Shown here: piece by piece, positions 1 through 64,000 of the stretch
Layout of the letters: each line of letters opens with the position of its first letter
How positions within the stretch are numbered: position 1 is the first letter of the stretch
Assembly: GCA_965228855.1 (NCBI GenBank)
Contig: CBDDIJ010000004.1
Coordinates: 1 to 64,000 of the forward strand
DNA: 64,000 bases
Source of the DNA: Candidatus Obscuribacterales bacterium
GTDB taxonomy: Bacteria; Cyanobacteriota; Vampirovibrionia; Obscuribacterales; Obscuribacteraceae
Direction: 5' to 3'
Position numbers and translations under genes: made by a program
The notes under the pieces: generated by a model
The model's input: the letters and a program-made list of their open reading frames with translations, nothing else
Told to the model about the DNA's origin: nothing
Databases searched by the model: none

Positions 1-434
1 TCTGAAGACTTCTCAGCAGGAGTGTCGCTCGACTCAACATTGATATTAATCTTTTCTATACTTTGCTGAGTCTTTTTGTGTTTGTGGTTTGTTTCAGCAG
101 ATTTTGATAAAACTGAGTCTTTGTCTTTCTTATTCGATTCAGGAATATTTTTGTTTTCGATGTTCTTATTCTCTTTGTCCTCTTTGATCGCAAATTTCGA
201 AACCTTCGCAAGTTTCCGAGAATTTGATATTTTATGGGTCTTAATGTTTTTCTTATCTGAAAGTTTCTTTTCACTATTTTTGTTCTGAACTTCTCTCAAC
301 CCCCGACCGTGCTTGCGGTCTTCAAGGTCGGCGCTGACGCTTTTGCATCGATCCTGCTTGTCTCTCTGCAGTCTTTTTGCAGAAACACTGGTCTGGCCGC
401 CTGCAGTCTTGCCCTTGACTTTGCTCTTCTTCAT
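1..434 (-). CDS. Hypothetical Lys/Ser-rich protein, 5' part (runs off window start)
   Basis: ATG at 434; frame MKKSKVKGKTAGGQTSVSAKRLQRDKQDRCKSVSADLEDRKHGRGLREVQNKNSEKK... stays open to base 1; AT-rich leader upstream. Confidence 0.6.
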   Translation of the reverse strand, partial: MKKSKVKGKTAGGQTSVSAKRLQRDKQDRCKSVSADLEDRKHGRGLREVQNKNSEKKLSDKKNIKTHKISNSRKLAKVSKFAIKEDKENKNIENKNIPESNKKDKDSVLSKSAETNHKHKKTQQSIEKININVESSDTPAEKSS

Positions 435-2272
435 ACTTAATTAAGAATTTTTAAAATTTTAACGACTTTTTATCCATAACATTAATGCAATTATGTTGTT
501 ATAACAGTTTACATATTTTTCTCAATTTTAATTATTATAATTTTAATTTAAGATAATATAAAATGAATTATGTTTCAAATTTTATTTGTTTTATTTTTGT
601 AATTTACCTAAACCTCTTTTAAGAATAAACCATATCAAAATAAGTAAACTAAAGTATATTTTTCTTTAGAATTTATTTAACCAAAATTTTTATTAACTTA
701 TTGCAATAGAATATATTGATTTAAAATAGCTTTATATGTAGCTTCAACTATTATACTAAAGTAATTCTTTATGTTAAAATTTTCTACTTATTATTACAGA
801 ATCTAGCATTTTGCTTTGCTTTGATTATGATCATAATCAGGTCATTTGAAGATCAGCTTTCCAAAAATGATTTGATCTTTAGAAAATCGAAGAAAATCTT
901 AGTAAGAACAGATCTATCACAAAATCTGAGAGGAATAGATTTGGTGATAGTTTCAAATATTATATTTTTGAATTTTTTTGTAAATTCATGAGATACTAAG
1001 GAAAGGTAAAATATTAGTCTTACTTTAATCGTGTGTGTGACATTTTTAATGTACTTCACAAATCTTTATTAGTAAGAAGTATCACAATTTTTTTAAAACT
1101 ATTTTCCTTATGTTTTGAGCAAGATTTATGAGTCATAAGATAAAAACAACTTCAGAGGAGAAATTTATAAATATATTAAAAAAATCTGAAGTTGCTTTAT
1201 CTCCAATAGCTCTTGAATCATCCTCAGGAGTAACTAGGGATCAATATGAACAAAGATTGAGGGACTGAATTCTTGGAGAAATCGAAACTTGAAACCAATT
1301 CTAAGAGAAGTCGCACATCATATAGAGATCTAAATATTCATTTTATATCCATATTTAACAATATATGATTAATTTTAAATTTTAAATTTAAGATTAGGAT
1401 ATTTGTTTCAGATTATTATTAAATATTTTTTAATAAATATTTATATTGGTTTTTTTTTAATGTCAGTTCAGTCTGTTTATAAGTTCAATTTAAGGTATTG
1501 ATATATAAGAAGCATTTAATAATATAACAAATACCTTAAATAAATCACCGTCCTTTTATCAAAGAGATTCAGCAAAGAAGTTAACAGAGAATCTCACTCC
1601 AAAAGTACTAAGTTTTGACAAAAAATAACAATGCCTTAACTGAATCTAATAACGATGATAAAGGCTTCAACATTTAAAATTAAGTTAGCTAATTCATTCA
1701 AATTAAAACTATAAATTTCTTGATTTATTCGAATTTAAAAATATTATGAATAAAATTTTATTTGGTTCAAACCAAATATAAATTGATGTTGGTAGCTTAA
1801 GATAGCATAATTATAGGATAGCTTGAATCAGCCAGGATAAGCCTAGACTTACTAAATTAGCTTAACAGCAAATTTATTATCTTTTGGCTTAAATTAGCTT
1901 ACTTTAGACTTATTCCAGACCATTAAAACTTGTGTCTCCAGCTGCTGGATAGTTCAGATGCTGAAAATATGGCTCATCTTGCCTGATCAAATTAAATTAA
2001 TTTTCTTTGAATTCAATTATCACATTATTGCTTACATCGAACTCAGAATTCACACGATTTTAGTATTTATGAGTTTTATTTTAATAAAGCTCATATTTCA
2101 AATCTATTGGGTTTAAGAAATCTATTAGCTAAAAGAATCTCAAACAATTTTGCTATTATTTCTTCGAAGTGCCTGAAAACAAATACCCACTCTCATTTTC
2201 TAAAATAAGAAAATATTATATATAAAGGAAAATAATTAGGAGATACAGGCTGACTGTAAAATTTAAATTATA

Positions 2273-2277
2273 TTGAA
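2273..2277 (+). promoter_or_regulatory. Candidate E-Cbs chromosome breakage signal (TATTGAAATA) 5' of the CHY gene
   Basis: Matches the Euplotes HATTGAAaHH consensus, faces inward, 25 nt before the ATG. Confidence 0.55.
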
Positions 2278-2302
2278 ATAGATAATAGTAAAACCAAAAG
2301 GG

Positions 2303-2726
2303 ATGTGCAAACATATACTTAACGCTCAAGTTCAGATTAGAGCCGCCTGCTGAAAGAAATGGTACGACTGTGCTCTATGTCACGCTGAAAATGAAGACCA
2401 TGATATTCTCAGACAGAGTGAAATGGTGTTTGCATGAAAGAAGTGCAAAAAGATCTTTAGAAAGGACATGGGTATGTTAAACTCGCAATTTTAAATTTTT
2501 AAATTTAATAGAGATTTATGAGGAATCAGATGAGTACTGTCCCAGATGTGATAACCATTACGTTCTTGATGCAGTCACACCTGAAGACAAAGGACACCTT
2601 GTAATAGGATTTGAGGCGAAAAAGGGATATGAACACATGCTTTGCAAAGATGATAGAGAAAAAGATAGAGCGCCAACACTCATGGATTATGGCGATTTGA
2701 ATTTATCAGATGAGGATGATAAATAA
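2303..2726 (+). CDS. CHY-type zinc finger protein (2 exons, intron 2472-2511; TGA=Cys at 2351 and 2435)
   Basis: MCKHILNAQVQIRAAC[TGA]KKWYDCALCHAENEDH...MVFA[TGA]KKCKKIFRKDM/EIYEESDEYCPRCDNHY. Both TGAs fall at conserved Cys positions of the CHY motif (CC and CxxC). 40-nt GT..AG intron. Confidence 0.9.
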
Positions 2727-4954
2727 CTCACACATAAATAATCATATCGTAAAAGTGTTGTGCTTAATTTGCACTTTGGGACTAGATTTAAATGGGTATG
2801 CTAAGGCTTATTTGCACCATCTATCTATATTCATATTCAATAAGTGATGTAATGTAATAAATAGGTTAATTTGTACAAATTTATATTATAAAAGATGCAC
2901 TAACAACATCCAAAAATAAAATTCAAAAGAAATATAATTATTAATATAATATAGGGTCAAGTATTTTAGTTCAAATAATCCAAAGAAAATGCTATTTTTA
3001 GGACAAACAAGATTTTAGGAAAATCAACTCTCACAAAGAGGATTTGTCTTCCTAAGATCTTGTCCCATCTTAAAAAAAATCATTACAGAATCTGGGTTAA
3101 AATGCTCTATTATACCATATAGGAGGATAATATTTTAAAGATATTGCATAATTAAGTAGTAAATATTAATCATCTCTTTTAATTATATATAAAAAATAAT
3201 TTTTTATGAAAATTATAATTACCTTTGATAGAATTTTATTAAATTTAACTTTATATGTATTCTATCAAGCAAATGGAGCATTTTAAAAAATTATTAACCG
3301 AATTTACTAAGCTTATTGGATATTAATTTTAGCATTAATAAATTAAAATCTTCTCTTTTCATTTGCTTTCAATCATAATCTCCTATTATCTTCACTAATA
3401 GACATTATTCTTTTAAAAATGTATTTCAAAACTTGATATTTTCAATAACTACTTCATCTTAAATTAATTCTTATCTAAAATAAAAAAAGACCTTATAAAA
3501 TATTTATCATGTTAAAGACAGTAAAAGAATTCAGAATCAATTGAAAGCTTCAATATCTTTAAATCTATAGTTATCTATCTTAATGAATAAATTAATATTA
3601 ATTAAAAATGGCAAATCGTTAAATACTCATACATCTCTCAAAATATGCATTGTCAATTTCTCCAGTTATTTTGAGGTAATATAAAGCTCTATTTAAATTA
3701 AAATAAACTTAATAAATCATGCTCTTGAACAATTGGAGAATATCATCTGTAATTATTCTGATCATAAATATTTTTAATCTGAGGCAAATTTCAAAGCATC
3801 CAATCATTAATTTTTTTTATTTTATAAAAAATATATTATTAACGAATCGCAAATAAATTTCAAATCTAAAATAATAAAATCTCAGTATTTTAAGAGATTC
3901 TTTATAAATTCCTATTTTTCTTTAAAACCGTGAAAAGGTTGTAAAGGTAATTTTAATTGAATTATTAAAACCAAATATTTATTTTAACTAAAAAAAACAA
4001 AGAAATTTGCGAACTAAAGATCATAAGTAAATTGTGAACTTGATTTGAATAAATTCAACAAAAATATCTAATTATCTTGGATTAACTATAAATTATTGTT
4101 ATGAAAGGAACATTAAAGCAATCTTGTTAAGTTTTATCTATTTCGGATCACATATCACTCAACTTTGATTTTTTGAATTCATCCGAATACTAGTTTTAAG
4201 GATGACGAATTAAGACTTTTCAATGTGACTTTAACTTTTGAAAATTAAATTCATATACTAATGAAGAGGAAGTATAGTTGATCTTCTGATTCATAAAACA
4301 AAATTTATGTCTCATTTACAAGAATACGCACAAAGGTGCTGAAGAGCTAATTTTAAAATCAGCAATGCTTAATTAATGTATATCGGCTGAGACTGTTTAC
4401 ATTTCTTATAGTAGAATAGAAATACTATTATAATAAAATTATATGAACAGATCCAAATGACTGATTACTAAATATTATACGGAATTGCAGTCTTGCTGAT
4501 TTAAAATTGTAATTTCTCTAAAACTAAAAAATAAAAACTAAATAAAAATGCGATATCTTTGATACTGTAATGATGTAGTTAGTAATGAATTCTTTAGGTT
4601 TATATTTAAATATTTCTTATGCAAACTTATAATCATGCAATTTATATTATATAAAATTAAGCAAAATTTTATTAGTACAAAAAAAATAATAAAGGAAATT
4701 ATAAATATTTTCTATTTAATTATTGAGAAAATGACTGAATAACAAAAAATTTGTTTTAAATTTAATAGAAATTTATTTTATTAAATTGATAGTAATTTCG
4801 TTTTTTAATACTTTTTAATCTATTAATTATTGCTTGTAATTCTGTTTTACAATTATTGAATTTTCAAAGTATTTTTATATGAATAAAGAAAACTAATTTT
4901 TATTTATTAAGTTCTAACTATAATTCAGCAAGAATTGAAATAGAAAGATTAACA

Positions 4955-6702
4955 ATGGAGTCAACAGTTTCAAAGCAAGAGCAAAGCCTGTCTACCTCTA
5001 ACATGATGGATGGGAAATTTGATCCTACTGAGGCTGATACCCAAAATGTCGGAGAGCGAGAGAGATTTGCAAGTGTTGAATTCATTGAGGAAAAAGGTAA
5101 TCATGAATCACACTAACGATTTCATAAAATTTAATAGATTTTATATTTTTGATATAGTTACTCATTTGAAGATGATATTTGCATTTATTGGGGATTAAGA
5201 AAGCCTTAAAATTCTTGGATTAATGCTATATTTTAAGTAATTTATTTCAGTAGTTAAAAGAAAAGATACTTTTATTGATTTGCTTGTTTGGATAAATGAA
5301 TATATTTAAAAGGAATGTCTGTGATTTATTCATTTAATTATTGTAATTTGCTTAAAAGTTAAAGGAAAATCTAATCCTGCTATGCTCTTTTCTTAAATCT
5401 AACTATTAATAAAATTGCAAATGATAAGTCTGATATACTTTCATCAATATTTTATTCTATTGAGATTGTAAATTTAACTTTTCTTTAGTTGACGAGCACA
5501 TTAGAAAGGAGATCAGAGGATTCTGGAGGAGAGTTTACGAATCTAAGACTCACATGTGAAAACATGACAGAGGCTGAGTTTACAATGTTCTTAAAGGTGT
5601 ACTTAAAAGTGCTGCTCTTGGATACGGAATCAAATATGCAATCAATATCCTCTTTTCGCTTATGAAGCCAAAAAAGTTTATTGCAAATGTATTGTCAAAG
5701 AAATCATTCATGGATTGCTCAAGATTTGCACTATTTATGAGTAAGTCAGTATTAAATTCTTCAATTTTGAACAAGAATGCTATTATTTTTGAAGTTTCTC
5801 AAGATCTGCATTTTTTCAAAATAGCATGATATTGATATCTTTACATTTGTAAAATGACGTGGCAAAAATTATTCACGTCATCAATTAATTAATTTTTTAG
5901 CCAATAGCAAATTTAATTTATAATCTCGTTTTAATTTTTAATGAAAAATTAAAAACAGCGAAAAGCTAATAAAAATAAAATTATCTATCAAATTTGTGTG
6001 TTTCAATGCCATTACTCATGATTGATTGCTAATTCTTTAAATCATTCCTAAATTCTAAAAAAAATAAATGGTAGTTCTCTTCAACACTGTATACAAAGCA
6101 GTCCTGTGAACATTAAGAAGATTTACAAAAGACGACAATCTCAGCTCCACAATTGCTGGAAGTAAGGAATCTGGATAACTTATCTTAGTTATGTGAGCAA
6201 TGTCTTTATTCGTAGAGAAATCAAGCAGAAGAGAATTCGTTGCTTTGATTTTCTTCTCAAGAATGCTTGTAAGTAAAACCTAAATGCTAACTTTTTAGGA
6301 TTCATTTATGAACTTGATGGAGACAAAGACATCAGGATATGTTTATTGGTATACCTCTTTAATCTATTATATTTTTTATTTATGCAAAACAAACTCAAGC
6401 TTAGTATTGTTACAAGAATAATAAATACGAATTATATTAATTACAAAAATAGTATTTTAATTTTATAAGGGTGAACTAATATAAATGTTAGAAAGTTTAA
6501 ATACGGAGAGACAGTATTTCTCTTAATTCAATGTGTTTTCTTAAAGTATTTATACGCATATGAATGGGAGCTTGTTCCAAAGTCAGTAGCAGCAATATAC
6601 AAGACATATTCTCATCAAAAGCCAAATGATTTAACTATCAAAAAATTAATTTGGAGACCTGTGTTAGATGACTTTTTGAAGGCGCATCCAAGTGCACCTT
6701 AA
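4955..6702 (+). CDS. TMEM135/PXMP4-like membrane protein, multi-exon (first intron 5097-5488)
   Basis: Spliced frame gives ...THM[C]KHDRG[C]VYNVLKGVLKSAALGYGIKYAINILFSL...DCSRFALFM...YKAVL[C]TLRR...FSRML...KFKYGETVFLLIQCVFLKYLYAYEWELVPKS; bracketed C = TGA; GTAAG/TAG introns. Confidence 0.7.
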
Positions 6703-7005
6703 CTCCATTTGTTAATAGACAAAAAAATTGGTTCAATATATCAAAATTAATTTTTTTAAATTTTTTACTCTAATATTTGTTTTATTTAGTATAATTTATT
6801 TAACTAATTATTGCAATTAATTGAAAACTACAAAATTATTTTGAATATAAGATCTTTAAAATAGTTTTTAATATAAACAAATAATAATTTATCAATAAAA
6901 TAATCAAAATCATTTATAAATTATGATGAAATTAATCATTAATATAAAAATCATTCAAAATCTTAGTTAAATAATGAAACTATTATTAAATATATTATTA
7001 ACACT

Positions 7006-8016
7006 TGTTACTCGTGAAAAGTATCCCTCCCCTCCCCTCAGGAGGGGGATATTTTTCTAGAATTCACAACTCGTGAAAACTATCCCCCCTAAATTTGATG
7101 TCTAATTTTAATAATTATGGTTCAAATTTTATTTAAAAGATAGAACCTGAAGAGTTATATAAGCTCATTAGCTCAATGCAGATGTAAGATCAATCAAAAT
7201 GGAAATGCGTAAATTCAAAAACATAGACAAAAATAGTGATTAAAATAGACAAATCCCTAAAAGAAGCAAAATTACAAAACTTAGGCAATAATTAGACTTA
7301 GAGAGGATGATAGTCACTTTGATGCATAAAAAAATATGAGAGCTTCATAAAAAATTAGAAAATTTAGGAATTCTTATTTTAAAATCGACTAGGTGTAGTA
7401 AAAAATTCAACAAAGCTATATATTTTTCTTGATTTGGCAAAATATTATTTTATTTAAAATATTTCTTGGAAAATTCAGTAAATGATTTCTTATTTATTTT
7501 AGCAATTAGAAGCATTGCACAACCGGAGTTGCTTCTAATTGATTCACAAGGGACGCTAATGATTAACATTTTAATTCAAAGTCAAACTTAAGACTGAAAA
7601 ATCATAACAGTTGAAAAATAGACAGTTGAGAATTATGAGAGAGGCCAGCTTGTAAAGATATCCAATTGAATTCAGTAGATTGAAACTCAAATTATAAATA
7701 CATTGTTTATCAAACTCAAAGTTAACTTTAAAAAAGATCTAAAGAAAAAGAAATGGAAGCGTAGAGCTATTTTAATTAAAATTAAGCAAGTCGTTGTAAA
7801 TCTATTGCTATTGATCAGTTGAATCAAATTCTTAGCACAAATTGATTTTTTTATATATAGAAAATAGACAAGGATGCATTAAAGAGAGTTTAGTCATAAT
7901 AATTTTATTAATATGATTTACCTTTTTTAAGGAGGGAGGGGATAGTTTTCACGAGTTGTGAATTCTTGAAAAGTATCCCCTCCTGGGGATAGGGGGGATA
8001 GTTTCTACGAGTAACA
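7006..8016. mobile_element. Non-autonomous TIR DNA transposon (1011 bp), TGTTA...TAACA termini, ~85-bp imperfect TIRs, 5-bp TSD ACACT
   Basis: Left end 7006-7090 is the imperfect reverse complement of ~7931-8016. ACACT occurs at 7001-7005 and 8017-8021. Each TIR has two copies of ACTCGTGAAAA(G/C)TATCCC or a close variant. No intact internal ORF seen. Confidence 0.85.
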
Positions 8017-8055
8017 ACACTTAATATTCATAAAACTGGTTCTTAAAGAAATGAT

Positions 8056-9305
8056 TTATTTTTTGGTATTAATCAAGGAAAATGCTTTGGCAAGGTATTC
8101 AGTTTCTTGTTCTTCATCGTCTTTCTTTTCTTCAGGTTGTTCTTTCTTTCCTTCTATAATTTTGAATTGTAAAGGGTTATGTGATAAAAAGATATAAAAT
8201 ACTTACTTTTTCCATTATCTTTGAATCTATCTCTGTTTTTGTCTTTACCTTCAGATTCTTCCTTCAAGGTTTGCATTGACTGCTCAATAGCCATTTTGAT
8301 AAGGTCTTCTTCAGTGATTTCATCACCTCCTAAGTGCTCGTAGTTCCCTTCGTAGTCTTCATCATAGTATTCATTAAGAGAAGGAACTGAAGGAGAGGGA
8401 GTCTCAAATTTCCTCTTGCCTTGTGGAACTAAAATTTGTACTTGAAGAGCATTTAAAAAGAATATTACGACAGAATCATAAAAGAATTGCGGCCTAACTG
8501 AATTGTGATCACCTTCAAATGTAATGTAGTTTTTATCACCTGAATATGCTTCATGCAATGCTTCTGAATGGTCAGGGATAATGAAGTCATCTCCAACTGC
8601 ATGTGCAAATAAAGCTGGTATGAAAGCTTTATCTACATGAGCTATTGGAGATACTTTGTCTAATTCAAATTTTGCATTTGATTTTACCGATTTTGCAATA
8701 ATTTTTGTTCCTAATGATAAAATAAATCCTGGCATCTTCGAATACTTTTTGGCAAGCTCATTTGCTAATTTTTTAAGATCACTAAAAGCTGAATCACATA
8801 CGATTCCAGCAATTGATGGATCACGATCACTATGTAATAGTGCAGTTACCGCTCCCATTGATCTTCCCCAAAGTCCAATAGTTGATGTTCTCCCTGATTC
8901 TCTTAAATAGTTGACAACAGTTTGAACATCATCTCTTTCATACCATCCAAGAGATATGTATTCACCATCACTCTTGCCAGAACCACTCAGATCTAATGAG
9001 AAAACAGATATATCTTCTGGAAGAAGTAGCTTTACAGCAGGTAAGGCTTCGACTCGACTTGAAGAGTTTCCATGTAAATAAATAACACACGGCAGTTCAG
9101 TACACGGTCGCTGAGAATCAATCGGTTCATAATGAGTTCATTTTAACGTAAGTCCTCTTTCGTTTTCAAGGTCGACATCTGTCCTCTTGAATTGTCTGCC
9201 TTTAATTTCAAATGTTTTTGGCCCGAGTACCTCATCATCATATTCATTATCTCTTGGTGGTCTAATGATGGCGTTGACTAAATCAGAGTAGCCTTTGATC
9301 TCCAT
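8056..9305 (-). CDS. Alpha/beta hydrolase family protein (TGA=Cys at 9138-9140; intron 8154-8206)
   Basis: MEIKGYSDLVNAIIRPPR...LTLK[C]THYEP...CVIYLHGNSSSRVEA...GLWGRSMGAVTA (GxSxG nucleophile elbow)...DDFI...GDHNS (Asp, His of the catalytic triad). Confidence 0.9.
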
Positions 9306-9529
9306 ATTCAAAATGTTTATAACTATATTTAAGAAATCTCTAAACTTCAATTTGAGTATAGTTTAATAGCCAATCGCCATCTCGTATTCCAGCTTTTAAA
9401 AAGTACAAGAATAAGCATTTCATATTTAAAAATTCAAAGGAGATTTAATGAAAACATCTATTCACTTCCTGAATAAATATAGATTCGGAATTGAACTAAT
9501 TTTATAATTTTTATTTTAATAAGAAACTG

Positions 9530-11070
9530 ATGTACAAAAACTATGATCTTGCAAGAGGTACTATAGTTTGTTCTCAATTATCTTAGCAGAATATTGCCTC
9601 ACACTTGTCCTAAATTCCAACAAGTATTTAATTTTCATTTGAGCTTGTATATTAGAAATTAAATACATTCTTTTATTTTACTAATCTTGTTGTGCGATAA
9701 TTTAGTTGATAAAATTTATTCGAAGGTTAAAGTTTTGTGAATTTATAACCAGCTTTCAATTATAGAATCCAAGGTATCTGACAGAAGCAATAATAGGCAA
9801 CTAAATTTGATAGAAGGAGTCGCGCAAAAGCAATTTTCTTCTAGGAATATTTGATTAGCCAAAGGAGAATTGAGCAGTCATAAATTTCCTCAATCCAAGT
9901 AATCAATTTACTTCATTTTGTTGCTAATTCAAAATGTAATAAAAACAATTGCTTTAGAGATTATACAACAATCGGAGTTGAACTTGAGAAGTTAGAGCAA
10001 AAATTGAGAAGCTCGATCACGCATTCTACACAAAAGAAATACAAAGGAAAAGTAGAGATTTTGACAGATACTAAAGCTCGATTTAATGCTCAGCGCTTAT
10101 TCAAACAAACAATAATTAAAAATAGAAAATATGCAAAACAACGAATTATTGCTCCAATTGAAATTAGTAAAATGAAAGCTAATATGGTCAAAATATTTGA
10201 CCATCAAGCTGGATATGGATTTTCTCGCAATAGTTTGGATGATAAAAAGCAAGACAAAGCTACTAATACATGAAGTAAGCAGCTTTTATGAATTAATACG
10301 ATGAATTCATTTTAGATGAATTTAGTCAGTCGATATCTCAAATGATATTCAAAAATACTTCAAAGGAGTACTCTTCATCAAATAAACTTAAAGGTAGTCT
10401 TGATTCTTGATAGAATAGAAATTCAAAAATAAAATAAGAAAACTCTCATGGATTTCGCCTTATAAAGTAATAAAAACAGAGAGAAAGAGCACTGAAGACT
10501 ATTTGTCTCGAAATGAGACTCATAATATTGGTCGGCCAGTTGCTAAAACCTCAGTCTGCATTAACAATAGTTATCAAAATGAGAGCAGCTCAATAAAAAT
10601 AATCGACAAAGGATATAGAGATCTTCAAGATCCATATATTTACAAGTATATAATTCACAAAGAACGAAATTTGCAAAAATTACCTTTTACAGTTGATTCA
10701 AATCTTTCTTGTAGTCGTGAATGAAAATAGGAGACAACTAAGATTCGACTCGGTGAGTAACTCAGTCGAGGGAAATCTCAGCTATATAAGTAATAGAGCG
10801 ATTCTTAAAAATACAACTCAAAACAACGATAGCCCTATTGAAAAGTCAAAGAATGCGAATAAATTTATTTTAAGACGAGACTTGATGCAACATTTTAAAT
10901 ATAAGGATATCTGAATTGTAAGTAAAACTCGAAAGTTAAACAAAAATAAGCTAAATTCAATTTGAAGAGAAGATAATAAGGTAATTAATTTGAAATGCTT
11001 TTAGTTATATTGATATAGCTATACACTAGTATTTGTTAAAAGAGTCAGCTCAGGCAAAGTTACTTCATAA
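9530..11070 (+). CDS. Hypothetical multi-exon protein with TGA-Cys codons and a +1 frameshift at AAA-TAG 10725-10730; ends approximate
   Basis: ORF-track fragments 10004-10273, 10503-10724 and 10693-10914 can be linked by TGA readthrough, short GT-AG introns and a +1 shift at AAA TAG. No recognisable domain. Confidence 0.45.
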
Positions 11071-11332
11071 TATATAATAAAATATACATGCCTCTATTTT
11101 TATGCAAAAAATTAAATTCAATAAAATTAAGAGAAAGTATACTAAAGAATTATATAAAGTTATTGATATAAAAACAACCATTCAATAATATTTATATTTA
11201 ATATTATCAAAATTAATTTAGTATTATTTCTCTAAATTTATTTTTTAATAAATAAAAGCATTTTGATTATTTAATCAATTGAGAATATTATCCCATTTAA
11301 GATATTTATTTATACTTAAATTTGAGAAGATC

Positions 11333-11743
11333 TTAATGACCGTAGGTTTGATATTTTCTAGTAATTTTTAATTGATTTGATAGAATCGGATTTCAAGCAC
11401 TTCACTTTTTACTATGATGAGAGATACGAGAAGTATAAGTAAATGGAATAACTTTTGCAGAATTTGGAATGCTTATTTTCGAACGAAATAAATTTGGCAA
11501 TTTTCCATTTTCACAATCCTTCACTATCTCTTTTCCCGAACTTCTGCATCTTGTCGAATACTTATTCCACCTCTCAATAACAGCCTTAGTCTCATCCAAA
11601 TCCTTAATCAGTCTAATCCTTGCAGTCCTTCCTTCTCTAACAACCCTTTCCGCCATCAATTTAGTCTCAAAATGCATTCTAATAACATTTCTCCTCCACT
11701 TATCCATTTCCTCTTCAGCAATCAGTCTATTTCAATCGTTCAT
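11333..11743 (-). CDS. Hypothetical protein, divergent from the zinc finger gene
   Basis: With TGA=Cys, ORF 11402-11707 extends from ATG 11743 to TAA 11335-11333. Confidence 0.4.
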
Positions 11744-11814
11744 TTAATTAATTCTTTCAATCGCTCCTACAATTAACCTCTCCCAAATAAACCCCATCCC
11801 TCCATCCCTCTCCA

Positions 11815-12357
11815 ATGCCACGAAGAAAGCAATCCGCTTTAACCCAGCTCCTCGCCTCCCTCCCATCCCCATCTTCAACTCCTCCTTCCTCTCCATCCAC
11901 CATCCACATGACCAAACGTCAAAAATTACTCCACCACAAATCCAAAATCTCTTCCAAACCCATCAGCTCACCTCCAAAACAGCAAAATCCCTCAGCCGAC
12001 CCCCCAAAATCAGTGCCAAAGGTGCAAAAGAGCTTGACTGAACAGGTTTGCTCGAGCGCGGAGGAGCTAGAAAGGATCAAAATAATGATGAGTAGGAAGT
12101 TAAAAGAAGGAAGTCGAAAAATGGAGGAAAAAATAGTGAAAGAAGAAAATAAGGAAGAAGGAGAGATGGTGGTGAGGGTCAGAGAGTGGGTGCATGAGGG
12201 CAAGAGGAAGGTTGAGACTGAGATGGCGAGGAAGAGCAGGAGGAAGAGGGGCAGGTGAACGAATTGAGGGAAGGAAGGCAGGTATCGGATGAAGGTTGGA
12301 TGGTATTGAGGGATTCAGTGATTTAAACAGATTAGGGAGAGAGGGCAGGCACAGTAA
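11815..12357 (+). CDS. HIT-type zinc finger protein, possibly INO80B/Ies2-like (180 aa)
   Basis: Reading TGA as Cys extends ORF 11815-12258 by CTNCGKEGRYRMKVGWYCGIQCFKQIRERGQAQ*, a C-x2-C...Y-C-x3-C finger. All four Cys are TGA (12256, 12265, 12307, 12319). An MTKRQK motif lies upstream. Confidence 0.6.
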
Positions 12358-12531
12358 TTTATTTTGATTTAATGTTGAACTTATTTATTTTAAGATGGAA
12401 AAGTGGGATAAGGTAGATGGGGTTTGGGAGAGGGAGTGGGGTTTAAGGTGTTAATTTTTTGTGGAAATTTTGGTTTTAATTTATAGATAGAAAGGGAAAT
12501 GATAGAGAAATTAAAATTGAGAATATTAAGG

Positions 12532-13151
12532 AATGATAGTAAGATGTTCTCAACTGTATCTTAATCATAATTCAAGGCTGGATAACTATACAATATTGAT
12601 TTGAAGGTTTGGATGATCCAGCAATAAATATATTAAATGATGATTAGTGTTAACATCATTTACTGTGAGTTTTTTATTATTGGCTTTTATACTTAACATT
12701 ATTATGGTATACAACTGTTTAAATTCAAGCTACTAGTCTGCATATTATTTTAATTTGGCACTTTTTATGAAACATTTTATCGCCTTTTATTAAATTTGAT
12801 TTTACTATTATTTTTATAATTTAATTTTTGATTTATGTTAAAGAATTTAAATTTGATACTTATATTTTACTTAATTTAATTTAAAGAAAGTCTAATTGAA
12901 AACGACAAAATGTTTCATAAAAAGTGTCAAATTAAAATAATATGAAGACTAGTAGCTTGAATTTAAACAGTTGTATACCATAATAATGTTAAGTATAAAA
13001 GCCAATAATAAAAAACTCACAGTAAATGATGTTAACACTAATCATCGTTTAATATATTTATTGCTGGATCATCCAAACCTTCAAATCAATATTGTATAGT
13101 TATCCAGCCTTGAATTATGACAAAGACACAATTGAAAATCTTACTATCATT
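12532..13151. repeat. Long inverted repeat (foldback): arms 12532-12782 and 12903-13151, ~120-bp spacer
   Basis: Arms are near-identical reverse complements, e.g. TTCAAGGCTGGATAACTATACAATATTG versus CAATATTGTATAGTTATCCAGCCTTGAA. Confidence 0.95.
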
Positions 13152-13486
13152 TCTTTATATTTTCTATAAAAATTTTGTTAAAATATTTAATTCACGATAT
13201 CATCTCTTTTTTAATTTATTATTTGATCAACATAGAAAATTATACATTAAATAGAATGAAATAGCTAAAATAAAGAGCTTAACCAAGAAAATCAAATTTC
13301 CAAACAAATTTCGCTCAGAAGAGAAAGTTTGCTCAGTCAACATATACACCAAAATGTTAATTTAAAAGTAGAGTAACTTGTTATATCTAAGTGAGCAGCC
13401 ATTACTATAAAACCAAATAAAAGTATGAGTTTATTGTATAAAAAGATTAGTTTATGATCTTTAAATTTAAATAGAGCAACTAAATA

Positions 13487-14349
13487 ATGACTTTATGAAG
13501 TAACCCGAATATATCATCTAAAATTAAGTCTTTTTCACGCCAAGTGAATTCCACACTAGCAATTCACTCAAAGACTCAAATAAGTAAAGGTCATCAATTT
13601 GAGTAAGTATAAAAGAGCATGTAAAATATTATAATAATTTGCATTCCTATCTAGTATTGACTCTGATTTATTCGTTGTTGAGATTAATAAATTTTAACAC
13701 TTTATATCCTAAATTATGAGTTAATGATTATTTAAAAAGTCAAGAAAAAATCAAAATGGTGAACGACTTCCAATTTATTTGTGAGCTCAATACAAGAGAG
13801 GAATACAGATTTAACTTAAAATTATGAACTTCTAAGCATCTATTATTACTAAATCTTCATCAATTTTTAGCTTGCAAATGGGAATTCAGAACGACACTTT
13901 GATAAATGAAAGAAAAGTTATGATGTACAAAGATCTTGGTATTTAAGCTGTTTAACTTTTAGATTTTAAACATCCCTCACTACGATCTGGAAACAGTGCA
14001 ACAAAAGACTACAAACGCAGTTCGGTTGATAATTTTATTAGATGGAAGAACAAAATCAGCAATTCTTTATCTTTCAAAAAGAATATCAAGTATAATACTG
14101 AGCAAAAAGATAAAAAGAATAAATTTATTATAAACTCTGTTGCTAAGAAGCTTATATTTAGTAAAGAATCTCCTTGTAAGAACATCTATCTTTATTTTTT
14201 ACTAATTATTATTTAATAGTTCAAGCATCACTGAAAGAAAAAGATGCTGATGAGGAAAATAATGCATTTAAAGAATCCATATCAACTTTTTGAAATCACC
14301 GATCACCTACAAATTCTCATTTCTAACTAAAAGATATCAAGTGAATTAA
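13487..14349 (+). CDS. Hypothetical multi-exon protein; boundaries uncertain
   Basis: Coding-like segments separated by GTAAG..TAG introns; TGA-Cys needed; no recognisable domain. Confidence 0.3.
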
Positions 14350-14579
14350 TTTCGGAATTCAAATTAAAAATAGTTAAATTTGTTTATCACTTTTGTAAAA
14401 AAACTGTTGAATGTTTTATAAAAGCAATGAAAATAATATTTTGTTATAACTCATCAATTAATTTATTTCAAGGCTATTTAGATTCTATCAACACTTTGCT
14501 AGAGATGATTTTATTAATACGCTTTTATCAATGAAGAAATAATAAAAGAGATTACATATTCAATACTTTATTGTCGAAT

Positions 14580-17500
14580 ACCTCCATTTAAATTGAATAA
14601 GCGTTTGATTATTATATCAATCAGCTGTTATGGAAAAATTCTTTTGACTTTGAGTCTCTCTACAGATCCGATTCTATTTGCAGGTCTAGATGTTGTAATT
14701 GATATCTCTGTTGTCTGAAAGTTTGACGCTAATTTTGGATTGTTTCCCTGCAGTTCATCTAGTTTTATTAGCTAAGAAATAATGGTAAAAAAAGTAAATA
14801 ATGCTTTAACTTACAATAACAAGGTAGTTTTGATTTTGACTTTGATCTAAATAATTACTCAATATTCCTTACCTATCTAAGTTGTTTGACCTTTTGATTT
14901 TATCTAAATTTTTTAATATTCTTGCATTTTTAATTGACTCCTTGCTTTCTTTTTGCTTATTAATACAATTTTTCAAAAATGAGGTTTTTGGTTCAAATAT
15001 ATTAAGTAGGCTTGGCGTTAGAACATTAGAGCAGTTTGCAATATTTGTTTTCTTTGTACTATGTCTTTGGAGCATAAGTCTATCTGGGTGTTTATTTTCT
15101 CGCTCCATAACTTTTGATTTTAGAGTTGAGGCTATTGACATAATTGCTTCACATGAATCATTATTCCTAAAGTATTTTCACCGTTTGCTTACTTTCCCTC
15201 TCTGCTTGTATTCTTGTACAAATCAATTGATGTTGCATTTATAACATTTTTCTTGTGAGCATTACTTTTGAACTTCATTTTAATATTGCTTGAACTACGA
15301 GTAAAAGCATTAATTTGGCTTCCTTTTCGCTTTAGTATCTTTTGCTCAATATTAATTCAACTTATTTGTTGTGGATCTAATGAATTTGTTATCAATTAGA
15401 AGATCATTGAATTACCTTCAATTCTTGTGAGCATCCTCACTGGAGATTTATGTTTCTTAATAGCTAAAGAGCTCAGTTTATTCTTAGTAAACTGATTTAT
15501 CTCTAAAGAGTTTTGCGATTTATTTTGTTCTTTTAAATTTGATTTCGTTTCGTATGCTTTTCTAGCAGATGTCTTTTCAATAGATTTATTTGTAATCAAC
15601 TTTCTCTCCTTTCAATTTCCTTGATGTAGCATTACGGCGTGGTGTTGCTTTGGAGCTCATTTGATATTCCTAACACTGTTTTCTTCAGAAATTTGAATAA
15701 CTTTCTAAATAAATATTAGTTATAATCTAACGGCAAGCTTGGATACCTTTTTGTTTCTACTGTCCTTTTTATTGGACCAGACTTCCTCAAAGTCAATATT
15801 GGAGAGTTTATTTCTGAGTATAGTTGAGATCAGTGAGGATTCTTTCTTGAATTCTGTTCTTGATCTTCTTACTCGTATGATCTCTAAATATTAAATTGTT
15901 ACGAATTACTTGTCCACCTTTACATCAGAAAGCTTGAGATCTTTCTTTGTTGATCAAGAATCAAACGATTTCATTGAGACTAGATCTGATCATAGGTTAT
16001 CTACGGATATCATTTGAGATGCTCCTTCTTGTTTTATGATAGCAGATGGCTCATTTGCATGACTTATAGTGTCTTCTAATCACACTAAGGGATTCATCTC
16101 TGATGTGTTGGAAATTGGGAGAATCTTATGATTAATCCTATGCTCAGTTTCGAAATTATCAATATCTCACTCGTCTAACATTGGAGGTTTTTCGTTGTTC
16201 AGGAATTTCTTTTTGAGCTCATTATAGTACACATTTGGTCTATTTTAAATTTGCCTCAGAATTGTAAGTCTCCTTCAAAAACTTCACATGATCTTGCTTT
16301 GAATGATTTCCATGAGTAACGTATGGGAAATTATGCTGAGCTCCAAGCTTAGTTTTACAACTAATTTGCTTTTGCACTTCTAACACTATATTAATATCCG
16401 CGTAAGCAACATAAATGAAGGTTGAGTTATACCATAGGATTCACTATTTTCTGGGGAATCAATTGCTTCAAGATCTATAATTTGAACTTTTGAACTATCT
16501 TGTGATGCAATATCTTCGTTACTTTGAAATAATCTAAATTGGTTAGTTACAATGAACTAATATTATGCTTACAAGATCATCATTGCTCAGCTCGGCTCTA
16601 AATCTTCCTTTAGTGTTTGTTGTCACCATGCTGTTACTTATGTGAAGAATCGATATGTGCTCTTGATATTACTCATTCAGAATCAGGCTTGTTAATTCTT
16701 TCAACAGTCAGATATTCAGCATTTGCATCTAAAGAGGAAAAATAGCTCTTAAAAATATTATAATATCAAGAATGATAAAGCACTTATAATACTACTACTT
16801 ACTGTTATATTTATCATGGTTACTTTTTGTCTCAATAAATGAGAATTTGACAGTTGAGCTAAATTTGCTTGAATTTTGACTTTCTGTTTCTTTTCAAATG
16901 CTTTTATTTGTCGGTTCTAAGTATTCCTTTGGGATTCCTAGATCACATTGCATTTGCAAAGCATATTTATTAGTAAAATAAAGTAAATTATTACAGTCCT
17001 CAACTTCTATTTCTCAATCTGCATCGTCTTGTAATTCATTCTCATCAATTGTCAAAAACTTTTGGGGAATTAGTCGAAGCAAGTCTTTTGTTTTCTAAAT
17101 TATATTCGTTATTATTTCCAAGAGAAAAGAAATTAGTTCAAAATTCATAAGTTTAATAGAAAATCTAAATTAGAATGCTATATAGCATATGCAATAATTA
17201 TAAATTCAACGGTGGTTTAGTTTTACAGTAATAATGCATCATTTAAGTTGTTCTGCTGACAAGTTTCTCTCTTTATTTTTGTAATTTAGACTCTGCTTCC
17301 ATTCACCTATTCTAATTATATGCAAAAAATTACAATTTCTTAATTCACTCTTCGATTTTGGCAGAGACTGATTGTTGCTCAAAAGCCTGCTTGTATGTTT
17401 TTTGAATGGTAAATATGTCTGCTAAAAACTTGGAGTCGAGTGGATCTCACAGATTAAAGTGGTTATACCTAAATTTATTTTATAATTAGAGTATAAAATT

Positions 17501-17587
17501 AAAAGTCATCATTTATAAACCCAAAACAAACCTAATACATTAAAAGTATGAGGATAATTACATTTCTCCTAGTATTTGGATGTTCAT
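14580..17587 (-). CDS. Hypothetical large low-complexity protein, many short introns, +1 frameshift at AAA-TAG 16245-16240; 3' end approximate
   Basis: Frame ...ETYNSEANLK[TAG] resumes at +1 as RPNVYYNELKKKFLNNEKPPMLD... Introns of 39 and 26 nt join ORFs 15396-15599 and 14869-15141. Confidence 0.55.
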
Positions 17588-18259
17588 CTTTATTTTATAA
17601 ATTTATTATTTAACAGCTAATTTTTAACGTCAGCAACGCAATTGATAAATTGTGTATTCCTAATTGTTTGATGAATTTTAATGCTATATTAGTTACAATA
17701 ATTTTATATATTCAAAATTACAAGTTATATTCAGTAATTAAAAATATTGAATTTTAAAAACATAATTACAAATCAGGAAGCTATAATCATGCTCAGGTAC
17801 ATAACTAAAAGATCCTACAAATCATAAAACTTGCGTTTAGTTTACAAAACTGCAAAAACAGAATCTTAATGTGTTAGTTCATTTTATTAAAGAGAAGTCC
17901 AAAATCAATTAGATTTGACTATTTTATCTTCTTTTTGCTATGTATTTGAGCCTCACTTGCAATAAGTCTGACTCTTTCATTTGTGATTCCATAAAAGAGG
18001 TCAACTCTTACATATCTAAAGAGGTTTAACAGGTAAAAGAAATAGCTTTAAAGCAAAACTGATTTTATTGAGAAAAATACTTACCTTAAGTACGATAGAG
18101 CAATTGCATAAAGATTGTTGTTAATCACTAATCAAACATTTTTTACTAATAATAATTATTTTTATTAAATATTCAACTGCAAACCAACTGTGCTTTATGA
18201 TTAATATCAAAATTCATTCAACATTATATTCTTTTTATTAGTTTATTACTAAACTAATT

Positions 18260-18972
18260 TTCTAAAATATTGCCATCACTACATTTTAAGTGCATTTGAG
18301 TCATTCAACCCTGAATATATGCTAAAATCCAATAAAATTAAATATTTCAGCATAAATATTAACATTTATTTTCAATTAATTTAAATTTGCCTGATTTTCA
18401 TAAAACTGATTTGTTCTTTGGCACAACAATTTTAATAGCTGAAATTGGAACTTCAAAGCTTTGTCCATTTGCAAGTAAAATCTTCGTCATTGTCAGATTA
18501 TCAAGGAGTGAAATCTATACATAAATATAAATGATTTGCTGAGTGAAATGATTTTACCCTTCACACAGTCTTTGCAAGCTTACTCATCTTTAAGAGGATA
18601 TTTATTAGTAAGTAAATCGATGCTCCCAATGAAGCTCTAAAATGCCAAACAACAGGATATGCATACCAATACATATATCATGTTGATATTATTGCTGGGT
18701 AAAAGAAGAACTTCGGCCAGTATCGCTGTGCTGAAAAAGAAAGAGCTGATGGAACAGTATCAAGCACCAATCACTCTCCTTTCTCATTGAAAATTAAAGG
18801 ATCTTCAAGCGGTACAAAGAATTCGTTTTGTATGAGCTTATTTATAATTGTCTTCTTCAAATCCTTCGAACCCATGGTTTTCTAAGTAGTTTGCTTGAGG
18901 AAATGAATACAAAAATTTGGTATTGTTTTTGAAGCAACGCAAACTCCTGAATACCTTGACTCCTGAAATCAT
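18260..18972 (-). CDS. Putative membrane protein, possibly mitochondrial, with +1 frameshift at AAA-TAA 18843-18838; 3' end approximate
   Basis: MISGVKVFRSLRCFKNNTKFLY (targeting-peptide-like)...EDNYK[TAA], then +1 KLIQNEFFVPLEDPLIF... followed by two hydrophobic segments. Confidence 0.55.
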
Positions 18973-19171
18973 TTTTAATTTATAATATTTATAAATAATC
19001 AATAATTAATGACCATAAAGCTCATACAATCTAAGCTAAAATTTTAATTACCTAACTGAGACTGAAAATAGTATTTTCACCATACTAAAAACAATATAAA
19101 ATAACTTCCTTAAGTTAATATGAAAATTAACAGTACCTTCCGAAAATATTGATTATATAATAAAAGGAAAA

Positions 19172-21339
19172 ATGCTTAATAGGAAAGAACTGTTCCATCG
19201 AAATCTTATAGAAGAACAGCACGAAACTCCCATTCCAGAGGCTTCTGGTGTCCAAAATAACGAAGGAAACGGGACCCATCCATATGTCACTCAAAATAAT
19301 AACAATATTGGTCCGTCACAAGTTCGAGGAGTTTCTGCTACTGAAACTCTATTCAGAGAGGACGCAGGATTAAGTGGAATTACAAACGGAATTAATATTG
19401 TTACTGGCAATAGATCGCAAAGCAGCAATATTAGCCAGAGACTTCAGAATAATAAAAAAGACAATAAAACTGTAAAAAGAGTACAAGGGAAGTTTATTAA
19501 ATAACGAAGTACTTGCTTCAGATGAACTTAATAAAAATCTCTCGCAAACTGTCCAAACTACAAAAGAAGAGGAGGTGCTTCCTGGCTCCTCTTGATTCAA
19601 GCATAGAGCAGATATGGAGGCGAAATAAAGAGCAGGCGGCTAAGATGAACCAGAATAACAAGCAATATTTGTTAGGCAAAAATTATAATATGTGCCAACA
19701 GAAAGGAGTTAACGCAAACAATCAACCTTATTTAGATCAACGGAAGAAGAGTCCGATAAACGCAAATCAGCTTCATTCTACCAATTCTGAGACAAATGAT
19801 AAATCAAATCAGCCGTGTAGCTTCAACCTGTTCAGAAGTCAAAGAAGTAAGTTAATTCAGCAGCAAAAGGAGAAGTTCAGGCACAAGTATTCGAAAATTA
19901 CAAGCGATTCAAAACAACAAAAGGATGACTCAATTAAGCTTGACCCACTCATAAATCCATCACGATTATGTTTTAGCAAAACAAAAGTTCCCGATGATTT
20001 CAAAATTATTGGAGATCAGTCAAAATCTAAGATACTTAGAACAAAAGAAAAACCTGGGCAGCTTCAAACAAATAATGGTTACGATTTTCAAGGTAGATTG
20101 GAATCCAATCAAACTAATGACTCAACAATTCAGAAGCACAGCTCGGACTATAAAATTAAGTACAAGCGAGGAATGAAGGCCGAGGCAGAACCTGAAGACT
20201 CAAAAAGGGCAAATACATCAGATTTCTTCATTGGTAGAAGAAGCGAAGTTGTCAGGAATAATCAAGATTTATCACTAGGTAATCCTCAAATTAACGTAAT
20301 TATCAAATGCTATCAGTTAAGCTTAGAATATTTAAACAACTCTTGAATTGTTACATTGAATATATAAATACTTAGATTTTGTGATAAATTTGATATGCAT
20401 ATCTTTAGAATACTCCTTATATTCATATAAACCTAAGTAAATGTAGTTTGATATTACATTACTAAATAAAATTTAAATGATACAATCTATACTTCTTAAA
20501 ACTCTTTGATTAAAGGCATAAAAATAAAAAACTTGGAATAATATTTGTGTCGATCTTAATAAAATATAAAATAAATTATCGAGAATTAAATTGTTCTAAT
20601 CTGGTAAAAGAAAACGAAATTGAAGAAATAAAAGAAGACAACTACTTCCCAAATATTTTTGCAATTGAGAAAACAGAAGAAGATGTAAATGCATACACTG
20701 TTGTTGAGTCGGTTCCTCATAAGCTTCCTGATCTCAGCAACAAGTACAGGAAGTTACTAAAGGATTCTAGTAGTGATGGCTCTTTCAAAAATAAAAATAA
20801 CAATGATATTGGAGATAGTCACAGAGAACAGGAGATTAAAGGAACAACAATGAAAGATTATGAGTTTGATAAGAATGACAACTATGATATGTTCTCGAAT
20901 AACGTCAATAGAAGCAGGAGCATGCTTAATCGGTTCAATCAGACTAACAATACTACTGATTCTAGAGTTGCTTCCAAGAGCAAGATTCTTTCCAATTCAA
21001 AGCTATAAATTCTAAGTTATCAAAAGAAGATATGTCGAGCTATTCTCCTCAAAGAGGATTGAATAGTGGAGGAGGAACTAAAAAGAAGGTAATTAATGCT
21101 TAAATGCTTATTTCTAATCATAACTAATATTTAAATATATTTGAACAATCTAAAATAATCATTTTCAGCTTTTAATCTTTCCGTTTTAGCATGGCAAGAA
21201 AATCATCAGCAAGCATATGATAATACTAAAATCAATAAAGAAGAAGCTAAATATGCAGGGATTTTTAAAGGAGGACTCTTCTTCTCAAGATGACGAAAAA
21301 TTAATTAGTAAGTCAGACAGCAAACAGTTGCGAAGATAA
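19172..21339 (+). CDS. Hypothetical Asn/Gln/Ser-rich protein with two +1 frameshifts (19499-19504, 19623-19628) and a probable +2 shift (CTA-TAA 21003-21008)
   Basis: ORF 19172-19504 ends AAA TAA. The +1 frame runs 41 codons to a second AAA TAA, whose +1 frame is ORF 19513-20346. The join across ~20296-20600 is unresolved. The last exon ends at TAA 21339. Confidence 0.65.
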
Positions 21340-23150
21340 CATTAATACAGCTATTCATACTGAATATCATAATTAGCATCTATTAGCATTTATAGATTAA
21401 CTTTAAATTTGATTATTGGGGTTGATTTTGATTAGCCTTAAAATCTAATATCTCTTCTTGATCGCATATTATTTTCAATACTAAAAATATATATTTATAT
21501 TATTCGATTTTATTTTGTGAAGGTGTATATTCGCATTTCTTTTATTATTTTTTAATAAACAGTATTCATATTTTTATGCTTCATTTTATTTTTAATATTC
21601 GTTTTTATTAAGCATGCTTTTCTTAAAGGTTTTAGCATAAAATAGCAAAAAAGGTAATTTATTAAAAAATTTCATTATTTTAAAGCATTAAACAAATTAT
21701 TTGCATTTATACAATAAACTTATTAGAGCCCAAAATGCTAATATTTTTTTATTTATAATTAAATTTAGTCTTAAATAAAACTTTATCAAGCTTTTAAATT
21801 TTATTCTATTATATTATCTTATTTATTTTATTAAAAAAGAAATTGATGCAATGCTTCAATTATTCGAGTTTGCTTTAATTCTTATGAGTAATTTTAACTC
21901 AATATATTATCGTATTCAATACTGTCCAGTTCCCTTTGAATTTTTCAAAATTTCAGAAATCGACAATTTTATTTAACAAAATTTTTACCTAAAAAAATAT
22001 TTATTAGAGATTACTTAGAAATGATTTGTTTTCTTTCTCTCTTTAGGTATGATATCAGAATAATCAAGTATACAATAGTTATTTTTTGGAGAAATCTCCT
22101 CATCAGCTTACTATTGTATGCTTTCAATGAAATTAGTCTCAGTAATGTGCTTTTCATCTTTTCCTTCTACATTCAGCCATTTAAAGTTAATAGCATTTTC
22201 ATAATTATCAAGATCAGCTTTTGTTCAGTAAACTCCATATCAATCAGCTGATTCTCTTAATCATCATTTTCCTCAAGTTATTGCTATTATATTAGATTTA
22301 AGCTTTTGCTTACTGCTTTTGAAATAGAAGCCTATTTTAATCGAACATACGAGGGCTTGTGTGTTTTGACTCCATTGCTACAAGATTAAACAATTCTGAT
22401 GCGATTTAAATCGCATAGATTTCATATTTGTTAATATTCTAAAAATAATGATGACAAACTTTAAAAATAGCATGACTCAAAATTAAATTGATTGCTAATT
22501 TTTACTAAAAGTTGTAAAATTTTAGATTATAAAATCATCTTTGTAATGTCCCTCCAAAAATTTTGGTAAAATGTCGATCGTTTAGAGGGGACTAGACAGC
22601 GTCGAATATAGAAATATAATTAGATTTTATATCTTAAATAATAAGTTATGAAATTTATTTGATGGAAATCCGATTGACCCCTGAGCTTATTTAATTATTT
22701 ATAATAAATAAAGATAAAAATAATGGTTCCCTTAGTAAGCATAAACCAACGGTGAAGACGACAATGTAGATAGCAATGATGACGAAGATGATTGGATCAA
22801 ATTTTTATAGAATTGTGAAATAAGAATGAATATAGTGCTTTTGTAATATTCAAAAAAACAAAAAGCATATGCTTTATTCCTTTGGATTGTTTTCCAGACG
22901 GATCACTTGGATGAAATCAAGCTCTTGAAGTCAACTTTGAGAATGTTCTTTACATCCAAAACACATCCTCACAAATCTCTTGGATAATAGGAACTGCACC
23001 ATATCCTCGTATATCTCAGCTTTAATAGTAATTCTTGTCATATTGAACTCAGTGTTCAATTAATCTTTTAACTTATTTATAACTATATTATCCTTGAAAT
23101 GTATATAAATTATATTTACATATGAATGAATTGAATCTATAAATAAAATA

Positions 23151-26100
23151 TTACATTGTTAAATCTAGAGGATAGTCTTCTTTTGGGATCTCGAGTTCAC
23201 CATTCCTGAACTCGTTTGCTATTGTTTGAAGGATGAAGTAGTATTTTGCATATTCGGCTCCTCGAATGTGAAGCTTATAATCGATCAGTTCTAAGAATAT
23301 CTTTTCTAATGTATTAACCTCTTTTAAGGTAATATCAGGCATAACTTGAGGGAAATGGATGTTCTCTAAAGAGTCATCATCCCATACTTTACTAGCAATT
23401 ATTAAAACAACTAGTACAATTCTTCTCCAATTCCAATGATTTAGTAACATACCTGTTGAAGTCATGAATCTTTCAATATAAACTAATGCCATTAACGGTA
23501 TTTCTTTTTCCATTTTTGAAGCAAGAACAACATATTTACAATAGTAATAAACCTCTTCTTCAGTTGGTTTATATTGGAGGAATGGAAAAGAAGGAATATC
23601 ACCACATTCATCAAGAGCCATTCCATCAATTTCAAAATTAAAATTAAAGTGAAATAGATACATTTGTGCTTCAATATAATCTTTAAACGTCTCTTTATTT
23701 TTAGGATCAAGGAACATTTCCTGACTTTCATAGAGATTAGTTTGTTCAAGCTCGGATTGATGATGATAATCCGACTCAAGATCTTGGTTAAGAATTCGTA
23801 TTCTCTCTATCTGCTCAATCTCATATTGCTGATCTTTTATATTTGATGGATTACCATCACCAGCCTTATCTGATTTTTGAGTTACAGGAGTTTCAACCTC
23901 GATATAGAAATCTTCTTCACGTTCTAAATCTTCTTCTCTATCTAAATCTTCCTCACTCTTGTTCTCTTCATCTTCTGGGAGTTTATAAGGCTTAACTGGC
24001 AATCGATTTTCCTGTATATTGACTGAGGATTTTTCTTCTTCGAGTTTACTTTCTTCTTGATTTCTTTTGGATTTAAGTCCAGAAACCAAATTCACGCTAT
24101 TGAACTGATTATATCCCTTAACGCTTGCATTTGTTTGAGAGTATGCGAGTGAGTTGCTTAATGTTGCTCCAGTATGTGTTCCTAACATTCCGTCAAAATT
24201 CCCTGAAATTATCTGAGATTCTGATCTTTTATTAGATGCGACCTGCACTTTATCTTTCGATCATGTTTGAGGATTTTGATTTGAATTATGGTTCACATTA
24301 TTTAAAAATGTGGATATTAAGCAATTAGTTTGTTCTGGGTTAAGCGTACTATCCCCAATTCCTCTTGATTCTGGATCGCTTTCCTCAAAATTCTCCTGTT
24401 TAAAACTTCGATTTTTGTTATGATCATTTAGACTTTTCATGAATTCTTCTAAATGTGCTTGACTATATTCAATTTCTTCATCATCGGCATCCTCTTCTTT
24501 TCTTTCATAATTATCTTCAAGATAACTTTCTTTATCTGAATAATAGTTAGTTTAAATTTTTATATAAATGAAATATTTACTTTGATCTTTTATTTGATAT
24601 TCAAAAACTTTTCCTTCTTTCTTCGATTGTTCTTTTGGAGCAGATGACTCTCCAAATATTTCGGTGATCTTTTCAAAGTTTTGGTTTTTCTTAATTTCTC
24701 CCTCCTTCCGCATCTTTTCCTTTGTTGCAGAATCTACTGGAGCTGCATTTGGTAGATTAATCTTCATATCTCTTCCAAGACCGTAAGAGAACCTAAAGTT
24801 ATTATTGAATAATCTTACTTTATAGATTCTTCTTCGGGAATTCCATGCTCTTTGTATATTTCTTTGGTGATAAACTTTAGATCTTCTAAAAACAAAAATC
24901 CTTCAGAGAACTCAATATGTTTGCAAATAGCCTTTGAGAATCATTTAAGTAACCTTCTGATGTCGATATTACCAATTGCTTGATTTATATGTTTTGAGTC
25001 TAAACTTTGACCAAGCAGTTTTAGCTTTTCTTTTGTAGTTTTATCAAGCATTGGAGATGGAGGAACAGATCGATTTATTTCTTCTTGACTTGGTGTTATA
25101 TCAGCAATAACTACTGTGCTCCCATCTAAATGATCATTATTTTTATATGCAGATGTGAACCTGTTTGGCTCAAATTTGCTTGGAGTTACAACTGGAGATT
25201 CCTTTTGAATTATACTTTTATCATTTTTTTGAGTATATGAACTATGCCCACCTTTACTTTTTATTGAAGAAGATCAAGATTTATTCTGATTTGGCTTATC
25301 TAGATAATCTTCAGCTAACTGATTTGCTAATTTTTCTTGCAAAAACTTAGCTCTATCGTTAATTCCTTTTAACTGCTTTTCAAAACTTTCATTATCGATA
25401 GTTGTACCGCCTTGATCTTCTGAAATCTTAGTCTGTTGTTCATCTTCTGACTTTTTGCTAGTTTCATTAATTGGTCGTTTTTGAGCTTGAACTCCTCTTC
25501 AAATCTCTACATTAACTTAAAGATAAATTTGTAAAATGAATCTCTTACCATCTTGAGGATCTTCAATGTCAAAATCTTCCTCATAATCTTCATTGATTTC
25601 GAATGCCTCTTTATCATCATTGTCAAAATTTTGTTCATATCTTGACTTTGCAAGCTCTGTATTTCTTTTTGATAGTTCTGAAGTTTCTTCAGTTTTACTA
25701 TCTTTTGTTTCATAATTAGTTCCGTCTATATTATCATTAAAGGTGAGAAATAAAGATTTATTAACCTTGAATTTGATTGTGAATTGCAAGATCCTCTTGA
25801 GTATCAATCTTTGGTTCCATGTCGCCAAGATCTTCCTGCTTATCTTCAAGATCCGCACTTGTTTTAGCATCTCTTTCAGGAGCTGAAATATCACTTTCAC
25901 TAGGCCTCGATTTGTCTTCCATTGGCTTGCGTTTATTTTTGGTGCATTGTCTGAGTTTCTCTCTTCCTCTTTTTAACCAGTTCTTTTTTATTTCTGCTGC
26001 TTGTCTACTTGTTCTTTCTTGGCAACCTTTTGCTTGCTTACTTCCTCCTTCTTTTTAGCAATTTCGATTCTTTGCTTAGCTCGATTTTGAGCAATGATGA

Positions 26101-27155
26101 TGTCTTTTTGTTTGATTTCATTAAAGCTCTCGATTACATTCCCAGAATAATGTCGAATCATTGAATCTATTTCGTCGTTGATAGATTTATTGATGTGAGT
26201 GTAACTCAATGCATTTGCTTCTTCCTCTATATCCTCCTCGATTATTGGATCGGTTTTCATTTTGTGGTAGTTTGTTGCTGTCCGATCACCAGAATAAGCA
26301 AGTGCAGTAGATAATATATCTTCATATCCGAACTGATCTGGAGGGAAAACTCTTTCAATGAAAGATGCAGGTTTATATACTTGGTGGCAAAGATCAACCA
26401 GGCTTATACCACCTTTTATTTTAAGATTATTAAGGAATCTTTTATTTATTTCATCTCTTCTGACAACATCAAGCCTTTCGTATTTTTTCATTAATGATTT
26501 CTTTGTTTTATTTAGTTCTATTATGAATTGGCTTATGCTTTGCTGACATTCATCTTTTTGCATTTGGACCAGAAATCGCGATAAACTTTTGTTCATTTTC
26601 CGGACTATTAATTGCATTATTAGTTGATCTCTTTATCTCTCTTGCAGCACTTTCTCGAGGATATATAGTTTCTAAGAATTCGAACATATCATTGAATTTA
26701 AATTGATGTCCAGGCAGAAGTTTGAGATCATCTATAAGCTTATCTTTCTCTCTTTCATTCATAATAGCAAGCTTATAAATTTCCATGCCGAAGCCAAATT
26801 CTTGCATTTTCTTTGCATATTGCTGCAATTTGAATGCTTGAAGCAACTTAAAAATCAAAGTCTGATCTACCGGCATTGTGCTCACCTCGTAGCTACTCTC
26901 TTCGCTAATAATATCGCTAAATTTAGAAGCGGTAAGTGGATCATGCTCAGGTGAGGTAAATCACTCGCTCGAACTTCTAACGCCAGGCCTGTAAGCTGAT
27001 GATGCAGATGTTGACTGACGCATTCAGTTCTTCATAACCGGAGTCGATTTCTTCGTTGACCCCGGCTTATTATTAGTATTAACAATAGACTTGGCTGATT
27101 TAATCTTTTGTTTGTAAATTTTCTTCAGCCTCTCTTCTTCCCATTTTTTCATCAT
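23151..27155 (-). CDS. Large cyclin Y/Pho80-like cyclin-domain protein with N-terminal SAM-like domain; two +1 frameshifts (26513-26508, 25993-25988); final exon not located
   Basis: C-terminal cyclin box (MALVYIERF...NWRRIVLVVLIIASKVWDDDSLEN...LEKIFLELIDYKLHI...YAKYYF). N-terminal LLQAFKLQQYAKKM...IDDLKLLPGHQFKF is SAM-like. A continuous frame from ATG 27155 uses TGA=Cys, 4 introns and 2 AAA-TAA shifts. Confidence 0.8.
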
Positions 27156-27779
27156 GATTTAAATATTTTTAAATTGCAATTATACAGAACTTATAATAGC
27201 ATTTAAGAATTTTATTTGATTTATTAGTTGAACTATAAAAATACAGAATAAATTTGGTCATATTAGATCAATTGGTTTACTTAAATCAGCTTTGAGGCAT
27301 TTTATAATGCCATCTTTATCTCAACTATATAAGACTAAATTTTGAATATTGATATATCTATCATTTGTTTCCATATCAATTTTAATTATGTCCTGATTAT
27401 AATTAACTTCATAAAATTGAGAAAAAAGTATACTATTTTAATCTTTAAGTCCCATAAAACTCTCACAATAGCTAGATTAGTTTTCTTATTGAAGTACAAG
27501 AGCTATTAAGCAGATGTATTTAATCTGCCTTAGAGCATTAAAATACCTAGCTTATTATTTAGTTTAAATATAGCTTATAGTGAGAAGTTATTCTGTAAAG
27601 ATTTGATTTTGAATTTTTTGTAACTATCCTAAGAGCAAAACTTATCATTTGAAAATTCAAAGTATTCTTAGTAAATTGTGCTTAATTATCATTTTCTTTT
27701 ATTACACGATGCTTCGACTTACGATAATACTATTTATAAGTAACAATTTTTTAATAATCAAAATGTTGGTATTAATTAC

Positions 27780-30700
27780 TATTCAGCTGAGTGAGGCTTC
27801 AAATCCTCAAATAAAGACACTCCCGATTCAGAATTTAGGTTGGCGTTGAGAGATATTTGGTTTCCCTTTGAAATTTGCTGCTTTGACTGAGACTGATAGT
27901 GAGCGATCAAGTGAGAATAGCTATCTTCATCATCGGTGAATTCATTTAGGTGATCACTTTGGTTCGTTCTATACGCATCTGCAATATCATAAATTATCTT
28001 ATTTGAAGCATTATTATTCTTATTTATGAATGGATCAAAGAGAATTGTGTCTTTATTTTTAATTAATGGCTGTTGTTTGTAGCGATTTCCTATATGAATT
28101 AAATCTTAATTTTACCTTTTAAGTTTTCAACTCCTCATGTTAATTTGCTTTTTATTTGTCGTAGTTGTATTTGAACTATTCTCAAATGTTTTTGCTCAAT
28201 TAATATTTAAATAATTCTGATTTAAACTGTCATAGTTAAAAAGCTTAGAGTAGATTGTTTTCTGGACTGATTTTCTTTGCTTTCTATAAATTGCATAAAA
28301 AGAGATACCTAAAATTCAGCATTATCTTTCGTTTAATTATAAATGAGCTCGGATCGTTTAGCCTGCATAAGTTATTATTTAAAATTAAATTTACGATTTT
28401 TCAGAGGAAATACTTTCATTGGTTCGACAGACTCTTTGATTTCGGTTCTTCTTTCAAAATCGCTTGATCCTTAAGGCTATCGCATCTCTATAAGGACTTG
28501 AGTTTGTGATTCAAGAGGTATTTGTTCTCTTTAAATTTTGAGATGCTTTCTTCTGTTGAGATAATCAGGTGAATAAACTTACAAAAATTATTTTAAACTG
28601 TCTATTTTTGGAGATCGTCTTTATCAGATGCTTCATTTGTTAAAGAATCTGTTTTGCAGTAAATTAATTATGTATTACCATCGTTATTTAATATTATCGA
28701 TAAAATTTTGAGTATTTTGATTGAGAATTAAACTTTGTGAATTACTTTGACTAAGTCGTTCGTTATTGTACTCTTCAGATTCATTGTTTCTATCATAAAA
28801 ACAAAGTTTTCCTTACTGGTCGTTTATTTTAAGATATTCTCTGTATAAACTTTGGTTATGTTTTCGTTTAAAGTTGATCTTCTACAGAATATGTATTCAA
28901 ATTAAAATAGATTTACGTTATTATTAAGGGATGATGGCATTTCTCTTTTATTTGTAAGATTCATGCAACTTTTTAATGATTTCGAGTCTTTTGGATTGCT
29001 GTTCGTTTTGCTGGTTTACCCACTCATTTGATCTCTGGAACATTGTATAAATTTTTTTATACTTACTGTGAAGTTTGGATTTATCATATTAATTACTCCC
29101 GATCTCGATAGTTTCCTCTATTATTTACTTTTTAGGATTTAAGCCATTAATATTTATGATAATTGTAAACAGATTTCATGATTGATATGCAATATCTCTA
29201 AATCCTCTAATATAGAATATATTGAGCGCTTAACTGATGATGCTATTTAAATCAAATCTACAAAATTGCATAAAAGTGAAGTGCAAACTTCTTATCTATT
29301 CCAAATGAGTAGTTGTAAATCACTATTTCTCAGCAATTACTTACTTTCTTATTTATATTAGCGTCAATATATTGGCTTCAGCCTATTGACTGTTCACTTG
29401 AGTTCCGAGATGTCGCTTAAATTGTAATTTAACATAAAAATAAATATTGGATTAAACTCAATAACGACAATACTTTTGTAGTAAGAATAATTGTGTTGAA
29501 TGTTAGGAATATAATCGATTGTTTTTCTAAGCGCTTCATTATTCAAATTTGATCTCATCTTCATCTTTTTGAACGATCTAGATATAACACAGCCTTATTA
29601 CAATTTGTATTTGTTGAATCTATTCGAGTCAAAGTTATTATTTCATCTGATTGCTTTATTATTTTCCATTATTTAATTTAAATGCTAAAGTTCAAAAATA
29701 AATCATAAAAATTCGAAAATGCTTTATTTCATTAGCAATTATTTTTAACATTAAGAATTAATATATTAGTATTACATGGAGATAGTAATTGTTGAAACTC
29801 AGTTTTACAAAATCTTTGCAATTGAGGAGACAGTGTCTTTTTCGTAGTTCTTTCTTTCCTTTGATCTCATACCTGCCAAGCGATTAAGCATGGCAAAGTT
29901 GTAACCGCTTTTTGGATTGTAAGGTGAGGTCTTGATGCAGCGCTTTAGGAACCATTGATGCTTTATAAGATTTCCCTTCTTAGATACATCTTTCATAAAC
30001 TGATCGAACCATCGCGTGTAGTGTATACCAAGACAATGGGCATCATCAGCCTCAAAACTAAAGTTTGGATATACAGCTGCTAAATAATGTTGCTGATCAA
30101 TTTGAGTCATTGTCTGGTTAGCCTGGGGCTGTTCGATAACATATTCTCTCTTCTTTTGCTTTGGAGCTTTAAATTTTTTGTTAAGGAATAAGGCATTAGC
30201 AATATTCACTAAACTTGGATCAATTATGGGAGGAGGATTTTCAATGACTCTTCTTGGCTTTACTGTGGCAACTCTTTTCTTTACTCTTCTCTCTAGATTT
30301 AATTATTAGCTTGAAAAAAGCAATTTTTAAAACAAAAAATAGTTGAAGTCAAAATAAAATATTTTTTTAGGCAAATAATAAAATTAAGACTAACATTTTA
30401 ATTTATCAACAAAAGAAATAGCATCAACTTCATACTTTTTGGTCTATGTTGTTTTACTCTTGAATCAGCATCATTTAAAATTGGTGCTTCAGGAGGTACT
30501 TCTTCTGGCTGAGGTTTTTCTTTAACTGTGACGGAAATGGTATTGATTTTTGGCTCTTGTTTTGCGTTTTTAGAATCAGAGTCTACTTTATTCTTAGTAA
30601 GCTCTTCTTTTTCATTTTTGATTTCTGTTTTTTTCTTCCTGTTTCGGAGGAGGAGCAAAACAGGTATGATGAACTGTTTTTGGAGCAGCCTCGCTTTGTA

Positions 30701-33645
30701 TTCTGTCTCTCAGAGGATAGTATCTCTTTGAAGTGTTTTGTAAAGGAGATCCCTTTGGAGCAAATAAATCAATATAGTCTGGGTATGGTTTACATGTGCA
30801 TGAGCTATTCACTTGATCACACGTTCATCTTGGTAAGAATGGAGCCATATCTCTACATATTCTTGGATTGAATGTGTGCTCTTCCCATCTAGATCTTCTC
30901 AAAGGACAAAAGGAAACATCATTCGGATTTCATGCAGTTATATCGCATTGTCTTTCAAAGAAAATTGGATCGTTAACTCCTAAAATAACAATTAATTTTA
31001 AATAAAATTTAATAGATTTATCTTTAGATTAAATAAAAAGAAGATTTAGAGAGAATTTTATTATTTCGAAAAATTAAGATATAGTAGCATTTGAAATTTT
31101 GTTTTAAGAGATTTGCTTAATTATCAAATTAATTTAGATTAAAATTAAAGAATAATATTTAAAGCAAAGAGATTCAGAGTTTTATATTTTTTACTTTTAG
31201 TAAATATCTATTGTTTCAAAACTTTACTAAGATCGATACCGTAAATCCCGCTGTTTAATCCTCTAAACAATCAGATTTTGTGAAAACTCGGAAGGTAGAA
31301 TAAAAAAAGGAGAGTGATCTCAAAAATATTGTTATTTGAAAGATAAAATAAATCAAAAATATTATTTAACTAAGTGTAAAGTTAAAATATACTATTTTAT
31401 ATATTTATTTAATATATTTTATTAAGAAATTAAAGTTTTTAAGATATTTGCATTTTAGATTAATTTTTTTCATAAGTTGAAAAATGTTTTAAAGCCAAAG
31501 TTTTTTGAATTTAGAAGAGTTGGACAAAATATTTAACAGTATGCCAAAATAAATATAAAAAATGTAATATACTTAAAATCAATCAAATCATGTGCTCTTA
31601 ACTTACAGGGTGGATTAAAACAAAGTGAAGTTGGAGATTTAGTGCTTTCATCTCAAGCTTCACATTCAGTTGGGTTATATACATATGAATAATTTCTCCT
31701 TTCAGGCATTTCTCTATGTATTCTTAAGTCTCACCAAGAAGGTTTTGTGCTGCAGGTATCATATCAGAATCTATCATTTACTCTTCTGTAGTTTCATTCT
31801 CCGATTGATAGTCTGCAATCTGAATTGCACAAACTGCGACTGCGGTAATTTATACGTTGTTGGTTGTCACATCTATTACAGTCTCTATTGACCCATTTGT
31901 AATCAAAGTCTCTATCTCTTCCCCTATTATAATTACGATGAGTTTATAATTTATTCGTCCATTTTACCAAATCTCCATTAAAATTTTATTTTTGCAAATT
32001 AAAATTTAGCGTTAAATTTTCTGCTAACTTTTCAATATTTTTGAGATTGAGACCATAACCATATTGAAGGAGGAATTACAACCAGTTAAAATATTTGAGA
32101 TGAGTGGAACATCCTTGCTCGGCCTTCAATCACATTGGAGTGGTTCTGGAATCTGCTGTCATTCGGAGTCATAAATGCTCTTCCGGCATCCTTTTGCAGG
32201 CTTGTATGTGAAAGAGGTGCATGCACTTTGCCAGATTTATCTCCAGATAAAATCTGCTGAAGCGAACTTTGATGGAAAATGTTGTTAATTGTATGATCAG
32301 ACTTTGCATAATTTTCACAGGGATCAAATTTCGATCGAGATTGAGCAATTGTAGTACTTGATTTTGCAGAAGCATCTTTTGAAAGCATTGGAACGCTAGA
32401 TGACTGAGCAAAATGCCACATGTTTGATCTTTGAGGATTCTTAGTATAATTATAAGCAGCTTTTTTGGAATTGGTTGATGGATTCCAATCAATTTCTCTC
32501 GAATTGTATGGCCTATCCCAAATATTTACAGCTCTCATTTCTCTTTCAACTCTTTTTCTTTGAAGTCTCTCTTGCTCCCAAATTAAATGACTTTTATCAT
32601 TTAAGTTTGCTCCTTCATATTTTCTTCTGTATTTTGGGTTGACAACTCTCGGAGCTTCATAATATTGAGGCGAAGCTGTGAGTTCATCTTCCATTGGATT
32701 CTCAACAATAGGTGAATGCTCCATTCCCTTATTTTGAAAATCACCTTGTCCATAATTTTGATTTTGAATATCGATTTGCTGCTGATTTTGATTATATTTA
32801 ACTTTTTGATATTCCTTCTTCTCTTGATGATTGAACATATCCTCTTGTTTATAAGGAGATCCGTTATGATTATCTTCATACTCTTGGTATTCTTCTCTAT
32901 TGATATAGTCTTCTTGTTTAATATTATCTAAATATTGATTGATGCCATCATCGACTTTTTCTTCATCTTCGCTCTTTAGCTCGACAATCTGTTCATCTAC
33001 GATTTCAGTAATAACGCTTGATTCTTCGCCTTCACCTTCAGCATATTCAAATCTTCTTTGAGGTTCTTGCTGAAAGTTTTTGGGTTGTTGATTTTGGTTG
33101 GTTTTTCTGTCTGGTTGGTTTTCAGGCATCATTTGAACTCGAGTATCTCTACCTCGGCTAGAGATACTCTGTCTGGCTTCAAATTCTTCTTCGTGCTCCA
33201 TGAACTCATCCATATCTTCTTGATCGTCTATCGAGAGAAAGTTAAACTGACTGCTTTAACCGTATAAAATAAACTTTAATTGCTGAGTTTATAATTGTTT
33301 TAAAATCAAAGATCCTTTAATTTGAATTCTAAAAGAGGGAAATAGCTTTTAAAACAAAATTTCGATTTCACTTATTGTAATATATTCATTCGATCAAAGA
33401 CTACTCAACCCCAATTGTTACGTTATTCAAAGTTTTCCAGCTCAATCTTGCATGGCACAAACAGATATTCAAGAACTTGAGATCTATTAAATAAAATTAC
33501 CAGCAAGGTCATCATCGTTTAGCGATCTGTGTTCAGAATAGTCAGAGTATTCTTGAGGCACTAATTCCTCTTTTTTGCTTTCAACTTTCTTCCCGTTGAA
33601 ATTGAGCTTGTTGATTTGTTTAGGGTCTTCGGTTTTTCTATTCAT
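27780..33645 (-). CDS. Hypothetical large multi-exon protein (acidic N-terminus, Cys-rich middle); may be more than one gene, 3' end approximate
   Basis: ORFs 32086-33213, 30612-30812, 30398-30658 and 29805-30209 plus TGA-containing exons lie on the same strand, bounded by GT/AG signals. Confidence 0.5.
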
Positions 33646-34166
33646 CTTTAACTTTTAACTGAATATTTTATAACTTGCTTGATTCCAATATTTAATAAAT
33701 TGAATGTTTATTGCTTTCAACTCAACAATTTTCGTAACAAATTTCAAGTGAAACTGAATTCAAGCAAAATGCTTTTATTTTCTAAAAGTGAATTTTTGTG
33801 TTTTTTATAATTTTTTTTCCTTTGAGCCAATAAAATATTTAGCGAGTTTTTTTTTATATTTCCTTCAGAGATTACTTTTTTTCAAATTTTTTATTAATTT
33901 AATTTGAGTTGATCAAATTTATATTTTAAGTCAATTTGGAGTAAAACTAATTTTGTTGACTTTGCAATTTTAAGTTTAGATTATAACAAAAAAAACTTTT
34001 TAATATTACTATTAAATTTTTATTAATTACTTACAGATTTTTATAAAATGAGAAGAGGATTAGGCAATTTTGGAGAGAGAAAAAGATCCTTAAATTTAAT
34101 ATTATTACTAATTTACTTTCTAATACTTGTTTATTAATTGAATTATTAGATTATATTTAGTTAAGT

Positions 34167-34529
34167 TTTTACAAAATTATTTAAATTTCTACAAAATGGG
34201 CAAGTGACTGCGAAAAGTAACAGTTACCTCAAAATAATTTAAGACTTTGTACTGTTTGTTCCATTTGATTTAGGTGTAAATTTTAAACATCTTGCTTAAA
34301 TCTTTATATCCTTCTTTTATTTAAATTTGATAGGCATCATCATCTTGAAATACTTTGTTTTATCAAACTTAAATGAAAGGACTGTTAAAAGATTTATGTA
34401 AGATGTTTGAAAATTTGCACCTCAATTAAATGGAACAAACAGAACAAAGTCTCAAATTAATCTGAGGCGACTGTTACTTTTCGCAGTCACGTGAGCCTAT
34501 TTTGTAGAAATTTAAATAATTTTGCAAAA
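34167..34529. repeat. Degenerate long inverted repeat (arms ~170 bp, short loop near 34337-34355)
   Basis: GTGACTGCGAAAAGTAACAGT versus ACTGTTACTTTTCGCAGTCAC, with complementarity extending on both sides. Confidence 0.9.
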
Positions 34530-35593
34530 TTTTTTCAGTATTTAAAAGATTCATTTTTTGTTAGAAAAAGCCTAATACTACCTCCGATGGTACTTTGATT
34601 CGAAGTTTAAATAACACTAAAGGTAACAAATGTTACACATAAAAGTTAAATTTTATATTTTTATGCTGTCATTTGAATTAGTTAAATTTTATGTTCTTTA
34701 AAAAGATGAACTTCAGAGTGCATTCAACTTATCAAAATAATTTATAGCAATATAATTTTAACTTTATATTTAAAAGGAGTTACCTCTGAAGAAATTTGAA
34801 GCATTTACAAAGAGAATCAAAATACTATTTTTGTATCAAATATTGAGAGTCAATTTATTTCGAAATTAGTTATTAATTAGATAGATTTTATCTTCTTTAA
34901 ATAAACAAAAGAAATTTTAATTTAAAAATTATTTAAGGAAATTCTAATACTGTTCAGATTTAGATTTATTGATAAAATATTATCAAGTTTATTTTAATAA
35001 ATCCCATCGTTGAATTAGCTGAAAATTTGAAAATAAATCTTGGTAATATATAGCTTTAAACATCAGCAATGATGTTTATACTATACTAAATATGGTATCT
35101 CAAATTGTAAAGAGAATATTTTATTAATATGAAATAATGGAAATTTGCATTGTAATTTAAACTATAAATAATATAAAAAATTAATATCTTGAATTATAAA
35201 AGGTTTGATACATTTATTGATTAAAAATCAAAATATTAAAAATTACTTTTGCTTATTTAAAATTACAAATATTTTATTTATAATAATTAAAGATATTTTA
35301 AAGTTAGACAAATAAAATTTGATTTAAATATATAAAGTTTTAAGATATTTTGACATTTTTTTCGATGATTGTGTATTGTAAATAAAGTTTTTATTATATA
35401 AATTTTGAATTTAATTTGTAAACTATAAATATTTACAAATACATTCTTTATAATAAAACAGGCACCGAAAAAATCAATAGGAAATTAAGTTTAACGAATT
35501 AAAAAATGTTAATTTCTTTTATATCAAATTAAGTTTTCAATTTAATTCGAATAATTATTATTGAATTGATTCTATTAATCAATCAGCAAGTTT

Positions 35594-37870
35594 TTAGTTT
35601 TTCAAAGACTTTGCATCCTTTGACTCAACTAATGTCACAGTGCAGTTTAGAACCTTTAATTCATCTGTTGATTCCTCTGCAACAGTGAAGTAACCTTTTC
35701 TTAAGAATTGGAATCTATCATAAGGCTTAATATCGGATAAATGAGCCCATAATTTTGCGTTATCCTTTACAATTAGAGATTCTTTGTTAACGCTCTTTAA
35801 CCATTGTTTTCCAAGAGATTTTGGATTTTCTACGCTAAAAAGTCTGTCGTACAGATTAACTCTCGCTGTAATGCTGTGCTTTACACTGACCCAATGAATG
35901 CAACCTTTAATCTTTTGATTGATACTGTTATCTGTAGTAACAACAATATGATTAATTGTTCCATCTCCGTTCTTTACAACTTCTTTCAGTTTAATATATG
36001 GTCCATTGAAAAGTCTTACAGGTTGTTCTGGAGTTAATCCATAATACTTTGGAGTTGAAACTTCATTAAAGTCAGACTCCTCAATATAAATAGCTCTAGT
36101 GAGAGTGTAAATAACCTTTCCTTTCTCTAGTTTTCCTGGGAATAAATCTCCTTCTTCTTTGCGCTCATCATCTTCAGCAATATCGTCAATAATAACTTTT
36201 AATGGATCGATGACGCAGTGAGTTCTTGGAGCGTTCTCATCAAGGTCTTTTCTGATAAAGTGCTCAAGAAGTCTGACATCAATAACTTTCTCATTACCTT
36301 TCTTTGAAACTCCAATACAATCACAGAATTCATTAATTGCATTTGGTGTGTATCCTCTTCTCTTAAGTCCGTTAAGGGTCATTAGTCTAGGGTCGCTCCA
36401 TGATTCAACAAAGCCTCTCTTGATAAGTTCATCAATTTTTCGCTTTGATAAAACAGTGTTACTGATATTTAGTCTTGAGTACTCCCACACAAATGGTCTG
36501 TAAATATCAAGAGCGTCAAGAAGCCAGTAATATGACTCTCTTCTGTTTTCGAACTCTAATGTACACAATGAGTGAGTAATATGCTCAATACTATCGCAGA
36601 TGCAATGTGTATAGTCATATGATGGGTATATGCACCATTTATCTCCAGCATGTGGATGTGGAGTGTATTTAATTCTGTATGCAACGTGATCTCTCATATT
36701 TGGATTATCATGATCCATTTTAATTTTCATTCTTAATGTGCATTCTCCTTCTTCGAAGTATCCATTTTTCATCTTTTCGAATAATTCAAGGTTCTCTTCA
36801 ATAGATCTGTTTCTATATGGAGATTCGACCATATCTTCTCTTCCCTTTCTCATCTCTTCAGCAGTTTGATTGCAAACGTAAGCTTTTCCTCTTTTGATTA
36901 GTTCGACAGCATAGCTGTATAGTTGTGGGAAATAGTCACTGCTAAATGTTACTTGATATGGTTCATAACCTAACCATCTGACATTGCCTTCAATATTATC
37001 AATATATTCCTTTGACTCCTTTTCTGGGTTTGTATCGTCGTATCTAAGATAGCAATATCCACCATTATCAGATGCTTGAGTAAAGCTGAATCTCATAGCC
37101 TTGGCATGTCCAATGTGCAAATATCCATTTGGCTCAGGTGGGAATCTAGTTACGATTTTTCCTCCAGTAATTCTCATATGTTCTTTTAATATTTCTTCTG
37201 AGTTACTAATTCCAGCAACTTCTCTTCCAATAAGAGAGCTAATTTTCTTCTTTTTGTAAAGCAGAAGATCATCTTCTTCTCCTTTCTTTTCTTCTTCAGC
37301 TGGCTTTTCCTTTTTAGCCTTTTTCTTTTTCGCATCTTTAGGTTTCTCTCCAAGAGTTTCGACCGATTTCCTGTTAATAGTGTCTATAATCATTTTTCCT
37401 TCAGCCCACTTTAGCTTTTCTTTTGCAAGGTGGATAAGAGCAGTAAAGTTAAAGTCCCATCCTTCTTCTTTAATCTTGACATCGTGCTCACTAAAAAGAG
37501 TGTTAATGCACTCGTCGACTTCAGTTTGGGTGATAACCACGCCAACTCCACAGTCATTTTCGAATTTAGCAATATCGACCTCCTCAACACCCTTTAATGA
37601 AGCAATAGCGGCTGCCAATCTATCTGCTGTTGTGATTTTCGCATCCCTGATGTACTCAACCAACAGCTTTGAATGATGTTGCAAGGTTTCTGGTAGTTTT
37701 GTTGATAGATTGTAAAGAAGATTTCCAACGTTTTTATCAGCAGTTTGGATTCCTCCAATCTCTACCAATTCCTTTAGCCTTTGAGATACCTTGGCATTTT
37801 TAATAATGTTCTTAACTGTCTTCTCTTCGATTGAAATATCCAAGAAAATCTTTTCTAAACTCTCCTCCAT
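35594..37870 (-). CDS. QARS1: Glutaminyl-tRNA synthetase (eukaryotic type, 758 aa, intronless)
   Basis: TRFPPEPNGYLHIGHAKA (HIGH), THSLCTLEFE, LSKRK (KMSKS-like), FQFLRKGYF; eukaryotic N-terminal extension present. Confidence 0.97.
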   Translation of the reverse strand: MEESLEKIFLDISIEEKTVKNIIKNAKVSQRLKELVEIGGIQTADKNVGNLLYNLSTKLPETLQHHSKLLVEYIRDAKITTADRLAAAIASLKGVEEVDIAKFENDCGVGVVITQTEVDECINTLFSEHDVKIKEEGWDFNFTALIHLAKEKLKWAEGKMIIDTINRKSVETLGEKPKDAKKKKAKKEKPAEEEKKGEEDDLLLYKKKKISSLIGREVAGISNSEEILKEHMRITGGKIVTRFPPEPNGYLHIGHAKAMRFSFTQASDNGGYCYLRYDDTNPEKESKEYIDNIEGNVRWLGYEPYQVTFSSDYFPQLYSYAVELIKRGKAYVCNQTAEEMRKGREDMVESPYRNRSIEENLELFEKMKNGYFEEGECTLRMKIKMDHDNPNMRDHVAYRIKYTPHPHAGDKWCIYPSYDYTHCICDSIEHITHSLCTLEFENRRESYYWLLDALDIYRPFVWEYSRLNISNTVLSKRKIDELIKRGFVESWSDPRLMTLNGLKRRGYTPNAINEFCDCIGVSKKGNEKVIDVRLLEHFIRKDLDENAPRTHCVIDPLKVIIDDIAEDDERKEEGDLFPGKLEKGKVIYTLTRAIYIEESDFNEVSTPKYYGLTPEQPVRLFNGPYIKLKEVVKNGDGTINHIVVTTDNSINQKIKGCIHWVSVKHSITARVNLYDRLFSVENPKSLGKQWLKSVNKESLIVKDNAKLWAHLSDIKPYDRFQFLRKGYFTVAEESTDELKVLNCTVTLVESKDAKSLKN

Positions 37871-38122
37871 ATTAATTAAGCTTTAGATTAAATAATGATA
37901 TTACCCAATAATTTTACTGCAATATTTATTTGTTCCAAAACAAATAAAGATGTTTTAGTACAATTTTCTAAGTTTATTAATACTGAAAGAATCAGTATTA
38001 TGGAGCAGAAGCATTATTTTCTTATTATATTCGATATTTTTTTACTTATTCAAATAATATGAATTCAATTACTTCAAGATATTTTCAATAGTCTTGTGTT
38101 TATTAGCTATAAATATTCCTCA

Positions 38123-38299
38123 ACATGCCCAAAAATTTTGACTTTTCAATTTACACCAGTTACGCACATGGTGTATTTGGAAATCCGATTACACTATTTA
38201 GATTTCACCTGTTAAAAATTGACTTCGAGTAATTGGATTTCCAAATACACCATGTGCGTAACTGGTGTAAATTGAAAAGTCAAATTTTTAGGGCCATGT
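38123..38299. repeat. MITE-like inverted repeat: ~70-bp arms (38123-38192, 38229-38299), ~36-bp spacer
   Basis: TTTGACTTTTCAATTTACACCAGTTACGCACATGGTGTATTTGGAAATCC has an exact reverse-complement copy downstream. Confidence 0.9.
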
Positions 38300-39012
38300 A
38301 TAATCTTATGTAAAACTTCCTGCTTTGATTTTAATTCCTTACTTTTTATTGGTAAGGAAAATGAGCTTTGGAGTCGAAAGAAGAGATTTTGGTTTTCTTT
38401 ACGAAGAAGCAAAATTATTATATAAATCTTTCCTTTTCACATACTTGAAATAATAATCTGATTATTTAACTACAATGCTTTTCTTTTCGCCAAGAGAGAA
38501 AAATTACTAGGCTAAAATCAAAATGTATTGTTTGATATTATAAACTTATTTTCAGAATTTTTGAGAATACGGTTTTATTAGAAGACATTGAATTTAAATT
38601 CTTAGATAATCTGAATATATAGCTTAACAAATTTTTTATTTCAAAATAAAAAAATTAGCTAAGATAAAATAATATTAAGATTTTTGATTTTGATTTAAAA
38701 TATATTACAAAAATAGTTATTAAAATTTAAATAGAAGTATAATTACTTTTTCTCATAATTTCTAAAAATACAGTATTATTATAAATTAATAATTTGCGTC
38801 TAAATTCATCTCTTTTTTAATGAAATGATAACGAATTATAATAGTTGAGAATTTAAATTGCATATTATTTAAATTTAAATATGTACGCACATTTAATTTT
38901 CAAATGTTAAGAGTGGTTTCTGTTATTCAATATTCTTAATTTGATGTGTTTTGTTGCTTCCTCCAGTAAATACCAATTTATATATCTATAGTATTAAAAA
39001 CTCAATACCAAA

Positions 39013-41497
39013 ATGAACAAGAACAGCAAATATTTCAAATCTTTTGAGATTCCGAGAAAGAATTCAAAAAATAAAATCGGCAAGTTTTATTTCATAATTT
39101 TACTAAATCTTGTAAAATTTAGATCCCCAAGTTCTAATGAAATTGCTTGAGTTTGATTGACCAAAGTATTTTGACTTCACTCAGCTAGGACAAAAGGAGG
39201 CAAGTTGTCAGTTCGCAAAAAGCAATGTCGTTTATCATTAAATTAGAGTTTTACTTTTTTCCAAAAATACTGAGATTATTTATAATGTAGCAAAACTAAC
39301 TTTTATTTTGCATTTTTGATTTTCTATTTAATATCAGCTTTGCAGTAAAAATTATTAATAAAATAATAAAGACTTTATCATAGCCAGCTGTGAGTAGCAA
39401 GGAAATCAAAATTGATGAGATTAATGATGAATTTAACACTGAGAACAAACATCCTAATTGTCAGCAGCAAAACAAGACGAAGTACTTCAGTCAAAAGAAT
39501 AACAGCAATCTTCAAAACTATTATAAAAAGTATATTTCTGCTATCCATAAATTATTAATTTTTAATATAGAATATAAACTTTGTAATCTCTGAAAATCTT
39601 GGAAAGAAAGAGCCTCTCAATGTTAAAAAATCCGCAAGAGGAGTAGATAAGCTTCAAGTTGATAGCAGCTTTGAGTGAATGCAACACAAGTTCCATTTAA
39701 AATCGATATCCAATCAGTCACCGACTGATTACAATCTATCAAAGAGAAATCAAAATAGTTCCAAATAACTATTCAACTTCGCGCTCTAAAGTTTGTCAAT
39801 CAGTATACAAAAAGTACATTGACGTTTCAAAGAAATCTAGTCCTTTGACTAATTTAAAAGAAATGAGTCGGCACAATGAATCATTAGGCACAAACTCATT
39901 TTTGGTAGGGAAAAGTAAAAGAATCTGCAAAAATCAATCGAACCTCAAAAACTGTTCTTCATTTATTTGCTGAAGTAAATCTCCATTAAGAAGTATCAAG
40001 GATTCTTGCAAATCCAACAACTGAATTAAGTCTAAGAAAAGCCTCAAAGAGCTCAGCTGAAATCAAGAGGATAGTAAGAGAAAAATGAGGCAGAAAATCA
40101 AAAGAACCACTTCGAAAAACAGCGCTAGAAGCACCAGCAAAATCTGCTCTATATCAAAGACTAGCAAACAACAGGAGCCAAGACTGAACGAAATATCATC
40201 GGTATTAAAGTAAGAGTGATTCAAACTTAAGACATTACTAAAAATATGCAGCTGATTATTAGATTGCATCAATATCATAAAATTAAGGTTAAATAGACTT
40301 TTGTTATAGAGTGAACACTTTCGATTCAATTGACTCAGTTGCTATTAAAAATAATAATGCGCATCAACCTTCTGATAAGTCAAGTAAGTTGAAACTCTTG
40401 TGATTCGTTCAAAATCTATGCCAGTTAAAAATAGTAGTTTAACTTAAAAGGAAATTAAATTCAAATATTTTGGTTTTGGGATGAGTAGAATTTGGGATAA
40501 AAATCGCAAAGCAAATCAAAAAATAGTATTTTGTAAAGCAGCAAATAGAAATACAGGTTTTCAAACTATTGAGAGATATCTTAGCTGGTAGCTAATGATT
40601 TAGATCGAATTAGTACTGGGTGAATTAAAATATTGGTTATCGAATAAAATTTGATTTCAGTACTTTACAAGTTAATACCCTTTTATAATTAGCCGAAATA
40701 GTGAAGAAAAGAGCAAAGATTATTAAGAGCTGACGGATTAGTCCAAGAAATATTAAGTCATCTGGTAGAGCGCCTAAATAAGTCCCAACGGAAGTGAAAT
40801 ATGGACAACAAAAATCATGATTTTGAGAATAGATCTCTATGCCAAAACTCGATGCAAAGCTGCAGCATTGCTATAAGTAGTAATATTAGTAAAATACCGA
40901 GTAGTCAGCAGACAAGGAATCAAGCGAATATTGGGAATGTAAAGAGTAATATCTCTTCAATTATGGAAACTTACTCTCATTTGATGGCGAAGAAGAAGTC
41001 GCTACAGAAGAGAAGTCACAATAAAGAAAGCAATAGATCCTTCTGATCTAAACATAAAAAGCCAGTGAAGAGCAAGCAAACCTAATAAATACAATCCTAT
41101 TAAATCTATTTTAAAACATATGGATGCTGCTGAAAAGGTATTTCATAAGCAAAAGGAATGTGCGAGTAAACCCAAAAATAATCCAGCTAGTCTGTTTGAG
41201 ATTAAGCAAAATGTTGAAAAAGAGTTGACCAATAATAAATATCAAAATAGAAATTTAAACTTCTTAAGTTTGTGCAGTAGTAGTCAAAGAGCGATGCTAA
41301 ACGAACTTAAAATGCAATCAGATCAGCTAAAGATTCAATTAAATTTATTTATGCAAGCTCAGAATACTATTGATTCTGTTCCAAAAAGAGTAGATGGAAG
41401 CGATCTTACTTTTAGAAATTTTGGATCAGATTTAACATCAACAGATAGTACTCAAAGAATAGTAGAAGATGATAACAATATACAAACTTCAAGATAA
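39013..41497 (+). CDS. Hypothetical Ser/Lys-rich protein with TPX2-like N-terminal motif; two GC-AG introns and up to four frameshift sites
   Basis: Introns 39080-39122 and 39200-39383 start GCAAGT. Exon 2 encodes EFD[C]PKYFDF. Shifts needed at 39572-39577, 39763-39768, 40776-40781 and 41080-41085. Confidence 0.55.
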
Positions 41498-42199
41498 AAT
41501 AGATTTGTAGTAAGCATACTGGATATTAATATATTTAATTTTATTAACATCAACAATAATTTGAAAGTCTAACCTTTATAATAATATTGTCCATAAAGTC
41601 TTTTATCTAAAGCCACATGAAAGTAAAAATAATTTTTAAAAAATGAATCTGAGGTCTTTAAATAGATAATATTTTAAAATCACACAAAGTTATTAAATCA
41701 AGCATGCATAATATTTTAGTTTTAAACTTTTTTCTCAGTACCATCATCTAGTTACATTAAAACTCTAGTACTATATTTTTTTCGATATTCAGGAGCTTAT
41801 GACAAAATGAGACGTAAGGCTTGGAGTTTCAGATATTAATTACAATAAAAAAATATTTATTTTCTTTCTCTTTAAAATTGATTTTAATAACTAATTTTTT
41901 ATTTATTTTAGACGTCAAATTTAAAATAAAGCTATTTCTTTGTATTTTATTGCAAATGATAAACATTAATTTATTATTATAAAAAGCTTTAATTATTAAC
42001 AATTTAAGCAGAATCATACAACTTTGACTTAAATTTTTAAGTATTTAGTTAAATGAAAAGCAACACGCAAAACTTCATTTATTTTGATCTTTTATAATTT
42101 AGTTTTTACTTGACAAAATATACTTTTGGATCTCGTTTGCTTTATGTTTTTGTTAATACACTCAAATAATCGTGATTTTTGATTGTTTGAGGTTAAAAT

Positions 42200-43467
42200 A
42201 AAAATGCTTTGTCTTCCTATGAAAATTTTTTAATTAAATATTACTTTTTCTTGACCTGATTTTAGCTTTTATCACTTTTATATAACTCCTATCAAAACCG
42301 GGCTTGCTAAAATAACAATTAGATTAAATATAAAAAAAAATAAAGAATGTTTACAAATCTTCGAATAGAGTTATTGCATGATATCTTTTATCTTTCTCTT
42401 CCTTATGTTTTTCCCAATCATCAAGCCTTTGTTTTAGTTCCTCATCTGTCATTTTATTGGTATTTTGAGGTTGGTTAGATTCTTTCTTTCGTCGTTGGAA
42501 TATATTCCTTTGATTGATTTCTCTATTCCCTCTTTTGAGAGCGTCCATTCCATCAAACAAACTAATAGCTATTACATTTGATTTACTTTGGATTATTTAA
42601 TTTGCTCATTTGTTAGCGGAATATTTAATTTATTTTGACAACACTTTGATTACTTTCATGTTTTCCTTCATGTCTTCAGGAAGTGGTTTTTGATCTCTGA
42701 ATAACCTATGATCTGACTCTCTATAAATAGAAGATTAACTTTCATTTTCAGTTGGAGATTTAATATTGATGAAATGAAATACTTAAGTAATTTTGTCCTT
42801 TTGCTCTTTTTGCTCTCTGAATGACATTTACATTGTTTGAGTGCCTGACCTTAAACAAAACGTTTTATTAAAATATATTGGAAATATTTAACCTGTTGAT
42901 ATCCTCAAATGTGGTGTTAGCTTTGGTGCAACGTGATCAAATTTATTTGAATCATTTGCTGCTTTATTTTGATACAAATCTTCAATTTTGGTTAAGAACT
43001 TACTAAATGAACTTAACTCTTTAAAGTAAAAGGAATCAAGATGTAATTTTAAATGTTCAATTTCAGTAAAGGATTACTTTTTAAAGATATTCTTCCTATC
43101 GATAGAACTATCACTTTGTTTTAAAGTAGATTCAATCAAATTAGAATTCTTCGACTTTCTTGCGCTTGAAATCTCATCATGCTGATTTTTGACTGTCCTC
43201 GATCTCTTTTTATTTAATATAAAGATTGTCCCTTTGCCTTCTCTTTTTAATACTACAAATTTTATTTTAAAAATTTACAGTTGATTTCATAAAATCGCGT
43301 CTCCTTGAATTTTAGTGTGAAATTTGAAATTGTTACGAAATGCGTTCTCGAGTTTATTGTTGTGCTTCTTTGAAAATAATTTATTTCTGTTGAGATGAAC
43401 TTATATTCAAAGTATTTGAGTAGAAATTTATTCAACAATCCTCTCACTTTGACACTGTTACATCCAT
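42200..43467 (-). CDS. Hypothetical multi-exon protein, possible +1 frameshift at AAA-TAA 43386-43381; 3' end approximate
   Basis: The frame from ATG 43467 reaches AAA TAA and its +1 frame is open to a splice donor. ORF 42351-42560 fits as a downstream exon. Confidence 0.35.
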
Positions 43468-44022
43468 TTTCTATATTTAAATTGGAGCTAAGCAAGGATT
43501 TTTATGATATAATCGACTAGAATTGTATTTTAAATCTGAGAATTAACTTTCCTGTTTTATTTTGAAATAATACTTCCTATTATCAACTACTTATTTTTGC
43601 TTATTTGTAAATATTTAATTTATCCAATCGGCAAATATTAAAATTATTTACATTTGTTGTTGCAATTTTCTCCTCAATAAAAATAGGTTTATTAGACAGA
43701 GTTAAGATTTATATATTCAATGGTTACTATGAACACTCATCTTTCATTTACCTTATTAATATTTATTGTTTTAAGTTCAAGCTCCAAAATATGGAAGCGA
43801 CTAAATAGCTACCAATTAAAATTTTGAATTGATGCTATTAAATTATTTTAGTTTAAAATACATTTATTTTAATTTAGTAGTATGTAAGTTTAGTAATATT
43901 TTAATTCAACACTTTAGATTATTTATAATTTTAGGAGTATCAAAACTATATTGCATTATATACATCAAAAAGTATGTGCATGAATAGTTATTTAAATAAT
44001 ATAAATAATTGAACATCTCCTA

Positions 44023-44377
44023 TTAATTTTCTTGTTTTGTATTCAAAACAGCTACCTTCTTCTTTGTAAGTGTAGTCTTCTCTTTCTTCGTGACATGGAG
44101 TAAGGTCTGTGATGACTCGACAATTTTATTAAAAGCTCCTTCGGATTCAGCAATCGCTTTATCGTATTCTTCTAAAGCAGAGTATTTTTTGGATAGAGAA
44201 TCCATAGTACTGCGTAATTCGTTGCTGAGGGCTTCGATGTTCTTCTCAACTTCGCTATTTCTCAGTCTCTTCCTTTACAACTTGGTTATGGATCTCTTCT
44301 CTGCTCTTTTCGAGGCTTTCGATGATCTTTACAAGCTCGGTAATGTACTTTTGGACTGAAGCTCCGTGGGATGCCAT
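44023..44377 (-). CDS. SSNA1: SSNA1/DIP13 family coiled-coil protein, +1 frameshift at AAA-TAG 44260-44255
   Basis: MASHGASVQKYITELVKIIESLEKSREEI...ETEK /+1/ SEVEKNIEALSNEL...EYDKAIAESEGAFNKIVESSQTLLHVTKKE. Both halves match the SSNA1/DIP13 pattern (ELVK.IE.L; EYD..I.E.E.A..KI.ESSQTLL). Confidence 0.9.
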
Positions 44378-44452
44378 ATGATTCAAATTATTTAAATTTT
44401 CTATTTTTATAACAATTTTGGATTGCAGGTATCTGTTTGTTTTATGACTGAA

Positions 44453-44457
44453 TTGAA
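44453..44457 (+). promoter_or_regulatory. Candidate E-Cbs (AATTGAACAA) between SSNA1 and the mannosidase-like gene
   Basis: Consensus match in an 84-bp intergenic gap; would place a break near 44436-44441 separating the two genes. Confidence 0.55.
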
Positions 44458-44461
44458 CAAA

Positions 44462-47400
44462 TTAGTATAAGATTTTAAATGTCGCGAGCTCGAATGGCTC
44501 TAAGGTAATTGTCTCCTTAGATCTTAGCTTCTCACTAACTTTATAGGCTCTTTCGCTTTCCTGATCTGGCAATTTAGACTCAAGAGTTTTTATCTTGGAT
44601 TTTATGAGATTGAGCGGATTCATCAGCACATCAGTTTCGTACTCTGTTTTCATATAAGAAAAGTACTTGTTTTTATCTAAAATTCCATTGAGAAGGTACT
44701 TTGTGCTGGAGTCAAGCTTAGTCGACTTGTTCATAAACGGAGCCACTGGAATTCGGATACTTGAGTTAGACCTATTTCTTAGCTTTATAAATGCATCTCC
44801 GTTTTGTTTTGTCTCAAGGCCGACAAATTCGATTTGGTCAAAGAACGAATCTGATTCAATAAAGCTTATGACTGTATTAAAGGACTTTATAAACTCACTG
44901 ATTGTCTGATTTTCATATTTAATTTTGCTTAATTTAATTTGCGAGTTGATTAAATTAGAAGCATTTCTAAAATCTCCAATAAACTTGCTGCTGTTGGACA
45001 ACCCGATTGCAACATGAAGAGTTGAGATATTTGAATCTCTTAGAACATTATTCGTGAATTTATCATCTTGATTGCCAATGGATCGCTGGATTATGAATTC
45101 GAATTCTGTTCCTAAATTTTGACAACTTGTAGTGTGACTGTTCACGGTCCAAAATATTTTTTTATTATTTTGCTTGGCTACTCCTTCAACTGCTGGATAT
45201 GTATTTAGTCCAAAAATAGAGCTGCTTTCTGAGCTTTGGTTTGATGATTCTATCAGTTTATTTGAAACTGCTTCTGAAAGACTTATGTAATCTCTTTGAG
45301 TGTAGAACATCGAATCACTTACATAAAACTGAGAGTCTTTTGTAAGAACATCAAATCGGAGAGCTATTTCTTTGAAGTTATTTAGTTTTGTTTTAACTGT
45401 TGTTACAGGAAACTTTGAATGCTTTGTTAATGTTACAAAAATCTCGATTAAATCACTCTCATTTGAAGTGGAGTGATTGTTAATTGCTCCAATAAAATGG
45501 ACTTGAGATACAAGACCTCCTTTGAATTTGGTCGCAGAGATAATACTTATATTTGAATGGGTTGCCTCTTTTGCAGGCTGGAATGTATAATATCCTGAGT
45601 GAGTTCCTTCTGTAGGATACTCGAATATTTTTATTGCTAACTCAACTGAATCACCTTCAGAATTTAAATATGTAATAACTTTCGGTAAAAAGAGATTATT
45701 AAGTTCAACTGAGATTAAATTATTACTTAATATTTTATCAGTGCTTTCCTTCAAGTCAGTTTCGATGGAAGGAACAGAACAATAAGTTTTATATTTGTTT
45801 GTTCAATCATTTAGATCAAAGATGTGTCTAATAAAGTAAACTTTTGTCTCTAGTGGCTTTAAATCTATTTCAAAATATAAATACTTCTTCGAATGATCTT
45901 TATTAATTCCAATATTGCTTGAATCAAAATTAAAGAAAGAGCAATTTGTAATTTGAGATTCAACAGAATTCAAATTTTCATTAAAAACTGCAACTTGAAG
46001 TGCATCAATTGTAATATTAACAATCTCCTTTCGCTCTTGCAAAGAAGGGTTAAATATCGAGACAGGATATAAGTCACTAGAAATATTTCCGTTTAAAAAG
46101 TACATCACTTCTTCTTTATCATTATCGTTGATTTCTTGCATTGTTTTATTTTTAAAATTAAAAGTTGCAGAATCTAAAGTTTTAATTGAGATCATCCGAT
46201 CAATTTCAGATGATACATCCGAAATTGTTTTATTGAGGTCTGAATCGTAAACTTTGTCTGTATAGACTCCTGTTATTGTATTATGGTTTAACATAGTTGA
46301 TGTACTCTGTTTTAAATAAGTTAACTTATTAAAATCTTTACTATTTGGTTTACGAGGTCTTCCAAAATTAATCCCATCTAAATGATTAATTAGAAAAATG
46401 GAGGAATATGCTCTCATTTTATTAAATAAATTTCTTATTTGCTGCTTAAATACAGGATGAGTGGTATAAAACCCTGACCAAAAGTCAGTATATTGTTTAC
46501 TATTATTGCTATTAGGATCTTTGATAAATTTATCATCATATGGAATAAAATCTCCGTTAAAGTAAGAAAACTTTCTATTTTCTGATTTAAAATCATTGTT
46601 TATTTGCTCAAAGTATTCGTCAATAGTAGAAAATTTATAAGATATATACTTGTATTGAGTCCAATCTCTCACGAGTCTTTGAATTTCTGTCATATAATTA
46701 TCAATGCAGTAGAATGTAGTTTCTGCATCGATAAAAGATCCATCTCCTCCAAAAATGATAGCAATATCATCAGTAAAGTCATATGTATTAATATGTGGTT
46801 GAATAACCTCTTCAAAGAATCTTCTCGAGTTCTTGATGTCTATCAAAGGATCTCTTCAGTTAATTGTTTTGCTATCAGCAAAGTTAAACGGTTCCTTAAT
46901 TTGAGGATTTTTTATTGTTGAATGCACAAATATTCTTTGGTTTGATGATGAGCCGCCAGAATTATGTCCTTCCCAGACAAAATTTAAATTCTGGTATTTT
47001 GCTAAATCTAATTTTTCTGCAGATCCAATACGTGACGTCACTAAAGAATCTATTCCTAAAAGAGAGAAAAGTGTAGGAGTTGCTGCGGTTTCACCATATG
47101 TATCAGTTTGCCATCCGATTTTTGGAATAATTTCAAAGTTTTCATATAAAAAATCCTGTCCAGTCACCATTTGATCTATGATACTTTGATATTCCGGAAT
47201 TGCTTCATCATATGTAGTCCACCCTCCATTAGTGAAATAAAATCTCTGCTCATTAATTAACCGTTCTGCTTGCTGTTTTCTTTGAGAAGAAGCTTGCTTA
47301 TACCACCGTGCAAAGTAATAAGTTTCAGTCCAAGTAAATCGATACCTGACATCTTCATCCAAAGAGTCAAGGACAGATTCGATCATAAATTTAGCGCGTT

Positions 47401-47566
47401 CATTGAAAATCTGGTCTTTAGTTCTAGCCAGCTCTGAATCCAAATAGCTGTAGGGGATGATGTAAATATTAAGGTTGTACTTCCAGCCAACTTCAAAAAT
47501 AAACCTGCTGATCAGCGAAACAATTCCAACAATAAGGATTAGCGTCAAGAACCATTTTCATTTCAT
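44462..47566 (-). CDS. GH38 alpha-mannosidase-like protein (1034 aa single ORF; TGA=Cys at 47560, 46858, 45805)
   Basis: The three track ORFs share one frame and are separated only by TGA. Hydrophobic N-terminal anchor; GH38 motifs RFTWTE, FTNGGW, GWQTDTYG, FWSGFYT, NTYP, TLEPFE. Confidence 0.9.
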
Positions 47567-47638
47567 TTTTTCAAATTTTTATCAAATAATTGAAAAAATT
47601 ACTGTCAATTATTAAAGCCGATTTAAACATAATTAAAT

Positions 47639-49464
47639 ATGTCAAGCAAAAATAAAATTGGAAGGGATGAAGATGATCACAGCAAAGACAGCGACAGGAA
47701 CGATGATGACAGACGGAAAGAAAGCAGACATAAAAGGTAAGCTTTGTTCTTCTGGTTTTCTGTTATCATCCTATTCCAATTCCTTATCTTATAGCTCAAA
47801 GCATAAAGACGAAAAGGAAAGAAAACATAAGAAAAAGAAGAAAAGTGATCATAAAAAAGAGAAAAAGACGAAGAGAAGCTCTAGTAGAGATGGCCACAAC
47901 AAATCAAAGAAGCATAAGAGCAAGAAACGACATAGAAGGAAACGCTCTGATAGGTCGAGCTCAAGATCGAGAAGATCAAGTGAAGATTCGCGTTCTCAAT
48001 CTAGCTCTGATTTAAATTCTTCGAGCAAAGACTCGACTAAAAAGCGGGACAAGAAAAATGAAAACAAAGATAAAGTTATACAAATAACTCTTTCTGCTGC
48101 TAATCTCCCACCAGTTCCAAATCTATCAACTCAATTTGGAGATTTTGATAGTAAAGATTTAAAAGTTAACCTCAAGGACTTTGTTAGTTACAAAAAGAAA
48201 GTGATAATTTCAAATCTGCCTCTGAATGCTTCTGAAGATGAAATTTTAACTTTCCTTAATACTTACATCAGTACATTTAGAGCTTTAACCATAAAAGAAG
48301 GAGGCCAAGGTGCAGATGACGAGGAAAGGAGAGAAAAGACAAAAAATGACTCAAATGTCATTGATAATATTGAAATTAGAAACGGTATATACAGGTATGG
48401 AGTCATACTCATTGAAGACAAAGACGATATTGAACATTGAGTCAGTATTGATGGAACTGAATGGAAAGGGCAAAAAATTCGAGTTCGCAGGACTAAAAAA
48501 TTCATAGAAGAATACAATAAAGAAATAGATAAAAGATTGGGTCTTAATGCCCAAAATCCAATGGCGATGGGTATTCCAGGAATTCCTGGATCAGGAGAAG
48601 CTGAATCAGAAAATAAGATTTATATGGGAGGAATTCCCACTTCAATGAACTCTGAAGATGTTCGTAAAATATGTGCTGCATTTGGCCCACTAAAATCTTT
48701 TAATTTGGTGGTTGATCAACAAAACAAAATTATGAATAGAGGATTTGCATTCTTTGAGTATTCTAATGATAAAGATGCTGAAAAAGCTATTAAAGGCTTA
48801 GATGGTTTTGAAATTATGGGAAAGAAATTAAAAATACAAAAAGCGTCTCTTGGAGCAAAACCTCCAGCTGTTCAAAAGGCATCTGCAACTGTTGGATTCA
48901 AAAATTATATTGAACCATCGCAAAGAGTTAAAATTCCATTATATGCTTTAACTCCAAGTAGAGTTGTGCAATTTTTGAATATGATAACTCCCGAGGATTT
49001 ATTAGATGATTTCATTAAAAAGGAAATTTTTAAAGACATTGTGAATATTTGTAAGTTCTCGATTACTTTTATATTTAATTATAATATCAATAAATTTTAA
49101 TTTAGGATCACTAGAACTATCCAAAGATGTAGTCGATATCAAAGCTCCGTCTCCAGATGAGAAAACTGGATATTGAACTAAGGGAGTAGGAAAAATATTT
49201 GTAAAATTTAATCACATAGTTGCTGCTAAGCAAGCAAGATTTCATCTTAGCGGTCGCAAATACAGTAGTTTAAAAATAATTTAAAATACATTAGTGTATC
49301 TATATTAAAACCTAAAAATAGTACGCTATTAAGGGAGAATTTAACATTTAAATATTTGAGAATGAAACATATTGGACTAGCTGTATAATGGAAGAACAAT
49401 TATTGGATGATTCTATCCAGAGCATTATTTCGATACAAATGAATTCGACATCTCTGCAGATTAA
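47639..49464 (+). CDS. U2AF2: Splicing factor U2AF large subunit (introns 47737-47794 and 49051-49105; IES 49261-49385)
   Basis: RS-rich N-terminus, RRM1, RRM2 (KIYMGGIP...FGPLKSFNLV...RGFAFFEY) and UHM (VVQFLNMITPEDL...GVGKIFVKF...LSGRKYNGRTII). TGA=Cys at 48438 and elsewhere. Confidence 0.92.
49261..49385. other. Internal eliminated sequence (IES), TA-bounded, 123 bp excised, in the U2AF2 last exon
   Basis: TACAGTAGT...ACTAGCTGTA inverted ends. Removal leaving one TA restores ggt cgc aaa tat aat gga aga (GRKYNGR). Confidence 0.85.
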
Positions 49465-49804
49465 TTCTTTAATACTCATCAATATGACAATTCCACTTTC
49501 AATATCAATGTGTATATTTGTGATTCACGAATTATAATCTTAAAAACTAAAAAAAGAGAAATTCAGTTTAATATACTATTATATTTTTAACTAATAAATT
49601 TTTGTATAATATTATTTTTATAGTGCAAATAAAACTTTTTCCTAAAAAATATATAAATAAAATCAAAAAAAAATTACATTAATTTTAATTGCTTGTGTAA
49701 TTAATTAAATTTATTAATTTAAAATTAATTCAGCAAATTAATATCCCAACTGCAACTTTTGAAATTGAGATCTTAGATGTAAGCTGATTTAAAGCAACTA
49801 AGAT

Positions 49805-50844
49805 TTATGATTTAGTACTTGATTGAGCGTTGATGTTGATCATTGTATTTTTGAGTCCAACTAACAGCTGACTGTCTTTGTTTTTAATAATATTCATCAA
49901 AGAAATGTAATCAAGTAATCCATCGTTTGGAGTTAATCCAAGAATGGTTGAAGCATCAGTATATGATAACTTTTCCGAGGTGATTGTATTATTGATTACC
50001 TGAGATTGCGCTTCATTTAAAATTCTAATTGCACTTGCATCAGCAGTTGCAAAAATGATCTGTATTTGCTTATCTGCTTCAGAAATATCGACATTAATGC
50101 TTTCGCGGATAGTCGTAGCACTTTGCTCATACTTTTTGGTTTCTCTCTTTTGGACTTCGACTTGAGTCGAGACAATGGAGTCTTCGTAGGAATTAGGAAG
50201 ATCTATTTCGATCATTTGGAAAGCTACAAGTGAGGCATAAGTATTGGATAAAGTTGCGTTGAGCCTTTTAGCAATTGAATTTCCAATTTCGCTTCTCTTT
50301 CCCCAGTATTCTGGAGCATTGTAGAGACTAGCCTCTTCCAAAATAATGTTTTTGGCTTGCTTCTTAAAAGTTTCATGATATCTAACATTCGTCAGCTTGT
50401 AAAGTTTAGGAATATCATTCTTATAAAGTTTGTACTGGAATGAAACATGGAGAGTCAACCCTAGTCCTTCTTTTGTTCTTGTTTGTAGAGGAGCTTCATC
50501 TCTAGTTTGTCTGTCAGAGAATTCAGTGTGGATCATAGTTGCAGGGAACTTACAAATAGCAAAAAAAAATTAATACAAAACTATCCTTGATATTTGATTA
50601 AAGCTTAAAACTTAATATCATTAAAATTTGAAACTCAAACGTTCAGTTTTTTTGCTGTAACAAAGTGATTAACCGGGCCGACAAAATAAAGCCCTCCTTC
50701 GTATACTTCATCTCCTGTAGATTTTGAAATGATGTTATACGTCATTCCATATTCAGTTGGTTCAACTGAGTCCCACATGAATGAGAACCCGATGACTAAT
50801 ACAAGTGCAACAACACCTGCTCCAATAAGGATTGCCTTCTCCAT
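49805..50844 (-). CDS. SPFH/band 7 (prohibitin-like) domain protein interrupted by an IES
   Basis: N-terminal TM segment, VEPTEYG, GLYFVGP..HFVKFP, RTKEGLGLTLHVSFQY, coiled-coil C-terminus. Confidence 0.88.
50551..50659. other. IES, TA-bounded, 107 bp excised, in the SPFH gene
   Basis: TACAAATAGCAAAAAAA...TTTTTTTGCTGTA inverted ends. Excision joins ORFs 50635-50844 and 49805-50536 in frame (HFVKFPATMIH). Confidence 0.75.
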
Positions 50845-50930
50845 TGTTTAAAAGATCTATTATAAACTAGATATAATTTATTTCTATTTTGCGAGAAAAC
50901 TCATCCTCTCGATACTAATAAAATATTGAA

Positions 50931-52245
50931 ATGAAAAATAGCAAAAGGGACTCAGAGAGCGCTGAAATTAGAAAGTAAGTAGGCAATCCGCTGATATCAG
51001 CTTATCTATTCTGTTAATTTACAAAATAAACTCGACTCGCTATAAAATTCACAAATTTCTGAATTGTACAAAGAGCAAACTGAGTTCTGCTCAATAAATA
51101 CTAAATCTTATTGTTGATTCATGAAGTTTTGTTGCACTTAATAAAAATGAATATTTTAATTAATCAAAACACTTCTAATATTCAAATTGAATTAGTCGTG
51201 TCGATCAGGATGTGATATTTTAGTTTGGCTATGCATATTTATTAAAGTTAAAATCATGATTTTTACTATAAATCATTTAGAAATCAGTATGGAAGAGGCA
51301 GGAATAGCAAGAGAATAGGACTGTAAGAATACTTCTATTGCAAATACTCCACTTTAAAAATAGATACAAATCAATGTTATATAAAATCATGAATCACTTA
51401 ATTCATATAATAGATCCCAATATGACTTTAAGACTATTCCAGATCAACTAACCGGAAATAAAACAAAGAATTATGAATGCAGGAGCTTAGGAAATATGTC
51501 AACGTCAAACTCAAGAAGTAAAAGGATGTCTAATCAGCAAGAAGGAGTGCTCTGCACCACGTTCAGTAATAAAAATTGCATGAATTTTAATGAGACAGAG
51601 ATAACCAACAATACAGCTCCTGCCAATTTTTGGAATAAAGTACTTCAGTATGTTCAAGGGAGAAATAAAGATAGCAACTTATTTGAAAAATATGTGGAGA
51701 TGAAGAAGGCAAAGAGAGAAATTGAAGTGAAATTTAGCTCAGATCTTAAAGCCTGCGAAACTGTGCTAAACTCAAGAGAACTATTTTCCAAGTACATATT
51801 TGATTCATATTTATTGCCTGAAATCAAATCCAAAGGCGCGATGTTTAAAGAGGATGATAAATACAAAATGTATATGAACTTTATCAATGATGAGCAGTTT
51901 TATATTAAAATCAAAAACAATTACTTACTTAAAGAGGTGAGGAGGGATTCATAATCTTTAGATTGAAAAATTTAAGCATAAAAAGTTAAAGTATGCACAA
52001 AATACAAACATAAAGAGAGGTAAAGATGGACTTCTTAATTAGTTTAGCTAATTCAAAAGTATCTAATAAATAAGCGATTCATCGAGTTCTGCAAGATGGC
52101 TCTTATGAACAAAGGAGTTGTACTGCAAAATATTAAAGACTTTAAGTACATTCCAAGGAGACTTATGAAACCAAATGTAAATAGCTTATCTGGTGAGTTT
52201 TTGGAAGCATGAAGTTGACTTCTCGTTTATCAAATTAAGATTTAA
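50931..52245 (+). CDS. Hypothetical multi-exon protein; 3' end approximate
   Basis: The exon starting at ATG 50931 splices via GTAAG..TAG introns into ORF 51496-51954. Divergent from the SPFH gene. Confidence 0.5.
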
Positions 52246-52452
52246 ATAAAATTACCAAATAGTCATTATATCTTCTTTATATGGGCTTGAAATATATCCT
52301 CATTTAAAAAAGTATGATTACTAAAAATTTACTATGAAATATAAACATCAATAGAACAGGACTCATCAAAATATTTATTGTTAATCAATTAAATTAAAAT
52401 GAACCAAAATCAATTTTATCTTATTGATAAGAAGGAGTGTTAATAACTGATT

Positions 52453-52927
52453 AAATAAATAAAAATATTCGATAATTTATGATCTGTTAATTATTAACGA
52501 GGTCGTGTTTGCAAAGGTGGTGCTTTCTTTTCAAAACTGTCAACATTTGCCGGAATGTGGGTAACAGAACAGATTATTAATGATCTTCAGCCAGTCTGGA
52601 CCGAGCCAGTTTGAGTTGTCGAAGAAGTCAAAGAGAGCAAAATTAAAATCATTGTTTTGCTATTTTGAAACTATAATTTATAATTTTCATTGAAAATCCA
52701 AAGCTAAGCTTCAAAATAGCAAAACAATGATTTTAATTTTGCTCTCTTTGACTTCTTCGACAACTCAAACTGGCTCGGTCCAGACTGGCTGAAGATCATT
52801 AATAATCTGTTCTGTTACCCACATTCCGGCAAATGTTGACAGTTTTGAAAAGAAAGCACCACCTTTGCAAACACGACCTCGTTAATAATTAACGGATCAT
52901 AAATTAAAAGAATATTTTTATTTATTT
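52453..52927. repeat. Near-perfect palindrome: arms 52453-52669 and 52710-52927, 40-bp spacer
   Basis: Arms are reverse complements over ~215 bp with only a few mismatches, all near the outer ends. Confidence 0.97.
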
Positions 52928-52961
52928 CAATTTTTTCATATCCTCGTGGGGTTTTGGGTTT
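52926..52961 (+). other. Macronuclear-type chromosome end embedded internally: TTCAA-N17-GGGGTTTTGGGTTT
   Basis: TTCAA at 52926-52930, exactly 17 nt (52931-52947), then a G4T4G3T3 telomere-like repeat from 52948. Confidence 0.8.
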
Positions 52962-53375
52962 AATAACTGATTAAATAATAAAAATTTGGCGATAATTTTT
53001 ATTTTTTACTATTTCAATAAATGCTTTTTTAGAATTAATCAGCTAGTTTTTAAAATAACAAATTATGAATATATTTGAATAAGAAATCCAGAATAACTAA
53101 AATATTTTAATTTTTGCTTTAATAACATCTAGTTTTATTTCGAACAAGAAATAACATATTAAAAAATTTAACATTTTTACTATGGCTTTATTTAAAGACT
53201 AGCTTATGCTAGTAATTTTTGAAAAACAAATAATCTTATTTAAGATTTTAATCAAATGGCTTTAAATTTGCAAATTTGAGCCTTTCATTAATTTTACAAC
53301 TATAAATAAGATTTAATGTTTGACATTTTAAAAGTAGAAATAATATTTAATTAAAATTTTAACAATTTTTTTAGA

Positions 53376-54930
53376 ATGCGGAAGTCCTTTAATTAGCAAA
53401 AGAGCAATATTTACTCCAACCAGAGATCTCAAACAGAGTTTTGAATGTGATATAAGCAACAATAGATTCATCGAAGATTGTGAAAACCCTCAAAACAACA
53501 GTAAAAAATATTTATTTAAATAAAAGTGATGAACTTTACCTATTCAAACAACATTTCTAAGGAAATTGTTTAGATCTAATAAAAGAAGTTTACAAGAAGT
53601 GGACAAATTATGGAGACTTCCAGCCAATGACTCCAGAAATTGGAGAAAGTAAAACTCCATTAATCAGTCGAAGCAAAGTCACAAACATCAACTATCAATT
53701 TGTATGATAGATATAAAGCTTTTTACATTACTTTCAATATTTTCCTCACAACATTAAATTTTAATTTATTTAGTTGTTCATGTAAAAATGCATCAAGTTA
53801 GTAAATACAATTCTAACTTCATCCTTCCACATTTTCTATCTAATATAAAATAGTCATAAAGCTAATAACAGCGGTTTTAGTAATACAAATATATAGAATT
53901 CAGAGAAAGTTCAATCATCTGGAGGAAGCAAGTACGAGAATATATGAATGTCGAACCACAATCACATGAGGACGCCAAATATCGACTCGTAAGTAAAACA
54001 ATTAACCAATCTGGCTAAGCATTTTCATCCCAAGGGTTGCAACATATAAAGTTTGTATCAACCGTAACTTCTCTACTTTTCTTTAAGTTTCGATCTGTGT
54101 TGTCATATTCATAGAAGAATACTCTTAAAATAAAATGCATTTTTACTTAAGAAACCAAATCAATTCCAAATAAATTTGACAATTGGCTGATTCAAAACTT
54201 CCTCTGGATTACATCAGCAACAATTATGAGCGCACTTACAACTTATCATTATGGAATAATATTTCTTGATTTTAAATTGCATTTTTAGAAACAACGAAAT
54301 ATCTGAGAAAGACTCGAATTCCGAATCTGAAAGTACTGATAAATCAACCGAAAATAAAGCAAAAAAGCTCACCTCTACTTTCCAAAGGAACAAAATTGTA
54401 TGCTTTTTGCTTAGAAAATTTTTTTTCAACTGACTTTTATAGGGAAACAATAGACATTTTAAGAGTGGGTCGAATAAATTTAAAATTCATCACATTTCAA
54501 AACCAGACCGACAATCTACAATTAGAAAACTGATAAAGCAAGGGACGTTGAGGATCATTCCTGAACGAATAAAGGATATTTTCACGAATTCTGCGTGAAA
54601 GAATGGTGTTATTAGTCCAACAAAGACGAAAAATAAGTACGTGATATAACTTCTCAAGTTTGTTCAGCATTACTAACAATGCATTTTTACTTGAACAGTT
54701 TAACCATGAAAATAGATGAATGAGTTCTGACATAATTGTAAAAGATATCAAATAGCTTATGTAAGTATTCCATTACTCGCTAATTGTAGTTTTTCTTTCA
54801 TTCAATACAATGCCATGATTTCTTTAGCAAAATATCGAACAAATAATATAAAATCACCTTCGTTTAAAAAGAGAAGACAATGAGTTCAAAATTCATGGAT
54901 TGATGAGAAAAAACAAATAGAATAAGATTT
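53376..54930 (+). CDS. Hypothetical multi-exon protein; boundaries uncertain
   Basis: Coding-like segments with GTAA..TAG introns and TGA codons; no recognisable domain. Confidence 0.3.
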
Positions 54931-55001
54931 ATAAAAAATCAGATAAATTTAAAGCTATTTTGATACAAAAAAGTGCACAACAATATATAAAATTAATTAC
55001 T

Positions 55002-55027
55002 TTCAACTTGTTTTATATCATAAGGGG
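55002..55027 (+). other. E-Cbs plus telomere seed at the ciliate/bacterial junction: TTCAA-N17-GGGG
   Basis: TTCAA at 55002-55006, 17 nt (55007-55023), G run from 55024, then an abrupt switch to GC-rich trbJ sequence. Confidence 0.8.
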
Positions 55028-55768
55028 GTAGCCGGCGCCGGGCTCAAGAAACCGGCGTCGCTGTTCGCGGCCCTGTTCGGCAGCGGCCGCCTGCTCGGCG
55101 GCGGAGAGGGCGTCGGCACGGCCATTGGCGGCGAGCAAGGCGGTGAGGTCGGCGAGTTGCTGCGCCTGAAGGGCGAGAATCTGATTGCCTGCCTGGGTCG
55201 CCTGCAGCGCACCGGTCGCGCCCTGGCTCTCTCCAACCAGAGCCGAGAGTTCGGCGCGCTGCGTCTCGATGTTGCCGACGACGCCGGCCTGGACGCGCAT
55301 CGCATCCTGGAGCGCGCCGACAGTGTTGCCCCAGCGCTCCCGAGCCAGGTCGATGAGGTCCTGGTCGGAAGCGGAGAGGTCCATGTCGGCGTATTGCTGG
55401 GAAAAGATCTGATCGATCTGCTGGACGTCGAAGGCGATGCGCTGGGCCTCGCCCAGCAACTGCTGGGTGCGCTGGACGGACTGCAGAATCTGCTGGAGCG
55501 ATGAATAGGGCAGGCTCGCCAGATTGCGCGCCTGGTTGATCAGCATCTGGGCTTCGTTCTGCAGGCTCTGGATCTGATTGTTGATCTGTTCGAGGGCGCG
55601 GGCCGCTTGCAGCACGTTCTCGGCGTAGTTGGAGGGGTCGAAGACGATGTCGCCGAAGCCGAAGAGCGCGTGGGCAGGCGTGACGGCGAGAGGCGACAAC
55701 GCAACCGGCAGCGTCAGCATGGTGGAGACGAACAGGATGTGGCGGATGCGCGAGCGTGGACGAGTCAT
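55028..55768 (-). CDS. trbJ: P-type conjugative transfer protein TrbJ, 3' end truncated at the junction
   Basis: Signal peptide (..PAHA), IVFDPSNYAENVLQAARALEQINNQIQSLQNEAQMLINQARNL, SQGATGALQATQAGNQ. The last residues (LMI*) come from ciliate DNA. Confidence 0.93.
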
Positions 55769-58239
55769 GGAAGAATCTCCTCTGTGGGTTGATCGAGCGC
55801 CGCGGCCGGAGCGGCGAGATTGCTGAGGTTGGGGATGATGTCGGCGGCCCAATCGAGGTCGCGAGCGCGCAGCCAGGCGTCGAGAAAGCCCTCGCGCCCA
55901 TGCTCGGCCAGCACCTCTTCGATGCGGGCGTGATCCGACTTTGCCGACGCCGCGCACAGCGCCAGGGCGACGTCGCCGAGGCCGAGTTCGAAGAGCCGGT
56001 TGCCGCGGCGGGACTGCGCGTAGTAGTCGCGCTTGGGCAGGGCCCGGGCGATGATCTCGATCTGCCGGTCGTTTAGACCGAAGCGCCGATAGATTGCGGT
56101 GAGTTGGGGCTCGATCGCGCGATCGTTGGGCAACAGGATGCGCGAGTGGCAGGAGTCGATGATCTCGGCCGCGATCGTGCTCTTTTCGAGCTGGGCCAGC
56201 GACTGGGTCGCGAAGATCACGCTGGCGTTCTTCTTGCGAAGCGTGACCAGCCACTGGGCAAGTTGGCTGGCAAAGCCGGGATCGCTCAGCGCCAGCCAGC
56301 CCTCGTCGACGATGACGAGCGTCGGTCTGCCATCGAGCCGCCCGGCGATGCGGTGGAAGAGATAGGCGAGCGTGGCCGGCGCGGCGCCGGTGCCCAGCAG
56401 TCCCTCGGTCTCGAAAGCCAGGACGGACGCCGATCCGAGGGTTTCCGTTTCGGCGTCGAGCAGCCGTCCATAGGGCCCGCCGACACAATAGGGCTCGAGG
56501 GCGCGCTTCAGGTCATTGGACTGGAGCAGCACCGTGAGCCCGGTGACGGTCCGTTCCGCGACGGGGGCCGAGGCAAGTGAGGTGAGCGCCGTCCAGATGT
56601 GCTCCTTGACGTCCGGCATGATGAGCACGCCCTCGCGCGCGAGCATGGCGACGAGCCAGTCGGCGGCCCAGGCGCGTTCGGGCGTGTGTTCGATGCCGGC
56701 AAAGGGCTGGAGCGATACCGAGGTATCGGCGCCTTCGGTCAGTTCGCCACCGAGGTCGTGCCAGTCGCCGCCCATGGCCAGCACGGCGGTGCGGATCGAC
56801 CCGCCGAAATCGAAGGCGAAGACCTGCGAATTCTCGTAACGGCGGAACTGCAGGGCCATCAGCGCCAGCAGCACCGACTTGCCGGCCCCGGTCGGCCCGA
56901 CCACTAGGGTGTGGCCGACGTCACCAACATGAAGGGATAACCGGAACGGGGTCGAGCCTTCCGTCCTGCCAAAGAGCAGTGGGGGTGCACGGAAATGCTC
57001 GTCCCGTTCCGGCCCCGCCCACACCGCCGAGAGCGGGATCATGTGGGCGAGATTCAGTGTGCTGATGGGAGGCTGGCGCACATTGGCGTAGAGGTGCCCG
57101 GGCAGCGTGCCGAGCCAAGCATCGACAGCGTTGATGGTCTCCACCATGCCGGTGAAGTCGCGGCCCTGGATGACCTTCTCGATCAGCCGGAGCCTTTCGT
57201 CGGCAACACCGGGGTCGGCGTCCCAGACCGTCACCGTCGCCGTGACATAGGCCTCGCCGGCATAGTCGGCGCCCAGTTCCTGGAGCGCGAGATCCGCATC
57301 GGCCGCCTTGTTCGCCGCGTCCGTGTCGACCAGTGCGGAAGCTTCGTTGGTCAGCACTTCCTTGACGATCGCGGCGATTGACTTGCGTTTAGCGAACCAT
57401 TGGCGGCGGATGCGTGTCACCAGCCGCGTGGCATCGGTCTTGTCGAGCAGGATGGCGCGGGTCGCCCACCTGTAGGGGAAGGCGAGGCGGTTGAGCTCGT
57501 CGAGAATTCCCGGGGTGGTCGTGCCCGGAAAGCCGACAATGGTCAGGACCCGCAGATGTGTATCGCCCAGGCGCGGCTCGAGCCCGCCGGCGAGCGGCTG
57601 ATCGGCGAGCAGTGCGTCGAGATACATCGGCGTCTCGGGGACGCCGACGCGATGACGCTTGGTCGAGACCGTCGAGTGCAGGTAGGTGAGCGTCTCGGCG
57701 TCATCGAGCCAGCGGCATTCGGGCATGAAGCCGTCGAGGAGCGCCAGTACGCGATCGGTGCGATCGACGAAGCCCTCGAGGATTTCCCAAGGATTGACCC
57801 CCGTCTGCTCGCGGCCCTCGTAGAGCCAGGTTTCGGCGCGGGCGGAATCCTCCGCCGGCGGCAGATAGACGATGGTGAGCAAGTAGCTCGACTCGAAGTG
57901 CGTTCCAGCTTCCTCGAAATCGGCCTTGCGCTCGGTATCGACCAGGGCCGAGGCGGCATCGGGGAATGTGCTTCGCGGATAGGTCGCGGCTTCGTGCCGC
58001 TGCGCCTCGACGAAGATGCTCCAGCCCGAGCCGAGGCGTCGGAAGGCATTGTTGAGGCGGCCGGCGACGCCGACCAGTTCGGCCGGCACCGAACTGTCGA
58101 GATCGGGGCCGCGAAACTTGGCCGAGCGCTGGAGACTGCCGTCCTTGTTGAGGACGACGCCCTGGCCGACCAGGGCGGCCCATGGCAGGTAATCCGCGAG
58201 GCGGGCGCCGGTGCGCCGGTATTCAGCGAGGTTCATCAT
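55765..58239 (-). CDS. trbE: Conjugal transfer ATPase TrbE (VirB4 family)
   Basis: MMNLAEYR..LADYLPWAALV start; Walker A GPTGAGKS; Walker B VDEGW; FATQSL. Confidence 0.97.
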   Translation of the reverse strand: MMNLAEYRRTGARLADYLPWAALVGQGVVLNKDGSLQRSAKFRGPDLDSSVPAELVGVAGRLNNAFRRLGSGWSIFVEAQRHEAATYPRSTFPDAASALVDTERKADFEEAGTHFESSYLLTIVYLPPAEDSARAETWLYEGREQTGVNPWEILEGFVDRTDRVLALLDGFMPECRWLDDAETLTYLHSTVSTKRHRVGVPETPMYLDALLADQPLAGGLEPRLGDTHLRVLTIVGFPGTTTPGILDELNRLAFPYRWATRAILLDKTDATRLVTRIRRQWFAKRKSIAAIVKEVLTNEASALVDTDAANKAADADLALQELGADYAGEAYVTATVTVWDADPGVADERLRLIEKVIQGRDFTGMVETINAVDAWLGTLPGHLYANVRQPPISTLNLAHMIPLSAVWAGPERDEHFRAPPLLFGRTEGSTPFRLSLHVGDVGHTLVVGPTGAGKSVLLALMALQFRRYENSQVFAFDFGGSIRTAVLAMGGDWHDLGGELTEGADTSVSLQPFAGIEHTPERAWAADWLVAMLAREGVLIMPDVKEHIWTALTSLASAPVAERTVTGLTVLLQSNDLKRALEPYCVGGPYGRLLDAETETLGSASVLAFETEGLLGTGAAPATLAYLFHRIAGRLDGRPTLVIVDEGWLALSDPGFASQLAQWLVTLRKKNASVIFATQSLAQLEKSTIAAEIIDSCHSRILLPNDRAIEPQLTAIYRRFGLNDRQIEIIARALPKRDYYAQSRRGNRLFELGLGDVALALCAASAKSDHARIEEVLAEHGREGFLDAWLRARDLDWAADIIPNLSNLAAPAAALDQPTEEILP

Positions 58240-58248
58240 CGCGGCACC

Positions 58249-58509
58249 TCACAATCCGAGATGCGCGGGGATGCGCAGATGCCGGCGTACGACCTCGACG
58301 AAGAGCGGATCGCGCCGGGCCGCCCAGACGGCCGCCAGATGTCCGATCGCCCAGAGCACGATGCCGACGATCCAGAGCCGAAGGCCGAGACCGAGCGCGG
58401 CGGCCAGCGTGCCGTTGAGGATCGCGACCGAGCGTGGGGCGCCGCCGAGCAGGATCGGCTCGGTCAGAGCCCGACGGACGGGTGCGGAAAAGCCCGGAAC
58501 CTCTTCCAT
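58249..58509 (-). CDS. trbD: Conjugal transfer protein TrbD (VirB3 family)
   Basis: MEEVPGFSAPVRRALTEPILLGGAPR...WAARRDPLF; the start overlaps the trbC stop. Confidence 0.93.
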   Translation of the reverse strand: MEEVPGFSAPVRRALTEPILLGGAPRSVAILNGTLAAALGLGLRLWIVGIVLWAIGHLAAVWAARRDPLFVEVVRRHLRIPAHLGL

Positions 58510-58838
58510 CAGATCACGGCCCCGCCGCCGAAGCTGAAGAAGGAAAGGAAGAAGGAACTGGCCGCGAAGGCGATCGAGAGACCGAAGACGATCTGGACCA
58601 GCCGCCTGAACCCGCCCGAGGTGTCGCCGAAGGCGAGCGTCAGGCCGGTGACGATGATGATGATCACCGCGATGATCTTGGCGACCGGCCCTTCGATGGA
58701 TTCGAGGATCTGCTGCAGCGGCTCTTCCCAGGGCATGGACGATCCGGCCGCGTAGGCGGCGTTCGTCATGACAAGGGTGAGAGAGGTGGCGAGCGCGGTC
58801 GCCGCGAGGCGCACACGGGCACGTAGCGTCATTTTCAT
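58509..58838 (-). CDS. trbC: Pilin TrbC (VirB2 family)
   Basis: AYAAGSSMPWEEPLQQILESIEGPVAKIIAVIIIIVTGLTLAFGDTSGGFRRLVQIVFGLSIAFAASSFF...GGGAVI. Confidence 0.95.
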   Translation of the reverse strand: MKMTLRARVRLAATALATSLTLVMTNAAYAAGSSMPWEEPLQQILESIEGPVAKIIAVIIIIVTGLTLAFGDTSGGFRRLVQIVFGLSIAFAASSFFLSFFSFGGGAVI

Positions 58839-59824
58839 TGCGGGGCTCCATTGGGTTCGGGGGACGTGATCGTGGGGGCAAGGTCGTAGTCGCTGGTCGC
58901 TCCGAGCCCGGTGACGTCGACGAGTTCGGCGAGCCGCCGTGCTGACCCGCGACCCGAGAGCACGGCGATGACGTCGATCGTCTCGGCGATGAGCGCGCGC
59001 GGCACGGTGACGACGGCTTCCTGGATGAGTTGCTCGAGGCGCCGCAGGGCGCCGATGGCCGTACCGGCATGGATGGTGCCGATGCCGCCCGGATGACCGG
59101 TCGACCACGCCTTCAACAGGTCGAGCGCCTCGGCGCCGCGCACCTCGCCGATCGGGATCCGATCGGGCCGCAGCCGAAGGGAGGAGCGGACGAGTTCGGA
59201 CAGGGAGACGACGCCATCCCGGGTGCGTAACGCCACGAGGTTGGGCGCGGCGCATTGCAGTTCACGGGTGTCTTCGATGAGAACGACACGATCGCCAGTG
59301 CGGGCGACCTCGGCGAGAAGGGCGTTCGTCAGCGTCGTCTTGCCGGTCGACGTGCCGCCGGCAACGAGGATGTTCTTCCGTTCGGCGACGGCCCGGCGCA
59401 GTGCGTCGGCCTGCGCATCGGACATGATGCCAGCCGCCACATAGTCCGCGAGCGAGAACACCGCGACAGCGGGCTTGCGGATCGCGAAGGCAGGTGCCGC
59501 AACCACCGGCGGCAGCAGACCCTCGAAACGCTCCCCCGTTCCGGGCAACTCAGCCGAGACGCGCGGGGCACCGGAATGGACTTCGGCGCCGACATGGTGC
59601 GCGACAAGGCGGATGATGCGTTCGCCGTCCGTGGCCGACAGTTTCTCGCCGGTATCGGCAAGGCCACTCGCCAAGCGGTCGATCCAGAGCCGCCCATCGG
59701 GGTTGAGCATCACCTCGACGATCGCAGGATCGTCCAGAAACCTGGCGACGGCCGGGCCGAGGGCGGTGCGCAGCATGCGCGTGCCGCGTTCGACCGCCAC
59801 CGACTCTCTGGAAGAAACAACCAC
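58835..59824 (-). CDS. trbB: P-type conjugative transfer ATPase TrbB (VirB11 family)
   Basis: [44 protein letters not shown]. Confidence 0.97.
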
Positions 59825-59982
59825 GTCGTCCCCACTCCGCTTGTGGGCCCGCGCGACGGGGGCCCTGGATCGGGGATGAGTAGAAAAGGCAGGAATGGGC
59901 CGGCGGCAACAAGCCTCAAGCGGTCGTCGTACCCTGGCGTGGAATTACAGGGGGACGGCGGATAGGCCTGTTCGGCGTCAGC

Positions 59983-60444
59983 CTATTCCGAGCCGCTCGC
60001 CGACGAATCGGGCGATGGCATGACGTCTTCGGGTATCTCGTTCCGCAGCTTCGGTCCCTGCGCGAGCCGGCGGCCGAGCGCAGCGACGAAGGCATCGTAG
60101 CGCTTGCCCGACTGGGCACGCGCCGCCGCCTGGGCCGGCTCTGGAAGCTGTGGCGTCGTCGTCAGCCAGAAGCGCACGAACACCGCGAGTGTCTCGACCG
60201 ATATCCCGAGATCCCGTTCCAGCCGATTGAGACGCCGATCGATCTGGTCGAGCCGTTTGGTCATGGCCGCTTCCTGCCGCTCGGCGGCGTCGGGCGAGAG
60301 GAAGGATGCGATCGCGGCCTCAGCCACCAGCGACCGGGACAGGTCACGACGGGCTGCGTGCTCCACCAGCGCCTTCATCACCGGCGGATCGAGATAGATG
60401 GAGAGGCGCTGCTTCTTGCCGGGCTTCGCCATGGCGGGCCTCAC
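59983..60444 (-). CDS. Ribbon-helix-helix (CopG-like) protein
   Basis: RLSIYLDP...LSRSLVAEAAIASFLSPD...ETLAVFVRFWLT; sits at the usual position between traG and trbB. Confidence 0.88.
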   Translation of the reverse strand: MRPAMAKPGKKQRLSIYLDPPVMKALVEHAARRDLSRSLVAEAAIASFLSPDAAERQEAAMTKRLDQIDRRLNRLERDLGISVETLAVFVRFWLTTTPQLPEPAQAAARAQSGKRYDAFVAALGRRLAQGPKLRNEIPEDVMPSPDSSASGSE

Positions 60445-62426
60445 AGCATGCCGTCGCCAGGATCGAGATCGGCCTGCCGTGCGATCCTCTGCATCGAGCG
60501 ATTGAGGTTCTGAGCGAGGACAGCCGCCTCGTCATCGGCGTCACGATCGACATCGAATTCGTCGTCAGGGGTTGGCGTCGACTCGGGCACGATCTTGCTG
60601 CTGAGTTCGGGCTGCCGGCGTTTCTCGGATTCGGTCGGATCCTCGTCATCGACCGGCGTCACGGAGGGGAGATGGCGGGCCGCGAGGTCCGGGTGCTGGG
60701 GCATTCGAAGTCCGCTCCAGTCGTCCTCGGTCGCGGCATGTCGATGCTGGATCGCAGGTGGTGGCAGGATGCGTTCCTTGAAGCGGCCGTCTTCGTAGTA
60801 GCGTGCTTTGCGTGCGCGGATGGGGTGGATTCCGGCGACCATGACGATCTCGTCGCTTGGCGGAAGCTGCATGACCTCACCGGGGGTCAGCAGCGGACGC
60901 GCCGTCTCTTGGCGGGACACCATCAGGTGGCCGAGCCAGGGCGAGAGGCGATGGCCGGCATAGTTTTTCATCGCCCGCATTTCGGTCGCGGTGCCGAGTG
61001 CGTCCGATACGCGCTTGGCTGTCCGCTCGTCGTTGGTCGCGAAGGAGACGCGGACGTGGCAGTTGTCGAGGATGGAATTGTTCGGCCCGTAGGCCCGCTC
61101 GATCTGGTTGAGCGACTGGGCAATGAGGAACGACTTGAGGCCGTAACCGGCCATGAAGGCCAGCGCCGACTCGAAGAAGTCGAGGCGGCCAAGCGCGGGA
61201 AACTCATCGAGCATCAGCAACAGGCGGTGACGGCTCGACCTGGCATTGAGGTCTTCGGTGAGGCGCCGGCCGATCTGATTGAGCAGGAGACGCACCAGCG
61301 GCTTGGTCCGGTTGATGTCCGATGGCGGCACGACGAGGTAGAGCGTCGTAGGGCGATCGGCCGCAACGATTTCGGCGATGCGCCAGTCACAGCGCGACGT
61401 CACCGCCGCCACGACCGGATCACGGTAGAGTCCGAGGAAGCTCATCGCCGTGCTCAGCACGCCTGAGCGTTCGTTGTCGGACTTGTTGAGCAGTTCGCGC
61501 GCGGCCGACGCCACCACGGGGTGTGGACCCGCATCACCCAGGTGGCGGGTTTTCATCATCGCGGCGAGCGTGGCCTCGATCGAGCGGGCCGGATCGGACA
61601 GGAAGTTGGCAACGCCCGCTAGCGTCTTGTCCTTCTCGGCATAGAGCACGTGGAGGATGGCACCGACCAGGAGGGCATGCGAGGTCTTCTCCCAATGATT
61701 GCGGCGCTCGAGCGAGCCCTCGGGGTCGACCAGGATGTCGGCGATGTTCTGGACATCGCGAACTTCCCACTCTCCACGTCGCACCTCGAGCAGCGGATTG
61801 TACGCGGAGGACGCTGCGTTCGTCGGATCGAACAGCAGCACGCGGCCGTGTCTTGCTCGAAAGCCGGCCGTGAGGCTCCAGTTCTCGCCCTTGATGTCAT
61901 GGACGATGGCCGAGCCCGGCCAGGTTAGCAGCGAGGGAATGACGAGGCCCACGCCCTTGCCCGATCGCGTCGGTGCAAAGCACAGCACGTGCTCAGGGCC
62001 ATCGTGGCGCAGGTAGTCGTGTTCGTAGCGGCCGAGCACGACGCCGTCAGTCCCAAGAAGGCCCGCCTCCTTGATCTCAGGGGGTGTGGCCCAGCGTGCC
62101 GAGCCGTAGGTTTCGATATTGTCCGCCTCGCGTGCGCGCAGAACCGACATGAAGATCGCTGCCGCAATGGACGCGAAGCCACCGGAGGCAGCGATGATGC
62201 CACCCTCTTGGAAGATCGACCGCGCGTAAGCGTCGTAGGAGAACCACCACCAGAAGAAGGCGGGTGGGTAGTAGACCGGCCAACCCGCGAGATGAAACCA
62301 AGGTGCGCCTAGTTGTGGCTGAAAGCCGAGGCGCCAAGCCGTCCATTGAGTGGCGCACCAGACCGCCGTTAGCACAATCAGCCCGACAACAACGATCTGA
62401 CCCCAGAGGATTTTCGTTCCCGACAC
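60441..62426 (-). CDS. traG: Type IV coupling protein TraG (VirD4 family)
   Basis: YGSARWA, HVLCFAPTRSGKGVGLVIP, DIKGEN, LMLDEFPALG, IAQSLNQ; GTG start with an AAGGAG RBS upstream. Confidence 0.97.
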   Translation of the reverse strand: MSGTKILWGQIVVVGLIVLTAVWCATQWTAWRLGFQPQLGAPWFHLAGWPVYYPPAFFWWWFSYDAYARSIFQEGGIIAASGGFASIAAAIFMSVLRAREADNIETYGSARWATPPEIKEAGLLGTDGVVLGRYEHDYLRHDGPEHVLCFAPTRSGKGVGLVIPSLLTWPGSAIVHDIKGENWSLTAGFRARHGRVLLFDPTNAASSAYNPLLEVRRGEWEVRDVQNIADILVDPEGSLERRNHWEKTSHALLVGAILHVLYAEKDKTLAGVANFLSDPARSIEATLAAMMKTRHLGDAGPHPVVASAARELLNKSDNERSGVLSTAMSFLGLYRDPVVAAVTSRCDWRIAEIVAADRPTTLYLVVPPSDINRTKPLVRLLLNQIGRRLTEDLNARSSRHRLLLMLDEFPALGRLDFFESALAFMAGYGLKSFLIAQSLNQIERAYGPNNSILDNCHVRVSFATNDERTAKRVSDALGTATEMRAMKNYAGHRLSPWLGHLMVSRQETARPLLTPGEVMQLPPSDEIVMVAGIHPIRARKARYYEDGRFKERILPPPAIQHRHAATEDDWSGLRMPQHPDLAARHLPSVTPVDDEDPTESEKRRQPELSSKIVPESTPTPDDEFDVDRDADDEAAVLAQNLNRSMQRIARQADLDPGDGML

Positions 62427-62489
62427 GACTCTGCTCCTTTCGAACAGAGGTCGGTCAGTCTACATCAGGGCTCAAGGTCAATTCGCCCT

Positions 62490-63470
62490 GTGTCGCACTG
62501 CAGCGAGCGGTATCGAGAAAGTACAGGCGCGATGCGATATCCACGCGCGGTGACGGCGGACACGATGGATGAAATGGATTGGGCGCTTTGGTCCTTGCGA
62601 TACCTGAAGGAAGCTCGAGCAGCCATACACGACGAGTTCAATGACGTAATGGGCGAAATTCCTGGCTACCACGGTGCACGTGGGGAAAGCTGGTACTCGA
62701 CCTGCAAGAACATCATTCAGACGTTGTATCACTACTCATTGGAGTTCGTCGGTGGTCTGCAGATACCGAGTGCTGAGTTCCCCTCACCCGGGGCGGTTGA
62801 GGAGAAGCTGGCGGAGTACCGCGCTTTCGTCCATGCGATGCTGGTCGATCTAAACAGAGAGGAAGATGCTTACCGCGCCAAGCACAAGGTGGATGGACCT
62901 CCGTTCTTGGTGAGCGCGGCACGCAAGCAGGTAAGCTACCTGCTGAGCGCGATTGACTACGTCACTTCAAAAAGGCCGAAGCCGATTGCCGCTGCACCCG
63001 AGATAGATGACGTTGACATTATCGTGGAACTTGGACGGCGATTCCACGAGTCGGTGCTCAGTTTGCGGAAACACCCGCACGGTGGTTCGACGATCGAAGT
63101 TGGCGACGAATGGGACTGCCAATATCTCTTCAGAGCGATCCTTGCCGGCTACTTCGCCGATATTCGGGACGAGGAATGGAACCCATCCGTGGCCGGCACA
63201 TCGGCGCGGTGTGAGTTCTTCTTGAAGACGCTGCGCCTAATGGTCGAACTCAAATATGTGCGCAAGTCCGGTGACACTGCAAAGGTCAAAGCCGAGTTAG
63301 CTACCGACCTCCTCGACTACGGGGCCAATCCACTCGTCGATCACGTGGTGTGTCTCGTCTATGATCCAAGCCATGCGCTTAAGAATCCGGTAGCACTCCA
63401 GACCGATCTGTCGGGACCGACGAAGGGCCTGAAGTCGGTGAGGGTCGTTGTGTCTCCACCGCGCGATTGA
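62490..63470 (+). CDS. Cargo protein with C-terminal DpnII/MboI-like PD-(D/E)xK nuclease domain and unrecognised N-terminal domain (true start may be 62532 or 62565)
   Basis: DEWDCQYLFRAILAGYFADIRDEEWNPSVAGTSARCEFFL...VELKYVR...ELATDLLDY...LVYDP resembles the REase_DpnII-MboI pattern. Opposite strand to its neighbours and visibly less GC-rich. Confidence 0.75.
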   Translation: MSHCSERYRESTGAMRYPRAVTADTMDEMDWALWSLRYLKEARAAIHDEFNDVMGEIPGYHGARGESWYSTCKNIIQTLYHYSLEFVGGLQIPSAEFPSPGAVEEKLAEYRAFVHAMLVDLNREEDAYRAKHKVDGPPFLVSAARKQVSYLLSAIDYVTSKRPKPIAAAPEIDDVDIIVELGRRFHESVLSLRKHPHGGSTIEVGDEWDCQYLFRAILAGYFADIRDEEWNPSVAGTSARCEFFLKTLRLMVELKYVRKSGDTAKVKAELATDLLDYGANPLVDHVVCLVYDPSHALKNPVALQTDLSGPTKGLKSVRVVVSPPRD

Positions 63471-63515
63471 TGAAGTCGTCGGAGAGACTGAAAGTGGCCC
63501 ACGGCTCGTCCAACC

Positions 63516-64000
63516 TCATAGACCCAGTCCCCGCTTCCGGCTGAAACTCCAATCGACACCGCCGTCGCCGCGGGCGACGCCTGAGATATGCTGGCCCAGC
63601 CTCTTGTCGAGCGAAGGCGTCCACGGGACGAGCTGGAAGCCGAGCCCATCGTCGATCATGGCGAAGCGGCCCGATGCCAGCGTGAAGCGCTGACGGTACG
63701 TGCCGGCGACATAGCCGCCTGTGGGTGCCTTGTTGAAAGGCCGGCCAAGTTCAGTGGCGAGTTTGTCGCCGAGGGCCTCCACCTCACGTTGACGCAGCGT
63801 ATCAAGGAGACGGCGCGTGAAGACCACGCGGCTGCCGTGGCGCTGGGCGAGACCCTCCTCGACCAGATGCTCGGCGCGGCGGTCGAGCGCTTCCCGCACC
63901 TCCCGGCCGAAGCCGCCTTCACCGAGCGCGATCGGATCGTGGCTCACGGCCTGCCGGTCGAGCCAGGTGGCGCCGGCCGCCGAAACCTGGCCGTCAATCG
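63516..64000 (-). CDS. VirD2-like relaxase with DUF3363 C-terminus (RlxS-like), 3' part
   Basis: GATWLDR..., GFGREVREAL..R..HL, YRQRFTLASGRFAMIDDGLGFQLVPW...DWSFSRKRGLGL*. Confidence 0.9.
   Translation of the reverse strand, partial: IDGQVSAAGATWLDRQAVSHDPIALGEGGFGREVREALDRRAEHLVEEGLAQRHGSRVVFTRRLLDTLRQREVEALGDKLATELGRPFNKAPTGGYVAGTYRQRFTLASGRFAMIDDGLGFQLVPWTPSLDKRLGQHISGVARGDGGVDWSFSRKRGLGL

Follow-up and report, generated by a model that had tools for sequence, protein, structure and literature searches.

To our knowledge, what the ciliate soma hands on to its progeny is taken to be RNA and not DNA. In vertebrates, short interstitial telomeric sequences are found at repaired double-strand breaks and templated insertions arise by microhomology-mediated template switching; repeated switching at short overlaps, in break-induced and polymerase-theta repair, leaves mosaic junctions. 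The TBE elements of Oxytricha carry telomere-like letters at both termini, and include a DDE transposase among their three ORFs. They belong to the Tc1/mariner transposons (PMC9797194, PMC7599177; these and the other papers cited by PMC number are represented here by part of their text). Internal telomeres are already known in spirotrichs from the polytene chromosomes of Stylonychia lemnae, which hold 1000-1500 internal telomeric repeats (cited in PMC7285179), as are gene-fragment hairpins in flies and plants, where Drosophila hpRNA loci and the inverted duplications of proto-MIRNA loci form small, fast-changing families in which old housekeeping targets such as ATP synthase beta occur (PMC10317233). 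Hairpin small-RNA loci are likewise known in Tetrahymena, whose loci for 23-24 nt small RNAs comprise pseudogene-like clusters and intergenic long non-coding RNAs with predicted hairpins (PMC8694037). In Euplotes, the E-Cbs motif, for which a consensus has been given, directs chromosome breakage at a precise distance (PMC7599177), with TTGAA lying 17-20 bp from telomeres (PMC12513430), and the motif has been reported in a third species (PMC10449743).

The locus described here lies in a 64,000-nt stretch of DNA (the window). It is a hairpin that carries a fragment of actin, belongs to a small family and bears a telomere footprint, and differs in this from the re-inserted gene of a first reading (Table 1). 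Like the internal telomeres of Stylonychia, it places a G4T4-type tract in a long germline-type chromosome of an organism with gene-sized somatic chromosomes; unlike them, as far as the citing text describes them, the tract is shorter than two repeats, stands exactly at an E-Cbs-defined site and closes off a fold-back that has a mosaic repeat on its flanks. The long, near-perfect inverted repeat with arms homologous to a host-gene fragment resembles the hpRNA and proto-MIRNA loci described in PMC10317233, but the match to the gene covers just 60 of the ~220 bases of an arm, and the sites of drift from actin differ between copies. The Tetrahymena loci in PMC8694037 are a ciliate precedent for small RNAs from hairpins and gene fragments, although from another ciliate class and, in the text represented here, with neither telomere nor E-Cbs. 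TBE, too, is a germline element with telomere-like sequence and inverted repeats; whereas TBE has such sequence in both terminal repeats, the Euplotes unit is 0.5 kb long, lacks the three ORFs and the transposase, and has telomeric sequence at its right end only. The vertebrate interstitial telomeres and templated insertions share the short tract at a repair junction, the duplicated target and the mosaic with 1-6 nt overlaps; unlike those, the Euplotes tract has its own breakage signal at the canonical distance and thus marks a developmentally processed chromosome end.

Table 1. Features of the fold-back unit and its junctions, in window coordinates.
Feature	Position	Strand	Remarks
Left repeat copy (A)	52440..52478	+	mosaic; sequence comparison
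Left arm of fold-back	52453..52672	+	inverted-repeat search, folding; exact read contig 52537-52669 in X1 and X2
Actin coding fragment, sense	52507..52566	+	near C-terminus (~residues 340-359); 53/60 to L001 1117-1176, last 29 nt exact
Rest of arm	52567..52672	+	related copy differs over 52592-52644 (joint 52591 to 52645); without match in searches
34-nt spacer between arms	52673..52706	.	decayed stem centred near 52690; TTGAA 52690-52694 a possible inward E-Cbs
Right arm	52707..52927	+	inverted-repeat search; exact read contig 52814-52933 in X1
52-codon ORF, probably not a gene	52727-52885	+	right arm; last third is antisense of actin coding sequence
Same actin fragment, antisense	52813-52872		right arm
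E-Cbs	52923..52932	-	fits HATTGAAaHH, core TTGAA 52926-52930; consensus from the part of PMC7599177 represented here
Spacer, E-Cbs core to telomere	52931..52947	+	17 nt
Internal telomere tract	52948..52961	+	G4T4G3T3, GGGGTTTTGGGTTT; pattern search
Right repeat copy (C)	52960..52998	+	start of unique right flank; read contig starts exactly at 52960

The assembly is a mixture of six contigs, with about 57 kb of Euplotes-type DNA in total. The composition of the window changes from 20-36% GC over 1-55023 to 59-68% GC over 55024-64000, the GC-rich part being a bacterial trbJ region. Once TGA is read as a residue, the longest frame of the AT-rich part grows from 446 to 1038 codons (44462-47578), and translation with table 10 yields an alpha-mannosidase, an RRM protein, an SPFH protein, a cyclin, a hydrolase and a glutaminyl-tRNA synthetase; these frames and products identify the AT-rich part as Euplotes-type DNA. 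Four of 22 sequencing runs (X1, X2 and X7 as read contigs, X21 as raw reads) were compared with 49300-55300. Because X1 and X2 may have supplied the assembly itself, and may represent a single data set, they do not count as independent support for the locus, whereas X7 is independent. Run X7 omits 50551-50657, a TA-IES of 107 nt (TA on both sides) in the SPFH/Band 7 gene, and because the window retains it, the DNA is in germline form: removal of the 107 nt gives an unbroken 310-aa SPFH protein, and the window version halts at codon 80. The same run has G4T4 repeats added after 50903. An earlier note on this DNA had called it Euplotes germline, and the TGA frames, the table 10 proteins and the IES excised in X7 confirm that call. 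Beyond the locus, the right flank holds many short plus-strand frames and no long one over 53340-54950, possibly a gene that is split by introns or +1 frameshifts and ends at the E-Cbs of 55002. The bacterial part, 55024-64000, is a P-type conjugative transfer region in which trbJ is severed by the join and is 76% identical to Paracoccus and Mesorhizobium plasmid copies.

The inverted repeat that the earlier note had seen as near-perfect is indeed so, with 200-nt arms at 52473-52672 and 52707-52906 that are 99% complementary, 34 nt apart and mismatched at two positions (52485 and 52670); a gapped alignment stretches the arms to ~52453 and ~52927 (221 nt, 97.7%), which gives a whole fold-back of ~480 bp. 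Its folding z-score is -47.7, with none of 100 shuffles equally stable, and arms and folding together make this a long inverted repeat able to form a stem, as in hpRNA-type loci. The formerly proposed 40-nt loop is the stretch between the perfect stems, and the TTGAA assigned to it is present. This TTGAA stands 17 nt from 52673, a weak coincidence because the site is the symmetry centre of the fold-back and the arm has no sharp end, with a latitude of ~3 nt; telomere addition at 52673 was seen in none of the read contigs listed. That the hairpin itself is an artefact of fold-back reads is unlikely, and this reading was rejected: the centre is contained in an exact 100-nt read contig (52640-52739, depth 9-10 in X1 and X2), exact and diverged centre contigs (8 differences) occur in both runs, and three other hairpins, at 82-87% overall identity, lie in the same 55 kb of a contig that is >99.9% accurate where checked.

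These other hairpins, at 12508-13175, 34167-34529 and 38123-38299, have best stems of 256, 87 and 79 nt at 93, 87 and 89%. Their sequences are not repeated in the assembly and contain no telomere tract, and none of their 11 frames reaches the Pfam cut-off, a weak null result for gene fragments because Pfam misses the actin fragment too. Four long hairpins per 55 kb suggest a common germline class. None of the four shows the G-U wobble bias that would be a sign of selection at the RNA level (2 versus 3 on the two strands of the actin hairpin). A different structure at 7005-8017 is a ~1-kb element whose ~83-bp terminal inverted repeats (87%) contain internal palindromes and G/C runs, MITE-like or IES-like in form.

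Sequence comparison places ~20 actin codons from near the C-terminus in each arm, in sense orientation on the left and antisense on the right. A protein-pattern scan of metagenomes gave two loci from 247 candidates, L001 (actin) and L002, the latter being dropped for want of a nucleotide match. L001 (1-1328) is a complete, telomere-to-telomere Euplotes actin nanochromosome in a public metagenome; on its left, the E-Cbs has the variant form CTGAA, again at 17 nt. Over 60 bases, the arm and L001 agree at 53 (BLAST E 2e-17; 0 of 500 shuffles as good), so that by this 60-bp homology the arms, like those of hpRNA-type loci, match a host gene. A search of PDB with the fragment's frame returned 46 matches, all weak (E 0.39-2.6), of which the first 45 are all named actin and the 46th ACTA2/actin. 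Furthermore, a high-depth X7 contig (~54, versus 5-11 for the SPFH gene) matches only 52516-52566 and diverges on both sides, its loose ends there being L001 1096-1125 and 1177-1206, and X2 has the same actin flank behind 52863. Longer actin homology, to the 3' end and subtelomere, is not significant (174, 386, 342 and 438 of 500 shuffles as good).

The earlier note had drawn attention to a 52-codon ORF in the right arm. The frame is present, on condition that TGA is read as Cys, but it is without homologue, and its last third runs antisense to actin. Relatives at E <= 1 were found for neither the ORF (0 of 28 candidates, proteins of 105-2000 aa) nor the opposite frame (0 of 51, 119-2000 aa), Pfam matches none of five arm frames, and PDB gives nothing credible for four frames of the non-actin part of the arm. 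Because the arm consists of the actin piece and sequence without protein match, the ORF is most likely an accident. No protein or RNA gene was recognised in 52673-52947, where none of 23 Rfam matches reaches the gathering score and the best are generic hairpin models. A U2 snRNA or other ncRNA in the arm was dismissed, no such match being among those 23 up to E 10, as was a likeness to copine/C2, for which there is no Pfam hit. An exact 26-nt arm pattern has no match in JGI metagenomes.

As previously claimed, TTCAA is followed by exactly 17 nt and by GGGGTTTTGGGTTT at the right end of the unit; the compound TTCAA-N17-telomere pattern appears in none of 100 shuffles, and the 17-nt spacing is calibrated by both ends of L001 (CTGAA and TTCAA) and by a somatic end in X7 (variant TTCTA), and recurs at two joins in the assembly. 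G4T4G3 occurs once in the window, here, whereas the number expected for the 55 kb of AT-rich DNA under a third-order Markov model is 0.002; for TTCAA at a given place, p = 0.004. The plus strand of the AT-rich part has 16 G4 runs, of which two start 17 nt past a TTCAA, where 0.06 are expected, and these are the internal tract and the Euplotes-bacterium join at 55024. Examined as a nanochromosome, 52673-52947 thus has the expected G4T4 17 nt behind its E-Cbs at the right end. At the left, a C4A4 tract is found neither in the unit nor among 18 loose ends listed, and the spacing of paired TTCAA/TTGAA across the window shows no peak. The idea that a whole 275-bp gene-bearing nanochromosome had been re-inserted was abandoned for this missing left telomere and for an ORF without relative.

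The unit is flanked by the ~39-bp imperfect direct repeat reported earlier (52440-52478 and 52960-52998; 39 nt, 85% ungapped, 90% gapped), with an exact core of 19 nt; no other exact direct repeat in 55,023 nt reaches that length, and none of 2971 random AT-rich 60-mer pairs shares 19 nt (best 16). The left copy, however, is no clean flank and overlaps the left arm by 26 nt. It consists of 52440-52458, identical to right-flank 52960-52978, then 52453-52470, the exact reverse complement of 52910-52927, then 52470-52478, identical to 52990-52998, with the arm next, and the overlaps at the switches are 6, 1 and ~6 nt. A classical target duplication does not survive this mosaic of right flank and arm, which has the apparent signature of template switching. 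Because such a mosaic can form only if the arm end and the right flank both serve as templates, and random ligation would not give it, it suggests that the two are true neighbours.

TTAA opens both copies of the repeat (52440-52443 and 52960-52963), and the right-flank contig, which starts at the second TTAA, ends exactly at the next telomere-addition site, 55023, with a depth of ~20 versus 15 in the left flank. These limits and depths fit a somatic chromosome that starts at 52960 or one from which the unit has been excised. Long pointers arise by local duplication in E. woodruffi, according to the part of PMC9797194 represented here, and by analogy the 19-nt repeat, which contains TA as IES repeats do, could serve as an excision pointer; none of the pieces listed skips the 520 nt, and a bridging contig would be ~41 nt long by estimate, too short to list. 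An empty-site allele was likewise not seen among the listed read contigs.

The unit is not a one-off insertion, as diverged copies were found in X1 and X2, covering 52527-52627 (7 differences), 52793-52935 (12) and 52645-52734 (8), the last of which crosses both arms and the spacer. Because the diverged copies, ~92% identical, include the hairpin centre, the unit belongs to a small hairpin family. Arm depth is 49-233 versus 15 in the left flank, an excess partly due to actin itself and to overlapping contigs. The copy over 52793-52935 retains the actin letters at 52849, 52853 and 52854, where both window arms differ from actin, so each copy is drifting from actin on its own, and the two window arms nevertheless stay alike; within the actin core, the 52793-52935 copy shows two private changes (variants assigned by distance to contig end). 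Such copies, with 7-12 differences, are what a non-autonomous fold-back or MITE-like element would leave, one with TTAA or TA as its insertion site and gene fragments as cargo, which an E-Cbs and telomere seed would allow to be released as a somatic mini-chromosome. Furthermore, read contigs break exactly at the TTAA that opens each repeat copy, and telomere-bearing elements exist in Oxytricha (PMC7599177 and PMC9797194, in part). A mobile element is nevertheless very improbable, as the earlier suggestion of one must also be judged: its ends are unlike and its telomere is on one side only, no transposase frame occurs in the unit (ORF list, Pfam), and instead of the shared inverted termini and 2-4 nt target-site duplication of a MITE, the outer ends differ and the repeat is 19-39 nt long and mosaic. 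The related copy also leaves the window sequence behind 52935, and neither the 55 kb nor the assembly, with its ~57 kb of Euplotes-type DNA, holds a second copy.

In X1 and X2, a single contig without differences covers the left flank (49384-52443, depth ~15), and another, with one difference, covers the right flank (52960-55023, depth 20-21). At 53066, the window's T is C in both runs at full depth, either through an error in the assembly or because a second allele exists. The left-flank contig stops exactly behind the TTAA at 52443, a break that implies a further path, be it an allele, a related copy or a chromosome end. The check put forward earlier, that single molecules should span the palindrome and both flanks, is answered in part: the hairpin centre lies inside read contigs, but neither 52443/52444 nor 52959/52960 is bridged by any of the 23 read-contig pieces listed. 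Run X7 has a depth of 0 over 52717-52917 and 0.72 over 52918-53118, and is patchy elsewhere too; the Hi-C run X21 placed 0 of 12.8 million reads and is uninformative.

The unbridged right junction leaves room for a reading in which the hairpin family is real and the internal telomere artefactual, a somatic end at 52947 having been chimerically joined to the right flank, or telomere having overwritten germline letters in the consensus. At position 52955 depth is 16.3 in X1 and 35.6 in X2, and a G4T4G4 contig with one G more behind 52955, as in a true somatic telomere, accounts for 8.1 and 11.9 of these; depths so equal (~8+8 in X1; 3 x 11.9 in X2) could mean that a single, ordinary path through a somatic telomere is represented by consecutive pieces. 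Telomere ends do get joined to foreign DNA here, because both Euplotes-bacterium joins of the assembly fall at E-Cbs telomere sites, TTCAA-N17-GGGG (contig C4, 55024, window 55002-55029; contig C3, 1872, 1850-1875), and the join at 55024 is bridged by no compared run. These bacterial joins, however, keep only ~four telomeric G and lead into unrelated DNA, whereas the internal tract keeps G4T4G3T and lands on a 19-nt repeat that is unique in 55 kb. The mosaic left copy, moreover, independently links the arm end to the right flank, no contig among the pieces listed has other letters between 52947 and 52960, and only one internal G4T4G3 occurs in 55 kb with many genes. The telomere join may be an assembly artefact, but this is rather unlikely, and the tract is probably real germline sequence; the hairpin is real in sequence and probably real in the germline.

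The best reading, at a probability of roughly 0.42 and so held tentatively, is that double-strand-break repair with several template switches copied a telomere-capped, somatic-type chromosome end into the germline. In this scheme, an ancestral unit of the hairpin family would have captured a piece of actin, which, judged by the X7 depth of 54 versus 5-11, is among the most abundant somatic chromosomes. After a break in the AT-rich 39-mer, synthesis would have alternated between the broken site and a processed somatic end of the family at overlaps of 1-6 nt. Copying would then have passed the fold-back, the E-Cbs, the 17-nt spacer and 11-14 telomere bases before rejoining at TTAA, which would leave the 19-nt exact repeat. 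The arms were presumably duplicated or homogenised after drift from actin, because both carry three changes absent from the related copy. In development, the E-Cbs might be re-cut at 52947, or the unit might be excised with the 19-nt repeat as its pointer. In Oxytricha, somatic chromosomes have RNA copies that contain telomeres (PMC5513065, in part), by analogy a possible route for the copying of somatic DNA. The earlier note's proposal of somatic DNA entering the germline thus survives as a somatic-type template, the best single reading, and not as an intact gene-bearing chromosome.

Two features speak for a somatic donor, namely the register of the telomere and the capture of a piece of a very abundant somatic chromosome. 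The donor may instead have been a germline end; healing in place predicts the same 17-nt register and a tract that starts with G4. Here a fragmentation nuclease would have cut the germline at the E-Cbs, telomerase would have added ~12 bases and the ends would have been rejoined, the inverted duplication being local and of the same or a later event, with no DNA passing from soma to germline. No two templates of the mosaic are more than 600 nt apart, the germline of E. woodruffi is rich in local duplications (PMC9797194, in part), and the internal telomeres of Stylonychia (1000-1500, cited in PMC7285179, in part) are a precedent. This route is nonetheless unlikely: it leaves the captured actin fragment unexplained, the bases before the cut are not duplicated after the tract, and enzymes of somatic development would have to act on a nucleus that stays germline. 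On the preferred reading of a copied somatic-type end, the unit is most likely a decaying repair scar, and we lean towards a neutral one, because of the drift from actin and the lack of G-U bias.

If retained and transcribed, the unit would fold into a ~220-bp stem with sequence complementary to actin mRNA, making it a possible source of a putative actin-targeting hairpin RNA. The RNA runs X16-X20 contain, as contigs, just 0.06-0.11 of the sequence words and count neither for nor against this. In E. vannus, soma-derived 30-nt RNAs protect matching DNA and tolerate one mismatch (PMC12513430, in part), and by analogy one may speculate that the actin piece favours retention of the unit. A joint reading would combine these elements: a germline hairpin family built from captured pieces of abundant somatic chromosomes, a telomere-capped somatic end copied back, soma-derived 30-nt RNAs guarding the actin-bearing unit from elimination, an E-Cbs that frees a mini-chromosome, and a hairpin transcript giving small RNAs against actin. 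So extended, it is quite improbable.

In the titles and abstracts surveyed, neither an E-Cbs-registered internal telomere nor a Euplotes gene-fragment hairpin family is described; the supplementary repeat annotations of germline papers may hold such features. The words 'palindrom' and 'hairpin' have 0 occurrences in the main texts of PMC12513430, PMC9797194 and PMC10449743. A telomere at the exact E-Cbs distance is a mark written only by somatic-type processing, and, if confirmed in the germline, it would give reverse flow, or the action of telomerase on germline breaks, a footprint that can be searched for. Because TTCAA-N17-G4T4 can be counted in published Euplotes germline assemblies, the question is testable, and a common class of hairpins could supply small RNAs for regulation or take advantage of protection by 30-nt RNAs. 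The shorter TTCAA-N17-G4 pattern also flags artefacts, since telomere ends mark both false joins of this assembly, and TTCAA-N17-GGGG at both bacterial joins has the look of a systematic chimera signature. A further contig, C1, has an abrupt change in composition near base 500 and a low-complexity end, and is probably chimeric too.
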